Shown piece by piece: positions 1 through 51,839 of a DNA stretch of 51,839 nt (positions are counted from its first letter, which is position 1; the number at the start of each line of letters is the position of its first letter). The stretch comes from an uncultured Halobacteriales archaeon (GTDB lineage: Archaea; Thermoplasmatota; E2; JACPAO01): the NCBI GenBank assembly GCA_964451065.1, contig CAYVGY010000001.1:1-51839 (forward strand). The letters run 5' to 3'. The notes below the pieces were generated by a model. It was not told the origin of the DNA. It was given only the letters and a program-made list of their open reading frames with translations, and ran no database searches. The position numbers and the translations under genes are program-made.

Positions 1-536
1 TCGACGGTGGTGAACAAGGGGGTCGTCACGGGATGACCCTGCCGGTTTACCGAAGGGATTTGGTCCAGCGACTCCACGTACACCTGCACCCGCGTCTCGT
101 TGGCGCTCGCGCGGCGGGAACGAGGCATTGCGCCGCGAAGTTGAGGAAGCGACGGGCGATCAACGTAGACGTGCAGGTCGCGGCGCGGCTCGAAGAACGC
201 CCAACTGTTGCCGGCCGTGAACATGGAAGAAACGTAGGATAGGCCTCGCAACCGCTCTAACGCGCCGTCCGCCGTCATGGATACAGAAAACTCCGGCTCC
301 GGCTGAAGCGTCGCAATCCGTATGCTGGTTAGGTAGGTGAGAAGACGGTCCTCGTCAAACTGTAGCCCTTGGGAAGCGTCGTGCAGGACGCGATGGAACA
401 CAAGCCGCTGCGCCCAGGGGGCGACGCTGCTGGCGGTCGTCTCGAGGGCCCGGGCCAGGTGGGAGCGATCTTTGAATTCTTGGCCGCGGAAGACGGCCTC
501 CGCGATTTCGTAAAGGAGTTGATTCCCGCGAGGCAC
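1..536 (-). CDS. Partial CDS (N-terminal ~178 codons; continues past left edge): winged-helix-like protein, possibly AbiEi-like
   Basis: Stop-free minus-strand frame from GTG at 534-536 to the window edge. It is absent from the ORF track because no stop lies in the window. Translation VPRGNQLLYEIAEAVFRGQEFKDRSHLARALETTASSVAPWAQRLVFHRVL...HVYVDRPSL... has normal composition and GC-rich third positions. A TATA-like A/T run lies 22-37 nt upstream. Confidence 0.4.
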   Translation of the reverse strand, partial: MPRGNQLLYEIAEAVFRGQEFKDRSHLARALETTASSVAPWAQRLVFHRVLHDASQGLQFDEDRLLTYLTSIRIATLQPEPEFSVSMTADGALERLRGLSYVSSMFTAGNSWAFFEPRRDLHVYVDRPSLPQLRGAMPRSRRASANETRVQVYVESLDQIPSVNRQGHPVTTPLFTTV

Positions 537-557
537 TGAATACGTCTAGACACGTCC

Positions 558-573
558 AATATATATAATAATA
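558..573 (-). promoter_or_regulatory. TATA-like A/T run upstream of the left-edge gene
   Basis: aatatatataataata in an otherwise GC-rich context, 22-37 nt upstream of the GTG at 536. The spacing fits an archaeal TATA box driving a leaderless mRNA. Confidence 0.35.
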
Positions 574-804
574 CGTGTAAAAACGTATGAGCAGATTCGC
601 GAGACGTTGGGCTCCGGCGCGACCTTGGCCGCGTTCCTCCGCCGCGGGTAGGCGAAGTTCGGCGACTCCGTGGGCCTCGACGCCGGCGAAGCGGGCTTCG
701 CCGTGGCAGGGGTCAGCGGGGACGACCTGGGGAGCGTGTCCGACGGGCGAAACACTTCCTTCCAACCTCGCCGGCAATGGTTTGCCCATCATCGCCCTCG
801 TCGC

Positions 805-1314
805 TCAGCGGTTCAGAGACCAGAACGCGGCGTTGAGTCCGGTGGCAAAGAGAATCCAAAGGAAGTAAGGCGCGAGAAGAAGGGCGGCCACCCGACGGCG
901 CCTCCAGAACAGGAACAGCGTGATGGCGACCGCGACGTCCAGCGCCAGGATACAGACGAGGGCGGCGCCGCGCTGTTCGAGCGTGAAGAAGAGGGGGGAC
1001 CACAGGCCGTTGAGCGCCAACTGGCCGGCAAACGCGATCATGCTTGGGTCGCGCAATCCCGTTCCCGCGCGCCATGCCATCCAGCCGGCCACGGCGATGG
1101 AAGCGTACAGAACGGTCCAAGCGGGCCCAAACAGCCAGGAGGGCGGAGCCCACGAGGGACCATCCAGGTCTCGATACGCCGACCCCGCATTCACGGTCGA
1201 CCAGGACGCGGCCACGGCGACGGCTGCGACGGAACCGACGAAAATCGCCAAGGCCACCCAGTCGCCACGGGAGATGGCCACGGGCACGGAATCCACTCGA
1301 CGGTTATAGACCAC
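805..1314 (-). CDS. tspO: TspO/MBR family tryptophan-rich sensory protein
   Basis: 169 aa, 5 TM-like segments, Trp-rich. The motif PSWAPPSWLFGPAWTVLY...W...LALNGLWSPLFF...APYFLW is characteristic of TspO. Confidence 0.85.
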   Translation of the reverse strand: MVYNRRVDSVPVAISRGDWVALAIFVGSVAAVAVAASWSTVNAGSAYRDLDGPSWAPPSWLFGPAWTVLYASIAVAGWMAWRAGTGLRDPSMIAFAGQLALNGLWSPLFFTLEQRGAALVCILALDVAVAITLFLFWRRRRVAALLLAPYFLWILFATGLNAAFWSLNR

Positions 1315-1503
1315 GGCAGGGACCGCGATCCTCCGGTTGGCCGCGATTCGTCAAAATAACGCGGCGCACGTACAAGCACGACCCCCGGTTGCACAGGCGG
1401 CTCTCCGGGGACCCATGGCTGATCCGCGTGGTCCAAAAACTTGCGACGCAGGCTCCAAAGCCCGTATCGAGAGGTATCGCGCGTTTTTTCTTCTATTGAA
1501 GTG

Positions 1504-1518
1504 GATGCTCCCGCCGGG
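1504..1518. repeat. 15-bp direct repeat of the tRNA-Glu 3' end (candidate distal att site)
   Basis: gatgctcccgccggg is identical to 3438-3452 (last 13 nt of tRNA-Glu plus 2 flanking nt) in the same orientation. It marks the transition into a lower-GC segment. Confidence 0.5.
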
Positions 1519-1836
1519 GAGCGTCGTGCCCAACCGGAGGGGCGGCAACCGGTAAAATCCCGAAATCGGGGGGTACCGGCTCCACGACGGCGCTCCAGTT
1601 AGTCGATTGGGGCCCTCTTTTCTTGTCCTGATTCAAGTCGTCAACCGTTTAGGCTTGCGGTCAACCGGAATTAGCTCCTGATCGAGAAACAGGCCGCTGG
1701 GATTCAAGCTGTGGTTTGGCCAATAGACTGAAGGACTTTTCGGGCCGGCCGCCGCTCTTAACGGCATGGTTGCGACCACGAAATGTCGAATTATGTGCAG
1801 CGATAGTATTAATATTGTTGTGTCTATCAAATGATA

Positions 1837-1861
1837 GAAAGACGTTCCAAACACGTCTTTC
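1837..1861 (+). promoter_or_regulatory. Perfect 9-bp inverted repeat (GAAAGACGT-N7-ACGTCTTTC) just upstream of abiEi; candidate operator
   Basis: Read directly. It ends 6 nt before the ATG at 1868. A second 6-bp inverted repeat TCTATC-N4-GATAGA lies at 1823-1838, and the A/T-rich ttaatatt at about 1809-1816 is TATA-like. Confidence 0.4.
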
Positions 1862-1867
1862 AAGCAA

Positions 1868-2644
1868 ATGAAAGACACCATCGTTTCAAATCTGAGCGAT
1901 TCGCTTGGGCAACTAGAGTCGCAGATTCTGTCGACCGTCAGCCGGCTTGGGAAGCCCGGGATCACCCTCCAAGAAGCCTTCCTATTGGCCCCGGACCTTT
2001 CCCGGCGATCGGTCCGGGAAGCCTTTGTCCGGTTGGAGCGAAAAGCGAAGCTGATACGTGTTGCCCGCAGCCGCTACTTCTTGCCAAACGAAGAACCGGC
2101 CGCCGTGGCGTGTCAAGCGTTCCCGCCTAGCTACGTCAGCTTCTTGACTGTTCTACACGACGCTGGTTTCACCGAGCAGATTCCTCGGCGACTCGACCTC
2201 GCCTATGCCCGCATTCACCTTCGCCATTTTTCATGGCAAGGCCTGCCAATCCATTGGCACCCCATACCGCCCAGCGCCTTCCTAGGCTATCGTCAAAAGG
2301 AACCCAGCGTCCTCGAGGCGACCATTGCCAAAGCCTCGGCGGACCTTGTCCACCGCCAGAAAGACTTCGGAGGTCTAGAGCCCTATCGTGCCATTGTTGC
2401 CAAGTCGCTTCGCGACACAGGCCAAACAGAATACGACGAAGCCGCCGCCGCCTACGCGGAGCGCCCGACGACGCTTCGCCGAATCCTCTATTTGCGGTAC
2501 CCCGACGGAATGGTTCCACCGAATCTGCTTCGACTTCTCGAGAAGGTCGACCTTCACAACCCGGTGCAGTTCGACGTCGTCCGCCCTTCGAAGGCCAAAC
2601 CCATTGGCGGGATTCTCAAGATTCGGGATGGGAGGACTGCGTGA
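1868..2644 (+). CDS. abiEi: AbiEi-like antitoxin/transcriptional regulator (type IV TA)
   Basis: The N-terminal wHTH ...ILSTVSRLGKPGITLQEAF...RRSVREAFVRLERKAKLIRVARSRYFLP matches the AbiEi pattern (L.RL...G.L.R..RG.Y). Its stop overlaps the start of the AbiEii-like gene (GTGA). Confidence 0.7.
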   Translation: MKDTIVSNLSDSLGQLESQILSTVSRLGKPGITLQEAFLLAPDLSRRSVREAFVRLERKAKLIRVARSRYFLPNEEPAAVACQAFPPSYVSFLTVLHDAGFTEQIPRRLDLAYARIHLRHFSWQGLPIHWHPIPPSAFLGYRQKEPSVLEATIAKASADLVHRQKDFGGLEPYRAIVAKSLRDTGQTEYDEAAAAYAERPTTLRRILYLRYPDGMVPPNLLRLLEKVDLHNPVQFDVVRPSKAKPIGGILKIRDGRTA

Positions 2645-3426
2645 TTCGCCCCGAGGAGATTATCGCTACCGCCAGAAGAGATGGCGTCCGTCCCCAAGAA
2701 GTGGAAAAAGAGTACCTGCAGTACGCGTTTCTTCACAGTCTGGCCGGCAGCCCTGACGGACTCGTATTCCGAGGCGGCACCATGCTCCGTATCGCGCACG
2801 CCCACCCCCGGTATAGCGAGGATCTCGACTTCGTAAGGTTGCACAGCGTCGAAGAAGCCGAAGCAGCAGTGGACGAGGCGCTGCTTGACCTAAGAGATTG
2901 GGGCCTCAAGGAAAAGCACGACGAGCCTACACGGAGCGACAAGGGGACGCTAATTTGGACCGTCGAATTCCGGGGACCCCTTTATCGTCGAACCAATCGC
3001 GTGAACCGCATCAAGGTCGAGCTCGGGTCGACGAACGACGTGGGGCTTGATGCGGAAAACAGCATCGTCGGCCCAAGATTCGCCGACATTCCGTCTTTCG
3101 TAATCGCCACGCAGAACCGTCTCGAGACCACGGCCGAGAAAGTGCGTGCACTCGCGGAGCGGGATTTTGCCCGCGACCTCTACGACATCGCGCACCTCCT
3201 CCGCCTGGGCCTCCAAGCCCCGCGGGAACTCGTGGAGCGAAAGCTCGGGTGGAAGGCGGGGGATTCGCGTCGGGCCCTCCAGCCGCATTCTGAGATGGAC
3301 TACAACCGCGAGCTTGAAACATGGGTGCCGGCCGCCTCGCGGCTTCCTTGGCGCGATGCTTGGCGGTTGGCATGGCCCTACCTCCAGGAATTGCGTTGCA
3401 TCTCACTTCCAGCGACGGGAATCTAA
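2641..3426 (+). CDS. abiEii: AbiEii/AbiGii-family nucleotidyltransferase toxin (DUF1814)
   Basis: GTG at 2641 is in frame with track ORF 2233-3426 and preceded by ggagga. VIRPEEIIATARRDGVRPQEVEKEYLQYAFLHSLA...LVFRGGTMLRIAH...RYSEDLDF is the typical AbiEii N-terminal NTase signature. Confidence 0.8.
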   Translation: MIRPEEIIATARRDGVRPQEVEKEYLQYAFLHSLAGSPDGLVFRGGTMLRIAHAHPRYSEDLDFVRLHSVEEAEAAVDEALLDLRDWGLKEKHDEPTRSDKGTLIWTVEFRGPLYRRTNRVNRIKVELGSTNDVGLDAENSIVGPRFADIPSFVIATQNRLETTAEKVRALAERDFARDLYDIAHLLRLGLQAPRELVERKLGWKAGDSRRALQPHSEMDYNRELETWVPAASRLPWRDAWRLAWPYLQELRCISLPATGI

Positions 3427-3437
3427 CCTGCGGAGTT

Positions 3438-3452
3438 GATGCTCCCGCCGGG
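3438..3452. repeat. Proximal copy of the 15-bp repeat (tRNA-Glu 3' end)
   Basis: gatgctcccgccggg, identical to 1504-1518. Confidence 0.5.
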
Positions 3453-3512
3453 ATTTGAACCCGGGTCGGGGGCTCGAAAGGCCCCTATCCTTGGCCACTA
3501 GACTACGGGAGC
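3440..3512 (-). tRNA. tRNA-Glu (anticodon UUC)
   Basis: The reverse complement GCTCCCGTAGTCTAGTGGCCAAGGATAGGGGCCTTTCGAGCCCCCGACCCGGGTTCAAATCCCGGCGGGAGCA folds as a cloverleaf. Anticodon loop is CTTTCGA. No encoded CCA and no intron. Confidence 0.9.
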
Positions 3513-3615
3513 AAGAAGGCGAAGGCCTGGTGGCCCGTCCCGCACAGGCCCGGACCTTTTAAGCGGCGCGGTGCCTTCGCGTCAAGCCCCGGTCGCGCCC
3601 TCATTTCCGACTCAA

Positions 3616-3688
3616 TAGCCCCGCCCGGATTCGAACCGGGGTCGCAGGATCCAAAGTCCCGCATCCTTGACCACTAGACTACGGGGCT
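3616..3688 (-). tRNA. tRNA-Gln (anticodon UUG)
   Basis: The reverse complement AGCCCCGTAGTCTAGTGGTCAAGGATGCGGGACTTTGGATCCTGCGACCCCGGTTCGAATCCGGGCGGGGCTA folds as a cloverleaf. It has an A1:U72 pair and anticodon loop CTTTGGA. A TATA-like tatttaa at 3721-3727 lies upstream. Confidence 0.9.
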
Positions 3689-3830
3689 GCGATGCGAACG
3701 GCGCGGCTAGAAGACGTTCGTATTTAACCCTAGGCGGGCCCGCGCCGCGGAACCCGCGCAGGAAGCCGGCTGCGCCTGCAGGCCGGTCCACGCCACCAGG
3801 TTAAGCCGCCCTCCCGCCTGGCTTCGATCG

Positions 3831-4478
3831 GTGAACCCCATGCGGTCCCCCCTGCGAAACCTCCGAAACATGCTCGCCGCCCTGACCCTCGTCGCCATCC
3901 TTACCGCCGGCGCCCCCGGCGCCGCGGCGCACCCCGTGGACGTCTTCAATTTCTTCGCCGGACCCGTGGCTTTCCCGGCGTTCATCCCACCTTTCTCTCC
4001 GCCTTCCTTCATGCTCCCGACCTTCGCGATCAGCGGCGTCACCGCCGACGACACGTTCACCGGCAGCTTCATCGGCGCCGGCGACTGCGACGACGTCGGC
4101 CAGGCCTGCCTCATCCTCCCCACCTGGAACCCCTTCATCGGGGGCCCCGTGGGCGCCTTCGACTGCGAGATCGTCTCGGCCGCCGGCCCCTGGGTCGCCC
4201 TCCCCACGGTGTTCCTCGCCCAGGACCTCAACGGCAACAACATCATCGAGACCGGCGCCGACCTCATCATGACGATCGGGTTCCCCTACGGCAGCCCCGG
4301 CGGCCCCATCCCGCCCTTCCTGGGCCCCGCGGGCGCCTACGGCGGCGGCTTCTTCCTCATCGCCGGCGGACCCTTCATCCCCGGGATGCCCATCCACTTC
4401 ATCGCTGCCCACCCCGGGTTCCCGGTGACGCCCGCCTCCGCCCTGCTCCAGTTGGGCGTGACCTGCTGGGTCATGTAG
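3831..4478 (+). CDS. Secreted hypothetical protein (Gly/Pro/Phe-rich)
   Basis: Strong GC3 bias. Signal-peptide-like N-terminus NMLAALTLVAILTAGAPGAAAHP. TATA-like ggttaagcc about 28 nt upstream of the GTG start. Confidence 0.6.
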   Translation: MNPMRSPLRNLRNMLAALTLVAILTAGAPGAAAHPVDVFNFFAGPVAFPAFIPPFSPPSFMLPTFAISGVTADDTFTGSFIGAGDCDDVGQACLILPTWNPFIGGPVGAFDCEIVSAAGPWVALPTVFLAQDLNGNNIIETGADLIMTIGFPYGSPGGPIPPFLGPAGAYGGGFFLIAGGPFIPGMPIHFIAAHPGFPVTPASALLQLGVTCWVM

Positions 4479-4490
4479 GACCCAACCTCT

Positions 4491-4519
4491 GGAGCGCCGG
4501 ACTTCCTCCCCGGCGCTCC
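4491..4519 (+). terminator. Hairpin (10-bp perfect stem, 9-nt loop) after the 3831-4478 CDS
   Basis: GGAGCGCCGG-acttcctcc-CCGGCGCTCC, followed by a pyrimidine/T-rich tract. Confidence 0.35.
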
Positions 4520-4563
4520 GCTCTCTTCCTGCGCTTTGGGTCCGCTGGCCCATGGCGGGACGA

Positions 4564-4585
4564 GTTGGCACCACGTGGTGCCAAC
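4564..4585. repeat. 22-bp perfect palindrome GTTGGCACCACGTGGTGCCAAC (copy 1)
   Basis: Self-complementary with a CACGTG core. A second copy at 4846-4867 differs at one base. Confidence 0.85.
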
Positions 4586-4638
4586 TTATTCTAACTTTCA
4601 CGAATCCCAAGATAAAAAACATTAGTCAAAAAAGCGCA

Positions 4639-4992
4639 ATGATGGCCATGTTCCTGCGCTTCAAACGCGTGAAGGGTCGCGAATACCTCTTTCTGGTGGA
4701 GAATTACCGATTGGCGGGCCGCGTGCGGCAACGGATCATCCATAGTTTCGGCCGTCGTGAACGGATCCAGATGAACACCGTACGACAGGTGTTGGCGAGG
4801 ATGCCCGGTTTCGCCTACTTCACCATAGATGCGCCGGAACCGCGGGTTGGCACTACGTGGTGCCAACCGACCCTGCGCGACGCAAGATTTGGGCGCAGGC
4901 GTCCCGGGCCAATTCGTCCAACGGACGTCGAGCGTCCAACCGGATCCATCGACGCGGGTCACGCCGCGCCAACCGACGATAATTCGCGGTGA
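4639..4992 (+). pseudogene. Small ORF, probably an N-terminal gene fragment (KVRQ-type module); coding signal fades after about 4845
   Basis: MMAMFLRFKRVKGREYLFLVENYRLAGRVRQRIIHSFGRRERI... From memory it resembles the N-terminal module of IS1634/IS4-like transposases. An A/T-rich promoter-like stretch (gataaaaaac) lies 20-30 nt upstream. Past the second palindrome the frame is antisense to tmk and loses GC3 bias. Confidence 0.35.
4846..4867. repeat. 22-bp palindrome copy 2 (GTTGGCACTACGTGGTGCCAAC, one mismatch)
   Basis: The single mismatch creates, on the minus strand, the TAG stop of tmk (..GTT GGC ACC ACG TAG). Confidence 0.85.
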
Positions 4993-5464
4993 CCTTCGCT
5001 AGGAACCGCTCGCGTTCGTAGGGTTCCTTGACGTGGCGGTGTCGGATGCGTCGGAGCGCCGCCTCGGGGGGGAGGTCGAGCCAGACGACAACGTCGGGAC
5101 GCGGGAATACGGCCGCTTGGAAGAGCCGCAGCGTCTCGAGCGGGTTCCTGAGCGTGCTGTTCAAGGCGGCCGCCTGGTACGCGGTCGTGGAATCGGTGAA
5201 ACGGTCGGTGAGGACGATGTCGCCGCGCAGCAGGCTGGGCCCCAATTGAGCGACGTGCACGGCGCGGTCCGCCAGGAAGAGGCCGGCCTGCGCGAGCGGG
5301 TGCGTGCGCCCTCGCAGTCCTTTGCGCACGAGGCGGCCGCTCCAACCCCTCGTCGGCTCCTGCGTCACGACGACGCGCAACTTGCGCGCGCGAAGGCGCC
5401 GCGCCACGAGCGGGACGAGCGTCGACTTGCCGCTGCCGTCGATCCCCTCGAAGGCGACGAGCAC
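4853..5464 (-). CDS. tmk: dTMP (thymidylate) kinase
   Basis: The sequence VAFEGIDGSGKST...VVTQEPT...DRF..S..AYQ carries the P-loop and Tmk motifs. GTG start. The last 4 codons plus the stop lie inside palindrome copy 2. Confidence 0.9.
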   Translation of the reverse strand: MLVAFEGIDGSGKSTLVPLVARRLRARKLRVVVTQEPTRGWSGRLVRKGLRGRTHPLAQAGLFLADRAVHVAQLGPSLLRGDIVLTDRFTDSTTAYQAAALNSTLRNPLETLRLFQAAVFPRPDVVVWLDLPPEAALRRIRHRHVKEPYERERFLAKVTANYRRLARRDPRRWIRLDARRPLDELARDACAQILRRAGSVGTT

Positions 5465-5477
5465 GCGTTCGGAATTC

Positions 5478-5492
5478 TTATAACAGTTTAAA
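5478..5492. promoter_or_regulatory. Divergent promoter core: TTATAA and TTTAAA hexamers between tmk and the 5509 CDS
   Basis: TTTAAA (5487-5492) is centred about 26 nt from the tmk GTG (5464). TTATAA (5478-5483) is centred about 28 nt from the ATG at 5509. Confidence 0.4.
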
Positions 5493-5508
5493 GGGGTATG
5501 TCGGGAGA

Positions 5509-7698
5509 ATGCGTCTCGACGCGCCCCGGTTCCTTGTCGCCGCGGCGTTCCTTCTGCCCGCCGTCGTCGCCGCGCCGCAGGCGATCCCGCCGGGCGCCCC
5601 CGGCGACCCTACGGCCTATCCCAGTCCCCACGAATTCGCGTACGCCGCGGTCGAACGTCTCCAGACGTCGCAAGGCCTCGTGCCGGAGCGTTCCGCCAGC
5701 ACCAACTTCCTCACGCGGGATCAGATGATCGCCGTCGTGGCCCATCTTCACCAGGCCGACCTTTTCCCGCACCGCGCCGCCGACCACGTCGAGAGGGCGG
5801 AAGCGGTCTGGGACGCCGCCCAGACGGCGTGGGATCCCATCGCGAAGTTCTACGACGTCACGCTCGCCTCCGACAGCCAATGTGTCCAGCTCGAAACCAC
5901 CGCCTGGGCGCTTCTGGCCGCCAGCCGGCTGGACAACGCCACGGATCGACCCGAGGTCCAGACGCGCGCCGCCGACGTCGCCGCCACGCTGCGCGACGCG
6001 GTCGTGCTCGGAAGAGCCAACGGCGTCAACCGGTGCCAGTTCGACGCCGAGCTGCCCTCCCAATGGCCGCTGCCGGTTTGGGCTCTCCTCGAGTACGCGC
6101 GCACGCATGGGTCTGCCGCCGCCCGCGACGCGGCCCTGGCCCGTCTGCGCGCCGAGATTGCGGCGCGTTACGAGGAGGCCTTCCTCGACCTGTCCGGCCT
6201 GTACCTCGTCCAGATGAACGCCCAGTATCTCCTGGTCCTCCAAGAGGCCGCCCAACACGCCTCGCCCGCCGAGTTCGGGCCCCGCCGCGACGACCTTGCC
6301 GCGTTCCTGGGCGCCCACGCCCTGGTGGAAGAACCCGGACTCCTCCTGGCCTATGATGTCGATGCCGCGACGCTGCGCGCCCTCCACTTCTCCGACTCCA
6401 TCGCCCAGCTCTGGCTCGCCTATGCCCTCCATAACCAGGTCGTCCTCGACCCCACCTCGATTCCGGTCGAGGCCGCCCCCCAACGACTCCTCGCGGCGCT
6501 CGTATCCCGTTTTGCCGCCAACGACGCAGGCGGGTTCGTCGACGAGACCGGTGCCGTCCACGCCGCCCTCAACACCCTCGCGGCCGCCTTCACGCTCGGG
6601 CCCGCGCTCGCGCAAGCCAACGCCGACAAGCCCCGCCTCGCCTTCGTCGTGCCCGCCGTCCCCGATTTCCAATACCCCAACCCCGGCGCCCCCAACGCCA
6701 AGGACTACTACCTGCGCAACAGCTGGGACTTCCGCTTCACACTCGACCCCCAGGGACCCGGCGCCCAATCCGTGCTGCTGCCGCTGCCCCGCCTCGGCCC
6801 CCGCGTGCGCCCACCCGCCAGCACGCCCTGCTCGCCCAGCCCCGCGCTCAACCTTCTCGGAGGAGCCGCCGTCCCGAGCCAGACCACAGGAAATGTGTTC
6901 CCGATCCTCCAGTTCCCCCGCGCCGCCTCGACCGAACCGCTGGAGTACCGCCTCACCGCGTACGCGCCGGTCTACCCCGTGGCCTCTGCCAACGGGGAAT
7001 TCCTCCTCGTCCGTCTCCGCAGCGATGCACCGACGCCCTTCGAGATCGACAACCTCCGCCTCGAACTGGCGCTCGATAACGTCAAGGTTGACGGGATCCG
7101 GCTCAACGACCAACTTCTGCCGCGCACCAGCTACGAGCTCACCGACGTGACCAGCACGGATTACCTGCCCGAGGCCCACGAGCGCCTCGAACTCTTCGGG
7201 ACGACGCTTCGCGCCGGCCAGAACGAGATCCGCATCCTCTACACCGACATCGAGAAACCCGTCGTCGAATCGGTCGAAGTCTCCAAGGACGCGGCGGGCC
7301 GGAACCTCCTCGACCTCGAGGGCGACCGTTACCGCCTGGGCCCCACCGGCGTCGCCTACGTGCGCGCCCGGGTCGCCGACAACGCCGGCCTCCGCTCGGT
7401 GACGCTCCGCCTCATGGAAGGCAACGGCACCGATTACGACATGGAGCGCAGCCCCGAGGACCCCGACGTCTACGTCGCCCGCGTGCCCGGCATCCCCCAG
7501 AACGCGCCCACCACGTTCCAGATCCGCGCCGTGGACGGCCAAGGCAACCTCAACGACACGGTCCTCCTCAAGATCCAGGCGGAATCCACCCTTCTCCAGG
7601 AAGGCAACCTTATCCTCCTCGTCTTCAGCGGGACGCTGTTCGTCACGGCCGTCGTCATCTACGTCAAGATGGGCCGCCGCAGGTCCACGAAACGCTAG
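5509..7698 (+). CDS. Large surface protein with signal peptide and C-terminal TM anchor
   Basis: 729 aa. N-terminal FLVAAAFLLPAVVAAPQA. C-terminal LILLVFSGTLFVTAVVIYV followed by KMGRRRSTKR. Strong GC3 bias. The long antisense ORF is judged a shadow. Confidence 0.7.
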   Translation: MRLDAPRFLVAAAFLLPAVVAAPQAIPPGAPGDPTAYPSPHEFAYAAVERLQTSQGLVPERSASTNFLTRDQMIAVVAHLHQADLFPHRAADHVERAEAVWDAAQTAWDPIAKFYDVTLASDSQCVQLETTAWALLAASRLDNATDRPEVQTRAADVAATLRDAVVLGRANGVNRCQFDAELPSQWPLPVWALLEYARTHGSAAARDAALARLRAEIAARYEEAFLDLSGLYLVQMNAQYLLVLQEAAQHASPAEFGPRRDDLAAFLGAHALVEEPGLLLAYDVDAATLRALHFSDSIAQLWLAYALHNQVVLDPTSIPVEAAPQRLLAALVSRFAANDAGGFVDETGAVHAALNTLAAAFTLGPALAQANADKPRLAFVVPAVPDFQYPNPGAPNAKDYYLRNSWDFRFTLDPQGPGAQSVLLPLPRLGPRVRPPASTPCSPSPALNLLGGAAVPSQTTGNVFPILQFPRAASTEPLEYRLTAYAPVYPVASANGEFLLVRLRSDAPTPFEIDNLRLELALDNVKVDGIRLNDQLLPRTSYELTDVTSTDYLPEAHERLELFGTTLRAGQNEIRILYTDIEKPVVESVEVSKDAAGRNLLDLEGDRYRLGPTGVAYVRARVADNAGLRSVTLRLMEGNGTDYDMERSPEDPDVYVARVPGIPQNAPTTFQIRAVDGQGNLNDTVLLKIQAESTLLQEGNLILLVFSGTLFVTAVVIYVKMGRRRSTKR

Positions 7699-7790
7699 TG
7701 CCGCTTGGAGGAAGGTTCTTCGCCGGCGAAGCCGCCCGCGACGGGGAGCCCTTTTGGACGTAGGGTCGAATTACCTTTCTGGAGTAGACA

Positions 7791-8426
7791 CTAGCCGGTC
7801 CTTTCCAGACGGAAGCCCGTCCCCACGCTTTTCTCGAAGGTGCGTGCGAACGCACCCTCCGCCGCGCGCGCCCACGGCTTCACGGCGTCCGCCTGGCCCC
7901 GCACCACGAGCCGCACCCGCACCAGGTCCGGCCCCGGCCGACGCCGCAGGTCGCCTGTGACCCGCACCTCGCCGCGCCCCGGCAACGCGCGCCGGGCTGC
8001 GCGAAGCCCCTTGCGCGTCGCCCGTCGCAGCAACGCCTCGGGCGGGTCCGGATCGACCTTCCACGCAAGGTCGGCCAACGCCGCGCTCGGCTCTGGTTCC
8101 CACCATGCCGCGCGCACGGCGGCCGCTGGGAGCGCCGCCGATCCGGCCGCGCCCCCGCCGAGTGCCCCGCGACCCGCCAACCATTCTTCGGTCGAGCCCG
8201 CATCGATGGGCGGGAGGTCCCGGTCGAGCAAGGGGTCGCGCCACGCCGGGAAGACTCCACCCGTCGTCCGACGAAGGAGCATGAAGCCGATCACGGGCCC
8301 TACGACGGCCCCCGCCATCAGGAACGCGCCCGCCGCGGGCTCAAACTTGACAGCCAAGAAAGCCGCGCCCACGACCATGAACATCCAGGCGCCGACGGCC
8401 ACGCGCGTCCAGACCGGCTTCGCCAT
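7791..8426 (-). CDS. Hypothetical membrane protein (2 N-terminal TM segments)
   Basis: MAKPVWTRVAVGAWMFMVVGAAFLAV...AGAFLMAGAVVGPVIGFMLL. TATA-like TTTATC about 27 nt upstream of the ATG. Confidence 0.55.
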   Translation of the reverse strand: MAKPVWTRVAVGAWMFMVVGAAFLAVKFEPAAGAFLMAGAVVGPVIGFMLLRRTTGGVFPAWRDPLLDRDLPPIDAGSTEEWLAGRGALGGGAAGSAALPAAAVRAAWWEPEPSAALADLAWKVDPDPPEALLRRATRKGLRAARRALPGRGEVRVTGDLRRRPGPDLVRVRLVVRGQADAVKPWARAAEGAFARTFEKSVGTGFRLERTG

Positions 8427-8542
8427 GGATTCGCAGTCGACGCGCCGAGTGATAAACCTGCCGTCACGCCGGCGCGGAAAAGCAACCGCCGTCCGGCGGC
8501 GCGCTTGCTTTATCTAGGAGGAGGGATTGGCGCCCGAAGGCC

Positions 8543-8800
8543 ATGGGGATGTACGTCGCCAAGGTACGCATCGGGCTCAAGAAAGGCGTGTCCGACCCCG
8601 AAGGGAACAACACGCTCAAGGCGCTCAAGCTCCTCGGATTCTCGGCCATCGAAGGCGTCCACACGGAACGCACGATCCAGTTGAAGGTCCGCGCGGGCCG
8701 CCAGGAGGACGCCAAGGCCGAGGCGGAACGCGCCTGCCGCCGTCTCCTCACCAACCCCATCATCCACGACTACGAGATCGACGTGGAGGAGACCGCGTGA
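8543..8800 (+). CDS. purS: Phosphoribosylformylglycinamidine synthase subunit PurS
   Basis: 85 aa. VAKVRIGLKKGVSDPEGNNTLKALKLLGF...V matches the PurS pattern. It sits directly upstream of purL. Confidence 0.9.
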   Translation: MGMYVAKVRIGLKKGVSDPEGNNTLKALKLLGFSAIEGVHTERTIQLKVRAGRQEDAKAEAERACRRLLTNPIIHDYEIDVEETA

Positions 8801-11175
8801 GCCGCGGCGGCTCTGCGAGCCTCGTCGCGAGCCGATACGTCCGCACCGACATACCGGGCCCGGTCTTCGAGATCCGGCTCCAGGGCGCCACCGACGCCGA
8901 ACTCACGACCATCTCCGGCGAAATGAGCATCGGCCTCAACCTCGACGAGATGAAACGCGTCCGCGACTACTTCGCGACGAAGGGCCGCAACCCCACGGAC
9001 GTCGAACTCGAAGCCATCGGCCAGGCGTGGAGCGAACACTGCTGCTACAAGTCCAGCAAGCCCGTCCTCAAGAAGAACATCTACGGCATCGCCGAGGACA
9101 AGATCTTCGCCCGCGGCGATGCCGGTATCCTCGAGTTCGACGAGGACCACTTCTTCGTGGCGAAGATCGAGTCCCACAACCACCCCAGCGCGATCGAGCC
9201 CTACGGCGGCGCCGCCACCGGCATCGGCGGCATCATCCGGGACGTCCTTTGCACGGGCGCGCAACCCATTGCGGTCGTCGACCCGCTATTCTTCGGGCCG
9301 CTCGACCTTGACCCCGCCAAGCTCCCCAAGGGCGTGAAGCATCCCCGCTACCTCTTCCAGGGCGTCGTCGAAGGCATCCGCGACTACGGGAACCGAGTCG
9401 GCCTCCCCAACGTGGGCGGGATGTTCTACTTCCATGACGGGTTCACATGGAACTGCCTCGTCAACGCGGGCTGCATCGGCATCATGCCGAAGGAGCACTA
9501 CACGCCCAACAAGGCGAAGGCGGCCGGCAACGTCTACATCTACGCCGGCGGGCACACGGGCCGCGACGGCATCCACGGCGTCACGTTCGCCTCCGCAGAA
9601 CTCGGCGAGGGCTCCGAGGAGTCCTCCCGCAGCGCGGTGCAGGTCGGGGACCCCATCACGAAGGAGCCGCTCATCCACGGCGTCCGCGAATGCGTCGAGA
9701 AAGCCCTCCTCGTGGGCATGAAGGACTTCGGCGGCGGGGGACTCTCCTGCGTGGCCGGCGAACTCGCGTGGGACGCGAAACTGGGCGCCGAGATCGACCT
9801 CGAGAAGATTCCCCTCAAGCAGGAAGGCCTTGCGCCGTGGGAAATCTGGGTCAGCGAGTCCCAGGAACGCATGATGCTCGTGGTGGATCCCCAGAAGGTC
9901 GACGAGGTCCTCCACATCTTCCGCAAGTGGGACGTGACCGCCGCCGAGGTCGGGCGCGTCATCAAGGATCCCGTCGTGCGGGCCTTCCTCCACGGAAAGG
10001 GCGTCCTCGAACTCGACCTCGCCTTCTCCACGGCCGGTCCAGTCTACGACCGGCCCATCCAGGTCGAGGAAGGCCGCAACGGCGCCCAAGCCACCGTCCC
10101 GGAGCCCACCGACTATGCCGCCACCCTCCTCCAACTCCTCGGCCGATGGAACATCTGTAGCAAGGAATGGGTCATCCGGCAGTACGACCACACGGTGCGC
10201 GCTGCCACCGTTCTCCAACCGCTGCAGGGGAAGATCGGCGTGGCCGCCCACGGGGACGCTACCGTCCTCAAGCCCGTCGAGGCAAGCTGGCGAGGCCTGG
10301 CCGTCACGACCGACGTCAACCCGAGCCTCTGCGAACGCAACCCCTACCGGGGCGCGGCGGCCGCCATGGACGAAGCCATCCGCAACCTCGCCGCCGTCGG
10401 CGCCCGCGTCGCCGCCGTCTGCGATAACCTCAACTTCGGCAACCCCGAGGACCCCCGCGTCATGGGCCAGCTCCACGAGGCGACGCGCGGTCTCGCCTAC
10501 GTGGCCCGCGCGCTCCGCATCCCGTTCTCAAGCGGCAACGTGAGCCTTTACAACGACAACCCGGCCGGTCCCGTCCCGCCCACGCCGACGCTCATGGCGC
10601 TCGGCATCGTGAAGGACATCCGTTCGTGCGTCACCACCGACCTCAAGGCCGATGGCGACAAGCTCTTCCTGGCCGGCCAAGAGACGCAGGCCGAACTCGG
10701 CGGAAGCGAATACCACCGCATGGCCGGCCATCCCGACGCGGGCCGCGTGCCCAGGACCGACGCGACCTTCACGGGCCGCGCCGCCGAAGCCGTGGTGACG
10801 GCCATCGAGGCCGGCTTGGCCCGGGCGTGCCACGACTGCAGCGAGGGCGGCCTCGCCGTGGCCGTCGCCGAGATGGCCATGGGCGGCGACCTTGGCGTCA
10901 CCATCAACCTCGAAAAGGTCGCCCCGTCGCTCCGTCACGACGAGAAGCTATTCAGCGAGACCAACACGCGGTGGGTCATCGAGGTCGCCCCCGAGAACGA
11001 GGCCCCGTTCCGCGACCACTTCGCCCAGGCGCGGATTCCTGTGGCCGAAATCGGCCGGGTTGGCGGCCGCGACCTCCACGTCATCGAACGCCGCGGCACG
11101 ACGGTGCTGAGGGTCCCCCTGGAGGAGGCGCGCCGCGCCTGGTCCGAACCGCTCCACCGGGTGGTGGCCGGATGA
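8797..11175 (+). CDS. purL: FGAM synthase II (PurL)
   Basis: GTG at 8797 overlaps the purS stop (GTGA). Motifs include GRNPTDVELEAIGQAWSEHCCYK, ESHNHPSAIEPYGGAATGIGG and GVTFASAE. The exact start is uncertain. Confidence 0.9.
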   Translation: MSRGGSASLVASRYVRTDIPGPVFEIRLQGATDAELTTISGEMSIGLNLDEMKRVRDYFATKGRNPTDVELEAIGQAWSEHCCYKSSKPVLKKNIYGIAEDKIFARGDAGILEFDEDHFFVAKIESHNHPSAIEPYGGAATGIGGIIRDVLCTGAQPIAVVDPLFFGPLDLDPAKLPKGVKHPRYLFQGVVEGIRDYGNRVGLPNVGGMFYFHDGFTWNCLVNAGCIGIMPKEHYTPNKAKAAGNVYIYAGGHTGRDGIHGVTFASAELGEGSEESSRSAVQVGDPITKEPLIHGVRECVEKALLVGMKDFGGGGLSCVAGELAWDAKLGAEIDLEKIPLKQEGLAPWEIWVSESQERMMLVVDPQKVDEVLHIFRKWDVTAAEVGRVIKDPVVRAFLHGKGVLELDLAFSTAGPVYDRPIQVEEGRNGAQATVPEPTDYAATLLQLLGRWNICSKEWVIRQYDHTVRAATVLQPLQGKIGVAAHGDATVLKPVEASWRGLAVTTDVNPSLCERNPYRGAAAAMDEAIRNLAAVGARVAAVCDNLNFGNPEDPRVMGQLHEATRGLAYVARALRIPFSSGNVSLYNDNPAGPVPPTPTLMALGIVKDIRSCVTTDLKADGDKLFLAGQETQAELGGSEYHRMAGHPDAGRVPRTDATFTGRAAEAVVTAIEAGLARACHDCSEGGLAVAVAEMAMGGDLGVTINLEKVAPSLRHDEKLFSETNTRWVIEVAPENEAPFRDHFAQARIPVAEIGRVGGRDLHVIERRGTTVLRVPLEEARRAWSEPLHRVVAG

Positions 11176-12008
11176 AGCGCAGCGACATCCGCGTCGGCGT
11201 GCTCCGCATCGAAGGCACGAACAGCGAGGAGGAGTCCGCCGCCGCGTTCCGCCGCCTCGGCTGCCAGAGCGAGATCGTCCACCTCAAGCAGCTTCTGCGC
11301 CAAGACACGTGGCCCGGCGAAGAACGCAAGCTGATGGACTATCAGGTCCTCTTCTTCCCCGGCGGCTTCAGCGCAGGCGACTACGTCCGCGCGGGCGCCA
11401 TCTTCGCCGCCCGCCTCAAGGCCGGCCTCGCGAAGGACCTCGACGAGTACGTCCGCTCGGGGCGGCTCATCATCGGCGTCTGCAACGGCTTCCAGATCCT
11501 GGCGGAAGCAGGTCTCCTTCCCGGCACCACCGCGCCGGTGGCCGCCCAACCCGAGGCGTGCCTCTTCACCAACGATGTGGCCCACTACGAGTGCCGACCC
11601 GTGCTCCTCAAGCACGTGAACCGCGGCAAGAACGCGTTCACGCGCAAGATCGGGCCCGGTGAGGTCCGCGCCATCCAATCGGCGCATGGCGAAGGCAAGT
11701 TCCTCGTGGACCGGCAGGCCGAGGCCCGCATCCTCAAGGAACTCGAGGACAACGACCAGATCGTGTTCCGCTACGTCGACCCCTCGGGAGGCCTCGCCGG
11801 GTACCCCTGGAACCCCAATGGAGGCCCGGGGAACATCGCCGGCGTCTGCAACCGCGAGGGGAATGTTTTCGGCATGATGCCGCACCCGGAGCGGGGGTTC
11901 TACCGCCATACGCAGGCGGACTGGACGCGGTCCGGGCTCGATGGCGACGTGGGCGACGGACGCGCCATCTTCGAGAGCGCGGTCGCGTACTGCGAACGGA
12001 GATCCTGA
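11172..12008 (+). CDS. purQ: FGAM synthase I, glutamine amidotransferase subunit (PurQ)
   Basis: The ATG overlaps the purL stop (ATGA). VGVLRIEGTNSEEE..., catalytic GVCNGFQIL and MMPHPER. Confidence 0.9.
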   Translation: MKRSDIRVGVLRIEGTNSEEESAAAFRRLGCQSEIVHLKQLLRQDTWPGEERKLMDYQVLFFPGGFSAGDYVRAGAIFAARLKAGLAKDLDEYVRSGRLIIGVCNGFQILAEAGLLPGTTAPVAAQPEACLFTNDVAHYECRPVLLKHVNRGKNAFTRKIGPGEVRAIQSAHGEGKFLVDRQAEARILKELEDNDQIVFRYVDPSGGLAGYPWNPNGGPGNIAGVCNREGNVFGMMPHPERGFYRHTQADWTRSGLDGDVGDGRAIFESAVAYCERRS

Positions 12009-12020
12009 CCAGGTCGGCTC

Positions 12021-12278
12021 CTAGTTGAGTTCGCCGCCCTTGACCTCGGCGCCATCTTGGCACACGGCCGCGCCCGCGATGACGTTGGCCCACTTCGAGT
12101 AGGCGCCGGCGAAGAAGCAGCCGTACCAGCCGTTGCCTTCGGCCCAGTGGCAACCCGACCCGTCCCCGGAGTCCCAGCAACTCCCGTCGGCGTAGGCCGT
12201 GGCAGAGGGCATCGCCGAAACCTCGACGAGGGCGGTAGCGAGGCCAGCTAGCACGAGACCCGTTCGGAGGGCAACCAT
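12021..12278 (-). CDS. Small secreted Cys/Gly/Trp-rich protein (85 aa)
   Basis: Only the 3' 85 codons of track ORF 12021-13472 look coding. MVALRTGLVLAGLATALVEVSAMPSATAYA is a signal peptide. The mature part has 4 Cys: DGSCWDSGDGSGCHWAEGNGWYGCFFAG...AAVCQDG. Confidence 0.5.
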   Translation of the reverse strand: MVALRTGLVLAGLATALVEVSAMPSATAYADGSCWDSGDGSGCHWAEGNGWYGCFFAGAYSKWANVIAGAAVCQDGAEVKGGELN

Positions 12279-12398
12279 GGGTCCTGGCGGCGCTGGCGGA
12301 CTCCTTTGCTTTTCTGGATCAAGTAACAAACCTCGAGAATTCCAGGTTCCCAAGAATGCGCGGCGGCGCCCCACCGAACCGCTTAAGGGCGGAACCCG

Positions 12399-13481
12399 TT
12401 GCGCCGGCCCGTGCCAGGCGAGTTCGTGGGCGACCGCGTCATCGTGCGTCCCCAGAACGAAGCGAACCGTATCCACAACAAGGGCCACTACGGCCGGCCC
12501 CTCTCGGGCGGCGCCCTCGAATTGGACCTCGTGGAGGCCGCGTACCTCACCGAGACCGACCGCCTCGCGGTCCAGCGCGACGGACGCGTGTTGCCGTGGC
12601 CCGAGTTTGTCGCTGCCGCCGTCCGGACGGCGCCCGATTTCGAGATCCCGTACCTCGTGTACCGCGACCTGCGCGAACGCGGCTACCTCGTGCTCGCCGC
12701 CCCGCCCGCCGCCAAGAAGGCCGGCGCCCAATTCCAACTCTGGCCGCGCGGCACGGAACGACCCGGGCCCGCCGCCGCATGGGTCCGCGCCGTGAACGAA
12801 CGAAGCCCGCTCGACCTTGGCGAACTCTTCCGGTTCGTCGAGGCGGCGCGGGAAGCCAAGTGCCTCGCCCACGTCACCGTCGTCGACGAAGAATCCGACC
12901 TCACCTACTACGAACTCGCCACCGACCCGCCGCGGACCCCGACGCCGTCCGAACGGCGTCTGCCCCGCGAGGCGCGCGGCGTGCTTCTGGCGGACCGCGT
13001 ACTGGTGCCGGACGCCGAGCCGGCCCGAGCCCTCCACGACGCCGGCTTCTACGGAAAGCCCATCGCGAAGGGACTCCAGCTGAGTCTCGTCGAGACCCTG
13101 CACCTCATGGAATCCGCGGGTCTCCGCGTTGAGGACGCGGGGACCGGCAGGCCGCTCTCCGCGGCCGCGCTGCGGCGTCGAGGCCGGGACCTCGAACCCC
13201 AGTTCGAACTCCGCGTACGCGTCTACGACGAACTCAAGGGCCGCGGTCTCACCGTCAAGACCGGCTTCAAGTTCGGCACGCACTTTCGGGCGTACGAATC
13301 GCGGCCGGAGGAGGGTCACGCGCCCTACCTCGTCCAGGCCGTTCCCGCGGATTTCACCACCTCGTGGGAACCGGTCGCGCGGGGTGTCCGTCTTAGCCAC
13401 ACCGTGCGGAAGCGGTTCTACTTCGCCCGCGTTGGGGTCCGCGACGTGTCGTATCTTGCTCTTGGCCGCCACCGGCCTTGA
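12399..13481 (+). CDS. endA: tRNA-splicing endonuclease (two-repeat, homodimer-type EndA)
   Basis: The C-terminal catalytic unit FKFGTHFRAYESRPEEGHAPYLVQAV...SHTVRKRFYFA matches EndA. A degenerate N-terminal repeat is present. Start is TTG 12399 or GTG 12411. Confidence 0.85.
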   Translation: MRRPVPGEFVGDRVIVRPQNEANRIHNKGHYGRPLSGGALELDLVEAAYLTETDRLAVQRDGRVLPWPEFVAAAVRTAPDFEIPYLVYRDLRERGYLVLAAPPAAKKAGAQFQLWPRGTERPGPAAAWVRAVNERSPLDLGELFRFVEAAREAKCLAHVTVVDEESDLTYYELATDPPRTPTPSERRLPREARGVLLADRVLVPDAEPARALHDAGFYGKPIAKGLQLSLVETLHLMESAGLRVEDAGTGRPLSAAALRRRGRDLEPQFELRVRVYDELKGRGLTVKTGFKFGTHFRAYESRPEEGHAPYLVQAVPADFTTSWEPVARGVRLSHTVRKRFYFARVGVRDVSYLALGRHRP

Positions 13482-13502
13482 ATCACCGTTCCTAGGGCAC
13501 TC

Positions 13503-14390
13503 TTGCGCCAGTTAGGCCTTATCTATCTTCCAACAAGCGTGGTTCATCGGTGGTTCCACATCCACCGATCGATTGCCGCCCTGCTCGCCCTGCTCTTCAT
13601 GGGATATGCGATTTCGGGTTGCCTTCAGCGTGACGGCGACAAGGAAGAGACGACGGACGAGACGGGCACGTCCGGCACGACGACCACGCCGACCAACACG
13701 GCGGCGACGACCACGAACCGGACGCGCCCGACGGGCACGGGTGCGAATCATCCGCCGTCGGCCTCCCTCACGGCCGAAAGCGAGAACCGCGCGTTGGACG
13801 TGAACTTCACGATTCGGGTCCTGGACCGCGACGGCGACGATATTTCGTGGACGCTCGACGCCGATGGCGACGCGTCAACGGATGAATCCGGACGCACGAA
13901 CAACGCGACCTACACGCACACGTACGAGTCCAACGGGACCTACAACGCGACCCTGGACGCCACCGACGGCGAACTCACCACCAGCGTGAACGTGACCGTC
14001 ACGGTGGGCGGCACCGGCGGCGGCAACGAATCGATCCAATCCTTGCAGCGCGTCGAGGGCAGTTACGACCTGGGTGGCCCCGTTGAATGCCTCTTCGGCT
14101 TCTTGGACGACTTCGAGAACCTCACCTTCGTCAAGTTCACGGTCGACAACGCCACCCGCGAGCTCGGGTTCAACGCCACGTTCGACTTCGCGGTCCCCGG
14201 CATCGCCGCCGTCGACTTCTACGACGTCGAGGACGAGTACATTGAGACCCACGGCGGCCTCCTCGATCCCGGGAACTACGGGGACTCCGTGGTGAGTGGC
14301 ATCGTCCACGAGGACGCCGTCACGGGCTACTTGTATAGTTGCGGCGGCGCCGCCGTGGACGTCGTTTACGAAGTCGCCTGGCCGGCCTGA
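13503..14390 (+). CDS. Lipobox-containing surface protein with PKD-like domain
   Basis: The signal peptide ends in the lipobox-like AISGC, followed by a Thr-rich linker. ANHPPSASLTAESENRALDVNFTIRVLDRDGDDISWTLDADGD...YTHTYESNGTYNATLDATDG is PKD-like. Many N-x-S/T sequons. Confidence 0.7.
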   Translation: MRQLGLIYLPTSVVHRWFHIHRSIAALLALLFMGYAISGCLQRDGDKEETTDETGTSGTTTTPTNTAATTTNRTRPTGTGANHPPSASLTAESENRALDVNFTIRVLDRDGDDISWTLDADGDASTDESGRTNNATYTHTYESNGTYNATLDATDGELTTSVNVTVTVGGTGGGNESIQSLQRVEGSYDLGGPVECLFGFLDDFENLTFVKFTVDNATRELGFNATFDFAVPGIAAVDFYDVEDEYIETHGGLLDPGNYGDSVVSGIVHEDAVTGYLYSCGGAAVDVVYEVAWPA

Positions 14391-14486
14391 GCCCGGAGTC
14401 ACCCCGTTGAAACCGCGGCGGCTAAAGCCCTCCGCTTTCTCCCATGCAGAAGCTAGATATACTCCACACTGCCCCTCGCTGATTGG

Positions 14487-15722
14487 GTGGTTCGCCTGGG
14501 AGCGAAGCTGAGCATTGTTTTGTCGGCCGTGACGATTGTCGCCTTGTTTTCGGGTTGCACGAGCAAGGACACGAAGGACGAAGCCGGCGAGGAAAGCGAA
14601 TTCGGCGTGAGCCAGGACGAGGCTGGCGGCGCCGGCGAGGCCGCCGAGAACCTGGCGCCGGTAGTGTCCCTCAAGGTCTTGGCCGGCGGCGCGGAATTGA
14701 CGGCGACGAGCGGCACCATCGCGGCGGACGCGGACGAGAGCCTCACCTTCGATGCATCCGCATCTTCGGATCCCGACGGCGACGTGGTTTCCTACGCGTG
14801 GACGGTGGACGGCGCCGAGGCCAACGAGACGACGCCCTCGATCACGCGCGCATTCGACGGGGGGGACCACCGCGTGGCGGTCACGGTGAGCGACGCGGAA
14901 CTCTCCTCAGACCAATCCATCCTGATCCAGATTCCCTTGGGGGAAAGCGAGGATGTGCCGGTCCAAGCGTCGGCGGTCCTTCATGAGACATTCGCCGGCA
15001 CCTTGGCGGGCGGTTCGATCTCCGATCCCGCCGGCACCGACGCCCTCGTGGGCGATTACGTCTCCCACGCGTTCGAGGTCCCCGCCGGCGCTACCCAGAT
15101 CGTGGTGATGACGGAGTGGATTGACCCTGTCGGCGAGCACATGCCGGTCACGTCCGACATCGACGTGTTCCTCCTGAATCCGGCCGGCGCCTCGCAAGCC
15201 AGCGGCGAGACGTACAACTTCGAGTACGTCCGCCTCAACGACACGAAGAAGCTTGTGGAAGGCACGTGGAAGGTTCAGCTCCTGCCGTACAACGTTCCGG
15301 ACGACGTCGACTACACGGTCGACGTGTTGGTGTGGACGGGCTCCGTGGGTCGATCCGTGTTCGAGGGGTCCGTCACTGGAAAGGTCGACGCCGGGACCCC
15401 GGCGGATTCGGCCGCGCTCTCCCACATGGTCAGCCTCCCGGCGGCGTCCGCGGTCGTGGCGCGCCTCACCTGGTTCGGGGCTGGCCAACCCGGCGCACGC
15501 GTGGGTTCATGCACCCAAGGGGCCATCGTTCCCAACGACTTCGACTTCTTTGCCAAGGCGGGCGGGAAGACCCAGTTCCAATCGCAAGACGGCGCAACCT
15601 GCGAGTTCGGCTTCATCGCGGCGGAACCCGACAAACCCATCCCCACGGGGGAGTGGACGTTCGAACTCGTGCAGTTCTTGGTGACCGACGCGGATTACAC
15701 CCTCGAAGTCGAGTGGGGTTAA
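14487..15722 (+). CDS. Lipobox-containing surface protein with PKD-like domain and beta-sandwich C-terminal domains
   Basis: LSAVTIVALFSGC is lipobox-like. LTFDASASSDPDGDVVSYAWTVDG...HRVAVTVSDAE is PKD-like. TATA-like tagatatac about 29 nt upstream of the GTG. Confidence 0.7.
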   Translation: MVRLGAKLSIVLSAVTIVALFSGCTSKDTKDEAGEESEFGVSQDEAGGAGEAAENLAPVVSLKVLAGGAELTATSGTIAADADESLTFDASASSDPDGDVVSYAWTVDGAEANETTPSITRAFDGGDHRVAVTVSDAELSSDQSILIQIPLGESEDVPVQASAVLHETFAGTLAGGSISDPAGTDALVGDYVSHAFEVPAGATQIVVMTEWIDPVGEHMPVTSDIDVFLLNPAGASQASGETYNFEYVRLNDTKKLVEGTWKVQLLPYNVPDDVDYTVDVLVWTGSVGRSVFEGSVTGKVDAGTPADSAALSHMVSLPAASAVVARLTWFGAGQPGARVGSCTQGAIVPNDFDFFAKAGGKTQFQSQDGATCEFGFIAAEPDKPIPTGEWTFELVQFLVTDADYTLEVEWG

Positions 15723-15726
15723 CCAC

Positions 15727-16476
15727 CTACGGGACAGTGGCGCCCGCCGGCTCGAGCTCGTACTCGATGCGTAGCGTCTCCGCGCCCTTGGACGTCTTGC
15801 CCAACATCCGGACGCGTCCAATTTCCTCCAAGTTCCGGACGTGCGTCCCTCCGCACGGACACGCGTCCAGCCCTTCGATCTCGATCACGCGCAGATCCTG
15901 CACGTGGGCCGGAAGCAGGTCGAGGTTGGCGCGGTCGGGCTTCACGCGCTTCTCCAGGTCGGAGCGGTGCTCGAACACGATCCGCACGGGCAGGCGCTTG
16001 GCCAAGACCTGGTTCGTTTCGTCCTCGATGCGTTTCATGTCCTCGTCGGTGAAGCGGGCGGGACGGAAATCGATTCGGCTCCGGTCGGCGTGGATCTGGT
16101 TGCCCACGGTCCGGACGCCGCCGAAGAGGTCGTACACGAGTCCGGAGATGAGGTGCTGGCTCGTGTGCATCCGCATGTGGGCGTGACGGCGCGGCCAGTC
16201 GATCGCCCCGTGCACGTCGACCACGCCCTCCGATGGCATCCGGTCAAGAAGGTGCCGCACGATCCCCTTCTTCTCGACCCGCACGACGCGCGCCTCGCCT
16301 CCGGCGAATGACAGCATGCCCGTGTCGCATTCCTGGCCGCCACCCTCGGGGTAGAACAACGAACGGTCCAGGACCACGTACCCATCCCCCCGCTTGACGA
16401 TCTGGGCGTCGAACGAGCGTTCGTACGCGCGGTCCATCGCCGACAGGTAGAGGAGTTCCGTCTGCGCCTCGGCCAC
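15727..16476 (-). CDS. alaX: Alanyl-tRNA editing protein AlaX
   Basis: FYPEGGGQ..D.G, HTSQHLISG and CPCGGTHV are the zinc-binding editing-domain motifs. The track ORF extends to 16554 but would then overlap the divergent gene, so GTG 16476 is preferred. Confidence 0.8.
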   Translation of the reverse strand: MAEAQTELLYLSAMDRAYERSFDAQIVKRGDGYVVLDRSLFYPEGGGQECDTGMLSFAGGEARVVRVEKKGIVRHLLDRMPSEGVVDVHGAIDWPRRHAHMRMHTSQHLISGLVYDLFGGVRTVGNQIHADRSRIDFRPARFTDEDMKRIEDETNQVLAKRLPVRIVFEHRSDLEKRVKPDRANLDLLPAHVQDLRVIEIEGLDACPCGGTHVRNLEEIGRVRMLGKTSKGAETLRIEYELEPAGATVP

Positions 16477-16552
16477 GCCGCGGGCAAGGCGCGCCGCCCC
16501 AATAAGATGCGCGGACGCAACGACTTTGAGGCCGAGTCGGTTGGAGCCGTCC

Positions 16553-17191
16553 ATGCGGCGGGCGGTCGTGGTGGGGAACTCCGACCTTCCGCCACGTCAG
16601 ATCGCCGCGCCGTGGATCGAACGCGCCGATCTCATCATCGCCGCGGACGGCGGCGCCAACCGCCTCCTCGCGCTGGGCTGGGAACCGGACCTGGTTGTGG
16701 GCGACATGGACAGCGTGCTCGGCAGCACACGACGAAGACTCGGCCGCCGACGATTCAAGGCGATGCGCGACCCCAACCGGACGGATTTGGAGAAAGCCCT
16801 CGGCGTCGCCCACGATCGGGGCTGCCGCGACGTGAGCATCTTTGGCGTTAGCAAGGGCCGACTCGACCACGTCCTGGGCGCCGTCTCCATCCTCCTGGCG
16901 TGGACCTCGAAGTTTCGCCTTCGCCTCGTGGACGAGGACTTCACCACGGAAGTCGTCCGACGCAAGCTGCGGTTCCGCGCGCCGCCGGGAACCGTCGTGA
17001 GCCTCTGGGCCCCCTCCGGCGCCAAGGGCGTGGACACGCGGGGCCTCAAGTGGCGGCTCAAGGGCGCGACGCTCCGCCGCGGGACGCTCGGCATCCACAA
17101 CTTCGTCGAGCAGAGTCCTGTGATTATCTCGGTGGCCGAGGGAGACCTGCTGGTGATGCGTGGCCATTGGGTCGAGCCGCACGGCCGTTAG
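16553..17191 (+). CDS. Thiamine pyrophosphokinase
   Basis: MRRAVVVGNSDL...LIIAADGGAN...VVGDMDSV...DPNRTDLEKAL...FGVSKGRLDHVLG is the TPK catalytic-domain pattern. ATG at 16553. Confidence 0.7.
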   Translation: MRRAVVVGNSDLPPRQIAAPWIERADLIIAADGGANRLLALGWEPDLVVGDMDSVLGSTRRRLGRRRFKAMRDPNRTDLEKALGVAHDRGCRDVSIFGVSKGRLDHVLGAVSILLAWTSKFRLRLVDEDFTTEVVRRKLRFRAPPGTVVSLWAPSGAKGVDTRGLKWRLKGATLRRGTLGIHNFVEQSPVIISVAEGDLLVMRGHWVEPHGR

Positions 17192-17565
17192 CCGAGGGGC
17201 ACGATGTCGCCCAATCCTTCCAGGCTCGGGTTCACGCTGATGACCCGGCCACCAATGGCTTCCGCCGTGGCCACAACGAGCGCGTCGCGCACCTGAAGCC
17301 GCGGCTTTTCGTGCGTCGCCAGGAACCGTCCGGCGCGGGCGGCGATGTCGGTCGTCACGGGCTGGATGGTGCCGCGGGACTCGATGAACTGGATGAATTC
17401 CGCCGGGTTGTCCTTGCGCTGCCGGGCGGCCTCCGTCACCTCGGCCACGACCGAGGCCGGCGTCACGGTCTCGTCCGCCTTCTGGACGTAGGCTCGGACG
17501 ACCTCGCCTTCGGCGGTGCCGTTGAAGTACGCGAACCAGGCGGAGGCGTCCAAGACGATGATCAC
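17188..17565 (-). CDS. vapC: PIN-domain toxin VapC
   Basis: MIIVLDASAWFAYF...DALVVATAEA shows PIN acidic-residue spacing. It has a 4-nt overlap with the upstream AbrB-type gene. Confidence 0.8.
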   Translation of the reverse strand: MIIVLDASAWFAYFNGTAEGEVVRAYVQKADETVTPASVVAEVTEAARQRKDNPAEFIQFIESRGTIQPVTTDIAARAGRFLATHEKPRLQVRDALVVATAEAIGGRVISVNPSLEGLGDIVPLG

Positions 17566-17768
17566 GGCCAGGCCTCCCCCGGCTTGGCGGGCCGGTCCCT
17601 CCAGACCCCGAAGAGGTCGCGCGGGGCGGGCTTGTGGATGTGGGGGATCTCGACCTCGTCGCCTTCCTTGAGCCGCCGTTGGTCGAGCTCGTGCTTGGGG
17701 ATGATGACGCCCAAGGAACTCCCCACGCGGCGGATCCGGGTGCGAATGGACACGTTCCGGCTAGACAT
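17562..17768 (-). CDS. vapB: AbrB/SpoVT-type antitoxin VapB
   Basis: RIRRVGSSLGVIIPKHELDQRRLKEGDEVEI is an AbrB/MazE-like swapped-hairpin motif. The start may instead be the in-frame GTG at 17753. Confidence 0.75.
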   Translation of the reverse strand: MSSRNVSIRTRIRRVGSSLGVIIPKHELDQRRLKEGDEVEIPHIHKPAPRDLFGVWRDRPAKPGEAWP

Positions 17769-17783
17769 TATAACAAGTTATAA
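17768..17783 (-). promoter_or_regulatory. Palindromic A/T element TTATAAC-AA-GTTATAA at the vapB 5' end (TATA box and/or operator)
   Basis: Perfect 7-bp inverted repeat. It is centred about 23 nt upstream of the alternative GTG start at 17753. Confidence 0.35.
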
Positions 17784-17892
17784 TACTTTCACTAGATGAC
17801 TCGGGAACGCGCATACTTTGGCTTGAACACGTGTCTTTGGCAATGTGTTGAGTTAACACGCCTCAGACTCTTGGTAAGGGCCACTCCTGAAA

Positions 17893-17902
17893 TTTTTTAT
17901 AA
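17893..17902 (+). promoter_or_regulatory. TATA-like TTTTTTATAA
   Basis: Centred about 25 nt upstream of the ATG at 17923. This argues that 17923 rather than 17902 is the start of the next CDS. Confidence 0.4.
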
Positions 17903-17922
17903 TGACGACCTACTGTGCGACG

Positions 17923-18345
17923 ATGCGGGGACCCACGTCGATGCTCAAGGATCGCTTGTCGCTCATCGCGTCGAAGAAGCGCAACGGCCAAGCCGTCGCC
18001 TACAAACTCATCCACAAAACCCGCAAGGTCACCATCGAACGACCGCAATACGCCGCCGTCCACCAGCTTCCTAACCCCAAGTTTGCCAATGCGCTGGGCA
18101 ACTTCTGGCTCATCCAAGAAGCGACCCCCGGCCGGTTCCACATGGGCCGCAACGAGCACACGATCTACTACCGGGACCTCGAGTCCTCGAAGAAGGTCCT
18201 CAAGTACATGCTCGACCACGACCTCGACGTCCCGGCCAAGACCCCCAAGGGCAAACTCCCCACGTGGGTCGAAGAAGTCCAGGTCCAGGTCGCCGAAGAG
18301 ACGCCGTACAGCACCATCGACACGAGCTACTACAAGCTCATCTAG
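17923..18345 (+). CDS. Hypothetical protein (140 aa, no recognised motif)
   Basis: Good GC3 bias. MRGPTSMLKDRLSLIASKKRNGQAVAYKLIHKTRK...; the alternative start is 17902. Confidence 0.55.
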   Translation: MRGPTSMLKDRLSLIASKKRNGQAVAYKLIHKTRKVTIERPQYAAVHQLPNPKFANALGNFWLIQEATPGRFHMGRNEHTIYYRDLESSKKVLKYMLDHDLDVPAKTPKGKLPTWVEEVQVQVAEETPYSTIDTSYYKLI

Positions 18346-18403
18346 CGTGGCGTCGCCGGCCTTGGCCCCCTCGTGAGGACTCCCGACCATAACCGCTATA
18401 TGA

Positions 18404-20017
18404 ATGGTTCCGGTCCGGAAGATCGTGCGCACCCCCATGGGCCGCCCGATGGTCCGCCCCCGCCGGCTCGTGCTGCTTTTCGCCCTGCTCGTCGTCGGCG
18501 GGCTCGTGGTGACCTCCAATACGGCCGGCAAACGCAACGACCAGGACATCGAGGATAACCAGACCTTCGGCGTCCTCTACAAGGGCGACGGCCAAAGGGA
18601 CTGTTGGCGCCACCACAAGCCCGAAGGCATGGTCGACAGCCACATCGTCGTGCCGCTCTTCCCCCGCCAGGTCAAACTCGGCGAGCCCGCCGACCTCAAC
18701 CTCCAGATCGAGAACCCCTGGATCAATGAGATCACGGCCTACCGCGTGGTCCTCAACCTCACGAAGGCGCCCGGCATCCGCGCCCTCATTGGCCAACAGG
18801 CGGAGAGCCCCCCGCCGCTGTACAAGGACGCCACGGGCCGGATCGGGAACGCCGGATTTTACGAGAAGTTGCCCCCGGGAACCCGTCCCCTGGGCACGTG
18901 GGAAAACGTCACGTTCAACGTCACCGGGGAACCCCTCACCCTCTTTGCCCGGTTTGACTTCACCTCGGGCCCGGGCGACCCCGGCGACCCCCCGCAGGGC
19001 TTCCCCGAACTCCTCAAGATTTTCGTCTTCCCGCCGGGCTCCTCGAGCGCCATCGCCATGGACCAAGGCGACCGAGGGTACGGGCTCCCGTACCGCACCC
19101 TGACCTTGCCCAAAGGCGAAGGCACAGGGTTCGTCAACCTCGTGCCCGGCCCGTGGCGGTTCCAGGTCCACTACGAATCCGGAGACGCCCCCTACGCGGA
19201 CTGGCGCTTCAACGCCACCGCCGTCCTCAGGGGCGCAACGATCGGCGAGTTCGAGGTCTACAAGTTCGCCCGCGACCCGCCCGAGCTCGAGACGAAACCC
19301 AACATCGTCTACGTGGGCAAGAAGGGCGTCCTCGACCTTCCAGCGATCCCCATCGTGGGGTTTGCTTTGGGAGAGCAGGAAATCAAAGTCATGGTGGAGG
19401 CCAACCTCTACTACAAGCACAAGGGCGGCGGCCAACCCGATGAGGACTACTTCCGCCGCGTCGCCGTCGTCCAAGTCCCCGTCGGCGACACCTTCATCGA
19501 GAGCAGCGAAGAGGGCGCCGTGGCCGGCGTCGCGCTCGTCGACTTCCGCCTCATGGCGGGCGAGGTCACCGGCTTCGCCTCCGCCATCCTTCTGCTGCCT
19601 AGCCTCCTCTTCGGCGGCACCTACGGCAAGGCGTCCCGCAAGGCCTTCAACGCCATGCTCGGCGGTGCCAAGCGACGCGTCATGTTCCATAACCTCCTCA
19701 GCCTCGGCCTCACCCTCGTCGCCATCCTCCACATCGTCCTCTTCCTCCTCGAGGTCCGCTACAGCGTCCTCATGGGCGTCCTCTGGGGCGGCCTCGGCGC
19801 CCTGTCCCTCCTCGTCCTCGGCCTCTCCGGCTACTATCAAGTGCCGCTCATCCAGAAGTACGGCTACAACTGGTGGCGCTACACCCACCTCGCCTTCGGA
19901 ATCCTCGTCGTCGTCTTCGTGGCCCTTCACACGGTGCTGGACGGCGCCGACTTCTTCGACCCAGTGGAGGCCAAATTGCCGCAATGGCTCCAGACGTTCA
20001 ATCTCGTCGACAAGTGA
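18404..20017 (+). CDS. Membrane protein: N-terminal anchor, ~370-aa ectodomain, C-terminal 4-TM module with two His pairs (paralogue 1)
   Basis: LVLLFALLVVGGLVV is the anchor. The ectodomain carries DCWRHH...DSH and a CARDB-like segment. The C-terminus has MFHNLLSLGLTLVAILH and YTHLAFGILVVVFVALH (His at i and i+14 in two helices). The start may be ATG 18437, which has a TATA-like gctatatgaa at 18394-18403. Confidence 0.75.
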   Translation: MVPVRKIVRTPMGRPMVRPRRLVLLFALLVVGGLVVTSNTAGKRNDQDIEDNQTFGVLYKGDGQRDCWRHHKPEGMVDSHIVVPLFPRQVKLGEPADLNLQIENPWINEITAYRVVLNLTKAPGIRALIGQQAESPPPLYKDATGRIGNAGFYEKLPPGTRPLGTWENVTFNVTGEPLTLFARFDFTSGPGDPGDPPQGFPELLKIFVFPPGSSSAIAMDQGDRGYGLPYRTLTLPKGEGTGFVNLVPGPWRFQVHYESGDAPYADWRFNATAVLRGATIGEFEVYKFARDPPELETKPNIVYVGKKGVLDLPAIPIVGFALGEQEIKVMVEANLYYKHKGGGQPDEDYFRRVAVVQVPVGDTFIESSEEGAVAGVALVDFRLMAGEVTGFASAILLLPSLLFGGTYGKASRKAFNAMLGGAKRRVMFHNLLSLGLTLVAILHIVLFLLEVRYSVLMGVLWGGLGALSLLVLGLSGYYQVPLIQKYGYNWWRYTHLAFGILVVVFVALHTVLDGADFFDPVEAKLPQWLQTFNLVDK

Positions 20018-20125
20018 GCCGCGGCCGGCAGTTTCAACGATCTGCTTGAAGGATTCGACCAGGCCCGCCTGGGATCTTTTCCCCAACCGACCACAACCGC
20101 CATAAGAACGGGGCGGCGCCGTTGG

Positions 20126-21700
20126 ATGGCCATGGGGTTCGCACGCCGTCGGTCACGCCGCCGAATCATCCTGGTGGGCGTCCTGGTCCTCGTGGCCCTC
20201 GTGGTCGCCACGAACGCCGCCAGCCGCCGCAACCAAGACCTCGACGCCAACCACGAGTTCGGCCGCATCTACAAAGGCGACGCCCAGAAAGACTGCTGGA
20301 GGCACCACCGGTCCGACGCCGTCCCCATGGTCGACAGCCACGTCGTCATCCCGCTTTTTCCCAAGCAGGTGAAATTGAACGAACCCGCCGATCTGCGCCT
20401 CCAGATCGAGAACCCATGGTTGGCTGAGATCACCGCCTACCGCGTCGAACTGAACCTCACGAAGGCGCCAGGGCTTCGTGCCCTCGTGGGCGAGGCGGCC
20501 GAGCCCGAGCCGCCGTTCGCCGTCGAGGCCACGGGTCGGCTCCTCAACAACCTCGTCAACCAGACCTTGCCCAAGGGCACCGAACCCGCCCCGAGCTGGA
20601 CCAACGTCACCGTGAACCTCACCGGCGACCCCATCAGGTTCTTGGTGCAGCTGGACCTCACGTTCGGCCCCAACGACCTGCCACCCGACACGGCACTCCC
20701 GGACGAGGTCACGGTCACCGTCTATCCGCCGGGAGGGTCGGCCAGCGCGATGCTGCCCCGCGACGATACCGCCACCCATCGCACGCTCCGCGTCCCCAAG
20801 GGCGAGAGCGCCGCCTTCGACTACCCGACGCCCGGCCAGTACCGCTTTCAGATCGGCTTCGTTTCGGGCGCCGCCGAGTACGTCGACTGGCGCCTCAACG
20901 CGACCGCGGAGCATCGCCGCCCGTCCCAAGCGACCGTCGAGGTGCTCCACCTGGCGAGGGACCCGCAAGAGCTCGAATCGACCCCGAACAGGGTCTACGT
21001 CGGGCCCGGCCAAGTGTTGGACGTACCGAGCATCCCCGTCGTCGGCGTCGCCCCGGGCCCCCAAGAAATCGAGGTCCTCGTCGAAGCCAACCTCTACTAT
21101 CGGCACGGCGGCGGCAAAGGCACCGACGAGGACTACTATCACCGCTACGCCGTGGTCATCGTCAACGTCGGCGACACGTTCATCCCCGGCGACGACCTGG
21201 GAGCGACCAGCCGCGCGATCCCCATGGACTTCGGCTTCGCCATGGCCGAGATCACGGGGTTCGCCTCCGCGGCCCTGCTGGTCCCCAGCCTGCTGCTGGG
21301 CGGCACCTATGGCAAGGCCTCGCGCCAATTCTTCAACGCGGTCCTCGGCGGCGCCAAGCGACGCGTCATGTTCCACAACCTCGTGAGCCTCGGCCTCACC
21401 GCCCTCGCCATCGTCCACATCCTCCTGTTCCTGGCGGAGCTCCGCTACACGGTCCTCATGGGGCTCCTCTACGGCGGCCTCTCCGCCCTCTGCCTGTTGG
21501 TCCTCGGCCTAACGGGCTTCTACCAAGTGCCGCTCATCCAACGGCACGGGTACGAATGGTGGCACACCGTCCACCTGGTCACGGGCATCCTCCTCGTGCT
21601 TTTCGTGGCCATGCACGCCGTGGCGGATGGCGCGGACTTCGCCTCGTTGCGAGCTCAGCTTCCCGAATGGGTGGCGCGGTTCAACATCGCCACGGGATAG
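20126..21700 (+). CDS. Paralogue 2 of the ectodomain + 4-TM bis-His module protein
   Basis: Alignable end to end with 18404-20017. It shares DCWRHH, MVDSH, LQIENPW..EITAYRV.LNLTKAPG, GGTYGKASR, GGAKRRVMFHNL and both H-x13-H helices (MFHNLVSLGLTALAIVH; TVHLVTGILLVLFVAMH). Confidence 0.75.
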   Translation: MAMGFARRRSRRRIILVGVLVLVALVVATNAASRRNQDLDANHEFGRIYKGDAQKDCWRHHRSDAVPMVDSHVVIPLFPKQVKLNEPADLRLQIENPWLAEITAYRVELNLTKAPGLRALVGEAAEPEPPFAVEATGRLLNNLVNQTLPKGTEPAPSWTNVTVNLTGDPIRFLVQLDLTFGPNDLPPDTALPDEVTVTVYPPGGSASAMLPRDDTATHRTLRVPKGESAAFDYPTPGQYRFQIGFVSGAAEYVDWRLNATAEHRRPSQATVEVLHLARDPQELESTPNRVYVGPGQVLDVPSIPVVGVAPGPQEIEVLVEANLYYRHGGGKGTDEDYYHRYAVVIVNVGDTFIPGDDLGATSRAIPMDFGFAMAEITGFASAALLVPSLLLGGTYGKASRQFFNAVLGGAKRRVMFHNLVSLGLTALAIVHILLFLAELRYTVLMGLLYGGLSALCLLVLGLTGFYQVPLIQRHGYEWWHTVHLVTGILLVLFVAMHAVADGADFASLRAQLPEWVARFNIATG

Positions 21701-21703
21701 CCT

Positions 21704-21838
21704 CTATTTCTTCCCAAAACCGCCCCGCCGCTCGTAATAGCCCGCCAGGAGCCACGTGATGAACGCGATCCCAAGCGCGACTACGAGGCCCAGCACGATC
21801 GTTTCCCAAAGGCTGAAGTTGCGGATCTCGAGCGGCAT
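21704..21838 (-). CDS. Possible small membrane protein (44 aa)
   Basis: MPLEIRNFSLWETIVLGLVVALGIAFITWLLAGYYERRGGFGKK has one TM segment and a basic tail. It lies downstream of the GPN GTPase gene on the same strand. It is below the ORF-track length cutoff. Confidence 0.35.
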   Translation of the reverse strand: MPLEIRNFSLWETIVLGLVVALGIAFITWLLAGYYERRGGFGKK

Positions 21839-21901
21839 GCCTGCGCGGCGTTCCGTAGGAACCGTTGGGGATAAGCGTTGTTGTCCGGCCCCGCAACGGT
21901 C

Positions 21902-22684
21902 TCAATCGCTGAGGGCATCCTCGCCGCCCGCCATGACCAACTGGACGTGCGTGTAGAGATCCTCCAGGCCTTCCAGGTTGATGGCGCTCGTGACGCCGAG
22001 CGACGGCACGTTGCCCAGTCCGTCCAGGACCCGCAGCAGGTCCACGCTCATCTCGCGGTAGAGGCCCGCCTCTTCGCGGTCGAAGGCGTCGCGCAGCGCA
22101 TCCGGGTCCTGGGACCACGTCCGGACGCGCTCAACCTCCTCGTCCGTCATCATGTCCGCCTTGGTCAGGAGGTACGTTGTGGGCCGGTTGAGCCGGAACT
22201 GGACGCTCGAGGCCAACAAGAGTTGGCTCACGAACCCGCTGGGGGTCCGCGCCAGGAAAGGGTCGAGGAGGAACGCCAGGACGCTCGACTCGGGGAAAAG
22301 GAACTCGACGAGGTACTTGCCGCTGGGGCGGAAGACGAAGAGCTCGATCTGGCCCGGCGTATCGATGAGGACGTAGTCCGTCTTGAAGCCGGAGATCGCT
22401 TCCTTGACCTTCTCGGCCTGCAAGGCCAACATGTCCGAGGCTGCGATTTGCGCCCCGTTGGGTCCCAGGCCCTGGCTCCGCATCACATCCTTGAGGCTCA
22501 CCCATTCTCGCACGTCGACATCCGGCGTGTACGGCAGCGACTCGGCGCCCGGGTCGAGGTTGACCAGCGAACAGTCCAGGCCGCGGTTGAAGACCCACTC
22601 CTTGTAAGCGCCGGCCAGGCTCGACTTGCCCGCGCCCGCCGTGCCGATGAAATAGATGCAGGTCGCGTCGCCGCGGTCCGGCAC
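21902..22684 (-). CDS. GPN-loop GTPase (PAB0955/Npa3 family)
   Basis: IYFIGTAGAGKSS is the P-loop. VNLDPGAE, GLGPNGA (the GPN motif) and IDTPGQIELF are also present. Confidence 0.85.
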   Translation of the reverse strand: MPDRGDATCIYFIGTAGAGKSSLAGAYKEWVFNRGLDCSLVNLDPGAESLPYTPDVDVREWVSLKDVMRSQGLGPNGAQIAASDMLALQAEKVKEAISGFKTDYVLIDTPGQIELFVFRPSGKYLVEFLFPESSVLAFLLDPFLARTPSGFVSQLLLASSVQFRLNRPTTYLLTKADMMTDEEVERVRTWSQDPDALRDAFDREEAGLYREMSVDLLRVLDGLGNVPSLGVTSAINLEGLEDLYTHVQLVMAGGEDALSD

Positions 22685-22687
22685 GGT

Positions 22688-24022
22688 CTAGGCCCCCCTG
22701 GCTTGCAGGCGCATGTGGCGGATCCGTTTCTCGATGAGTTCCGCCGTGCCGATGTCATGGCGCACGATGAGTCCCGCGCCCTTGATGTGTTGGAGGCCGG
22801 CCTCGCACACCTCGTTGGCTTCCTTGATCGTCTCACCCTTGCCCAACACGGCTACGGCGCGGCTCGTCGTCGTCTGGACGACGCCGGGCCCTAGGGCCTC
22901 CACGCTCGCATAGTACAGTTCGGCCTCGGCGCCGGCGACGCCCCCTTCGTCGACGCGGATTTCGGCGCCCGCCACGGGCTTTGTGCCGTAGCCTGCCGGC
23001 ACGACATACTTGACGACGGTGGCCAGCCGTTGGAAGTCCAGGGTGTTCTCCGGCAGCCGGCCCTCCGCCATCCGGAGCGCCAGGCCCGCGAACTCGGTAC
23101 GTAGGAGACTCAGCACGTTCATCGCTTCCGGGTCGCCGAGGCGGGCGTTGACCTCGATGATTCTCGGCCCGTCCTGCGTCAGCATGAATTGGCCATAGAT
23201 AGGGCCGACGTACGGCCGGCCCTCGGCGCGCAGCGCCGCCACGACGCTGCGCAGGATCTGGAGAGACGCCTCCCACTCGGCCCGCGTCAAGAACGGAAGG
23301 AAGCCGTCGGCTTGCGAGTAGGAACCCATCCCGCCCGTGTTGGGACCCTGGTCTCCGGGAAGGAGGCGTTTGTGGTCCTGCACGGCCACGGTGGGCAGGA
23401 CACGCGTCCCGTCGCAGAACGCCTGGAGCGTGAACTCTTCGCCTTCGAGGAGTTCTTCGAGAAGGACTCCGGGGCCGCCGGCCCCGTGCCGGATGACTTC
23501 GTCGATGTAGGCGCCGCCTTCCTGGAGGTTCCGGAAATGGTCCCCGTAGACGCGGACCCCTTTGCCGCCCGTCAAGCCCACCGGCTTGATGGCCCAGCGG
23601 AGGTCGTTCGTGCCGAGTTGTTTCTTGGCGGCCGCCGCGTCCTCGAAGTAGTGGAACGCGACTGAACCCTTCACGTTGTGCTTCTGGAGCAGCCGGCGCA
23701 TGAAGAGCTTGCTCGTCTCGATCTCGGCTGCGGCCTTGGAAGGGGCGGCGACGCGGACGCCGCCGGCTGACAGGGCATCGCTGACGCCGGTCGCCAGCGG
23801 GGCCTCGGGGCCGATGCACGCCGCCTCCGCACCCACGCGCCGGGCGAAGGCGACGACCGCCTTCGGATCCGTCTCGTCCGCCTCCTCGTACGCCTTCGCC
23901 AAGGAGGCTAGACCCGGGTTGCGGTGGCGCGCCAACACGAAGAGTTCGACGTCGGCGGAACGCGTGAGGGCGCGGCCGAGAGCATGCTCCCGCGCCCCGC
24001 CGCCGACCAGGAGGAACCTCAA
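22688..24022 (-). CDS. purD: Phosphoribosylamine-glycine ligase
   Basis: MRFLLVGGGAREHAL...GPEAPL...KLFMRRLL...GPNTGGMGSY is the PurD ATP-grasp pattern. Confidence 0.9.
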   Translation of the reverse strand: MRFLLVGGGAREHALGRALTRSADVELFVLARHRNPGLASLAKAYEEADETDPKAVVAFARRVGAEAACIGPEAPLATGVSDALSAGGVRVAAPSKAAAEIETSKLFMRRLLQKHNVKGSVAFHYFEDAAAAKKQLGTNDLRWAIKPVGLTGGKGVRVYGDHFRNLQEGGAYIDEVIRHGAGGPGVLLEELLEGEEFTLQAFCDGTRVLPTVAVQDHKRLLPGDQGPNTGGMGSYSQADGFLPFLTRAEWEASLQILRSVVAALRAEGRPYVGPIYGQFMLTQDGPRIIEVNARLGDPEAMNVLSLLRTEFAGLALRMAEGRLPENTLDFQRLATVVKYVVPAGYGTKPVAGAEIRVDEGGVAGAEAELYYASVEALGPGVVQTTTSRAVAVLGKGETIKEANEVCEAGLQHIKGAGLIVRHDIGTAELIEKRIRHMRLQARGA

Positions 24023-24549
24023 CGGGGAGCCTCCTTTGCGAGCACCAAAAGGTCGCCGGCGGAGACCAGCGCGCCAAGGGAGACTCCGAGGTCGCGAAGC
24101 GCTTCCGCGGCGCCCTCCCCACGGTCCACCACGGTCTCGACGCGGTCGACGGTTGCGCCCGCTTCCCGAACCAGCCGGACGGCCTCCGCGACGCTCTTGC
24201 CCGTCGTCGTCACGTCTTCGATGAGCAGGACGCGGCGCCCCGTGACGGCGACGCCTTCGATGCGTTGGCCCGTTCCGTGCTCTTTGGCCTTCTTGCGGAG
24301 GATGGCGAACGGAAGGTTGGTCTCAAGCGCGGCGGCCACGAGGATGGGGACCGCCCCCAGCTCGACGCCCGCCAGCACGTCCACGCCCTGAACCTTGGCC
24401 GCCAGGTCCTTCGCGATCTGGCGCAGGAGGCGCGGCTGCGTCGACGCCTGCTTGATGTCCACGTAGTAGCTGCTCGTCCGCCCGCTCGTCAGCGTAAAGG
24501 TGCCGAATTTGAGGGCACCGCAGGCCACAAGCTCCTGGGAAAGGCGCAC
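24019..24549 (-). CDS. pyrE: Orotate phosphoribosyltransferase
   Basis: GALKFGTFTLTSGRTSSYYVD and the PRPP motif VLLIEDVTTTGKS. 4-nt overlap with purD. Confidence 0.9.
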   Translation of the reverse strand: MRLSQELVACGALKFGTFTLTSGRTSSYYVDIKQASTQPRLLRQIAKDLAAKVQGVDVLAGVELGAVPILVAAALETNLPFAILRKKAKEHGTGQRIEGVAVTGRRVLLIEDVTTTGKSVAEAVRLVREAGATVDRVETVVDRGEGAAEALRDLGVSLGALVSAGDLLVLAKEAPR

Positions 24550-24573
24550 GGCCGGCGGCCAGAATCGGGCCCG

Positions 24574-24579
24574 TTTAAA
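24574..24579. promoter_or_regulatory. Single symmetric TTTAAA between divergent starts (pyrE 24549; GTG 24602)
   Basis: The hexamer centre is about 27 nt from the pyrE ATG and about 25 nt from the GTG at 24602. It could serve as a shared bidirectional TATA box for two leaderless transcripts. Confidence 0.4.
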
Positions 24580-24601
24580 GCCCTATCGCACTACGCGGCG
24601 C

Positions 24602-25495
24602 GTGGAACGCGCCGAGAAGTCCCAGCGACTCTGGGAACGCGAATCCGCCCGCAAGGCGTTCCACATCGCAGCCGGCATAACGCCGCCCCTGTGGATCGTT
24701 GCGTTCGGTTGGACCGGGGCCGGCGCCATCGCCCTCTTCCTCATGGCGTACACCGCGGTTGCGTGGGACCTGTCCCGCCGCGGCGTCCGGCTCCCCATCC
24801 TCTGGCACATCCTCCGCATGACCCTCCGCAAAGGAGAGACCGCCCCCGTCAGCGCCCTCGAGTTCCTGGCCGCCATCGTCCTGCTGGGCCTCCTGTTCCC
24901 CCTTCCCTACTTCCTGGGCGCCATCGCGTTGCTCGGCGTCGGCGACGGGGCCGCCGCGCTCGTCGGCATGCGATGGGGCCGCCACAAACTCCCCTGGAAC
25001 CCCGACAAATCCTGGGAAGGGCTCGCCGCCGGCGTGGCCTTCGGCGTCCCCGCCTTCGTCGGCTTCGGCGTCATCGGAGGCTTCCTCCAACGCGACGGGT
25101 GGGCGCACGTGTCCAGCCTCCAAGGCCTTCATCCGTCGTGGCCCGCGGTCGCCCTCTTCCTGGGGGGGTTCCCGCTGCTCCATGTCGCCGCCCGGGGATG
25201 GGTGGCGGCCGGTTGGGGACCCCGCGCCGCCAACGCGCCCTTCAAGGCCGTGCTCGCCGCGTTCTCGGTCGCGTTGGCGCCCGCCCTCGCCTGGACGCTG
25301 GCGGCGCCCATCTTCCTCAGCGGGCCCATCCTTCCAACCCAGGGCGGCCACGGACCCGGCACACAGGCGGCGCTCCTCGTCGTTCCCGTGGTCGCCATGC
25401 TCGCCGAATCCGTCGCGCGGCGCCACGACAACCTCCTGGTGCCCACGACGGCCTGTGTCCTCGCCTACCTAGTCGTCGCCCTCGGGAACCTCTGA
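24602..25495 (+). CDS. Polytopic membrane protein of the CTP-dependent dolichol/phytol kinase - cytidylyltransferase (CdsA-like) family
   Basis: LLGVGDGAAALVGMRWGRHKLPWNPDKSWEGLAAG is the family signature, with a C-terminal AESVARRHDNLLVP. GTG 24602 is chosen because the track start 24500 overlaps pyrE. Confidence 0.65.
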   Translation: MERAEKSQRLWERESARKAFHIAAGITPPLWIVAFGWTGAGAIALFLMAYTAVAWDLSRRGVRLPILWHILRMTLRKGETAPVSALEFLAAIVLLGLLFPLPYFLGAIALLGVGDGAAALVGMRWGRHKLPWNPDKSWEGLAAGVAFGVPAFVGFGVIGGFLQRDGWAHVSSLQGLHPSWPAVALFLGGFPLLHVAARGWVAAGWGPRAANAPFKAVLAAFSVALAPALAWTLAAPIFLSGPILPTQGGHGPGTQAALLVVPVVAMLAESVARRHDNLLVPTTACVLAYLVVALGNL

Positions 25496-25756
25496 CGCCT
25501 CGCTCGCCTCGTCGACGGCGGGCTCCGGGACGTGCGCCGTCGACCCGGCCGGATTCGGGCGCCACTCCGTGCCCGGCCCGATCATGAACCAGATGTTGCA
25601 GCGAGAGCACCGGACGCGCGTGCCGGCGGTGTAGGGCTTCGTCGCATCGGGCCGCAGCCGGCCCGCGAACATCATGTTCGGCGGCGGCACGACTTCGGCT
25701 TTTCCGCGGCCGCCGCACTTGGGACAACGGGGACTCCACGTTTCCGCCATCGTCAC
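25469..25756 (-). CDS. Small zinc-ribbon protein
   Basis: CPKC...(38 aa)...CSRC, with an acidic C-terminal tail. Start is GTG 25756 or ATG 25750. It overlaps the upstream gene stop. Confidence 0.5.
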   Translation of the reverse strand: MTMAETWSPRCPKCGGRGKAEVVPPPNMMFAGRLRPDATKPYTAGTRVRCSRCNIWFMIGPGTEWRPNPAGSTAHVPEPAVDEASEASEVPEGDD

Positions 25757-26736
25757 TCCTGGTAGAGCTCGCGCCGCACCCTCGGCACCAACGCCGCGAG
25801 CACGCCGCCCTCGGTCAGTTCCCGCCGATGGAGGGCGCCCCGGGTGAGGAACCCCACGGCGCCGATGGTGCTACCCACACGCGGGTCGCCGGCCACCTCG
25901 CCCAGGATGGAACTCACGGTCCGGTTCGAGAGCACATCCTTCGTGACGGGGTCCGGATAATAGAATCCTCCGCCATGGCCGCTCGTGGCGGACCCCTGCC
26001 GGTCGAGGATGGCCACGTACTGGACATCCTTCCAACGCCGCATGTGCGGGTCCCGGAGGATGCCGGCCTCGACGCCCACGCCGTACTCGGCCCGGCGCCA
26101 ACCGGCCAACGCGCCGCGCGCGCGGTTGAGGGCGCCCCGGTACGTCGCCTTCCCCTTGGGTTGCTCCGCCACGCCGCTCGAGACGTGGACCCCCCGCACG
26201 GAGACGCGAAGCCGGGGGAAGGCGCGGCGGAAGGCGTCGCGGGCGCCGAGGACCTTGGTGGGGTTGCGCGAACCGACGGCGACGCGGAGCGGGGTCAACC
26301 GCCGCCCGCGGCCATCGATGTCGCCTTGCGCGATGCGCGTGGCCGTGATGCGGAGGCCGTCACCGGAGTAGAAGTAAGGGATCGTGAAGACCTTGATGGG
26401 GGGGAGTCGGCGGCGTCGGCGCGCGGCATTGATCCCCTTCACGCGGGGAAGCGTCTCGGGCGAGACGACGATGGCGTCGTACCGCGCCTCCGTGCTTCGG
26501 CCATACGGGTGATCGATCTCGGCCACCGTGGCCGTCCAGCCCTTCCGGCGCAGGAGGGAGTGCAAGGCCCGTAGCCGCCGCGCGTAGGGACGCACGCGCC
26601 GCCCCCGCCTCGCCTGAGCGAGGCGTTGGCTCGTGAGGCCGATGAAGACCTCGTCCCCCACCTCGAACGCCTTGCGGAGCAAGGCTTCGTGCCCAACGTG
26701 GAGGCGGTCGAAGGTGCCCCCCAGGCAGACGCGCAC
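25753..26736 (-). CDS. coaD: Fusion protein: archaeal phosphopantetheine adenylyltransferase (N-terminal) + YjjX/DUF84-type non-canonical NTPase (C-terminal)
   Basis: N-terminal half: VCLGGTFDRLHVGHEALL...FIGLTS...VVSPET (cytidylyltransferase fold). C-terminal half: RVAVGSRNPTKVLGARDAF...VSSGVAEQPKGKATYRGALNRA...GVGVEAG (ITPase/XTPase YjjX signature). GTG 26736 is preferred over TTG 26844. Confidence 0.75.
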   Translation of the reverse strand: MRVCLGGTFDRLHVGHEALLRKAFEVGDEVFIGLTSQRLAQARRGRRVRPYARRLRALHSLLRRKGWTATVAEIDHPYGRSTEARYDAIVVSPETLPRVKGINAARRRRRLPPIKVFTIPYFYSGDGLRITATRIAQGDIDGRGRRLTPLRVAVGSRNPTKVLGARDAFRRAFPRLRVSVRGVHVSSGVAEQPKGKATYRGALNRARGALAGWRRAEYGVGVEAGILRDPHMRRWKDVQYVAILDRQGSATSGHGGGFYYPDPVTKDVLSNRTVSSILGEVAGDPRVGSTIGAVGFLTRGALHRRELTEGGVLAALVPRVRRELYQE

Positions 26737-26771
26737 GCGGCTCGCAGGCGCCTTCGGGACTTCAGCGTTTC

Positions 26772-27428
26772 CTACCGGAGCGGCGCGAGCGGTCGCCGGT
26801 CGACCCAGCCGGACCAGCCGTTCTCGAGGACGACGCGGGCCCAATCACCTTGGTTCTCGACGAGGCGGACCGGTAACCCGGGCGGAAGCGTCGTCGCCGG
26901 AGCGACGGAAGGGTCGGGCGTGGACCAGGCGGGCAGGCCCGTGGGCGGGACGGCGTGCGTGGGACCCGCCGGAGGGGCTGGGGGTGCCGGTGCCGCCGGA
27001 GGGGGCGAAGCCGTTGGCGGCCCGGAACCGTACGGTTGGAACAGGGCGAGCTCTTGGTCGGCCGCCTCGACGTCCTTGTGGAAGCGCTTGTGCACGTGCA
27101 TGGATTCGCTGCCGATCATGGTCCGGGCCCAGAGCCCCGACAGGGGCGCGCCGAGCCGCATCCCTCGCGGGTAGCGCTGGTGGAACCCTTTCGGTTTCGT
27201 CGGCGTCCATAGGCCGGCCCGGAAGACCGCGACTTCGCGGTCGGTGACGGCCACGATGTAGTACTTGATCCAGAACAACACGAGATAGGTGAGGAAGAAC
27301 CAGTAGGGGGAAGGGCCCGTCTGCGCGAGGAACACTTGTCGGACTTGTTCGCCGGGTTCGAGGAGGGGTGTGACGCGTTCGCGAAGCTTGTCCCTCAGTG
27401 CCACGATCTTCCGCCTCTTCGAACCCAC
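26772..27428 (-). CDS. Membrane protein with Pro-rich linker and C-terminal SH3b-like domain
   Basis: One hydrophobic hairpin (SPYWFFLTYLVLFWIKYYIVAV), then PPTASPPPAAPAPPAPP, then PVRLVENQGDWARVVLENGWSGWVDRRPL, which is SH3b-like. GTG start. Confidence 0.55.
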   Translation of the reverse strand: MGSKRRKIVALRDKLRERVTPLLEPGEQVRQVFLAQTGPSPYWFFLTYLVLFWIKYYIVAVTDREVAVFRAGLWTPTKPKGFHQRYPRGMRLGAPLSGLWARTMIGSESMHVHKRFHKDVEAADQELALFQPYGSGPPTASPPPAAPAPPAPPAGPTHAVPPTGLPAWSTPDPSVAPATTLPPGLPVRLVENQGDWARVVLENGWSGWVDRRPLAPLR

Positions 27429-27540
27429 GCGGTCCGGACGCGTGGACCATGCGGCGTCCCCCTAAAGCGGTTTGGCCGTCGCGGCCGGGGCGCCCAAAGG
27501 AAGCCTTCATTAGTCGGGACCCTTTCAACGCGGCCGCCAA

Positions 27541-28389
27541 ATGGCCAAGCACATCGCGGTCATCGGTGCCGGCAATATGGGCACCGCGCTTCTGCGGGGC
27601 ATCCTCCACTCGAGCTGGGGCAAGAACCAGGACATCTGGGCGAGCCACCCCAAGCGGGAAAAGATCAACGCGCTCGCGAAAGAGCTCGACGTTCATTGGA
27701 CCCAAGACAACGCGGAGGCCGCGCGCAAGGGCGACATCCTCGTGCTCGCGGTGAAGCCGCAGATTATGGACAAGGTCTTGGCAGAGATCCGCGACGTCGT
27801 GACGCCCAAGAAGCTGGTCATCTCCATCGCGGCCGGCTACACGACGGCCCGGCTCGAGCGCAACCTCGCCAAGAAGGTCCCCGTGGTGCGCGCCATGCCG
27901 AACGTGGCCGCGGTCGTGAAGCTTGGCGCCACGGCGATCTGCCGGGGCGAGCACGCCTCCGACGAGGACGTGAAGGAGGCCCGGCGCATCTTCGAGGCCG
28001 TGGGCACCGTCGTGGAACTCGGCGAGTACCAGCTCGACGCGGTGACGGGCCTCTCGGGCACGGGTCCGATGTACATCTTCCAGATCATCGAAGGCCTCTC
28101 GGACGCCGGCGTCCGCGTGGGCCTTTCGCGCGACGTCGCCACGCAGCTCACGATCCAGACCGTGCTCGGCGCGGCCAAGATGGCGCAGGAGCTCAAGCAG
28201 CACCCCGGCGTCCTCAAGGACCTCGTCACGAGTCCCGGCGGCACCGCCATCGCCGCCCTCCACAGCATGGAACGCAACGGTCTTCGCGCGCTCCTCATGG
28301 ACGCGGTGCAGGCGGCCACGGAACGAAGCCAGGAACTGGGCCGCGCCCAGGCGCAGGCGGACGCCGCCAAGGCAACAACAGGGCGGTAG
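27541..28389 (+). CDS. proC: Pyrroline-5-carboxylate reductase
   Basis: IAVIGAGNMGTAL, LAVKPQ, RAMPN and GLSGTGPMY...SPGGTA are the ProC motifs. Confidence 0.9.
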   Translation: MAKHIAVIGAGNMGTALLRGILHSSWGKNQDIWASHPKREKINALAKELDVHWTQDNAEAARKGDILVLAVKPQIMDKVLAEIRDVVTPKKLVISIAAGYTTARLERNLAKKVPVVRAMPNVAAVVKLGATAICRGEHASDEDVKEARRIFEAVGTVVELGEYQLDAVTGLSGTGPMYIFQIIEGLSDAGVRVGLSRDVATQLTIQTVLGAAKMAQELKQHPGVLKDLVTSPGGTAIAALHSMERNGLRALLMDAVQAATERSQELGRAQAQADAAKATTGR

Positions 28390-28395
28390 CCGCCG

Positions 28396-28422
28396 CCCCA
28401 CGCTTGGGTTTCTGGCGTGGGG
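28396..28422 (+). terminator. Hairpin (8-bp stem CCCCACGC/GCGTGGGG, 11-nt T-rich loop) between proC and tRNA-Thr
   Basis: Read directly; function is inferred only from its position after the proC stop. Confidence 0.25.
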
Positions 28423-28431
28423 CCCTCAATT

Positions 28432-28504
28432 GCCACCGTAGCTCAGTCGGTAGAGCAGCCGCCTTGTAAGCGGCAGGTCGGGGATTCGATTTCCCCCGGT
28501 GGCT
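28432..28504 (+). tRNA. tRNA-Thr (anticodon UGU)
   Basis: GCCACCGTAGCTCAGTCGGTAGAGCAGCCGCCTTGTAAGCGGCAGGTCGGGGATTCGATTTCCCCCGGTGGCT folds as a cloverleaf. Anticodon loop is CTTGTAA. Confidence 0.9.
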
Positions 28505-28505
28505 T
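28455..28505 (+). repeat. 51-bp direct repeat, copy 1 (tRNA-Thr from the D-stem 3' strand to 1 nt past the discriminator)
   Basis: gcagccgccttgtaagcggcaggtcggggattcgatttcccccggtggctt is identical to 29458-29508. Confidence 0.9.
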
Positions 28506-29457
28506 CCGCCCAACAAAGTAATGGGTTGGGACCGTCATTTTGAAGGGGCGGAAAGGTTGATGACCGCTATTCCGCTACCGGGAATGGTGACAGGTTGAGG
28601 GTAATTTTCTTAGGGGTATTCGTCCAAGCGGCAGCCATTATTCTAGGAGGCTCGATTGCGTCTCCGGTCCAGGCCACGGAGGGCGGCGTTCTGGACGAGG
28701 TTACGTACGAGCTACAAACGGGGGATCTCTTTCCAGACGAGGAAAGCGTCGACCTTTCTTTCTCCTACTCGTCGTTCGTAAACTGGGGGCTTCAACCGGG
28801 AAATATTCGAGCTGGTAAGAGCCTCGAGCGGTTCGTGGAACCCGAAGCAGGCGCGGCAACTTGGACGATTAGCTATTCGTATTCTCCCGTTTGTTGTCCG
28901 GGCCAAAATTGGACCGGGACGAAGACGATCGAAATGGAAGCGCGCGTCGGGTGCGTTCCGGTTTCTTGGATGGATGAGAACGGAGTCACCTACACGATAA
29001 CGTTTTGTGCCGAGTATAGGGCCGCCAACGACCTGAGTGGCCAGGGAAGCATTTCTCCTGCCTCTAATTCATGGGATTCCGATTGGAATCCCAAGCGAGT
29101 CGACATTGCGGCGTATTCGGACGCCGAGGCCTCGGGGACCCTCGCGCTGACGGTGAACACTTTCCTTGACGCGACCGCCAAGGGTCAGGCCGAATACTCC
29201 GGGGCGAGTATCCAATCGAATACGCGAACCATTGATTCGGCACAGGGTTCACCCAACTTCTTGCGCACCTTCCAAATCGGGGAAAAGGACCGGAACGATT
29301 CTGGCGGTTCTGGCGGAGAAACGAAAGAAGGCGGCAATGCCACGGCACCGTCCGTCGGCGTCCTCTTTGTCGCCCTCGCTTCTTTTCTTGCTGTCCGAAG
29401 AAGGAGAACGTAGGGTCGGGGCGAGGCCTCCCCTGGCCTCGGTCTCTCGCGGCTATG
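28506..29457 (+). mobile_element. Candidate remnant integrated element (about 950 bp, no integrase) in the tRNA-Thr 3' end
   Basis: Bracketed by perfect 51-bp direct repeats of the tRNA 3' part. GC is visibly lower than the flanks. It carries one CDS. Confidence 0.45.
28595..29413 (+). CDS. Secreted protein with C-terminal TM anchor + RRRR tail (islet cargo)
   Basis: TTG start. Signal peptide VIFLGVFVQAAAIILGGSIASPVQA. C-terminal SVGVLFVALASFLAV-RRRRT. Lower GC and weaker GC3 than neighbouring genes. Confidence 0.6.
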   Translation: MRVIFLGVFVQAAAIILGGSIASPVQATEGGVLDEVTYELQTGDLFPDEESVDLSFSYSSFVNWGLQPGNIRAGKSLERFVEPEAGAATWTISYSYSPVCCPGQNWTGTKTIEMEARVGCVPVSWMDENGVTYTITFCAEYRAANDLSGQGSISPASNSWDSDWNPKRVDIAAYSDAEASGTLALTVNTFLDATAKGQAEYSGASIQSNTRTIDSAQGSPNFLRTFQIGEKDRNDSGGSGGETKEGGNATAPSVGVLFVALASFLAVRRRRT

Positions 29458-29508
29458 GCAGCCGCCTTGTAAGCGGCAGGTCGGGGATTCGATTTCCCCC
29501 GGTGGCTT
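29458..29508 (+). repeat. 51-bp direct repeat, copy 2 (orphan tRNA-Thr 3' part)
   Basis: Identical to 28455-28505 and lacks the tRNA 5' part. It is followed by a 9-bp-stem hairpin TTGCGGCAA-N6-TTGCCGCAA (29508-29531). Confidence 0.9.
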
Positions 29509-29563
29509 TGCGGCAAACCACGTTGCCGCAACGGGCCTATCCCGGCGAGGACAAGAGCGTGCC

Positions 29564-30157
29564 GTGCCCGATTGCTGCCTCTTCTTCGATGACCTGCTGC
29601 GCCAACAAGTCCTCCGCCAGCGCTCCTACGAGATTCGCCCGACCGCCAACGGCGACCTGTCCTGCGTGGAGGCGTCCGCGCGACGCGGCCAGGATTGGCT
29701 GTTCGCGCGCCGCTGGGTCCGCACCACCTCTGGGCAGCGGGAACTCTACCGGCTCCTGGACCACCTGGAATCCATCGGGTTCCATTTCCGGATCTCTACC
29801 CTCATTCCCCCGGCGCGGCTCGCGTCGGAGGATCCGGAGGATTTCTCGGTCCGTGCCAGCGCCCTCCTCTCGGGTCTATCGCCCGAGGAGCGCCGACTCC
29901 ACGTCGAACTTTTCCCGGAGGAGGCAAGTCTCTTGCGCGCGGGCTACGATTGGGACAATGCGTCCGTCTACCGCGACGGGGTCGCTCTTGCGGCCGATTC
30001 GCACGGCCGCGTCATGGAGGCCGCGGGCGGAATCCTGTACGAATGGGTACGGATTCCCGCCGAGGTGACGTGGCGCCGCTATCCGCTGGAACGGATCCGG
30101 GTGTTCCCGACCCAGGCCGCCACGACCGGCGGCGACGCGGTGCCGACCAACGCCTGA
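29564..30157 (+). CDS. Hypothetical protein (197 aa)
   Basis: Strong GC3 bias. GTG start. No motif recognised. Confidence 0.55.
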   Translation: MPDCCLFFDDLLRQQVLRQRSYEIRPTANGDLSCVEASARRGQDWLFARRWVRTTSGQRELYRLLDHLESIGFHFRISTLIPPARLASEDPEDFSVRASALLSGLSPEERRLHVELFPEEASLLRAGYDWDNASVYRDGVALAADSHGRVMEAAGGILYEWVRIPAEVTWRRYPLERIRVFPTQAATTGGDAVPTNA

Positions 30158-30161
30158 GCGT

Positions 30162-30536
30162 TTACTCGTCGTGCCACGTGACCCACCAACCGACGACGAC
30201 GCCGGAAAGGCGCATCTCTTCGCGCTTCTCCACGACGGCGTCGGGGTGTTCAGCCTGCCAGGCGGTCCACCGTTGCTGGGCCGTCTGGGCATTCACGCGG
30301 CCCGAGAGCATGCGTTCCATTTCCTGGTCGGAGAGGCCCACGTATTCGCGTTTGGATTCGGATGCGGGAACTTCGCTCGATGACGGGGACGAGCCGCCGT
30401 TCAGGAGCGCGACAGTGACGAGCGCTGCGCCCGCCACCAGGAACGCGGCCAGGGCGGCCAGGAACTTGACGTTCACCTTCGGCCGCTTCTCGTCGTTGAC
30501 GTAGTTGTAGACCTTGAGGATCTTTCGGACGTCCAT
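30162..30536 (-). CDS. Membrane-anchored small protein (paralogue A; W-x2-W-x3-HP ... W-x-VTW C-terminal domain)
   Basis: FLAALAAFLVAGAALVTVALL is the anchor, followed by a Ser-rich linker and then QRWTAWQAEHPDAVV...GVVVGWWVTWHDE. Confidence 0.55.
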   Translation of the reverse strand: MDVRKILKVYNYVNDEKRPKVNVKFLAALAAFLVAGAALVTVALLNGGSSPSSSEVPASESKREYVGLSDQEMERMLSGRVNAQTAQQRWTAWQAEHPDAVVEKREEMRLSGVVVGWWVTWHDE

Positions 30537-30539
30537 GGG

Positions 30540-30851
30540 TCAGGGTCGACCTCTCTCGGCGCGGTGCGGCGGGGGGGTGCTGTCGGGCTCGGGCTCAGGT
30601 CCCGAACCCGCGATGAACACGTCGCGCAGGCATTCCACGATGTCGTCCTTGTCGATGTAGATCGCGCGGCTGCCGTGGGGGTCGGTGAGGACGGCCTCGT
30701 AAAGGACGTGGCCGTTCTCGAGGTCGACCTTGCGGGAGAGATTGATGTAGATGTCGGCGCCGCCCAGTTCGATGGTGAGCTCCTTGACGCCGGGCTGCGT
30801 CCGGCGGCCGAGGTTCAACCCCTCCGGACCCGCCTTGTGTGGTGCGGGCAT
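30540..30851 (-). CDS. Hypothetical soluble protein (103 aa)
   Basis: Its stop lies 3 nt before the start of 30162-30536. TATA-like catatac about 34 nt upstream. No motif recognised. Confidence 0.5.
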   Translation of the reverse strand: MPAPHKAGPEGLNLGRRTQPGVKELTIELGGADIYINLSRKVDLENGHVLYEAVLTDPHGSRAIYIDKDDIVECLRDVFIAGSGPEPEPDSTPPPHRAERGRP

Positions 30852-30929
30852 GTTATCCCACTCCCGCCTCCGCCCTCCGGCGGTATATGAGCCAGACGCG
30901 AAACCTAGATATGGAGGCGGGAAGGGGCT

Positions 30930-31337
30930 TCACGGGCGTTCCTCCCAAGTGACTTTCCAGGCCACGGCGATGCCTTGATCCGTGACGGGTTCGCGGGCGA
31001 CAATGCGCACGTTCGGGTGATTCTTCGTCCACTCCATCCACTCCTTGTTTACCTGGCATTCCACGAGGCAGTCATGGGTCGAGGCGTCCAGCGCGTCGCT
31101 GAGGGATCCAAAACCCACGAGGTCCTGGTGCACCAGCGGCTCGGATTGGCCGGACTGTGCGACGGGGCTCGACGACGAACCGGACGCCGCGGATTCGCGG
31201 TTCAACGCCCACGCGCCCAAGGCGACGCCGAGCACGGCAAGGCCCGCCACCACAGAAAGGAACCGAGGACTGACCCACGGGTGCGCGGCCGCTTCCTGGC
31301 GGCTGACCCGGTGGAACAGGCGGCGGATCCAACCCAT
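30930..31337 (-). CDS. Membrane-anchored small protein (paralogue B of 30162-30536)
   Basis: Only the 3' 135 codons of track ORF 30930-32570 are taken as coding; the rest is antisense to the acyl-CoA dehydrogenase. Anchor is FLSVVAGLAVLGVALGAWAL, followed by a Ser-rich linker and KEWMEWTKNHPNVRIV...GIAVAWKVTWEERP. Confidence 0.55.
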   Translation of the reverse strand: MGWIRRLFHRVSRQEAAAHPWVSPRFLSVVAGLAVLGVALGAWALNRESAASGSSSSPVAQSGQSEPLVHQDLVGFGSLSDALDASTHDCLVECQVNKEWMEWTKNHPNVRIVAREPVTDQGIAVAWKVTWEERP

Positions 31338-31463
31338 GTCGACGAACGGTTCTCGCCCGGGCGTCGATGAAAAGCATTTCGGCGAACGGCTATGAACCCG
31401 CCAACCGGCGGCCTTTTCTCGGGCTGGGCAAAGGGGAAATAAACAGGTCTCCTTGCCCGCGAC

Positions 31464-32603
31464 GTGGATTTCCGCCTCACGCGCGAACAGGAGCTCATCC
31501 GCGACACGGTTCGGCAGTTCGGCGAGAAGGAGATCTTCCCCGAGGCGTCGAAGATCGACAAGACCGGACGGTTCCCGACGAAGCTCGTGCAGCGCATGGC
31601 GGAACTGGGCCTCCTCGGCATGACGGTGCCCCAGGAGTGGGGCGGCGCCGGCACCGACTACGTGAGCTTCGCCTTGGCCGCCGAAGAACTCAACCGGTGG
31701 AGCGCTACGATGGGCGTCATCTTTGGGGCCAACAACAGCCTCACGTGCGGCCCCATCAACGCTTGGGGCACGCCCGAACAGAAGACGAGGTATCTCCGCC
31801 CGCTGGCCGAGGGTCGGCACCTGGGCGCCTACGCGCTCACCGAGCCGCAGGCCGGCAGCGACGCGGCCGCCCTGCGTACGTCCGCCCGCAAGGAGAAAGA
31901 CGGGTATGTCCTCAACGGACAAAAGACGTTCATCACGAACGGGTCCGTCGCCGACACCCTCATCGTGTTCGCCACCCTGGACCCCAAGCTCGGCCACAAG
32001 GGCATCACCGCGTTCATCGTCCCCAAGGGGACGGACGGGCTCATCATCGGCCAGGATTTTGAGAAGATGGGCCTCCACGGGTCGCCCACGAGTCAACTCC
32101 TCTTCGAAGAGTGCCGCCTCCCAGCAGAGAACCGATTGGGGCCCGAAGGCGACGGGTTCAAGATTGCTCTCGCCACCCTCGACACCGGCCGGATCATGGC
32201 CGCGGCCGGAAGCGTGGGCCTGGCCCGCGCCGCCTTCGAGGACGCGCGCGCCTACGCCCAAGAGCGCCGCACCATGGGGAAGCCCATCATCGAGCACGAG
32301 GCCATCCAGTTCATGCTGGCCGAGATGCAGACGAACATCGAGGCGGGCAGACTCCTGTACCTGCGCGCGGCGCGCCTGCGCGACGAAGGCAGGAAGATCA
32401 CCAAGGAGGCCTCCATGGCGAAGGTCTTCGCGAGCGAGATGGCGATGGACGCCACCATCAAGGGCATCCAGATCCACGGCGGCAACGGCTACATCACGGA
32501 CTACAACGCCGAGCGGTTCTTCCGCGACGTCAAGATTTTCGAGATCTTCGAGGGCACGAGCGAGATTCAACGCCTCGTGATTGCGCGGGAACTAGGATTG
32601 TAG
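31464..32603 (+). CDS. Acyl-CoA dehydrogenase (short/medium-chain type)
   Basis: GAYALTEPQAGSDAAAL, FITNG, IQIHGGNGY and EIFEGTSEIQRLVIAR are canonical ACAD motifs. GTG start with a TATA-like gaaataaac about 25 nt upstream. Confidence 0.9.
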   Translation: MDFRLTREQELIRDTVRQFGEKEIFPEASKIDKTGRFPTKLVQRMAELGLLGMTVPQEWGGAGTDYVSFALAAEELNRWSATMGVIFGANNSLTCGPINAWGTPEQKTRYLRPLAEGRHLGAYALTEPQAGSDAAALRTSARKEKDGYVLNGQKTFITNGSVADTLIVFATLDPKLGHKGITAFIVPKGTDGLIIGQDFEKMGLHGSPTSQLLFEECRLPAENRLGPEGDGFKIALATLDTGRIMAAAGSVGLARAAFEDARAYAQERRTMGKPIIEHEAIQFMLAEMQTNIEAGRLLYLRAARLRDEGRKITKEASMAKVFASEMAMDATIKGIQIHGGNGYITDYNAERFFRDVKIFEIFEGTSEIQRLVIARELGL

Positions 32604-32612
32604 CCGGCCTCC

Positions 32613-33632
32613 CTAGGCCAGGCGCAAGTCGATCGCGAACAACCGGTCCGTTGGCGAATAGGCGTGGACCGCATGCACGGCCACCGGCGTGGCCGTCCGG
32701 CCGGCTTCCTCGTGGAGCCGACGCACCATGCCGGCCACGAAGGCATCGCGTTCGGGTTCGGCGATGACCCGATAGTAGTGGAGGGTGCCGCCGGGCTTGA
32801 GGCGGCGGGCGGCTGCCACCAGGATCTCTTCGCCCCCATGGGGGAGGTTCACGATGGCGCGGTCTAGGCCGTCTAGCCCGGCCATTTTCGAGGTGGCGTC
32901 GCCTTCGATGATGTCCACGCGGTCGTCCAGCTTGTGGCGGTTCACGTTCTCGCGCAGGAGCCGGACCGCGTCCGGGTTGAGGTCGATGGCGACGACCTTG
33001 GCGGCGCGGCGCAATTTGGCGATCATCACGGTGAACGGTCCCACGCCGGCGGTGGCGTCCAGGACGGTCTCCCCGATCTGGACCATCCGGGCGACGCGGT
33101 CGTGTTCGTTGGCCAGGCGTGGACTGAAGTAGGCGCGGGCGAGGTCGAGCTTCAGTTCGGTGCCATACTCGATGTGGACGGTCTCGGTGCGCGTGACGCC
33201 GGCCAACGGCTTGAGGGTCCGGATCCGGTAGGCCCCTTGGACGCCGTCGTCGTGGAACACGCCCTTCACGTTCTTGTGGACCTTGAGGATCGCTTCCGCG
33301 ATCGCCGGGCCGAAGAGGCGTAGCGGCTCCGGGATCTTGATGACAACGAGGTCGCCCACGATGTCGAAGCTCGTCGGGAGCTCCGGCCGGTACTTGTCCG
33401 GGATCTGGACGGCGTCCTTGTAGGACCGGGGCGGACGCGTGCTTTGGAACTCGGCGACTTCCACGCTCGTTCCCGCCAGGGGCGGGTCGACGGCGCGCAG
33501 GAGGGGAATGAGAATGTGGTTCTCCCGTCGACCAATTTTTAAGTCGGGCCGTCCGATGCCGAGCGAGCGGACGATGCGCTTGGCGTCCTCCCCCAATCGG
33601 AGGGGGGCCACGAGCGCATAGGCCGTCGTCAC
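32613..33632 (-). CDS. trm5: tRNA (guanine37-N1)-methyltransferase Trm5 (Met-10 family)
   Basis: SFDIVGDLVVIKIPE...YFSPRLANEHDRVA...VLDATAGVGPFTVMIA...AIDLNPDAV. GTG 33632 is preferred because track start 33722 would overlap dph5. Confidence 0.75.
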   Translation of the reverse strand: MTTAYALVAPLRLGEDAKRIVRSLGIGRPDLKIGRRENHILIPLLRAVDPPLAGTSVEVAEFQSTRPPRSYKDAVQIPDKYRPELPTSFDIVGDLVVIKIPEPLRLFGPAIAEAILKVHKNVKGVFHDDGVQGAYRIRTLKPLAGVTRTETVHIEYGTELKLDLARAYFSPRLANEHDRVARMVQIGETVLDATAGVGPFTVMIAKLRRAAKVVAIDLNPDAVRLLRENVNRHKLDDRVDIIEGDATSKMAGLDGLDRAIVNLPHGGEEILVAAARRLKPGGTLHYYRVIAEPERDAFVAGMVRRLHEEAGRTATPVAVHAVHAYSPTDRLFAIDLRLA

Positions 33633-33645
33633 GGGTCGAGGAAGC

Positions 33646-34422
33646 GTGGGCGCGTTAATATTTGTTGGACTCGGACTGGCCGGCACGCACGACATCACCC
33701 TGCGCGCCATCGAGGCGGTCAAGGAGGTGCACGCAGTCTACGCGGAGTTCTACACGAGCCACTTGATCGGCGCGACCCATTCCCAACTAGAGCGCGCGCT
33801 GGGGAAGCGATTGACCCTCCTGACGCGGGAAGAAGTGGAAGGCGGCTTCGCCAAGGTCCTCGAGCAGGCGAAGGGTCACCGCGTGGCTTTCCTGACGGCC
33901 GGCGACCCGATGACGGCCACCACGCACCAAGAACTGAAGCTGCGCGCCGAGGACCTTGGAATCTCCACGCGCCTCGTGCACGGCGTGAGCATCCAGGTCG
34001 CCGCGGCGGGCGCCGCGGGCCTCCAATCCTACAAGTTCGGCCGGACCACGACGCTGGTCTTCCCCCAGCCGAACTTCAACCCGGTGTCCCCTTATACTGC
34101 GATTCGTGAGAACAAGCGGAGAGGGCTTCACACCTTGGTCCTCCTCGACATCGACGCCGCGAAGAACCGGTACATGTCGGCCAGCGAAGGCGCGCGGCTC
34201 CTCTTAGGCTTGGAGAAGGAAGCCAAAGGCAAGGTCGTCGAGCCTACGACAGAACTCGTGGCGTGCGCCCGGGTTGGCGCCGATGACGAACGGATTCTGG
34301 CGGCCGAGGCGCGGCGCATCGCCGAAACCGACTTCGGCCAGCCTCTCCACTGCCTCATCATCCCCGGCGAGCTGCACTTTGCGGAAGAGCAAGCGCTCGC
34401 CCGCCGGCGCCTGGGCACATAA
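33646..34422 (+). CDS. dph5: Diphthine synthase
   Basis: LIFVGLGLAGTHDITLRAIEAVK...VYAEFYTS...VAFLTAGDPMTATTH...GLQSYKFG...GLHTLVLLDI. Confidence 0.9.
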   Translation: MGALIFVGLGLAGTHDITLRAIEAVKEVHAVYAEFYTSHLIGATHSQLERALGKRLTLLTREEVEGGFAKVLEQAKGHRVAFLTAGDPMTATTHQELKLRAEDLGISTRLVHGVSIQVAAAGAAGLQSYKFGRTTTLVFPQPNFNPVSPYTAIRENKRRGLHTLVLLDIDAAKNRYMSASEGARLLLGLEKEAKGKVVEPTTELVACARVGADDERILAAEARRIAETDFGQPLHCLIIPGELHFAEEQALARRRLGT

Positions 34423-34540
34423 CCGAAGCGCGGCGGTCTCGCGACCACCATCCGGTCCACGGCGCGTGGGTCGGTCGCGGCGCCGCAGGGCTGGCCCTCC
34501 CGGCCCGACGGGGCCCCGCCTCGAGGCGGCCCACGGGGAT

Positions 34541-35377
34541 TCACCCGTAGATGGCCTGGATTCCCAGGATGTCTCCCGTGCCGAGCGTCGACTTGGAATC
34601 GTCGTCGATTGCGATGTAGGGGTACATGGTGAGGCACGCGTTGGCGGACGTCGCGGCGGCGTGGTCGAGGCCAAACACGTGACCAAACTCGTGCGCGGCC
34701 ACGGCCCGCGTGTGGTAATAGCCCGTCCCGATCCCCCAGGACGAGGTCCAGGGCTTGTCGTCGTTGAATTCGATGTCGGTGTCCCGGGCCCATCCGGCCA
34801 CGTAATAGATGATGGTCTGGGCGAGCGTCGAGCTGGAGGCGCCCATGGAAACCCAGCGGATGTGGTTCTGGACGTTGGTGTTGGCCGAGGTGAACCCCTC
34901 GAGATTCAAGATGTACTCGTAGATCGTCGCCGACGTCTCGGTGTCCCACGCACGCGCCGCGTCGATCAGGTCCGTCAATACATAGGCCATCCGCGTCGTG
35001 GGCGCCACGCTATTCTGCTCGTCGCCGCGGCTCGGATTCTGTACGGCGCCCACATAGGGGGCTGGCTGGCGGAAGGGCAGGCGGTTGTATGCGGTGGACG
35101 GGCAGTCCTGGTGCGAGTCGATGGAAGGCCCCGATTCATCCGCGTCCCAACCCTCACAGAGGGTGAAGATGGCGACGCGCGCGTCGGGGTGACCCGGGAC
35201 GGGCCAGTCGGCAACGTGTTCGCTTTCCCCCGGCGCGCAGGACCGTTCGCTTGCGGGGACGAACGCCTCGAGGGGAGGAAAGCCATGGTCGGCGCTGGGG
35301 GCGACGGTCGAAACGCCGCCGGCGGGGAGGGCCGGGAGAAGGATCAGTCCGAGCAGGACGGAAATGGGGGCGCGCAT
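34541..35377 (-). CDS. Secreted zinc metalloprotease, matrixin (M10)-like
   Basis: Signal peptide. AAHEFGHVFGLDH is the HExxHxxGxxH zinc motif. CLTMYPY is a Met-turn. Confidence 0.8.
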   Translation of the reverse strand: MRAPISVLLGLILLPALPAGGVSTVAPSADHGFPPLEAFVPASERSCAPGESEHVADWPVPGHPDARVAIFTLCEGWDADESGPSIDSHQDCPSTAYNRLPFRQPAPYVGAVQNPSRGDEQNSVAPTTRMAYVLTDLIDAARAWDTETSATIYEYILNLEGFTSANTNVQNHIRWVSMGASSSTLAQTIIYYVAGWARDTDIEFNDDKPWTSSWGIGTGYYHTRAVAAHEFGHVFGLDHAAATSANACLTMYPYIAIDDDSKSTLGTGDILGIQAIYG

Positions 35378-35661
35378 GAAGGCCCGGCGTGCTCCCTTTC
35401 GACTTGAGGTTTGGGAGAAGACCGCGCATGGGGCCGATGGGCCGGATGCTGGCCACGTGTCTCGACGGTCGCGCTCGCAGCGGGGGCGCCCTTCGGGCCG
35501 ACCCCACCCGCCGGATGACGCGCGGCGAGCACGGCTCCGTAGTGCCTAAGCGTGGCGGCCCCGCGTGGGCCCGCCTGCGTCGTCCGCCCCCCAGATACGA
35601 ACCAACCCTTATCGGCGACCGCGCCCAGCGTACTCCCGAGACCCGCAGGGAGCGTGGTTTC

Positions 35662-36192
35662 GTGGAAGAAACCCCCACCAAGAAAGGCCCGCACTGGCTC
35701 CGCGACGAACTCCGCAAAGTCGTCGCCGACAGCGAGCGTCGCGTGGCCCACCTGTTCGGTGAGTCCTCCGCGCATCCGCCCGCGGCCCACCCCTGGGTCA
35801 ACGGCTGGTTCGTGCGCGTCGGCCCCGACGGAGTCCCCCGGTTCACCCGGGTCGGCGACCGCCCCGCCGCCACCCTGGCTCTGCCACGCCGACCCTACTG
35901 GACCGCGCGATGCGACACCAAGGACCACATGTTCGAAGTGCGGGTCCTGCTCCCCGGGGCCCGCCGGGACCGCATCGAGGTCGAATCCACGTCAAGGTCC
36001 GTCCGCGTCCGTGCCGCCGGCGTCGGCATCCAGTACGACCTCCAGATTCCCGCCCCGGCACAGATCGACCCCAACACGTGCCACGCCCGCTTCGCCGGCG
36101 GCCTCCTCACGGCCCGCCTGTCCCTGGTGGGGACTCCCCGTCCCCGGAGCCATGGCCACATCCATTACGGCGCCGCCGACTCCGGGACTTGA
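35662..36192 (+). CDS. Hsp20/alpha-crystallin-domain protein (start uncertain)
   Basis: DTKDHMFEVRVLLPGARRDRIEVESTSRSVRVRAAG...YDLQIPAPAQIDPNTCHARFAGGLLTARLSL fits the ACD pattern. Alternative starts are 35515 and 35389. Confidence 0.5.
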   Translation: MEETPTKKGPHWLRDELRKVVADSERRVAHLFGESSAHPPAAHPWVNGWFVRVGPDGVPRFTRVGDRPAATLALPRRPYWTARCDTKDHMFEVRVLLPGARRDRIEVESTSRSVRVRAAGVGIQYDLQIPAPAQIDPNTCHARFAGGLLTARLSLVGTPRPRSHGHIHYGAADSGT

Positions 36193-36251
36193 CGCCGCCG
36201 CGGGCCGCCAAACCCAAAGCCCTTAATTCGACCCCGACGGTATTGCGCCGG

Positions 36252-38405
36252 ATGGGAACCCGCCCCGGCGAACGCGTCGGCATCATCTACGGCGAAGTCG
36301 CCTCGACCCACTTCAAGTTCGCCGCCAGCGACCCCGACGTCAAGCGCCTCGACTACGTGAGCGCCCAACACCCGGCCGGCGTCGCGTTGTGCCAGATCGT
36401 CGATGTCCAGCGTCAAAGCGAACTGAGCTTCGAAGAAGCCGTGAGCTTGGGCGGCCACGGAAGCCTCGCCACCGGCGACCATATGAGCTGCGGCGTCCGC
36501 GTCATCGGCTACCGCGACGAGCGTGGCCTCCTCCAGACGCCCCGCACCCCGTTCAAGGCCGGCACGGAGGTCCGCCGCGCGAGCGCCGACGTCGTCCAAA
36601 AAGTGCTGGGCCTCACGGCCAACCCCGACGAGGGCGTCTACCTGGGCCACCTCAAAGGCACCGACATCCCCGTCGTCCTCGACGCCGAGATCCTCGTCCA
36701 GAAGCACGCCAGCATCCTGGCCAAGACCGGCGCCGGAAAATCCTACGCCGTCGGCGTCATCATCGAAGAACTCCTCAAACGCCGCGTCGCCCTCGTCATC
36801 GTCGACCCCCACGGCGAGTACGGCACCCTCGCCAACCCCAACATCGAACCCAAGGAGGTCGACAACCTCATCCGGTTCCACCTCAAACCCAAATCCTTCG
36901 CGACCAACCTCAAGGAATACGCCCTCGACACCCGCCTTGCCCCCGGTGCCACCAAGCTGGCGCTCGACGGGTCCCACCTCGAGGCCCAAGACATCCTCGA
37001 CCTACTCGGCGGCAAGGCCTCCAGCGCCCAACAAGGCCTCTTGTACCAGGCCATCAACGCCCTTAAGAAGACCAAGCCCTACTACGCGCTCGCCGACATC
37101 ACGGAGGAACTCGGCCGGACGCCGAGCAACGCCAAGTGGCCCCTCATCGCCGCCATCGAGAATCTCCAAGGGACCCAACTCTTCGCCACGCCCCCCACGC
37201 CGCTCACCGACGTCGTCCGTCCCGGCAACGCCACCCTCCTCAACCTCAAGGGAACGCAACCCGAAGTCGCCGAGATCGTCGTGGCCCGCCTTGCGCGCGC
37301 CCTCTTCGACGCCCGCAAACGCGACACCGTGCCGCCCTTCCTCCTCGTCGTCGAGGAAGCACACAACTTCTGCCCCGAACGCGGCCTCGGCGCGGCGCGC
37401 AGCGGCCAAGAACTGCGCACAATCGCGAGCGAAGGCCGCAAGTTCGGCATGGGCCTCCTCATCGTGAGCCAACGCCCGGCCAAGGTCGACAAGAACGTCC
37501 TCTCCCAGTGCAACACCCAGATTATCCTCAAGGTCACCAACCCCAACGACCTCAAGGCCATCACGCACAGCGTGGAAGGCCTCACCGGCGACGCCGCCGA
37601 CGAGATCCAACGCCTCGACACCGGCGTCTCCCTCGTGGCGGGGGGCCGACTCACCGTCCCCATCCTCGTCGAGGTGCGGACACGCCAGACCCGCCACGGC
37701 GGCCGCTCCGTGAGCGTCGTCGTTGACGAGGAGGAAGCCGAGGCCTACGTGACGCAACCGCCGTCTGCCGCCGAGGCGGAGTCCATCGCGCACGAGCCAC
37801 CGCCCGAACCCGACCTTGTCCCCGCGGAACCCGCCGCCTCCGAGCCCCCCGAAGCGGTCGAGGTTGAACCCGTCGACCCCCCCCTGCCGGGACCGGAGCT
37901 CCCCGAGGTCGCCCCGCCCGGCCCGCAGCGCAAGCAGCTCCGGCCGGCCTCCGCCGATCTCTCCACCAAGGCGCCGTGGGGTCCGCAGGTTGAGCTCGAG
38001 GAACAACCCGAACCCCCCCTCAAGGGTCCCGCCCCGCCACCCCGGGGGCCGCTTGCGCCCCGGCCGGCCCCGGAGCGCCCACCAGAACCGACCCCGCCCG
38101 TGGACGTGGGCCCGGTCTTCGAACCCGAAGACATGGCTGTCCACCGCGTCCTGACCCGCATCGGATACGAAGGGGCACGCAACGCGCGCGAGGGCGTCCT
38201 CAAGGTGAAGGAGCTCGCCCGGTCCGTCGCCCTCATGGATCCCGACGCATACGTCCACGCCTTTGCCCGCATCGCCAAGACCTACTGCTTCCCCTCGCTG
38301 CCCGAATGCGGACCGTGTCCGCTTCGGCACCAATGCAAGATGGGGCTCCGGCGCCTCGCCCTGGGCGAGGTCCGCGACGGCCGCTGGGGCACACGGCGGA
38401 CCTAG
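36252..38405 (+). CDS. HerA/DUF87-type ATPase fused via Pro-rich linker to an endonuclease-III-like C-terminal [4Fe-4S] cluster-loop segment
   Basis: [11 protein letters not shown] is Walker A and [11 protein letters not shown] is Walker [18 protein letters not shown] and the N-terminal barrel region are HerA-like. A linker of about 140 aa is P/E-rich. The C-terminus [10 protein letters not shown]...[27 protein letters not shown] has C-X6-C-X2-C-X5-C at 38286-38336. TATA-like ccttaattc about 30 nt upstream. Confidence 0.8.
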
Positions 38406-40714
38406 CGGCCGCGCTGCGCCACGCGCCGGATCGCCGGCGAACGGGTCTCCGCCGGCTTCTGCGCGTCCACGACGCAGATGGCCGCCATGTTCACGATGTC
38501 CTCGACCTCGTCGCCCCGCTGGAGGATGTGACAGGGCTTGGCCATCCCTTCGAGAATAGGGCCCACCGTGTGGGCATCCGCGAGGCGCTGCAGCAGCTTG
38601 TAAGCGGTATTGGCCGCTTCCAGACTCGGAAAGACCAGGACATTGGCTGGCTCCTTCAACTTGCTGAACGGGAACGACTCACGCAGGAGCTCCGGCACGA
38701 TGGCGCTGTCGGCCTGCATCTCCCCGTCCACCATCAACGTGGGATCTCGCTCTTGCACACGTCGCGTGGCGGCGGCGACCTTGAGCGAGAAGGGGTGCCG
38801 GCTTGACCCAAAATTGCTGAAGCTCAGCATCGCCACGCGCGGCTCGACATCGAACTTGCGCGCCACGCGGGCCGCCGCCAGCGCGATTTCAACGAGGTCC
38901 TCCTCGCTCGGATCGATGTTCACGGTCGCGTCTGCGAGGAACAGCACGCGATCGGGGAAAGCCTGCATGTAACAACCGACGACCTTGTGCGCCCCCGGCT
39001 TCACGCCAATCACTTCGAGCGCAGGCCGCAACGCGTCCTGGTAGTGGAAACCGATGCCGCTGATGAGGCCGTCCGCTTCACCCATCTCGACCATCATGGC
39101 GCCGAAGTAGTTCCGGTTCCGCAGCAGTTCGCGGGCCTCCTGCTGGGTGACCCCTTTGCGGGCCCGCTTGGCCGCCAGGTGGTCGACGTAGTTCTTCATG
39201 CGCTCCGTGAAGACCTCGGCCCACGGGTCGACGCCATCGTATTCGAAGTCGAGGCCGAGCTCTCGCCGCTTCTGATCGATGAGGTTGAGGTCGCCCAAGA
39301 GGATGGGGCGGGCGATCTTCTCGTCATGCAGGACCTGGCAGGCGCGGAGAACTTTTTCGTGCATCCCCTCGGCGAACACGATCCGTTTCGGGTTCGCCTT
39401 GGCCTTGTTGAGGATGATCCGCATCATCTCGTATTCCTTGCCGAGGCGGGCCTCGAGGTCTTCGCGGTACTTGGCGAGGTCGATCTTCTTTCGAGCGACT
39501 CCGGTCGCCATGGCGGCCCCCGCGACGGCCGGTGCCACCCACAGGAGAACCCGCGGGTCGAGCGGCTTCGGGATGAGGTAATGCGCGCCGAACCGGATGG
39601 GTTCGCCCCCGTAGGCGTTGATGACGCTGTCCGGAACGTCCTCGCGCGCCAAGGCAGCCAACGCCTTGACCGCCGCCATCTTCATCTCGTCGTTGATCTG
39701 GCGCGAGCGCACGTCGAGCGCTCCGCGGAAGATGAAGGGGAACCCCAACACGTTGTTCACCTGGTTGGGGTAATCGCTGCGACCCGTGGCCATGATGATG
39801 TCGGGGCGCGCCGCCGTGGCAGCCTCGTACGTAATCTCGGGGTCCGGGTTGGCCAGCGCGAACACGATGGGTCGGTCCGCCATGGACCGGATCATGGACG
39901 CGTCCACAATGTTGGGGGCGGAGAGACCCATGAATACGTCGGCCCCTTTCATGGCGTCCGCGAGCGTCCGCGCCTTCGTGGTGCGCGCGTAGGCTTCCTT
40001 GTAGGGGTTCATGTTCTCTTTGCGGTCCTTGTAGACGACGCCCATCGTGTCCGTGAGCGTGATGTTTTCTCGGCGGACGCCAATCTGGACGTACATGTTG
40101 GCGCTCGCGATGCCGGCCGCGCCGGCGCCGGAGACGACGACGCGCACGTCCTTCGGCTTCTTGCCGACGACCTCGAGCGCGTTGAGGAGCGCGGCGGTCG
40201 TGATGATCGCGGTGCCGTGCTGGTCGTCATGGAAGACCGGGATGTCCATCGACTGCTTGAGCTTCTCCTCCACGTAGAAGCACTCGGGGGCCTTGATGTC
40301 CTCCAGGTTGATCCCGCCGAACGTGGGCTCGAGCGCTTTCACGATCTTGACGAGCCGATCGGGGTCCTTCTCGGCCACCTCGACGTCGAAGACGTTGATG
40401 TCCGCGAACCGCTTGAAGAGGATGCCTTTGCCTTCCATCACTGGTTTGCCGGCCTGGGGCCCGATGTCGCCAAGACCCAGGACCGCCGTCCCATTCGTGA
40501 TCACGCCCACCAGGTTGTCCTTCGTGGTGTAGCGGTACGCGAGGTCGGGGTCCTTCTCGATCTCCCGACAAGGTTCCGCCACGCCGGGCGTGTAGGCCAG
40601 CGCGAGGTCGCGCTGGGTGACGGCGGGCTTGGTGGGCCGCACCTCGATCTTGCCGTGGGGCGTGCGGGAATGGTATTCCAGCGCTTCCTCCCTGGAGACC
40701 TGGACGTGCTTCAT
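38402..40714 (-). CDS. maeB: NADP-dependent malic enzyme, MaeB type (malic enzyme + PTA-like domain)
   Basis: 770 aa. [43 protein letters not shown] and VVSGAGAAG, plus a C-terminal phosphotransacetylase-like half. Confidence 0.9.
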
Positions 40715-40761
40715 GGCGGACCGCGCGGGGTACGCGGGGTGCGCGATTTATGCATATCGCG

Positions 40762-41205
40762 TCACCCAGTGATGGGCCCCCGGGCGAGTTGGCGCAAGCC
40801 GCCGCCCACGAGGGTCGCGCCGACGCCGAGGAACGAGGTCCAGATGAGCGCGCCCGAGAGTCCTTCGTCTTCCGGGCACCCTGGCACGCCGTCGCACGCG
40901 GTGCCCGTGAAGTAGACGACGCGCGTCAGGACGGCCAGCGAGAGGAACACGACGAGCGCGGCCAGCCAGAGACGAGGGGCGAAGAGCCCGAGCACGAACA
41001 GGAGCGCGAGCGCCGCGTAACCGAACCAGTCGGGGGCGCCGCCGGCGAGGCCCGTCTTGGCGCCGAACCAGGCACCGACCAGGACCATGCCGGCGATGAG
41101 CGTGGCCCCGTCCCCTCGGGCGGACCTCCGATCGAAGACGGGCAGCGTGCGCGCGCGGATTCCTGGGACGCGCCGCCGTGCATCTCCAGGGGACGGCGAG
41201 GTCAT
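40762..41205 (-). CDS. Hypothetical membrane protein (about 147 aa)
   Basis: The ATG at 41205 overlaps the upstream stop (ATGA). 3-4 hydrophobic segments. Track start 41301 would overlap the PCD gene. Confidence 0.5.
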   Translation of the reverse strand: MTSPSPGDARRRVPGIRARTLPVFDRRSARGDGATLIAGMVLVGAWFGAKTGLAGGAPDWFGYAALALLFVLGLFAPRLWLAALVVFLSLAVLTRVVYFTGTACDGVPGCPEDEGLSGALIWTSFLGVGATLVGGGLRQLARGPITG

Positions 41206-41480
41206 CGGAGGGTCTTTGGCCGGTAGCGGTGCGCGATGGCCGCGATGCTCGATACGAGCTTCTCGTCCCGGCTCGTCACCCGGTTTTCGTCGTGGCTCCA
41301 TACCTCGAACCGCACCTCGTTCCAGTGCACCGCGAAGTCAGGGTGGTGCTGGTGGGCCTCGGCGTGGAGCGCCACCTCGTTGAGGAACCCCATTGCCTGG
41401 GCGAAGTCGCGGAACCGGTACGCGGCCACGAGGCGCCCATCAGATTGGGTCCACCCCTTGGGATATCGTGTGCTCGCCAT
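41202..41480 (-). CDS. Pterin-4-alpha-carbinolamine dehydratase (PCD/DCoH)
   Basis: 92 aa. W......L...Y.F.DF..AMGFLNEVALHAEAHQHHPDF...WN.V is the PCD signature. Confidence 0.85.
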   Translation of the reverse strand: MASTRYPKGWTQSDGRLVAAYRFRDFAQAMGFLNEVALHAEAHQHHPDFAVHWNEVRFEVWSHDENRVTSRDEKLVSSIAAIAHRYRPKTLR

Positions 41481-41570
41481 GCGGATCCGAGAAGAAACAT
41501 CGCCGCGGCCTGCAAAAACCCATCGCAGGCGTCAGGCAGGTTAAAGTCGTCGGTTGGAATCCGCCACGTC

Positions 41571-42374
41571 GTGGCGCGCTCCCGCGGACACCCCGACGTT
41601 TTCCGGCTTCGCGGTCGGGTCGCGGTGGTGACGGGCGGGACGCGCGGCATTGGACGCGCCGTGGCCGAACGACTAGCGTCGGTGGGGGCCCGCGTCGTCG
41701 TCTCGTCCCGTCGGAGCCGCGACTGCGAACGCCAAGCCAAGCGGCTCGACGAAAGATTCGGCGGGCCCAGCCTTGGCGTCGCGTGCGACGTATCGGACCC
41801 CGCGAGCGTCCGCCGGATGTTCGGCACCATCCGCGCCTGGCGGAAAGGACCCGTGGCGGCGCTCGCCAACGTGGCCGGGTACCCTGTGGAGGCCCGCCTC
41901 TGGGACACGCGGTTGGACCGGCTGCGGCCGGACGAGGTCGTGGAGGGTTTCGCACGCGTGGCCGACGTGGACCTGCGCGGGAGCCGCCTCTGCACGTATT
42001 GGGCGCTCAAGGACATGGTGCGGGCGCGCGCCGGAAGCATCGTGTACGTGTCCTCCTCGCCCGCCCTCTCGGGCTACAAGGGCACGGCGTACACGGAAGC
42101 CAAGGCCGCCGTCCTGGGCCTGATGCGCGACATCGCCCGGGAATATGGACCGCAGGGGATTCGGGCCAACGCCATCCTGCCCGGAAACATCCGCACGGAG
42201 TGGCTCGGCCAGCTCACGAAGGCGGAACGGCGCGCCCTGGAGAAGGAGAACCCGTTGCGACGGTTCGGGGAGCCCCAGGAAGTTGCCGACCTCGTCCTGT
42301 TCTTGTTGAGCCAGCAATCGAGTTTCGTGACGGGCCAGGCCATCGTGGTGGATGGCGGGACCGTCAGCCACTGA
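41571..42374 (+). CDS. Short-chain dehydrogenase/reductase (FabG-like)
   Basis: VAVVTGGTRGIGRAVA is TGxxxGxG. YKGTAYTEAK is the YxxxK motif, and NAILPG is present. GTG 41571 has a TATA-like gttaaag about 27 nt upstream. Confidence 0.85.
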   Translation: MARSRGHPDVFRLRGRVAVVTGGTRGIGRAVAERLASVGARVVVSSRRSRDCERQAKRLDERFGGPSLGVACDVSDPASVRRMFGTIRAWRKGPVAALANVAGYPVEARLWDTRLDRLRPDEVVEGFARVADVDLRGSRLCTYWALKDMVRARAGSIVYVSSSPALSGYKGTAYTEAKAAVLGLMRDIAREYGPQGIRANAILPGNIRTEWLGQLTKAERRALEKENPLRRFGEPQEVADLVLFLLSQQSSFVTGQAIVVDGGTVSH

Positions 42375-42383
42375 GGCCGACCC

Positions 42384-42722
42384 ATGGATCTTGCTGCCTT
42401 TGAGGCCAAGGTGCGCGATTGTCTCGACGCCGCGCGCGAAACCTTGGGGCGCATCGAGATGGAGGTGCGTGAACACGGCGACGATTCCGCCCTCATGGAA
42501 GCGAGCCGCGTGTACGCGCAGTTCTGCCTTCTCGCGCGCGAGTTCGTTTTCTCGGCGAGCCAACGGCGGCCCGCGCCGAAGCGTTTCGCGCGCGCCCTGG
42601 CCGGCCCCTTGGAGCAGCTGGGGCCGCTCGCCGGCGTGGTGGGTGAACGCGGCCTGCGGCCCTCGGTAGAAGAAATCGTGGCGCTGCGCGGCGATGCCGA
42701 GGCGCTGCCGCCCCAGGCCTGA
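42384..42722 (+). CDS. Hypothetical protein (112 aa)
   Basis: ATG start 10 nt after the SDR stop. Helical-looking sequence with no recognised motif. Confidence 0.45.
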   Translation: MDLAAFEAKVRDCLDAARETLGRIEMEVREHGDDSALMEASRVYAQFCLLAREFVFSASQRRPAPKRFARALAGPLEQLGPLAGVVGERGLRPSVEEIVALRGDAEALPPQA

Positions 42723-42781
42723 GGTTTCGTCGGGCAAGCCGCTTATACTATGCCATCGATTAGCACGCGGAGGTTGTTCGG

Positions 42782-43207
42782 TTGACGACCACGGTACGTT
42801 GTTGCACAGTCCCCTTGGCAAACAAGCCGGGGCAACTTGCGGAAGTGACGCGGGCGCTCGCGGACGAGAAGATCAACATCGAGGCCTTCGAGAGCGAAGG
42901 CCTTGGCGAGGTCGGGTACGTCCGGCTCTACACGAGCGACGCCGACAAGACGGAGAATATCCTGCGCAAGAAAGGGTTTGCCTGCATCGGGACGCAGCTC
43001 GTCGAGGCGACGCTCCCGAACCGGCCGGGGGAACTCACGAAGGTGTGCCGCGCCCTCGCGGAGGCGGACATCAACATCGAGAGCTGTTTCGGGACGGCGG
43101 GAACAGGACCCGGCGAAGGCCGTATCCTGCTGCGCGTGAGCGACGCCGCCCGCGCCCGAAAGGTCATCGACGAGACCACGCGCCGGCCCACGGCGGTCGC
43201 CCGGTAG
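42782..43207 (+). CDS. Tandem ACT-domain protein
   Basis: Two repeats of the ACT pattern: VPLANKPGQLAEVTRALADEKINIEAF and ATLPNRPGELTKVCRALAEADINIESC. TTG start with a TATA-like cttatacta upstream. Confidence 0.75.
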   Translation: MTTTVRCCTVPLANKPGQLAEVTRALADEKINIEAFESEGLGEVGYVRLYTSDADKTENILRKKGFACIGTQLVEATLPNRPGELTKVCRALAEADINIESCFGTAGTGPGEGRILLRVSDAARARKVIDETTRRPTAVAR

Positions 43208-43231
43208 GTCGCCGCTCCAGCAGGCCACGCC

Positions 43232-43276
43232 AACGTCCAGCGGAGCCGCCGATTCCACGGTCATCCGCTGGACGTT
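43232..43276 (+). terminator. Hairpin with 13-bp perfect stem (AACGTCCAGCGGA / TCCGCTGGACGTT), 19-nt loop
   Basis: Starts 25 nt after the ACT-gene stop, and the stem ends in TTT. Confidence 0.4.
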
Positions 43277-43310
43277 TCTGTGCGAAACGTTCGAGGTTTG
43301 CAGCAACACG

Positions 43311-43320
43311 TTTTTATAAT
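43311..43320 (+). promoter_or_regulatory. TATA-like TTTTTATAAT
   Basis: Centred about 25 nt upstream of the GTG at 43341. Confidence 0.45.
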
Positions 43321-43340
43321 CCCTAGGTGTCGGCGCGGAC

Positions 43341-43724
43341 GTGGCATCCAAGAAGCCGGCCCAGGACAGGCGCGAAGCGGTCGTCCGCTTCGAACAACGC
43401 CTGGCCGAACTCGAACTGGAACTCGAGGCGCTCGAAAAGGAGCGCCAGATGGTCCAGACGGAACTCGAGACCCTGCGCCGCGAACTCACGATCTGCCCCA
43501 AGTGCGGCCGCGACAAGGCCTTCCTCACCGACGAGGGCGGCGTCCTCATCCACGTCCTCGAGGACCCCGACGACACGGAATTGCTCAGCCCCGGCAAGCC
43601 GCTCTACTGCCCCACCTGCGGCGAGGTGTTCCTCTACGCGGGGCCCGTGCCGGCCACGCCCGTGAAACTGCCTCCGATTCGGACCCCCACGCCCCGCGTG
43701 CGGGCGGTGCACCGGCAGGCCTAG
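43341..43724 (+). CDS. Coiled-coil + zinc-ribbon protein
   Basis: The N-terminus LAELELELEALEKERQMVQTELETLRREL is followed by CPKC...(38 aa)...CPTC. Confidence 0.55.
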   Translation: MASKKPAQDRREAVVRFEQRLAELELELEALEKERQMVQTELETLRRELTICPKCGRDKAFLTDEGGVLIHVLEDPDDTELLSPGKPLYCPTCGEVFLYAGPVPATPVKLPPIRTPTPRVRAVHRQA

Positions 43725-44059
43725 AACTCTCCCAACCACTCGAGCTCTTCGTAGTGGAAGTGGCCCCGCGCGGGCGAAGCCTTCGTCTCAGGGTAGAGTC
43801 GGTGGTAGAAATCCTCCAACCGTTCCAGGACGGGGCGACTTGACCGCGGCACTTCGAGATCGCCATTCCCCGTGCCCGCCTTCGTCGCCCCCGATGTGGC
43901 GAGGACGCGGTCGACCAGCGCCTTGACGTCTTCAGGCGTGGCGTTCGCGTTCGCGAGGACCGGGACGGGCTGCGGCAACCCGGCCCCCGTCCACGCATTC
44001 TCCACGGCCGACCTCGCCACGGCGCCCTCCGGATACTCGACCTCGAACAAAATGTACAT
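43721..44059 (-). CDS. Hypothetical protein (112 aa)
   Basis: Only the 3' 112 codons of track ORF 43721-45526 are taken as coding. MYILFEVEYPEGAVARSAVENAW... has normal composition. Confidence 0.5.
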   Translation of the reverse strand: MYILFEVEYPEGAVARSAVENAWTGAGLPQPVPVLANANATPEDVKALVDRVLATSGATKAGTGNGDLEVPRSSRPVLERLEDFYHRLYPETKASPARGHFHYEELEWLGEF

Positions 44060-44116
44060 GCGGCCGCCCTGGAGTGTACAACAAACGGCTACAAAGCTTA
44101 TATTCTGACGGGTGTC

Positions 44117-45736
44117 TTGGCCAAAAAAGAGCTGGTGGAGCGATTGCGGGTCATCCTTGTCGTTTTGTTCTTCCTCGCGGGCGTCTTCACGCTGGCGCCC
44201 GAGGCGTCCGCCAAAGAGACCACCATCGTGATCCTCCACGATGTGCCGGACGACGGCTACACTTACGTGGGCAACCCCGTCCACTTCGGGTACGTCATCC
44301 TCACCGATGGCCAGACGTCGCGCCACCAGGACGGGTACATTCGCGTCACGCAGAACAACGTCACCCTGTACGAGACGAACGCGAAGGCCAGCCATGACTA
44401 CAACGGCCTCAACACGTTCGTCGTCGCCTTCCCCGCCGTCGGCCCCTACGAGGTCTACGCGGAGATTCCCGACGGCGGCCCCGTCCCAACGAGGGCCAAC
44501 TTCACGGGCTTTGTGATGCCCAACAACAACACTAGGATGCTCCATCTCGATGTCGACTCCAGCCTTAGCCAAGGCGTCGGCTCCTTCACCATCGCGCTCA
44601 ACGACCACACCGGCGCCCTCCTCAACCACTCCGACGCCCTCTTCGAGGTGCGCCGGCCGGGCGACGACTGGCTCCTCTTCCGTACCCATCTCCACACGCA
44701 CACGGAGCCGATGGCGCTCTCCTACCGGTTCCAGGAACCCGGCGAATACCTCATCCGGGTCGTCGGCTACAACGCGTTCCCCACGCCCGACGGCGACCAC
44801 TACGCGCCTGCCGCCACGACGCTCACGGTCGACGTGCCCGCCGCGGCCCCGGACGCCGGCGCATCCAGCGTGAGCCTTCCAGCACCCAAAGGAACGAACC
44901 CCTTCACCCTGCTCACCGCCATCGACCCGCAACGTACCGCCCAGCCCGGCAGCCGGTTCATCCCCAGCGTCCTCGTGCAAGATCCAACGACGGGCGCCTT
45001 CGTCCCCCACGTCAACTTTGAAGCGCTCTTGACCGACGCCGCGGGCCGGCTCCTCTTCCATTCTGCTTCGCTCCACGAGTACGACGGCCACTTCGACCTC
45101 GTGTACGAGACCACGCTCCCTGGCACGTACTTGCTCCAAGTGAACGTCGAACGCGGCGACTGGATCGCCCGCTCCGAGATTCCGTTCATCGTGGCGGAAG
45201 CCGTCCCCCACGACGACCGCGTGCCGGTCGGGCCCGAGCCCGGCGGTACGCCGCTCCTCACCTCCGCAGGCGCCGTCGTCGTGACGGCCGAAGGCCTCAC
45301 GGGCCTCAAGAGCGGCCTGGCCAGCCACCTTACGTTCCACGCCCGGAACGTGGCCGGCGTGGCCGCCCAACACACGGAGATCGATTACCAGGTCCTGCGC
45401 ACCGAGTGGGGGGCCCCCGTCCTGCAGAACAAGATCCATACGCACGGCACGGGCGACTTCGAGGTGGAAGTGAACTTCCCTGACCCCGGCGAATACGTCC
45501 TCGTGCTGGACCCTGTGACCATCCACGGCGAACCGGTGAAGGACTTCTACTTCGGCGAAGTCGGCGGAAGCCTCGTCGTGCCACTCACGGTTGGCATGGG
45601 CGCGGTCTTCCCGAGCTTCCAGCCGCCCGAGATCGACGCGCCGGCTGAACCCGCGGAGGTCCTGCCGGGCTTCGAGCCCTTCGTGGCGCTACTGGCCGCG
45701 TTTGGAGTCCTCGTGATCGCGCGTCGCCGCGCCTAG
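44117..45736 (+). CDS. Surface protein with signal peptide, four His-rich beta-sandwich-like repeats and a PGF-CTERM-like sorting signal
   Basis: Signal peptide LVVLFFLAGVFTLAPEASA. Four repeats end in P(G/V)xY...V: PAVGPYEVYAEI; THLHTHTE...EPGEYLIRVVG; LHEYDGHFD...LPGTYLLQVNV; IHTHGTGDFEVEVNFPDPGEYVLVLDP. The C-terminus is LPGFEPFVALLAAFGVLVIARRRA. Confidence 0.7.
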   Translation: MAKKELVERLRVILVVLFFLAGVFTLAPEASAKETTIVILHDVPDDGYTYVGNPVHFGYVILTDGQTSRHQDGYIRVTQNNVTLYETNAKASHDYNGLNTFVVAFPAVGPYEVYAEIPDGGPVPTRANFTGFVMPNNNTRMLHLDVDSSLSQGVGSFTIALNDHTGALLNHSDALFEVRRPGDDWLLFRTHLHTHTEPMALSYRFQEPGEYLIRVVGYNAFPTPDGDHYAPAATTLTVDVPAAAPDAGASSVSLPAPKGTNPFTLLTAIDPQRTAQPGSRFIPSVLVQDPTTGAFVPHVNFEALLTDAAGRLLFHSASLHEYDGHFDLVYETTLPGTYLLQVNVERGDWIARSEIPFIVAEAVPHDDRVPVGPEPGGTPLLTSAGAVVVTAEGLTGLKSGLASHLTFHARNVAGVAAQHTEIDYQVLRTEWGAPVLQNKIHTHGTGDFEVEVNFPDPGEYVLVLDPVTIHGEPVKDFYFGEVGGSLVVPLTVGMGAVFPSFQPPEIDAPAEPAEVLPGFEPFVALLAAFGVLVIARRRA

Positions 45737-46749
45737 GCGCTAGGGGCCAGAGAGGCGTCCTTGCGGCGGCGTCGCGTCCCACCTTCGCGTGCCTCCAAGA
45801 TGGCGCGACGCGCAAAGACCCGGCTCATCTTCTTACGGTAGCTAGGAGATAGGCTCGTGTTCTTGACCGGCCGCACGTTCTGTTCGACGCCAGTCGCGAT
45901 GTCGTCGATTGCCCGGTCGGTCAACGCTTTGCCGATGTTCTGTTCTCCCAGGTGGTCGAGGACTTTGGGCGCCATCTCCAAGGCGTTGGCCACCAGATGG
46001 AATTCTTCCAGTCGTCCGTCGCGGAGACGCAGGGCGACCGCGATGCCCAGTTCGGGGAAATCCCAGGAATCACGCAGCCGCAGCTTGTGGTAGCTTGCCG
46101 AGAGTCCAGAAGCGCTCGTCGGGAGGTGGACGAAGGTGAGGAGCTCGTCGGGGCGGCGGCCGTGGCGGTCGATGCCGTCGTTGTGGTAGAAGTTGGCGGC
46201 GGGAACGCGTCGGGTGCCCTTGGGTGAAGCCAGCTCGAACTCCGCGCCGAGCGCGATGAGCGGGGCCGGAAGGTCGGCGCTAAACGTGGCGTAGCATTTC
46301 GATTCTTGCGGCACGACGTGGCATGCTTTTCCGTCGGCCTTGAGGCAGAAATCGATGCTTTCGCGCCACACGTGGGATTGGTTGAAGAAGGAGCAACGGT
46401 TTTCGAGGAGGAGGTTGCCGCCCAAGGTTCCGCTTTGGCGGATGAGCGGGCTCGCGATGAGGGCGGCCGTGTGGGGGACCACGGGGACCGTGGACCAGAG
46501 AGCCGCGTCCTCGCTGATCTGTCGAAGGGTGGCCAGCGCCCCGAGCCGGGTGGGCGACACGCGCCGCAGTTCTTCCACGCGGTGGAGGCTGATGACGTGG
46601 GGCTTCGTGTTCAGCATCCACTTGTAGTTCGGGAGTAGGTCGGTGCCGCCGGCCACCCAATCGCTCTCGGGGTGCCGTCGACGCGCCTCGACGGCCTCCT
46701 CAATCGTGGAAGGCTCGTGGAGCTCGAAGGGGGGCAGGAGCATGCTCAT
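45733..46749 (-). CDS. Mo-hydroxylase FAD-binding (medium) subunit with a 4-Cys insertion
   Basis: WVAGGTDLL and SGTLGGNL are the FAD_binding_5 pattern. The insertion is C119-x15-C135-x7-C143-x8-C152 (46294-46395). The ATG overlaps the large-subunit stop. Confidence 0.85.
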   Translation of the reverse strand: MSMLLPPFELHEPSTIEEAVEARRRHPESDWVAGGTDLLPNYKWMLNTKPHVISLHRVEELRRVSPTRLGALATLRQISEDAALWSTVPVVPHTAALIASPLIRQSGTLGGNLLLENRCSFFNQSHVWRESIDFCLKADGKACHVVPQESKCYATFSADLPAPLIALGAEFELASPKGTRRVPAANFYHNDGIDRHGRRPDELLTFVHLPTSASGLSASYHKLRLRDSWDFPELGIAVALRLRDGRLEEFHLVANALEMAPKVLDHLGEQNIGKALTDRAIDDIATGVEQNVRPVKNTSLSPSYRKKMSRVFARRAILEAREGGTRRRRKDASLAPSA

Positions 46750-49229
46750 CGGGCGCCGCCCCCCGCCGTGGCCTTGACGAGCGGCTTGGCGCTCGGGTGC
46801 GGCGGCTTGTTCCAGCCGCCTTGGCGCTGCATGGCGTCGAAGAGTCGGTCGGGCGTGATGGGCAGCTCCTGCATGCGGACGCCCACGGCGTCATGGATGG
46901 CGTTGACCACGGCGGGCAGGATGGGAAGCAAGGGACCCTCGCCGGCTTCCTTGGCTCCGAAGGGGCCCTCGGCGTCGTTGGACTCGATGAGGAACGTCTC
47001 CACCTCCGGCATTTCGAGGCTTGTGGGGATCTTGTAATCGAGGAAGTTCGGGTTGCGGAGGTTCGGGCCACGGTATTCGAGCGTTTCCGAGTAGACCTGG
47101 CCGAGGCCCATGTGGACGCTGCCTTCGATTTGTCCTTCGACGGCGAGACGGTTGAGGACCTTGCCGCAGTCGTGGGCGGCCCAGACCTTCGTGCACCGCC
47201 ACTGCGCGGTGTCGAGGTCCACCTCGACCTGGGCGACGTAGGCGTTCATCGAGTAGGCCGGGGCGGTGCCGGCGGCCGCGCCCTTGAACGCGCCCCCGAT
47301 CTTCTGTTCCCGGAAGGCGCCGCGCGCCAGGAGGGCCCCTTTTCCGGCCATGGCCTTGCGGACGGCGTCGAGGAAGCTCACGCGTTGTTTGGGGTTGCTG
47401 GAGTTCACGAGGTGGTCGTCCTGGCAGACGAACAGTTCGGCCGGGGCGCCGGTCGCTTCGGCGGCGGCCTGCTGGAGTTCCTTGCGGATGCGCTCGGCGG
47501 CCTCGCGGGCCGCGTGGCCCATCATGTAGGTGACGCGGCTCGAATAGCTGCCCAGGTCGATGGGGGCCGTGTCGGTGTTGTCGCTGTAGACGCGGACGCG
47601 GTCGAGGGGGATGCCGAGGACTTCGGCCACGACGATGGCGGCGACGGTGTCGCTGCCTTGGCCGATCTCGGCGGCGCCCGTGTGGACGGTGACGCCGCCG
47701 TCCATGTCGATCTTGATGTGGACGGTGCTCTGGGGCATGCCGGGGACGTCCCAGTGGATGGGCTTGTTGCTGCCGCTGATGTACATGCCGCAGCCGAGGC
47801 CGAGGCCTTGCCCGAGGGGGAGCCTGCGCCAGCGTTGGTCCCATTGCGAGGCGTTGCGGACCGCGGCCATGCATTCGGGCAGGCCCATGGACGTGATGCG
47901 GAAGTCGTTGATCGTGTGGCTGTAGGGTGGCATAAGGTTCTTCGTGCGCAGGTCGAACGGGTCGACGCCGAGCTGCTGCGCGGCCTCGTCGAGGAGGACT
48001 TCGAGGCTACACCGGCTGTTGACCGCGCCGTGGCCCCGCATCGCGCCGGAGGGGACGTGGTTGGTGTAGACGCGGCGGCCCCGGTACCGGAAGGCGGGGA
48101 CCTTGTAGGGGCCCACGCTCAAGACGCCGTTGTAGTACGTGGAGATGATGCCGAAGCTCGCGAAGGCGCCGCCGTCGATGACCGCCTGGATGTCGAGGCC
48201 CCGGAGGGTCCCGTCCGTGTCGAAGGCGAGGGCGAACTCGTTCTCGGTTGGGTGCCGGCCGCGGCCGGAGTAGAAGGATTCCTCGCGGTCGAAGAGGAGC
48301 TTCACGGGTCGGCGCGTCTTCATGGCAAGGAGCGCGGCGGCCATCTCGTGGGCGAAGGGGTCCGATTTGCCGCCGAAGCCGCCACCGACCTGGGGTCGGA
48401 TGACCTGGATCCGGTGCATGGGTAGGCCGGTGACCTCCGCCAGGGCGCGGTGGACGTAGTGGGGCACCTGGGTGGCGCTCCAGAGGACGAGGCGGTCCTT
48501 GGCGGTGAAATGGGCGATGACGGCGTGCGGTTCGGTGAAGGCGTGCGTGACGCCTTGGAATTTCCAGTTGCGGACGAGGGCGTGATCGGCGGACTTGAAG
48601 GCGTGGTCGACGTCGCCGAATTCCTGATCCACGTGCTTTTGGACGTTGGAGTCGTCGATGCCGATGTCGGGGTGGATCTTTTCGGCCACCGGTTGGAGGC
48701 CGTCCATGAGTTTGAGGTAGGAGGGGAGGTCCTCGTAGTCGACGCGGATGCGACGGACCGCTTCCTTGGCGGTCCATTCGTCCTCGGCGGCCACGATGGC
48801 GACGAGGTCGCCGATGTAGCGGACCTTCTCGGCGGCCAGGGGCTCCTCGTCTTTCGTGAGGGGGAGGACGCCGAAGCGGTGGTTGGGTCCGATGTCGAGG
48901 CCCGTGAGGATCTCGACGAGGCCGGGTAGTTTGCGGGCTTCGGTGGTGTCGATGGCGCGGATGCGGGCGTGGGGTCGGGTGGAGTGGAGGAGTTTGGCGT
49001 GGAGCATGTGGGGGAGTTGGATGTCGTCGGTGTAGACGGCTTGGCCGCTCACCTTGAGGGGGCCGTCGATGAGTGGGATGGATTTGCCCAGGAGCTTGTA
49101 GCCCTCGGGCGGCTTGTTGGGGTGTTCGCCGGGCGGGAGCGGTTTCCGGTACGGTCTCCATTTGGCGGCGGGGTCCACGTCCTTCTCGACCACGGCCTTG
49201 GAGGGGTCGGGGATGGGGGGGAGCTTCAC
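46746..49229 (-). CDS. Mo-hydroxylase molybdopterin-binding (large) subunit, xanthine dehydrogenase family
   Basis: GKSIPLIDGPLKVSGQAVYTDD, QVGGGFGGK, GAMRGHG, GAAEIGQG and FGAKEAGEG. GTG 49229 overlaps the small-subunit stop (GTGA). No CODH-type VAYRCSFR motif was seen. Confidence 0.9.
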   Translation of the reverse strand: MKLPPIPDPSKAVVEKDVDPAAKWRPYRKPLPPGEHPNKPPEGYKLLGKSIPLIDGPLKVSGQAVYTDDIQLPHMLHAKLLHSTRPHARIRAIDTTEARKLPGLVEILTGLDIGPNHRFGVLPLTKDEEPLAAEKVRYIGDLVAIVAAEDEWTAKEAVRRIRVDYEDLPSYLKLMDGLQPVAEKIHPDIGIDDSNVQKHVDQEFGDVDHAFKSADHALVRNWKFQGVTHAFTEPHAVIAHFTAKDRLVLWSATQVPHYVHRALAEVTGLPMHRIQVIRPQVGGGFGGKSDPFAHEMAAALLAMKTRRPVKLLFDREESFYSGRGRHPTENEFALAFDTDGTLRGLDIQAVIDGGAFASFGIISTYYNGVLSVGPYKVPAFRYRGRRVYTNHVPSGAMRGHGAVNSRCSLEVLLDEAAQQLGVDPFDLRTKNLMPPYSHTINDFRITSMGLPECMAAVRNASQWDQRWRRLPLGQGLGLGCGMYISGSNKPIHWDVPGMPQSTVHIKIDMDGGVTVHTGAAEIGQGSDTVAAIVVAEVLGIPLDRVRVYSDNTDTAPIDLGSYSSRVTYMMGHAAREAAERIRKELQQAAAEATGAPAELFVCQDDHLVNSSNPKQRVSFLDAVRKAMAGKGALLARGAFREQKIGGAFKGAAAGTAPAYSMNAYVAQVEVDLDTAQWRCTKVWAAHDCGKVLNRLAVEGQIEGSVHMGLGQVYSETLEYRGPNLRNPNFLDYKIPTSLEMPEVETFLIESNDAEGPFGAKEAGEGPLLPILPAVVNAIHDAVGVRMQELPITPDRLFDAMQRQGGWNKPPHPSAKPLVKATAGGGAR

Positions 49230-49768
49230 GCGGGTTTCCTCCCGGGCTTCGAGACGGTCTTCTTGGGCGTCAAGAGTTCGGTCTCGGCGCGCCCGGGCGC
49301 GAGTTCGTCTGCGGCCTTCTGGACCGCCTTGAAGATCTTCACGTACCCGGTGCAGCGGCAGAGGTTGCCGCTGAGGGCCTGGCGAATCTGCGGCAACGTT
49401 GGCCGTGGCGTGTGGTCGAGGAGGGCCTTGGTGGACATGATGAAGCCGGGCGTGCAGAAGCCGCACTGGCTGCCGCCGAGTTCGGAGTAGGCCTTCTGGA
49501 CGGGGTGGAGGTGGCTGGGGGTGCCGAGGGCTTCGATGGTCGTGACGTTGTGGCCCGCGGCTTGGGCGGCCAGCGTGAGGCAGCTGAGTTGGGCTTGGCC
49601 GTCGATGATGACGGTGCAGCAGCCGCAGGTGCCCATGTCGCAGCCGCGTTTGGTGCCGGTGAGGTGCAGCTTGTCGCGGAGGACGTCGAGCAGGATGGCC
49701 TGGGGTTCGGCGGCGACGTCGCGGTCGGTGCCGTTCACGTTGAGGTGCAGGATGCGAGTGCGTGTCAC
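49226..49768 (-). CDS. Mo-hydroxylase [2Fe-2S] (small) subunit
   Basis: GCDMGTCGCCTV and QCGFCTPG...LCRCTGY carry the two 2Fe-2S motifs. GTG 49768 overlaps the xdhC stop. Confidence 0.9.
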   Translation of the reverse strand: MTRTRILHLNVNGTDRDVAAEPQAILLDVLRDKLHLTGTKRGCDMGTCGCCTVIIDGQAQLSCLTLAAQAAGHNVTTIEALGTPSHLHPVQKAYSELGGSQCGFCTPGFIMSTKALLDHTPRPTLPQIRQALSGNLCRCTGYVKIFKAVQKAADELAPGRAETELLTPKKTVSKPGRKPA

Positions 49769-50574
49769 GCGGGGGCGACCTCCAAGCGCTCCGCGGGCGA
49801 GTGTTTCAGGGTGGATATGACTTCCGCCGCGATGGCGACCGCGATCTCTTCGGGGGACTCCGCGCCGATGGAGGCGCCGATGGGGCACACGACGCGTTCG
49901 AGGCGCGCGGTCGGGACGCCGCGGACGGCCGCTTCGCGGAGCATCTGGAGCCGTTTGGCCTGGCTGCCGATGACGCCCACGAAGCCGTCGAAGCGGGGGA
50001 GGAGGGCGGCGAGGATGTCGGTGTCGACCTGCCAGCTGTGGCCGAGGACGTAGGCGTGCGTGTAGAGCGCGAGGTCCGCGTCCCGAACCCACGCGGCGGG
50101 ATCCGCAGGCGCGGCCCGTTCCTGGGCGTTCGGGAAACGGTCGGCGTCGGCGTATTCGGGGCGCGGGTCGACGAGCGTGACGTCCCAGTCGAGCGTGGCC
50201 GCGACGTCGGCCAAGGCCTTGCCGCAGTGGCCACCGCCGAAGACGAGGAGATGCGGCAGCGGGCGGTGGACCAGCACGGAAACGTCCACGCTCCCGCCGC
50301 AGAGGGAATTGAGGCCGCCCGGTTTCCATTTCGCGAGGTCGAAATGGTGGAGGCCGCCTTTGCGGTCACGGAGGGCCGCCAACGCCAACCCTTTGACGCG
50401 CTCCTCGAGGCCTGCACCGCCCACGGTCCCTCGGCTCTTGCCGTCGGGCGTGACGATCATGGTGGCGCCGAGGCGGCCGGGGACGCTGCCGTCCGCGTTG
50501 ACGACGGTGCAGACGGCGAACGGGTGGCGGCGGTCGGCCAGGGTGAGCATTTCGCGCCAGAGGATGCGGGACAC
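49765..50574 (-). CDS. xdhC: XdhC/CoxI-family Mo-cofactor insertion accessory protein
   Basis: FAVCTVVNADGSVPGRLGATMIV...GTVGGAGLE and the Rossmann-like LLVFGGGHCG match the XdhC pattern. Confidence 0.85.
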   Translation of the reverse strand: MSRILWREMLTLADRRHPFAVCTVVNADGSVPGRLGATMIVTPDGKSRGTVGGAGLEERVKGLALAALRDRKGGLHHFDLAKWKPGGLNSLCGGSVDVSVLVHRPLPHLLVFGGGHCGKALADVAATLDWDVTLVDPRPEYADADRFPNAQERAAPADPAAWVRDADLALYTHAYVLGHSWQVDTDILAALLPRFDGFVGVIGSQAKRLQMLREAAVRGVPTARLERVVCPIGASIGAESPEEIAVAIAAEVISTLKHSPAERLEVAPA

Positions 50575-50633
50575 GGTTGCCTCGGAGAAGCGTTCCTAAG
50601 CGGTCGGGGCCAAAAGAGTTTGCCGGCGTTCCG

Positions 50634-51197
50634 TTAGGTCGGCAAGTCTGCGCGGGTGTCCAAATTAAGGAGGACGCCCTCGTCCTGCACGTGGACCTCC
50701 ACGACGCGACGGGGGTCGGCGTGAAGGAGGTTGTGGAGCGGCTCGTCGTCCCTGAGCGCCAGGATTCCTCGGGCGGCGTCGGTCGCGAAGACGGTGGGAT
50801 GGCCGCGTTTGCCTTCGTGCACGGGCACGCGGATTTCACCTTGAGCCGCAAGTAGGCGCTTGAGGGTGGAGGCGGTCACCAGTGGGTGATCCACGGGCCA
50901 GACGAGGATCGGGCATGGTTCGAGGAGTCCCCTGATCCCCGCTTTGAGGCTGGCGGTGCGGCCACGCCTCCAATCCGCAAAACGGACGGCCTGGGCGTCG
51001 GCGGGAACGGCGAAGAAAGTCTTTTCCATGTCGGCGCCAAGGACGACGATGACGGGGTCGGCGCCGGCGGAGCGGGCGGTGCGCGCCACGAGGGTAAGGG
51101 CGGGGACGCCGCGGATTGGGGTGAGGGCCTTGGGATGGCCCATGCGGGTGGAGGCGCCGGCGGCCAGGATGATGGCAGCGGTCACGTGGGTCTGCAT
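50634..51197 (-). CDS. mocA: MobA/MocA-like molybdenum cofactor nucleotidyltransferase
   Basis: AAIILAAGASTRMG.PKAL...DHPLV and its position upstream of xdhC and the Mo-enzyme genes. Confidence 0.8.
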   Translation of the reverse strand: MQTHVTAAIILAAGASTRMGHPKALTPIRGVPALTLVARTARSAGADPVIVVLGADMEKTFFAVPADAQAVRFADWRRGRTASLKAGIRGLLEPCPILVWPVDHPLVTASTLKRLLAAQGEIRVPVHEGKRGHPTVFATDAARGILALRDDEPLHNLLHADPRRVVEVHVQDEGVLLNLDTRADLPT

Positions 51198-51228
51198 GGG
51201 TCGGGCGCGACAAAAAGCGTTCGGAGGT

Positions 51229-51839
51229 TCACTTGTACACGGCGCGGAACGTGAACCGCGTGACGAGGACGCCGACCACGGCGAAGGCGGCGATGACGGC
51301 GAACGCCACGCCGATCTCGCCCCAGTCGTAGGCGGACTCGAACATCAGAGTGTGCATGGGGCGAACGACGTACTCGGCCGGGTTGGCGTCGATGATGGCG
51401 CTCACGGTGTCGTTCTTGATGTTGCTCTTGGGCATGAAGGCCGTCGTGAGGAAGATGAGGATGAAGAAGATGGGGAAGATGGCTTGGGTGGCCTGTTGGT
51501 CCTTGGTCTTGATGGCGACGTTGACGACAAGGACGCCGACGCTGAAGATGGAGAACAAGGTGCCGAGGAGGAGGATGAGGAAGAAGCCGGCGACGCCGGT
51601 GGCGACGCGGGCGCTCAGCGCGATCCCGACGCCGAAGACGACGGCGGCAGTGACGTAGACGCGCACCGCGTCGCTGAAGAGTCGGCCCATGAGGATGGAC
51701 CACATGCTCACGGGGGCGAGGAGGATCTTGAGGAAGTAGCGGTTCTGGAAGTCTTGGACGAGGGCGACGCCGGCGTTGGCGATGCCGATCACGGTCGTGA
51801 AGAACACGACGCCCGGGGTGAGGTAGGTGTAGTAGTTGT
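51229..51839 (-). CDS. ABC-2 type transporter permease (partial; N-terminus beyond right edge)
   Basis: Multi-TM. ...FQNRYFLKILLAPVSMWSILMGRL...IFPIFFILIFLTTAFMP...ANPAEY is ABC-2 permease-like. The frame stays open to the window end. Confidence 0.7.
   Translation of the reverse strand, partial: NYYTYLTPGVVFFTTVIGIANAGVALVQDFQNRYFLKILLAPVSMWSILMGRLFSDAVRVYVTAAVVFGVGIALSARVATGVAGFFLILLLGTLFSIFSVGVLVVNVAIKTKDQQATQAIFPIFFILIFLTTAFMPKSNIKNDTVSAIIDANPAEYVVRPMHTLMFESAYDWGEIGVAFAVIAAFAVVGVLVTRFTFRAVYK

Follow-up and report, generated by a model that had tools for sequence, protein, structure and literature searches.

Tandem archaeal genes encoding a putative di-haem ferric-reductase-like membrane module fused to a large ectodomain with a C-x-x-[C/H]-H site

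The window (the whole stretch of DNA analysed, 51,839 nucleotides from an uncultured Halobacteriales archaeon) carries two adjacent genes whose products join a large ectodomain to a membrane module with paired histidines, and the locus raises the question of whether these proteins conduct electrons across the membrane and through which redox centres. An earlier note on this DNA had read them as a di-haem trans-membrane conduit of the ferric-reductase-domain (FRD), NOX or MsrQ type, attached to a large ectodomain, a combination matching no characterised family, and at the sequence level this core reading is supported. We favor, with a probability of about 0.6, the view that each gene encodes a single-polypeptide electron conduit of the FRD superfamily, in which two b haems and a third, c-derived haem would export electrons to the cell surface.

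The two plus-strand open reading frames lie where they had been placed by the earlier note (Table 1), display a coding-type GC3 of 0.90, and are full-length paralogues (BLASTP, 57% identity over 499 aa, E = 0). An N-terminal helix and four C-terminal helices are indicated concordantly by hydropathy, positive-inside charge count and the secondary structure of an AF2 model of copy 1 (mean pLDDT 83.9), and five K/R precede the anchor helix of this copy. All the peptides quoted previously were recovered in the translations, namely MFHNLLSLGLTLVAILH, YTHLAFGILVVVFVALH, MFHNLVSLGLTALAIVH, TVHLVTGILLVLFVAMH, DCWRHH and MVDSH. Likewise, DNA alignment recovered the 23-nt identity between the copies, GCCAAGCGACGCGTCATGTTCCA, around which the DNA is 78% identical over 300 nt.

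Table 1. Features of the two tandem genes; positions are those of the window.
Feature	Position	Strand	Content or basis
Copy 1 gene, 537 aa	18404..20017	+	Anchor helix, ectodomain, four-helix haem-b module (predicted)
Copy 1 N-terminal signal-anchor helix, aa 19-40	18458..18523	+	AF2 helix 19-40; hydropathy segment 17-42
Copy 1 motif DCWRHHKPEGMVD, aa 66-78, C67-x-x-H70-H71	18599..18637	+	Translation
Beta-sandwich ectodomain of copy 1 (three blocks), aa 81-361	18644..19486	+	AF2 strands 81-148, 166-275, 282-361
Copy 1 His339 codon (YYxH), candidate distal ligand	19418..19420	+	Conservation; codon checked
Copy 1 four-helix haem-b module (predicted), aa 381-513	19544..19942	+	PF01794 match; AF2 helices; invariant His
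Copy 1 His codons H429, H443, H495, H509	19688-19690, 19730-19732, 19886-19888, 19928-19930	+	
23-nt stretch identical between copies	19667..19689 (copy 1); 21353-21375 (copy 2)	+	Encodes AKRRVMFH: cytoplasmic basic loop and inner-haem His (predicted)
Copy 2 gene, 524 aa	20126..21700	+	Architecture as copy 1
Copy 2 N-terminal signal-anchor helix, aa 9-34	20150..20227	+	Hydropathy segment 9-34; aligned with copy 1 anchor
Copy 2 motif DCWRHHRSDAVPMVD, C57, H60, H61	20291..20335	+	Translation; alignment
Copy 2 His327 codon, counterpart of copy 1 H339	21104..21106	+	Alignment; codon checked
Copy 2 four-helix haem-b module (predicted)	21230..21628	+	PF01794 match
Copy 2 His codons H417, H431, H483, H497	21374-21376, 21416-21418, 21572-21574, 21614-21616	+	

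The histidines of the membrane module, whose codons were checked in the DNA, form the His-x13-His pairs (i/i+14) reported before: copy 1 has H429/H443 and H495/H509, copy 2 H417/H431 and H483/H497. The earlier note had asked whether they are conserved among homologues, and all four are invariant in 70/70 relatives, the overall identity of which is only 16-57%. The canonical FRD set comprises two histidines on TM3 (h3) and two on TM5 (h5), 13-14 residues apart (PMC3591440). The Pfam model PF01794 (Ferric_reduct) aligns from end to end (1-121 of 121) with aa 389-506 of copy 1 (E 4.9e-6, 27.1 bits) and aa 377-494 of copy 2 (E 1.5e-4, 22.2 bits), both scores falling just below the gathering cut-off of 28 bits. 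Our alignment holds 72 proteins, 70 of them true relatives, and since 60 of the 72 match PF01794 at E <= 0.01 (best E 4.4e-9) the FRD match is supported by transitivity, while being sub-threshold for the window proteins themselves. The only other recurring Pfam matches in the alignment are to the haem-b families DUF4405 (20 proteins) and Ni_hydr_CYTB (8), and the HMM search of the window proteins and their aligned relatives yielded no confident match to a non-redox family.

In the AF2 model of copy 1 the module helices span residues 381-403, 422-449, 455-477 and 488-513, and we propose aa 381-513 as the equivalent of the FRD core h2-h5 and the N-terminal anchor as that of h1. The resulting count is five helices, the anchor plus four, against six (h1-h6) in the FRD definition, and the C-terminus lies about 25 aa beyond h5. 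The cofactor-binding core of the FRD is the four-helix h2-h5 bundle, h1 and h6 being protein-specific (PMC12525009). Conservation within the protein is highest in the cytoplasmic loops (GGAKRRVMFH, TGYYQVPLIQ..WWR), and the small residues G458, G462 and G476 are conserved in the module. When the modelled module was compared by Foldseek, the best matches were di-haem b bundles, FdnI (1kqf_C; prob 0.98, TM-score 0.51), cytochrome b561 and cytochrome b6, none of them significant (E > 0.1); profile searches of PDB sequences gave no match, and hhalign against E. coli MsrQ returned non-significant probabilities of 0.1-4.4%. That solved structures give no significant match, and that the window proteins individually stay below the Pfam cut-off, would suit a module serving as mere membrane anchor of a surface glycoprotein, its histidines having a structural or transport-related role. 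Against this stand the four invariant histidines in the exact FRD pattern together with the conserved glycines, the PF01794 matches in 60/72 aligned proteins with recurring families of the haem-b kind only, and the presence of CxxCH in half of the family, and we find a non-redox anchor barely credible.

The retention of four canonical histidines, as in NOX and long FRE and not in the single-haem YedZ/STEAP pattern (PMC3591440), could also be taken as a sign of a NOX-like enzyme that converts O2 to superoxide at the outer face. However, no FAD_binding or NAD_binding domain was matched in the window proteins or in the 72 aligned proteins, so that the FAD/NADPH dehydrogenase domain of such an enzyme is missing. 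Moreover, the NOX signature includes a histidine four residues past the outer TM3 histidine, His-119 in NOX2 (PMC3591440), and here this position is a phenylalanine, F447, invariant in the close family. Superoxide production of the NOX kind is, on these grounds, very improbable.

The ectodomain, of about 340 aa, is of beta-sandwich type in the model of copy 1 and has no Pfam or NCBIfam family match; Foldseek gave generic beta-sandwich matches only, and the ectodomain profile reached a complement C3 MG domain at chance level (E = 1). The description of this part as CARDB-like had to be dropped, as PF07705 has no match at E <= 1 in the window proteins, nor at E <= 0.01 among the 72 aligned. Beta-sandwiches nevertheless do appear in the model, and the middle one is similar to repeat units of giant surface proteins. 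The N-x-S/T sequons that the earlier note had mentioned for the ectodomain number five per copy, none lying elsewhere; in copy 1 four fall within aa 81-361 and the fifth (N52) upstream of aa 81.

The single conserved ectodomain cysteine was confirmed: C67 is the sole cysteine of copy 1, and copy 2 has C57 plus one TM cysteine. Crude counts of ectodomain cysteines across the family are mostly 1 or 2, with a maximum of 4. A short helix (67-74) forms at the copy 1 motif in the model. Columns 67 (Cys) and 71 (His) are invariant in the 70 relatives, and the column of residue 70 (in DCWRHH) makes the motif CxxCH in 33/70 and CxxHH in 37/70, with no other residue. The earlier statement that there is no CxxCH consequently holds for both window proteins (CWRHH) and fails family-wide, and the conclusion drawn from it, that these are not c-type cytochromes, was too strong: the window pair lacks CxxCH, yet CWRHH is a Cys-to-His variant of a CxxCH site. 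As the homologous column gives CxxCH in 33 of the 70, the window proteins are derivatives of a c-type site and not canonical members. CxxCH is basal in the NJ tree and CxxHH arose at least three times, on each occasion through two nucleotide substitutions (TGY to CAY). H339 is invariant in alignment A1 and present in 68/70 aligned relatives, the exceptions being gapped rows.

With the second thioether cysteine gone in 37/70 members, the CxxHH proteins, both window copies included, might have lost the ectodomain cofactor, leaving a glycosylated domain that serves solely as a scaffold or for binding; substrates such as Fe(III) or Cu(II) chelates would then take electrons straight from the surface-side haem b, the way they do in STEAP and FRE. 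The fast evolution of the ectodomain (mean column identity 33%, versus 68% for the TM module), its middle sandwich of the giant surface-protein type and the glycosylation genes that often adjoin would fit such a loss. Nevertheless, with at least three independent origins of the motif, C67, H71 and H339 remain invariant in every CxxHH member, and the replacing residue is His each time, which argues for a retained site under selection and leaves cofactor loss quite unlikely.

A retained site might still hold a metal ion (Cu, Fe or Zn) in place of haem, next to a di-haem FRD module. Column 70 admits only Cys or His, two classical metal ligands, and never Ala, Ser or Phe, unlike known single-Cys cytochromes c; such an alternation fits a metal ligand better than a cysteine that forms a thioether. 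C67, H70/H71 and H339, along with M76, resemble a Cys/His/His(/Met) ligand set, and the ion may relay electrons, be the substrate held by a metalloreductase, or have a structural role. Fe3+ and Cu2+ are indeed reduced by FRE and STEAP relatives (PMC3591440). On the other hand, C-x-x-C-H is the universal haem-c signature and stands here in a nearly Cys-free extracytoplasmic domain joined to a haem-b module, the i+4 residue His71 never varies, as expected of a proximal haem ligand, M76 is kept in the close clade only, and no metal-binding family was matched; we therefore deem a metal site unlikely. In the literature no documented case of CxxHH as a haem-attachment motif was found, and about 220 kb (the window and the compared loci) contain no cytochrome-c maturation gene or WWD-motif protein, an absence that lends the haem reading no support but is uninformative, the genome itself being represented by 52 kb only.

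The family, probably an uncharacterised variant of the NOX/ferric-reductase family, is very rare, with 69 representatives among 1.84 billion proteins; 31 homologues were found for copy 1. All gene contexts examined are archaeal (Thermoplasmatota-like MAGs), and none of them revealed a redox partner conserved across clades. Whether related genomes show synteny of the tandem arrangement had been left as a question by the earlier note, and they do: pairs occur in loci L001, L002, L003/L004 and L008 as well as in the window. Three of the five combine one CxxCH copy with one CxxHH copy, the tandem partners P0030, P0031 and P0051 carrying CxxCH. The upstream gene at 17923-18345, for which the earlier note had asked whether it is syntenic with the pair, is absent near distant members; it is a housekeeping neighbour, far more conserved (80-86% identity), and probably not a partner of the tandem pair. 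The window pair is a lineage-specific tandem duplication, its copies being mutually closest in the ectodomain (54% identity, versus <=40% to any other member). In the TM module copy 2 is 71% identical to copy 1, which is 78-79% identical to its orthologues, and copy 2 is, on these values, the faster-evolving duplicate. Glycosylation genes are frequent neighbours. A nitroreductase-family gene lies directly upstream on the same strand in two distant members (14 nt away in L009, 37 nt in L011), which suggests a donor comparable to that of Fre-MsrQ, with the limit that this adjacency is confined to one subclade.

For the favored electron conduit we infer that haem is bound, which way the electrons flow, and what donates and accepts them, as follows. 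The N-terminal helix (FRD h1) would run from inside to outside, the glycosylated ectodomain of three beta-sandwiches would be inserted in the outer h1-h2 loop, and h2-h5 would form a four-helix bundle. Based on the roles of H101/H209 and H115/H222 in NOX2, H429 and H495 are predicted to ligate a cytoplasm-side haem b, and H443 and H509 a surface-side one. A putative third redox centre would reside in the ectodomain at C67-x-x-H70-H71, with H339 as distal ligand, and the CxxHH site of the window proteins probably still binds haem by one thioether bond plus His ligation. H339 may be far from the membrane surface, which would imply a longer hop from the outer haem. Electrons would pass from a cytoplasmic donor to the inner haem b, the outer haem b, the ectodomain centre and an extracellular acceptor. 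By analogy with Fre-MsrQ, reduced flavin supplied by an NAD(P)H:flavin or nitroreductase-type enzyme is the most likely donor, with membrane quinol as the alternative; candidate acceptors are Fe(III), Cu(II) or another oxidant.

FRD proteins (NOX, FRE, STEAP, MsrQ) constitute the principal machinery dedicated to exporting single electrons from cells, and are regarded as bacterial and eukaryotic, archaeal copies being sporadic and transferred. The present family would represent a deeply diversified, vertically inherited archaeal branch, which retains the two predicted haem sites within a minimal core of four helices lacking a dehydrogenase domain, in host lineages not known for cytochromes. Its fusion to an ectodomain with a c-type motif makes it a compact candidate device by which archaea might pass electrons to the outside or take up metals by reducing them. 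A more far-reaching proposal, possible but doubtful, is that these are archaea-specific three-haem (b-b-c) surface reductases in which CxxCH repeatedly became CxxHH, giving a new haem-binding mode, and in which the two types are paired. CxxHH may then be an undescribed form of haem binding, one thioether with an extra histidine, covalently linked or acting as a switchable ligand, and CxxCH- and CxxHH-type paralogues may work together, in a heterodimer or as variants that differ in redox potential; if so, extracellular electron transfer or reductive uptake of metals would be open to cytochrome-poor Thermoplasmatota-like archaea. Because it is strict and recurrent, the switch from CxxCH to CxxHH provides a natural experiment on the role of the second thioether cysteine in haem attachment.

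Several known systems share parts of this layout. In Geobacter CbcL a di-haem b module in the membrane is coupled to extracytoplasmic c-type haem to export electrons, and cytochrome f is a mostly-beta, membrane-anchored c-type cytochrome with CxxCH near its mature N-terminus. Neither has sequence similarity to the window proteins; CbcL has many haems and a membrane part of another fold family (FdnI/HydC type), and cytochrome f lacks a haem-b module. With the FRD superfamily (NOX, FRE/FRO, bacterial short FRD, MsrQ (YedZ), STEAP) the window proteins share the four-helix h2-h5 bundle, two histidines on h3 and two on h5 at i/i+14 (101/115 and 209/222 in NOX2), a basic B-loop ahead of h3, a Trp four residues before the first h5 histidine, an outward-facing h1-h2 loop and a predicted flow of electrons from cytoplasm to outside. 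They differ in lacking h6 and the FAD/NADPH dehydrogenase domain, in the ectodomain with its CxxCH/CxxHH site between h1 and h2, and in their archaeal distribution; a 2013 survey counted four archaeal FRD genes only, for which HGT was inferred (PMC3591440). Although short, they keep all four histidines, whereas most short bacterial FRD, MsrQ and STEAP have Arg or Gln at the inner site and bind flavin there: in MsrQ/YedZ-STEAP the first TM3 histidine is a conserved Arg (the STEAP TM5 histidine a Gln), and the inner-site histidines are present in all 70 members here. Like MsrPQ with Fre in E. coli, they are stand-alone FRD membrane proteins without their own dehydrogenase. MsrQ, however, has one haem plus FMN in place of two predicted haem sites, and its acceptor MsrP is a separate molybdoenzyme of the same operon, whereas here no MsrP-like gene lies nearby and the acceptor domain would be fused. 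In CYBDOM, an extracellular DOMON haem-b beta-sandwich is fused to a di-haem cytochrome b561, forming a three-haem wire for ferric reduction. By analogy with CYBDOM and FRD-DOMON fusions, DOMON being named among FRD fusion partners (PMC3591440), the window proteins would likewise combine a di-haem trans-membrane module with an extracellular beta-sandwich bearing one more haem, though with an ectodomain without detectable DOMON homology, a membrane module of the FRD and not the cytochrome b561 type, and a haem site predicted to be of the covalent c type (CxxCH) or its CxxHH derivative.

The two adjacent genes, designated here copy 1 and copy 2, are regarded as real, since both display a GC3 of 0.90 in a background of 65% GC, unlike many spurious ORFs of high-GC DNA. 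Many long antisense or overlapping ORFs are also seen on both strands between positions 15000 and 25000 of the window, for example one of 582 aa at 18338-20086 (-); their GC3 is below that of the true frames, and they are artefacts of the 65% GC content. The copies align end to end with 57% identity over 499 aa, in accordance with the earlier note, which had described them as full-length paralogues and whose quoted peptides were all found in the translations. Likewise, the 23-nt stretch of identical DNA coding for AKRRVMFH was located at 19667-19689 and 21353-21375. The layout then proposed, an N-terminal helix followed by an ectodomain and four C-terminal transmembrane (TM) helices, agrees with hydropathy, with the distribution of Lys and Arg, and with an AlphaFold2 model obtained from an alignment of 32 sequences (mean pLDDT 83.9). 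Each copy carries five N-x-S/T sequons, every one in the ectodomain, and the single Cys noticed there, C67 (residue numbers refer to copy 1 unless stated), is the sole Cys of the entire copy 1, the motif Cys of copy 2 being its sole ectodomain Cys.

Coordinates of the features discussed, as nucleotides of the window or of related contigs (L001, L003, L008, L009, L011), or as residues (aa) of copy 1
Feature	Position	Strand	Remarks
Copy 1	18404-20017	+	537 aa ORF
Copy 2	20126-21700	+	524 aa ORF
Upstream gene	17902-18345, probable start 17944	+	134 aa (134/147 aa)
N-terminal helix	aa 19-40		AlphaFold2 model
Short helix with Cys/His motif	aa 67-74		AlphaFold2 model
Three beta-sandwich blocks	aa 81-148, 166-275, 282-361		AlphaFold2 model
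Four TM helices	aa 381-403, 422-449, 455-477, 488-513		AlphaFold2 model
Mixed CxxHH/CxxCH tandem pairs	L008 10001-12971; L001 421-3593; L003 7834-11083		three separate lineages
Nitroreductase region	L009 3649-4812; L011 2-562	nitroreductase gene as FRD gene	P0041/P0044 subclade

The membrane module is probably a member of a known superfamily, that of the ferric-reductase domain (FRD), which includes NOX, FRE, STEAP and MsrQ, and the basic kind of protein is not new. Both copies match the full Pfam model Ferric_reduct (PF01794, positions 1-121 of 121) with 27.1 and 22.2 bits (E 4.9e-6 and 1.5e-4), just under the gathering cut-off of 28. The same model is matched in 60 of 72 aligned proteins, 70 of them true relatives, with a best E of 4.4e-9, and the other recurring Pfam matches of this set are to haem-b families only, DUF4405 (20) and Ni_hydr_CYTB (8); some relatives carry the NCBI label 'ferric reductase-like transmembrane domain-containing protein'. 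The His pairs are spaced exactly i/i+14, as first read (H429/H443 and H495/H509 in copy 1, H417/H431 and H483/H497 in copy 2). These four residues, expected to be conserved if they ligate haem, do not vary among the 32 sequences of the close family, nor among the 70 true members of the broader alignment, where identity falls to 16-27%. The FRD is defined by four canonical His residues, a pair on TM3 and a pair on TM5, and in either pair the first His binds the haem on the cytoplasmic side and the second that on the surface side (PMC3591440); helices h2-h5 form the cofactor-binding four-helix bundle, and h1 and h6 are protein-specific (PMC12525009). Based on the PF01794 signal, the canonical His residues and the h2-h5 bundle as the FRD core, we conclude that the window proteins probably contain this core; their N-terminal anchor would stand in for h1, and h6 is lacking. 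The ectodomain would lie in the h1-h2 loop, in agreement with the known outward orientation of that loop, and this position would set the KRR-containing h2-h3 loop inside, as the B-loop of NOX.

No dehydrogenase domain is found in the window proteins, and the MsrQ/STEAP signature, an Arg replacing the inner TM3 His, is absent in all 70 relatives. Taken together with the retention of both haem sites, these features lead us to read the window proteins as probable 'short' FRD proteins with both haem sites kept, a type reported as rare in a 2013 survey (PMC3591440). In NOX, O2 reduction has as its signature a His placed four residues beyond the outer TM3 His; in the window proteins this position is occupied by F447, a Phe invariant in the close family, which makes NOX-type reduction of O2 unlikely. 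When the modelled TM module was searched with Foldseek, the best match was FdnI (probability 0.98, TM-score 0.51, E 0.41), followed by cytochromes b561 and b6, all non-significant and all thematically apt di-haem b bundles, so that the model lends weak but consistent support to a di-haem module. Sequence and profile searches of the PDB with the full protein and with the TM module, using close and diverse alignments, returned no match, and hhalign comparison of the TM alignments with E. coli MsrQ was non-significant, the register being partly plausible at h5 only.

The CARDB-like character attributed to the ectodomain is unsupported; no Pfam or NCBIfam family covers this region. Foldseek searches with the full model retrieved only generic beta-sandwich or jelly-roll matches, and a PDB search with the ectodomain gave nothing beyond a chance-level match to an MG domain of complement C3. 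With only the ectodomain as query, an exhaustive profile search yielded 69 cluster representatives among 1.84 billion proteins, and every full-length match that was retrieved and aligned displayed the same architecture and the same four TM His. The remaining matches fall into two groups, short and probably fragmentary sequences on the one hand and giant, repeat-rich surface proteins on the other, the latter aligning with the middle sandwich only, which is probably a generic surface-repeat module. Stretches matching this sandwich occur 16 times in P0036 (3195 aa) and 11 times in P0042 (1514 aa); P0089 (1148 aa) is a third such protein, and Calx-beta domains are present in P0042 and P0089.

Across the 70 relatives, Cys occupies the column of C67 and His that of H71 without exception, and the column of H70 holds Cys in 33 and His in 37, with no other residue, which defines the site as C-x-x-[C/H]-H, that is, either CxxCH or CxxHH. 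CxxCH is the attachment motif of c-type haem. The statement in the earlier note that no CxxCH is present holds for the window copies (CWRHH, the CxxHH variant), but the CxxCH form of the same site in nearly half of the relatives had been missed. An ectodomain residue conserved throughout the enlarged family, His339 (in YYxH), is the obvious candidate for the distal ligand, the conservation of M76 being limited to the close clade; by crude counts, most ectodomains of the family hold one or two Cys, and some up to four. CxxCH is the form of every basal clade in a neighbour-joining tree, where CxxHH appears in at least three separate places. As the change from Cys (TGY) to His (CAY) takes two nucleotide substitutions, the fact that only His recurs points to selection rather than decay. 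Judging from these alignments, we hypothesize that the ectodomain harbors a haem site, of c-type in half of the family and kept in modified form in the window proteins; we estimate the probability of an ectodomain haem at about 0.8 in the CxxCH members, and consider it slightly favored in those with CxxHH. The main rival is a site for Cu, Fe or Zn instead of haem, given that alternation of Cys and His is also typical of metal ligands; the motif carried by the CxxCH members is that of haem attachment. No paper describing CxxHH as a haem motif was found, and a literature search on FRD with CxxCH in archaea turned up no description of this protein family. A scan of the DNA of the window and of the related loci retrieved detected no CcmC/CcmF WWD motif, which is uninformative, and a mutual-information scan for a column co-varying with the Cys/His state gave phylogenetic signal only.

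A relative of these proteins is detectable in only 2 of about 185,000 species-level genomes, and the named sources are 'Candidatus Thermoplasmatota', 'Thermoplasmata' or 'Euryarchaeota archaeon'. The tandem pair is syntenic, as had been asked of it: the same gene block recurs in related metagenomic contigs, and its FRD position is occupied by a tandem pair in L001, L002 and L003/L004 and by a single copy in the contig of P0016. Five tandem pairs are found in all, including those of L008 and of the window. Three combine CxxHH with CxxCH (P0002 with P0030, the second gene of L003 with P0031, and P0038 with P0051), and those of L002 and the window are CxxHH in both genes; the L008 proteins bear consecutive NCBI accessions, MBW3581836 and MBW3581837. 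The window ectodomains are closest to each other (54% identity versus at most 40% to any other member), and the TM module of copy 1 is 78-79% identical to its orthologues versus 71% to copy 2. These identities indicate that the duplication is lineage-specific and that copy 2 has evolved faster; gene conversion between the copies was rejected, given the greater proximity of the copy 1 TM module to its orthologues.

The surrounding DNA is archaeal housekeeping DNA, encoding a tRNA-intron endonuclease, an AlaX-like protein, thiamine pyrophosphokinase, a PIN-domain protein, a GPN-loop GTPase, PurD, PurL and a phosphoribosyltransferase, and distant members likewise lie among archaeal genes (Nop/fibrillarin, ribosomal proteins L39e, L31e and S19e, RFC). 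The PIN-domain (VapC-like) gene, at 17188-17565 (-), has a counterpart at 4883-5487 of L003, and in the related loci a small antitoxin gene of MazE/AbrB type accompanies it, the two forming a toxin-antitoxin pair inside the conserved block. The gene slightly upstream of the FRD genes throughout the close clade was considered as a partner and rejected, being far more conserved than they are (80-86% identical in L001-L004 and L006) and missing near distant members; its product, without Pfam or NCBIfam match, looks like an unrelated neighbour resembling an uncharacterised, strongly constrained archaeal core protein. No redox-partner gene is constant across clades. In the P0041/P0044 subclade a gene for a nitroreductase-family flavoenzyme lies directly upstream on the same strand, at 14 nt in L009, where it spans 4249-4812, and at 37 nt in L011, with a GT4 glycosyltransferase gene downstream in both and a divergent Flavin_Reduct gene in L009; this adjacency is missing in L007, L008, L010, L015 and L016. 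Since MsrQ is reduced by Fre (PMC12525009), the arrangement recalls that pair by analogy and makes the flavoenzyme a candidate cytoplasmic electron donor. Glycosylation genes (epimerase, GT4 glycosyltransferase, STT3/AglB) are frequent neighbours, consistent with a glycosylated surface protein.

Surface proteins are numerous in the window: besides the FRD pair, it encodes two adjoining secreted proteins with PKD domains (13503-14390 and 14487-15722, both +), the second with a lipobox-like 'LFSGCTSK' after its signal sequence, and a secreted protein of 539 aa (44117-45736, +) whose N-terminus bears a signal and whose C-terminal tail, 'LPGFEPFVALLAAFGVLVIARRRA', looks like a PGF-CTERM archaeosortase sorting signal. 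The latter is His-rich (THLHTHTEP, HTHGTGDF) and has beta-sandwich repeats with a weak Filamin match only; it is unrelated to the FRD ectodomain and was discarded as a third paralogue for lack of similarity. A molybdenum-hydroxylase gene pair of CoxL/CoxM or xanthine-dehydrogenase type (MoCoBD_1/2 and FAD_binding_5; 45733-49466, -), together with an acyl-CoA dehydrogenase (31464-32603) and a malic enzyme-PTA fusion (38402-40714) nearby, suggests an aerobic or facultative heterotroph as host.

From these elements a putative electron path may be drawn, in which two bis-His b haems would span the membrane, ligated by H429/H495 inside and H443/H509 outside, and would hand electrons on to a third, ectodomain center (C67/H71/H339), which in turn would pass them to an external acceptor. 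As donor, reduced flavin is likely, supplied by a soluble enzyme of NAD(P)H:flavin or nitroreductase type that would dock on the basic loops of the cytoplasmic side, which are highly conserved; quinol is the alternative. At the acceptor side, extracellular respiration or an uptake route relying on the reduction of Fe(III) or Cu(II) would be natural candidate roles.

Among known systems, the closest functional analogues are MsrQ with Fre, the CYBDOM proteins, which join DOMON to cytochrome b561, and fusions of cytochromes b and c such as CbcL, in each case by resemblance and not by membership. What is new is an archaea-specific and deeply diversified branch of the FRD superfamily, in a minimal form made up of h1-h5, which lacks a dehydrogenase domain and retains both haem sites, fused to an otherwise unknown beta-sandwich ectodomain bearing a c-type haem motif, with a strict and recurrent alternation of CxxCH and CxxHH and frequent tandem pairing.
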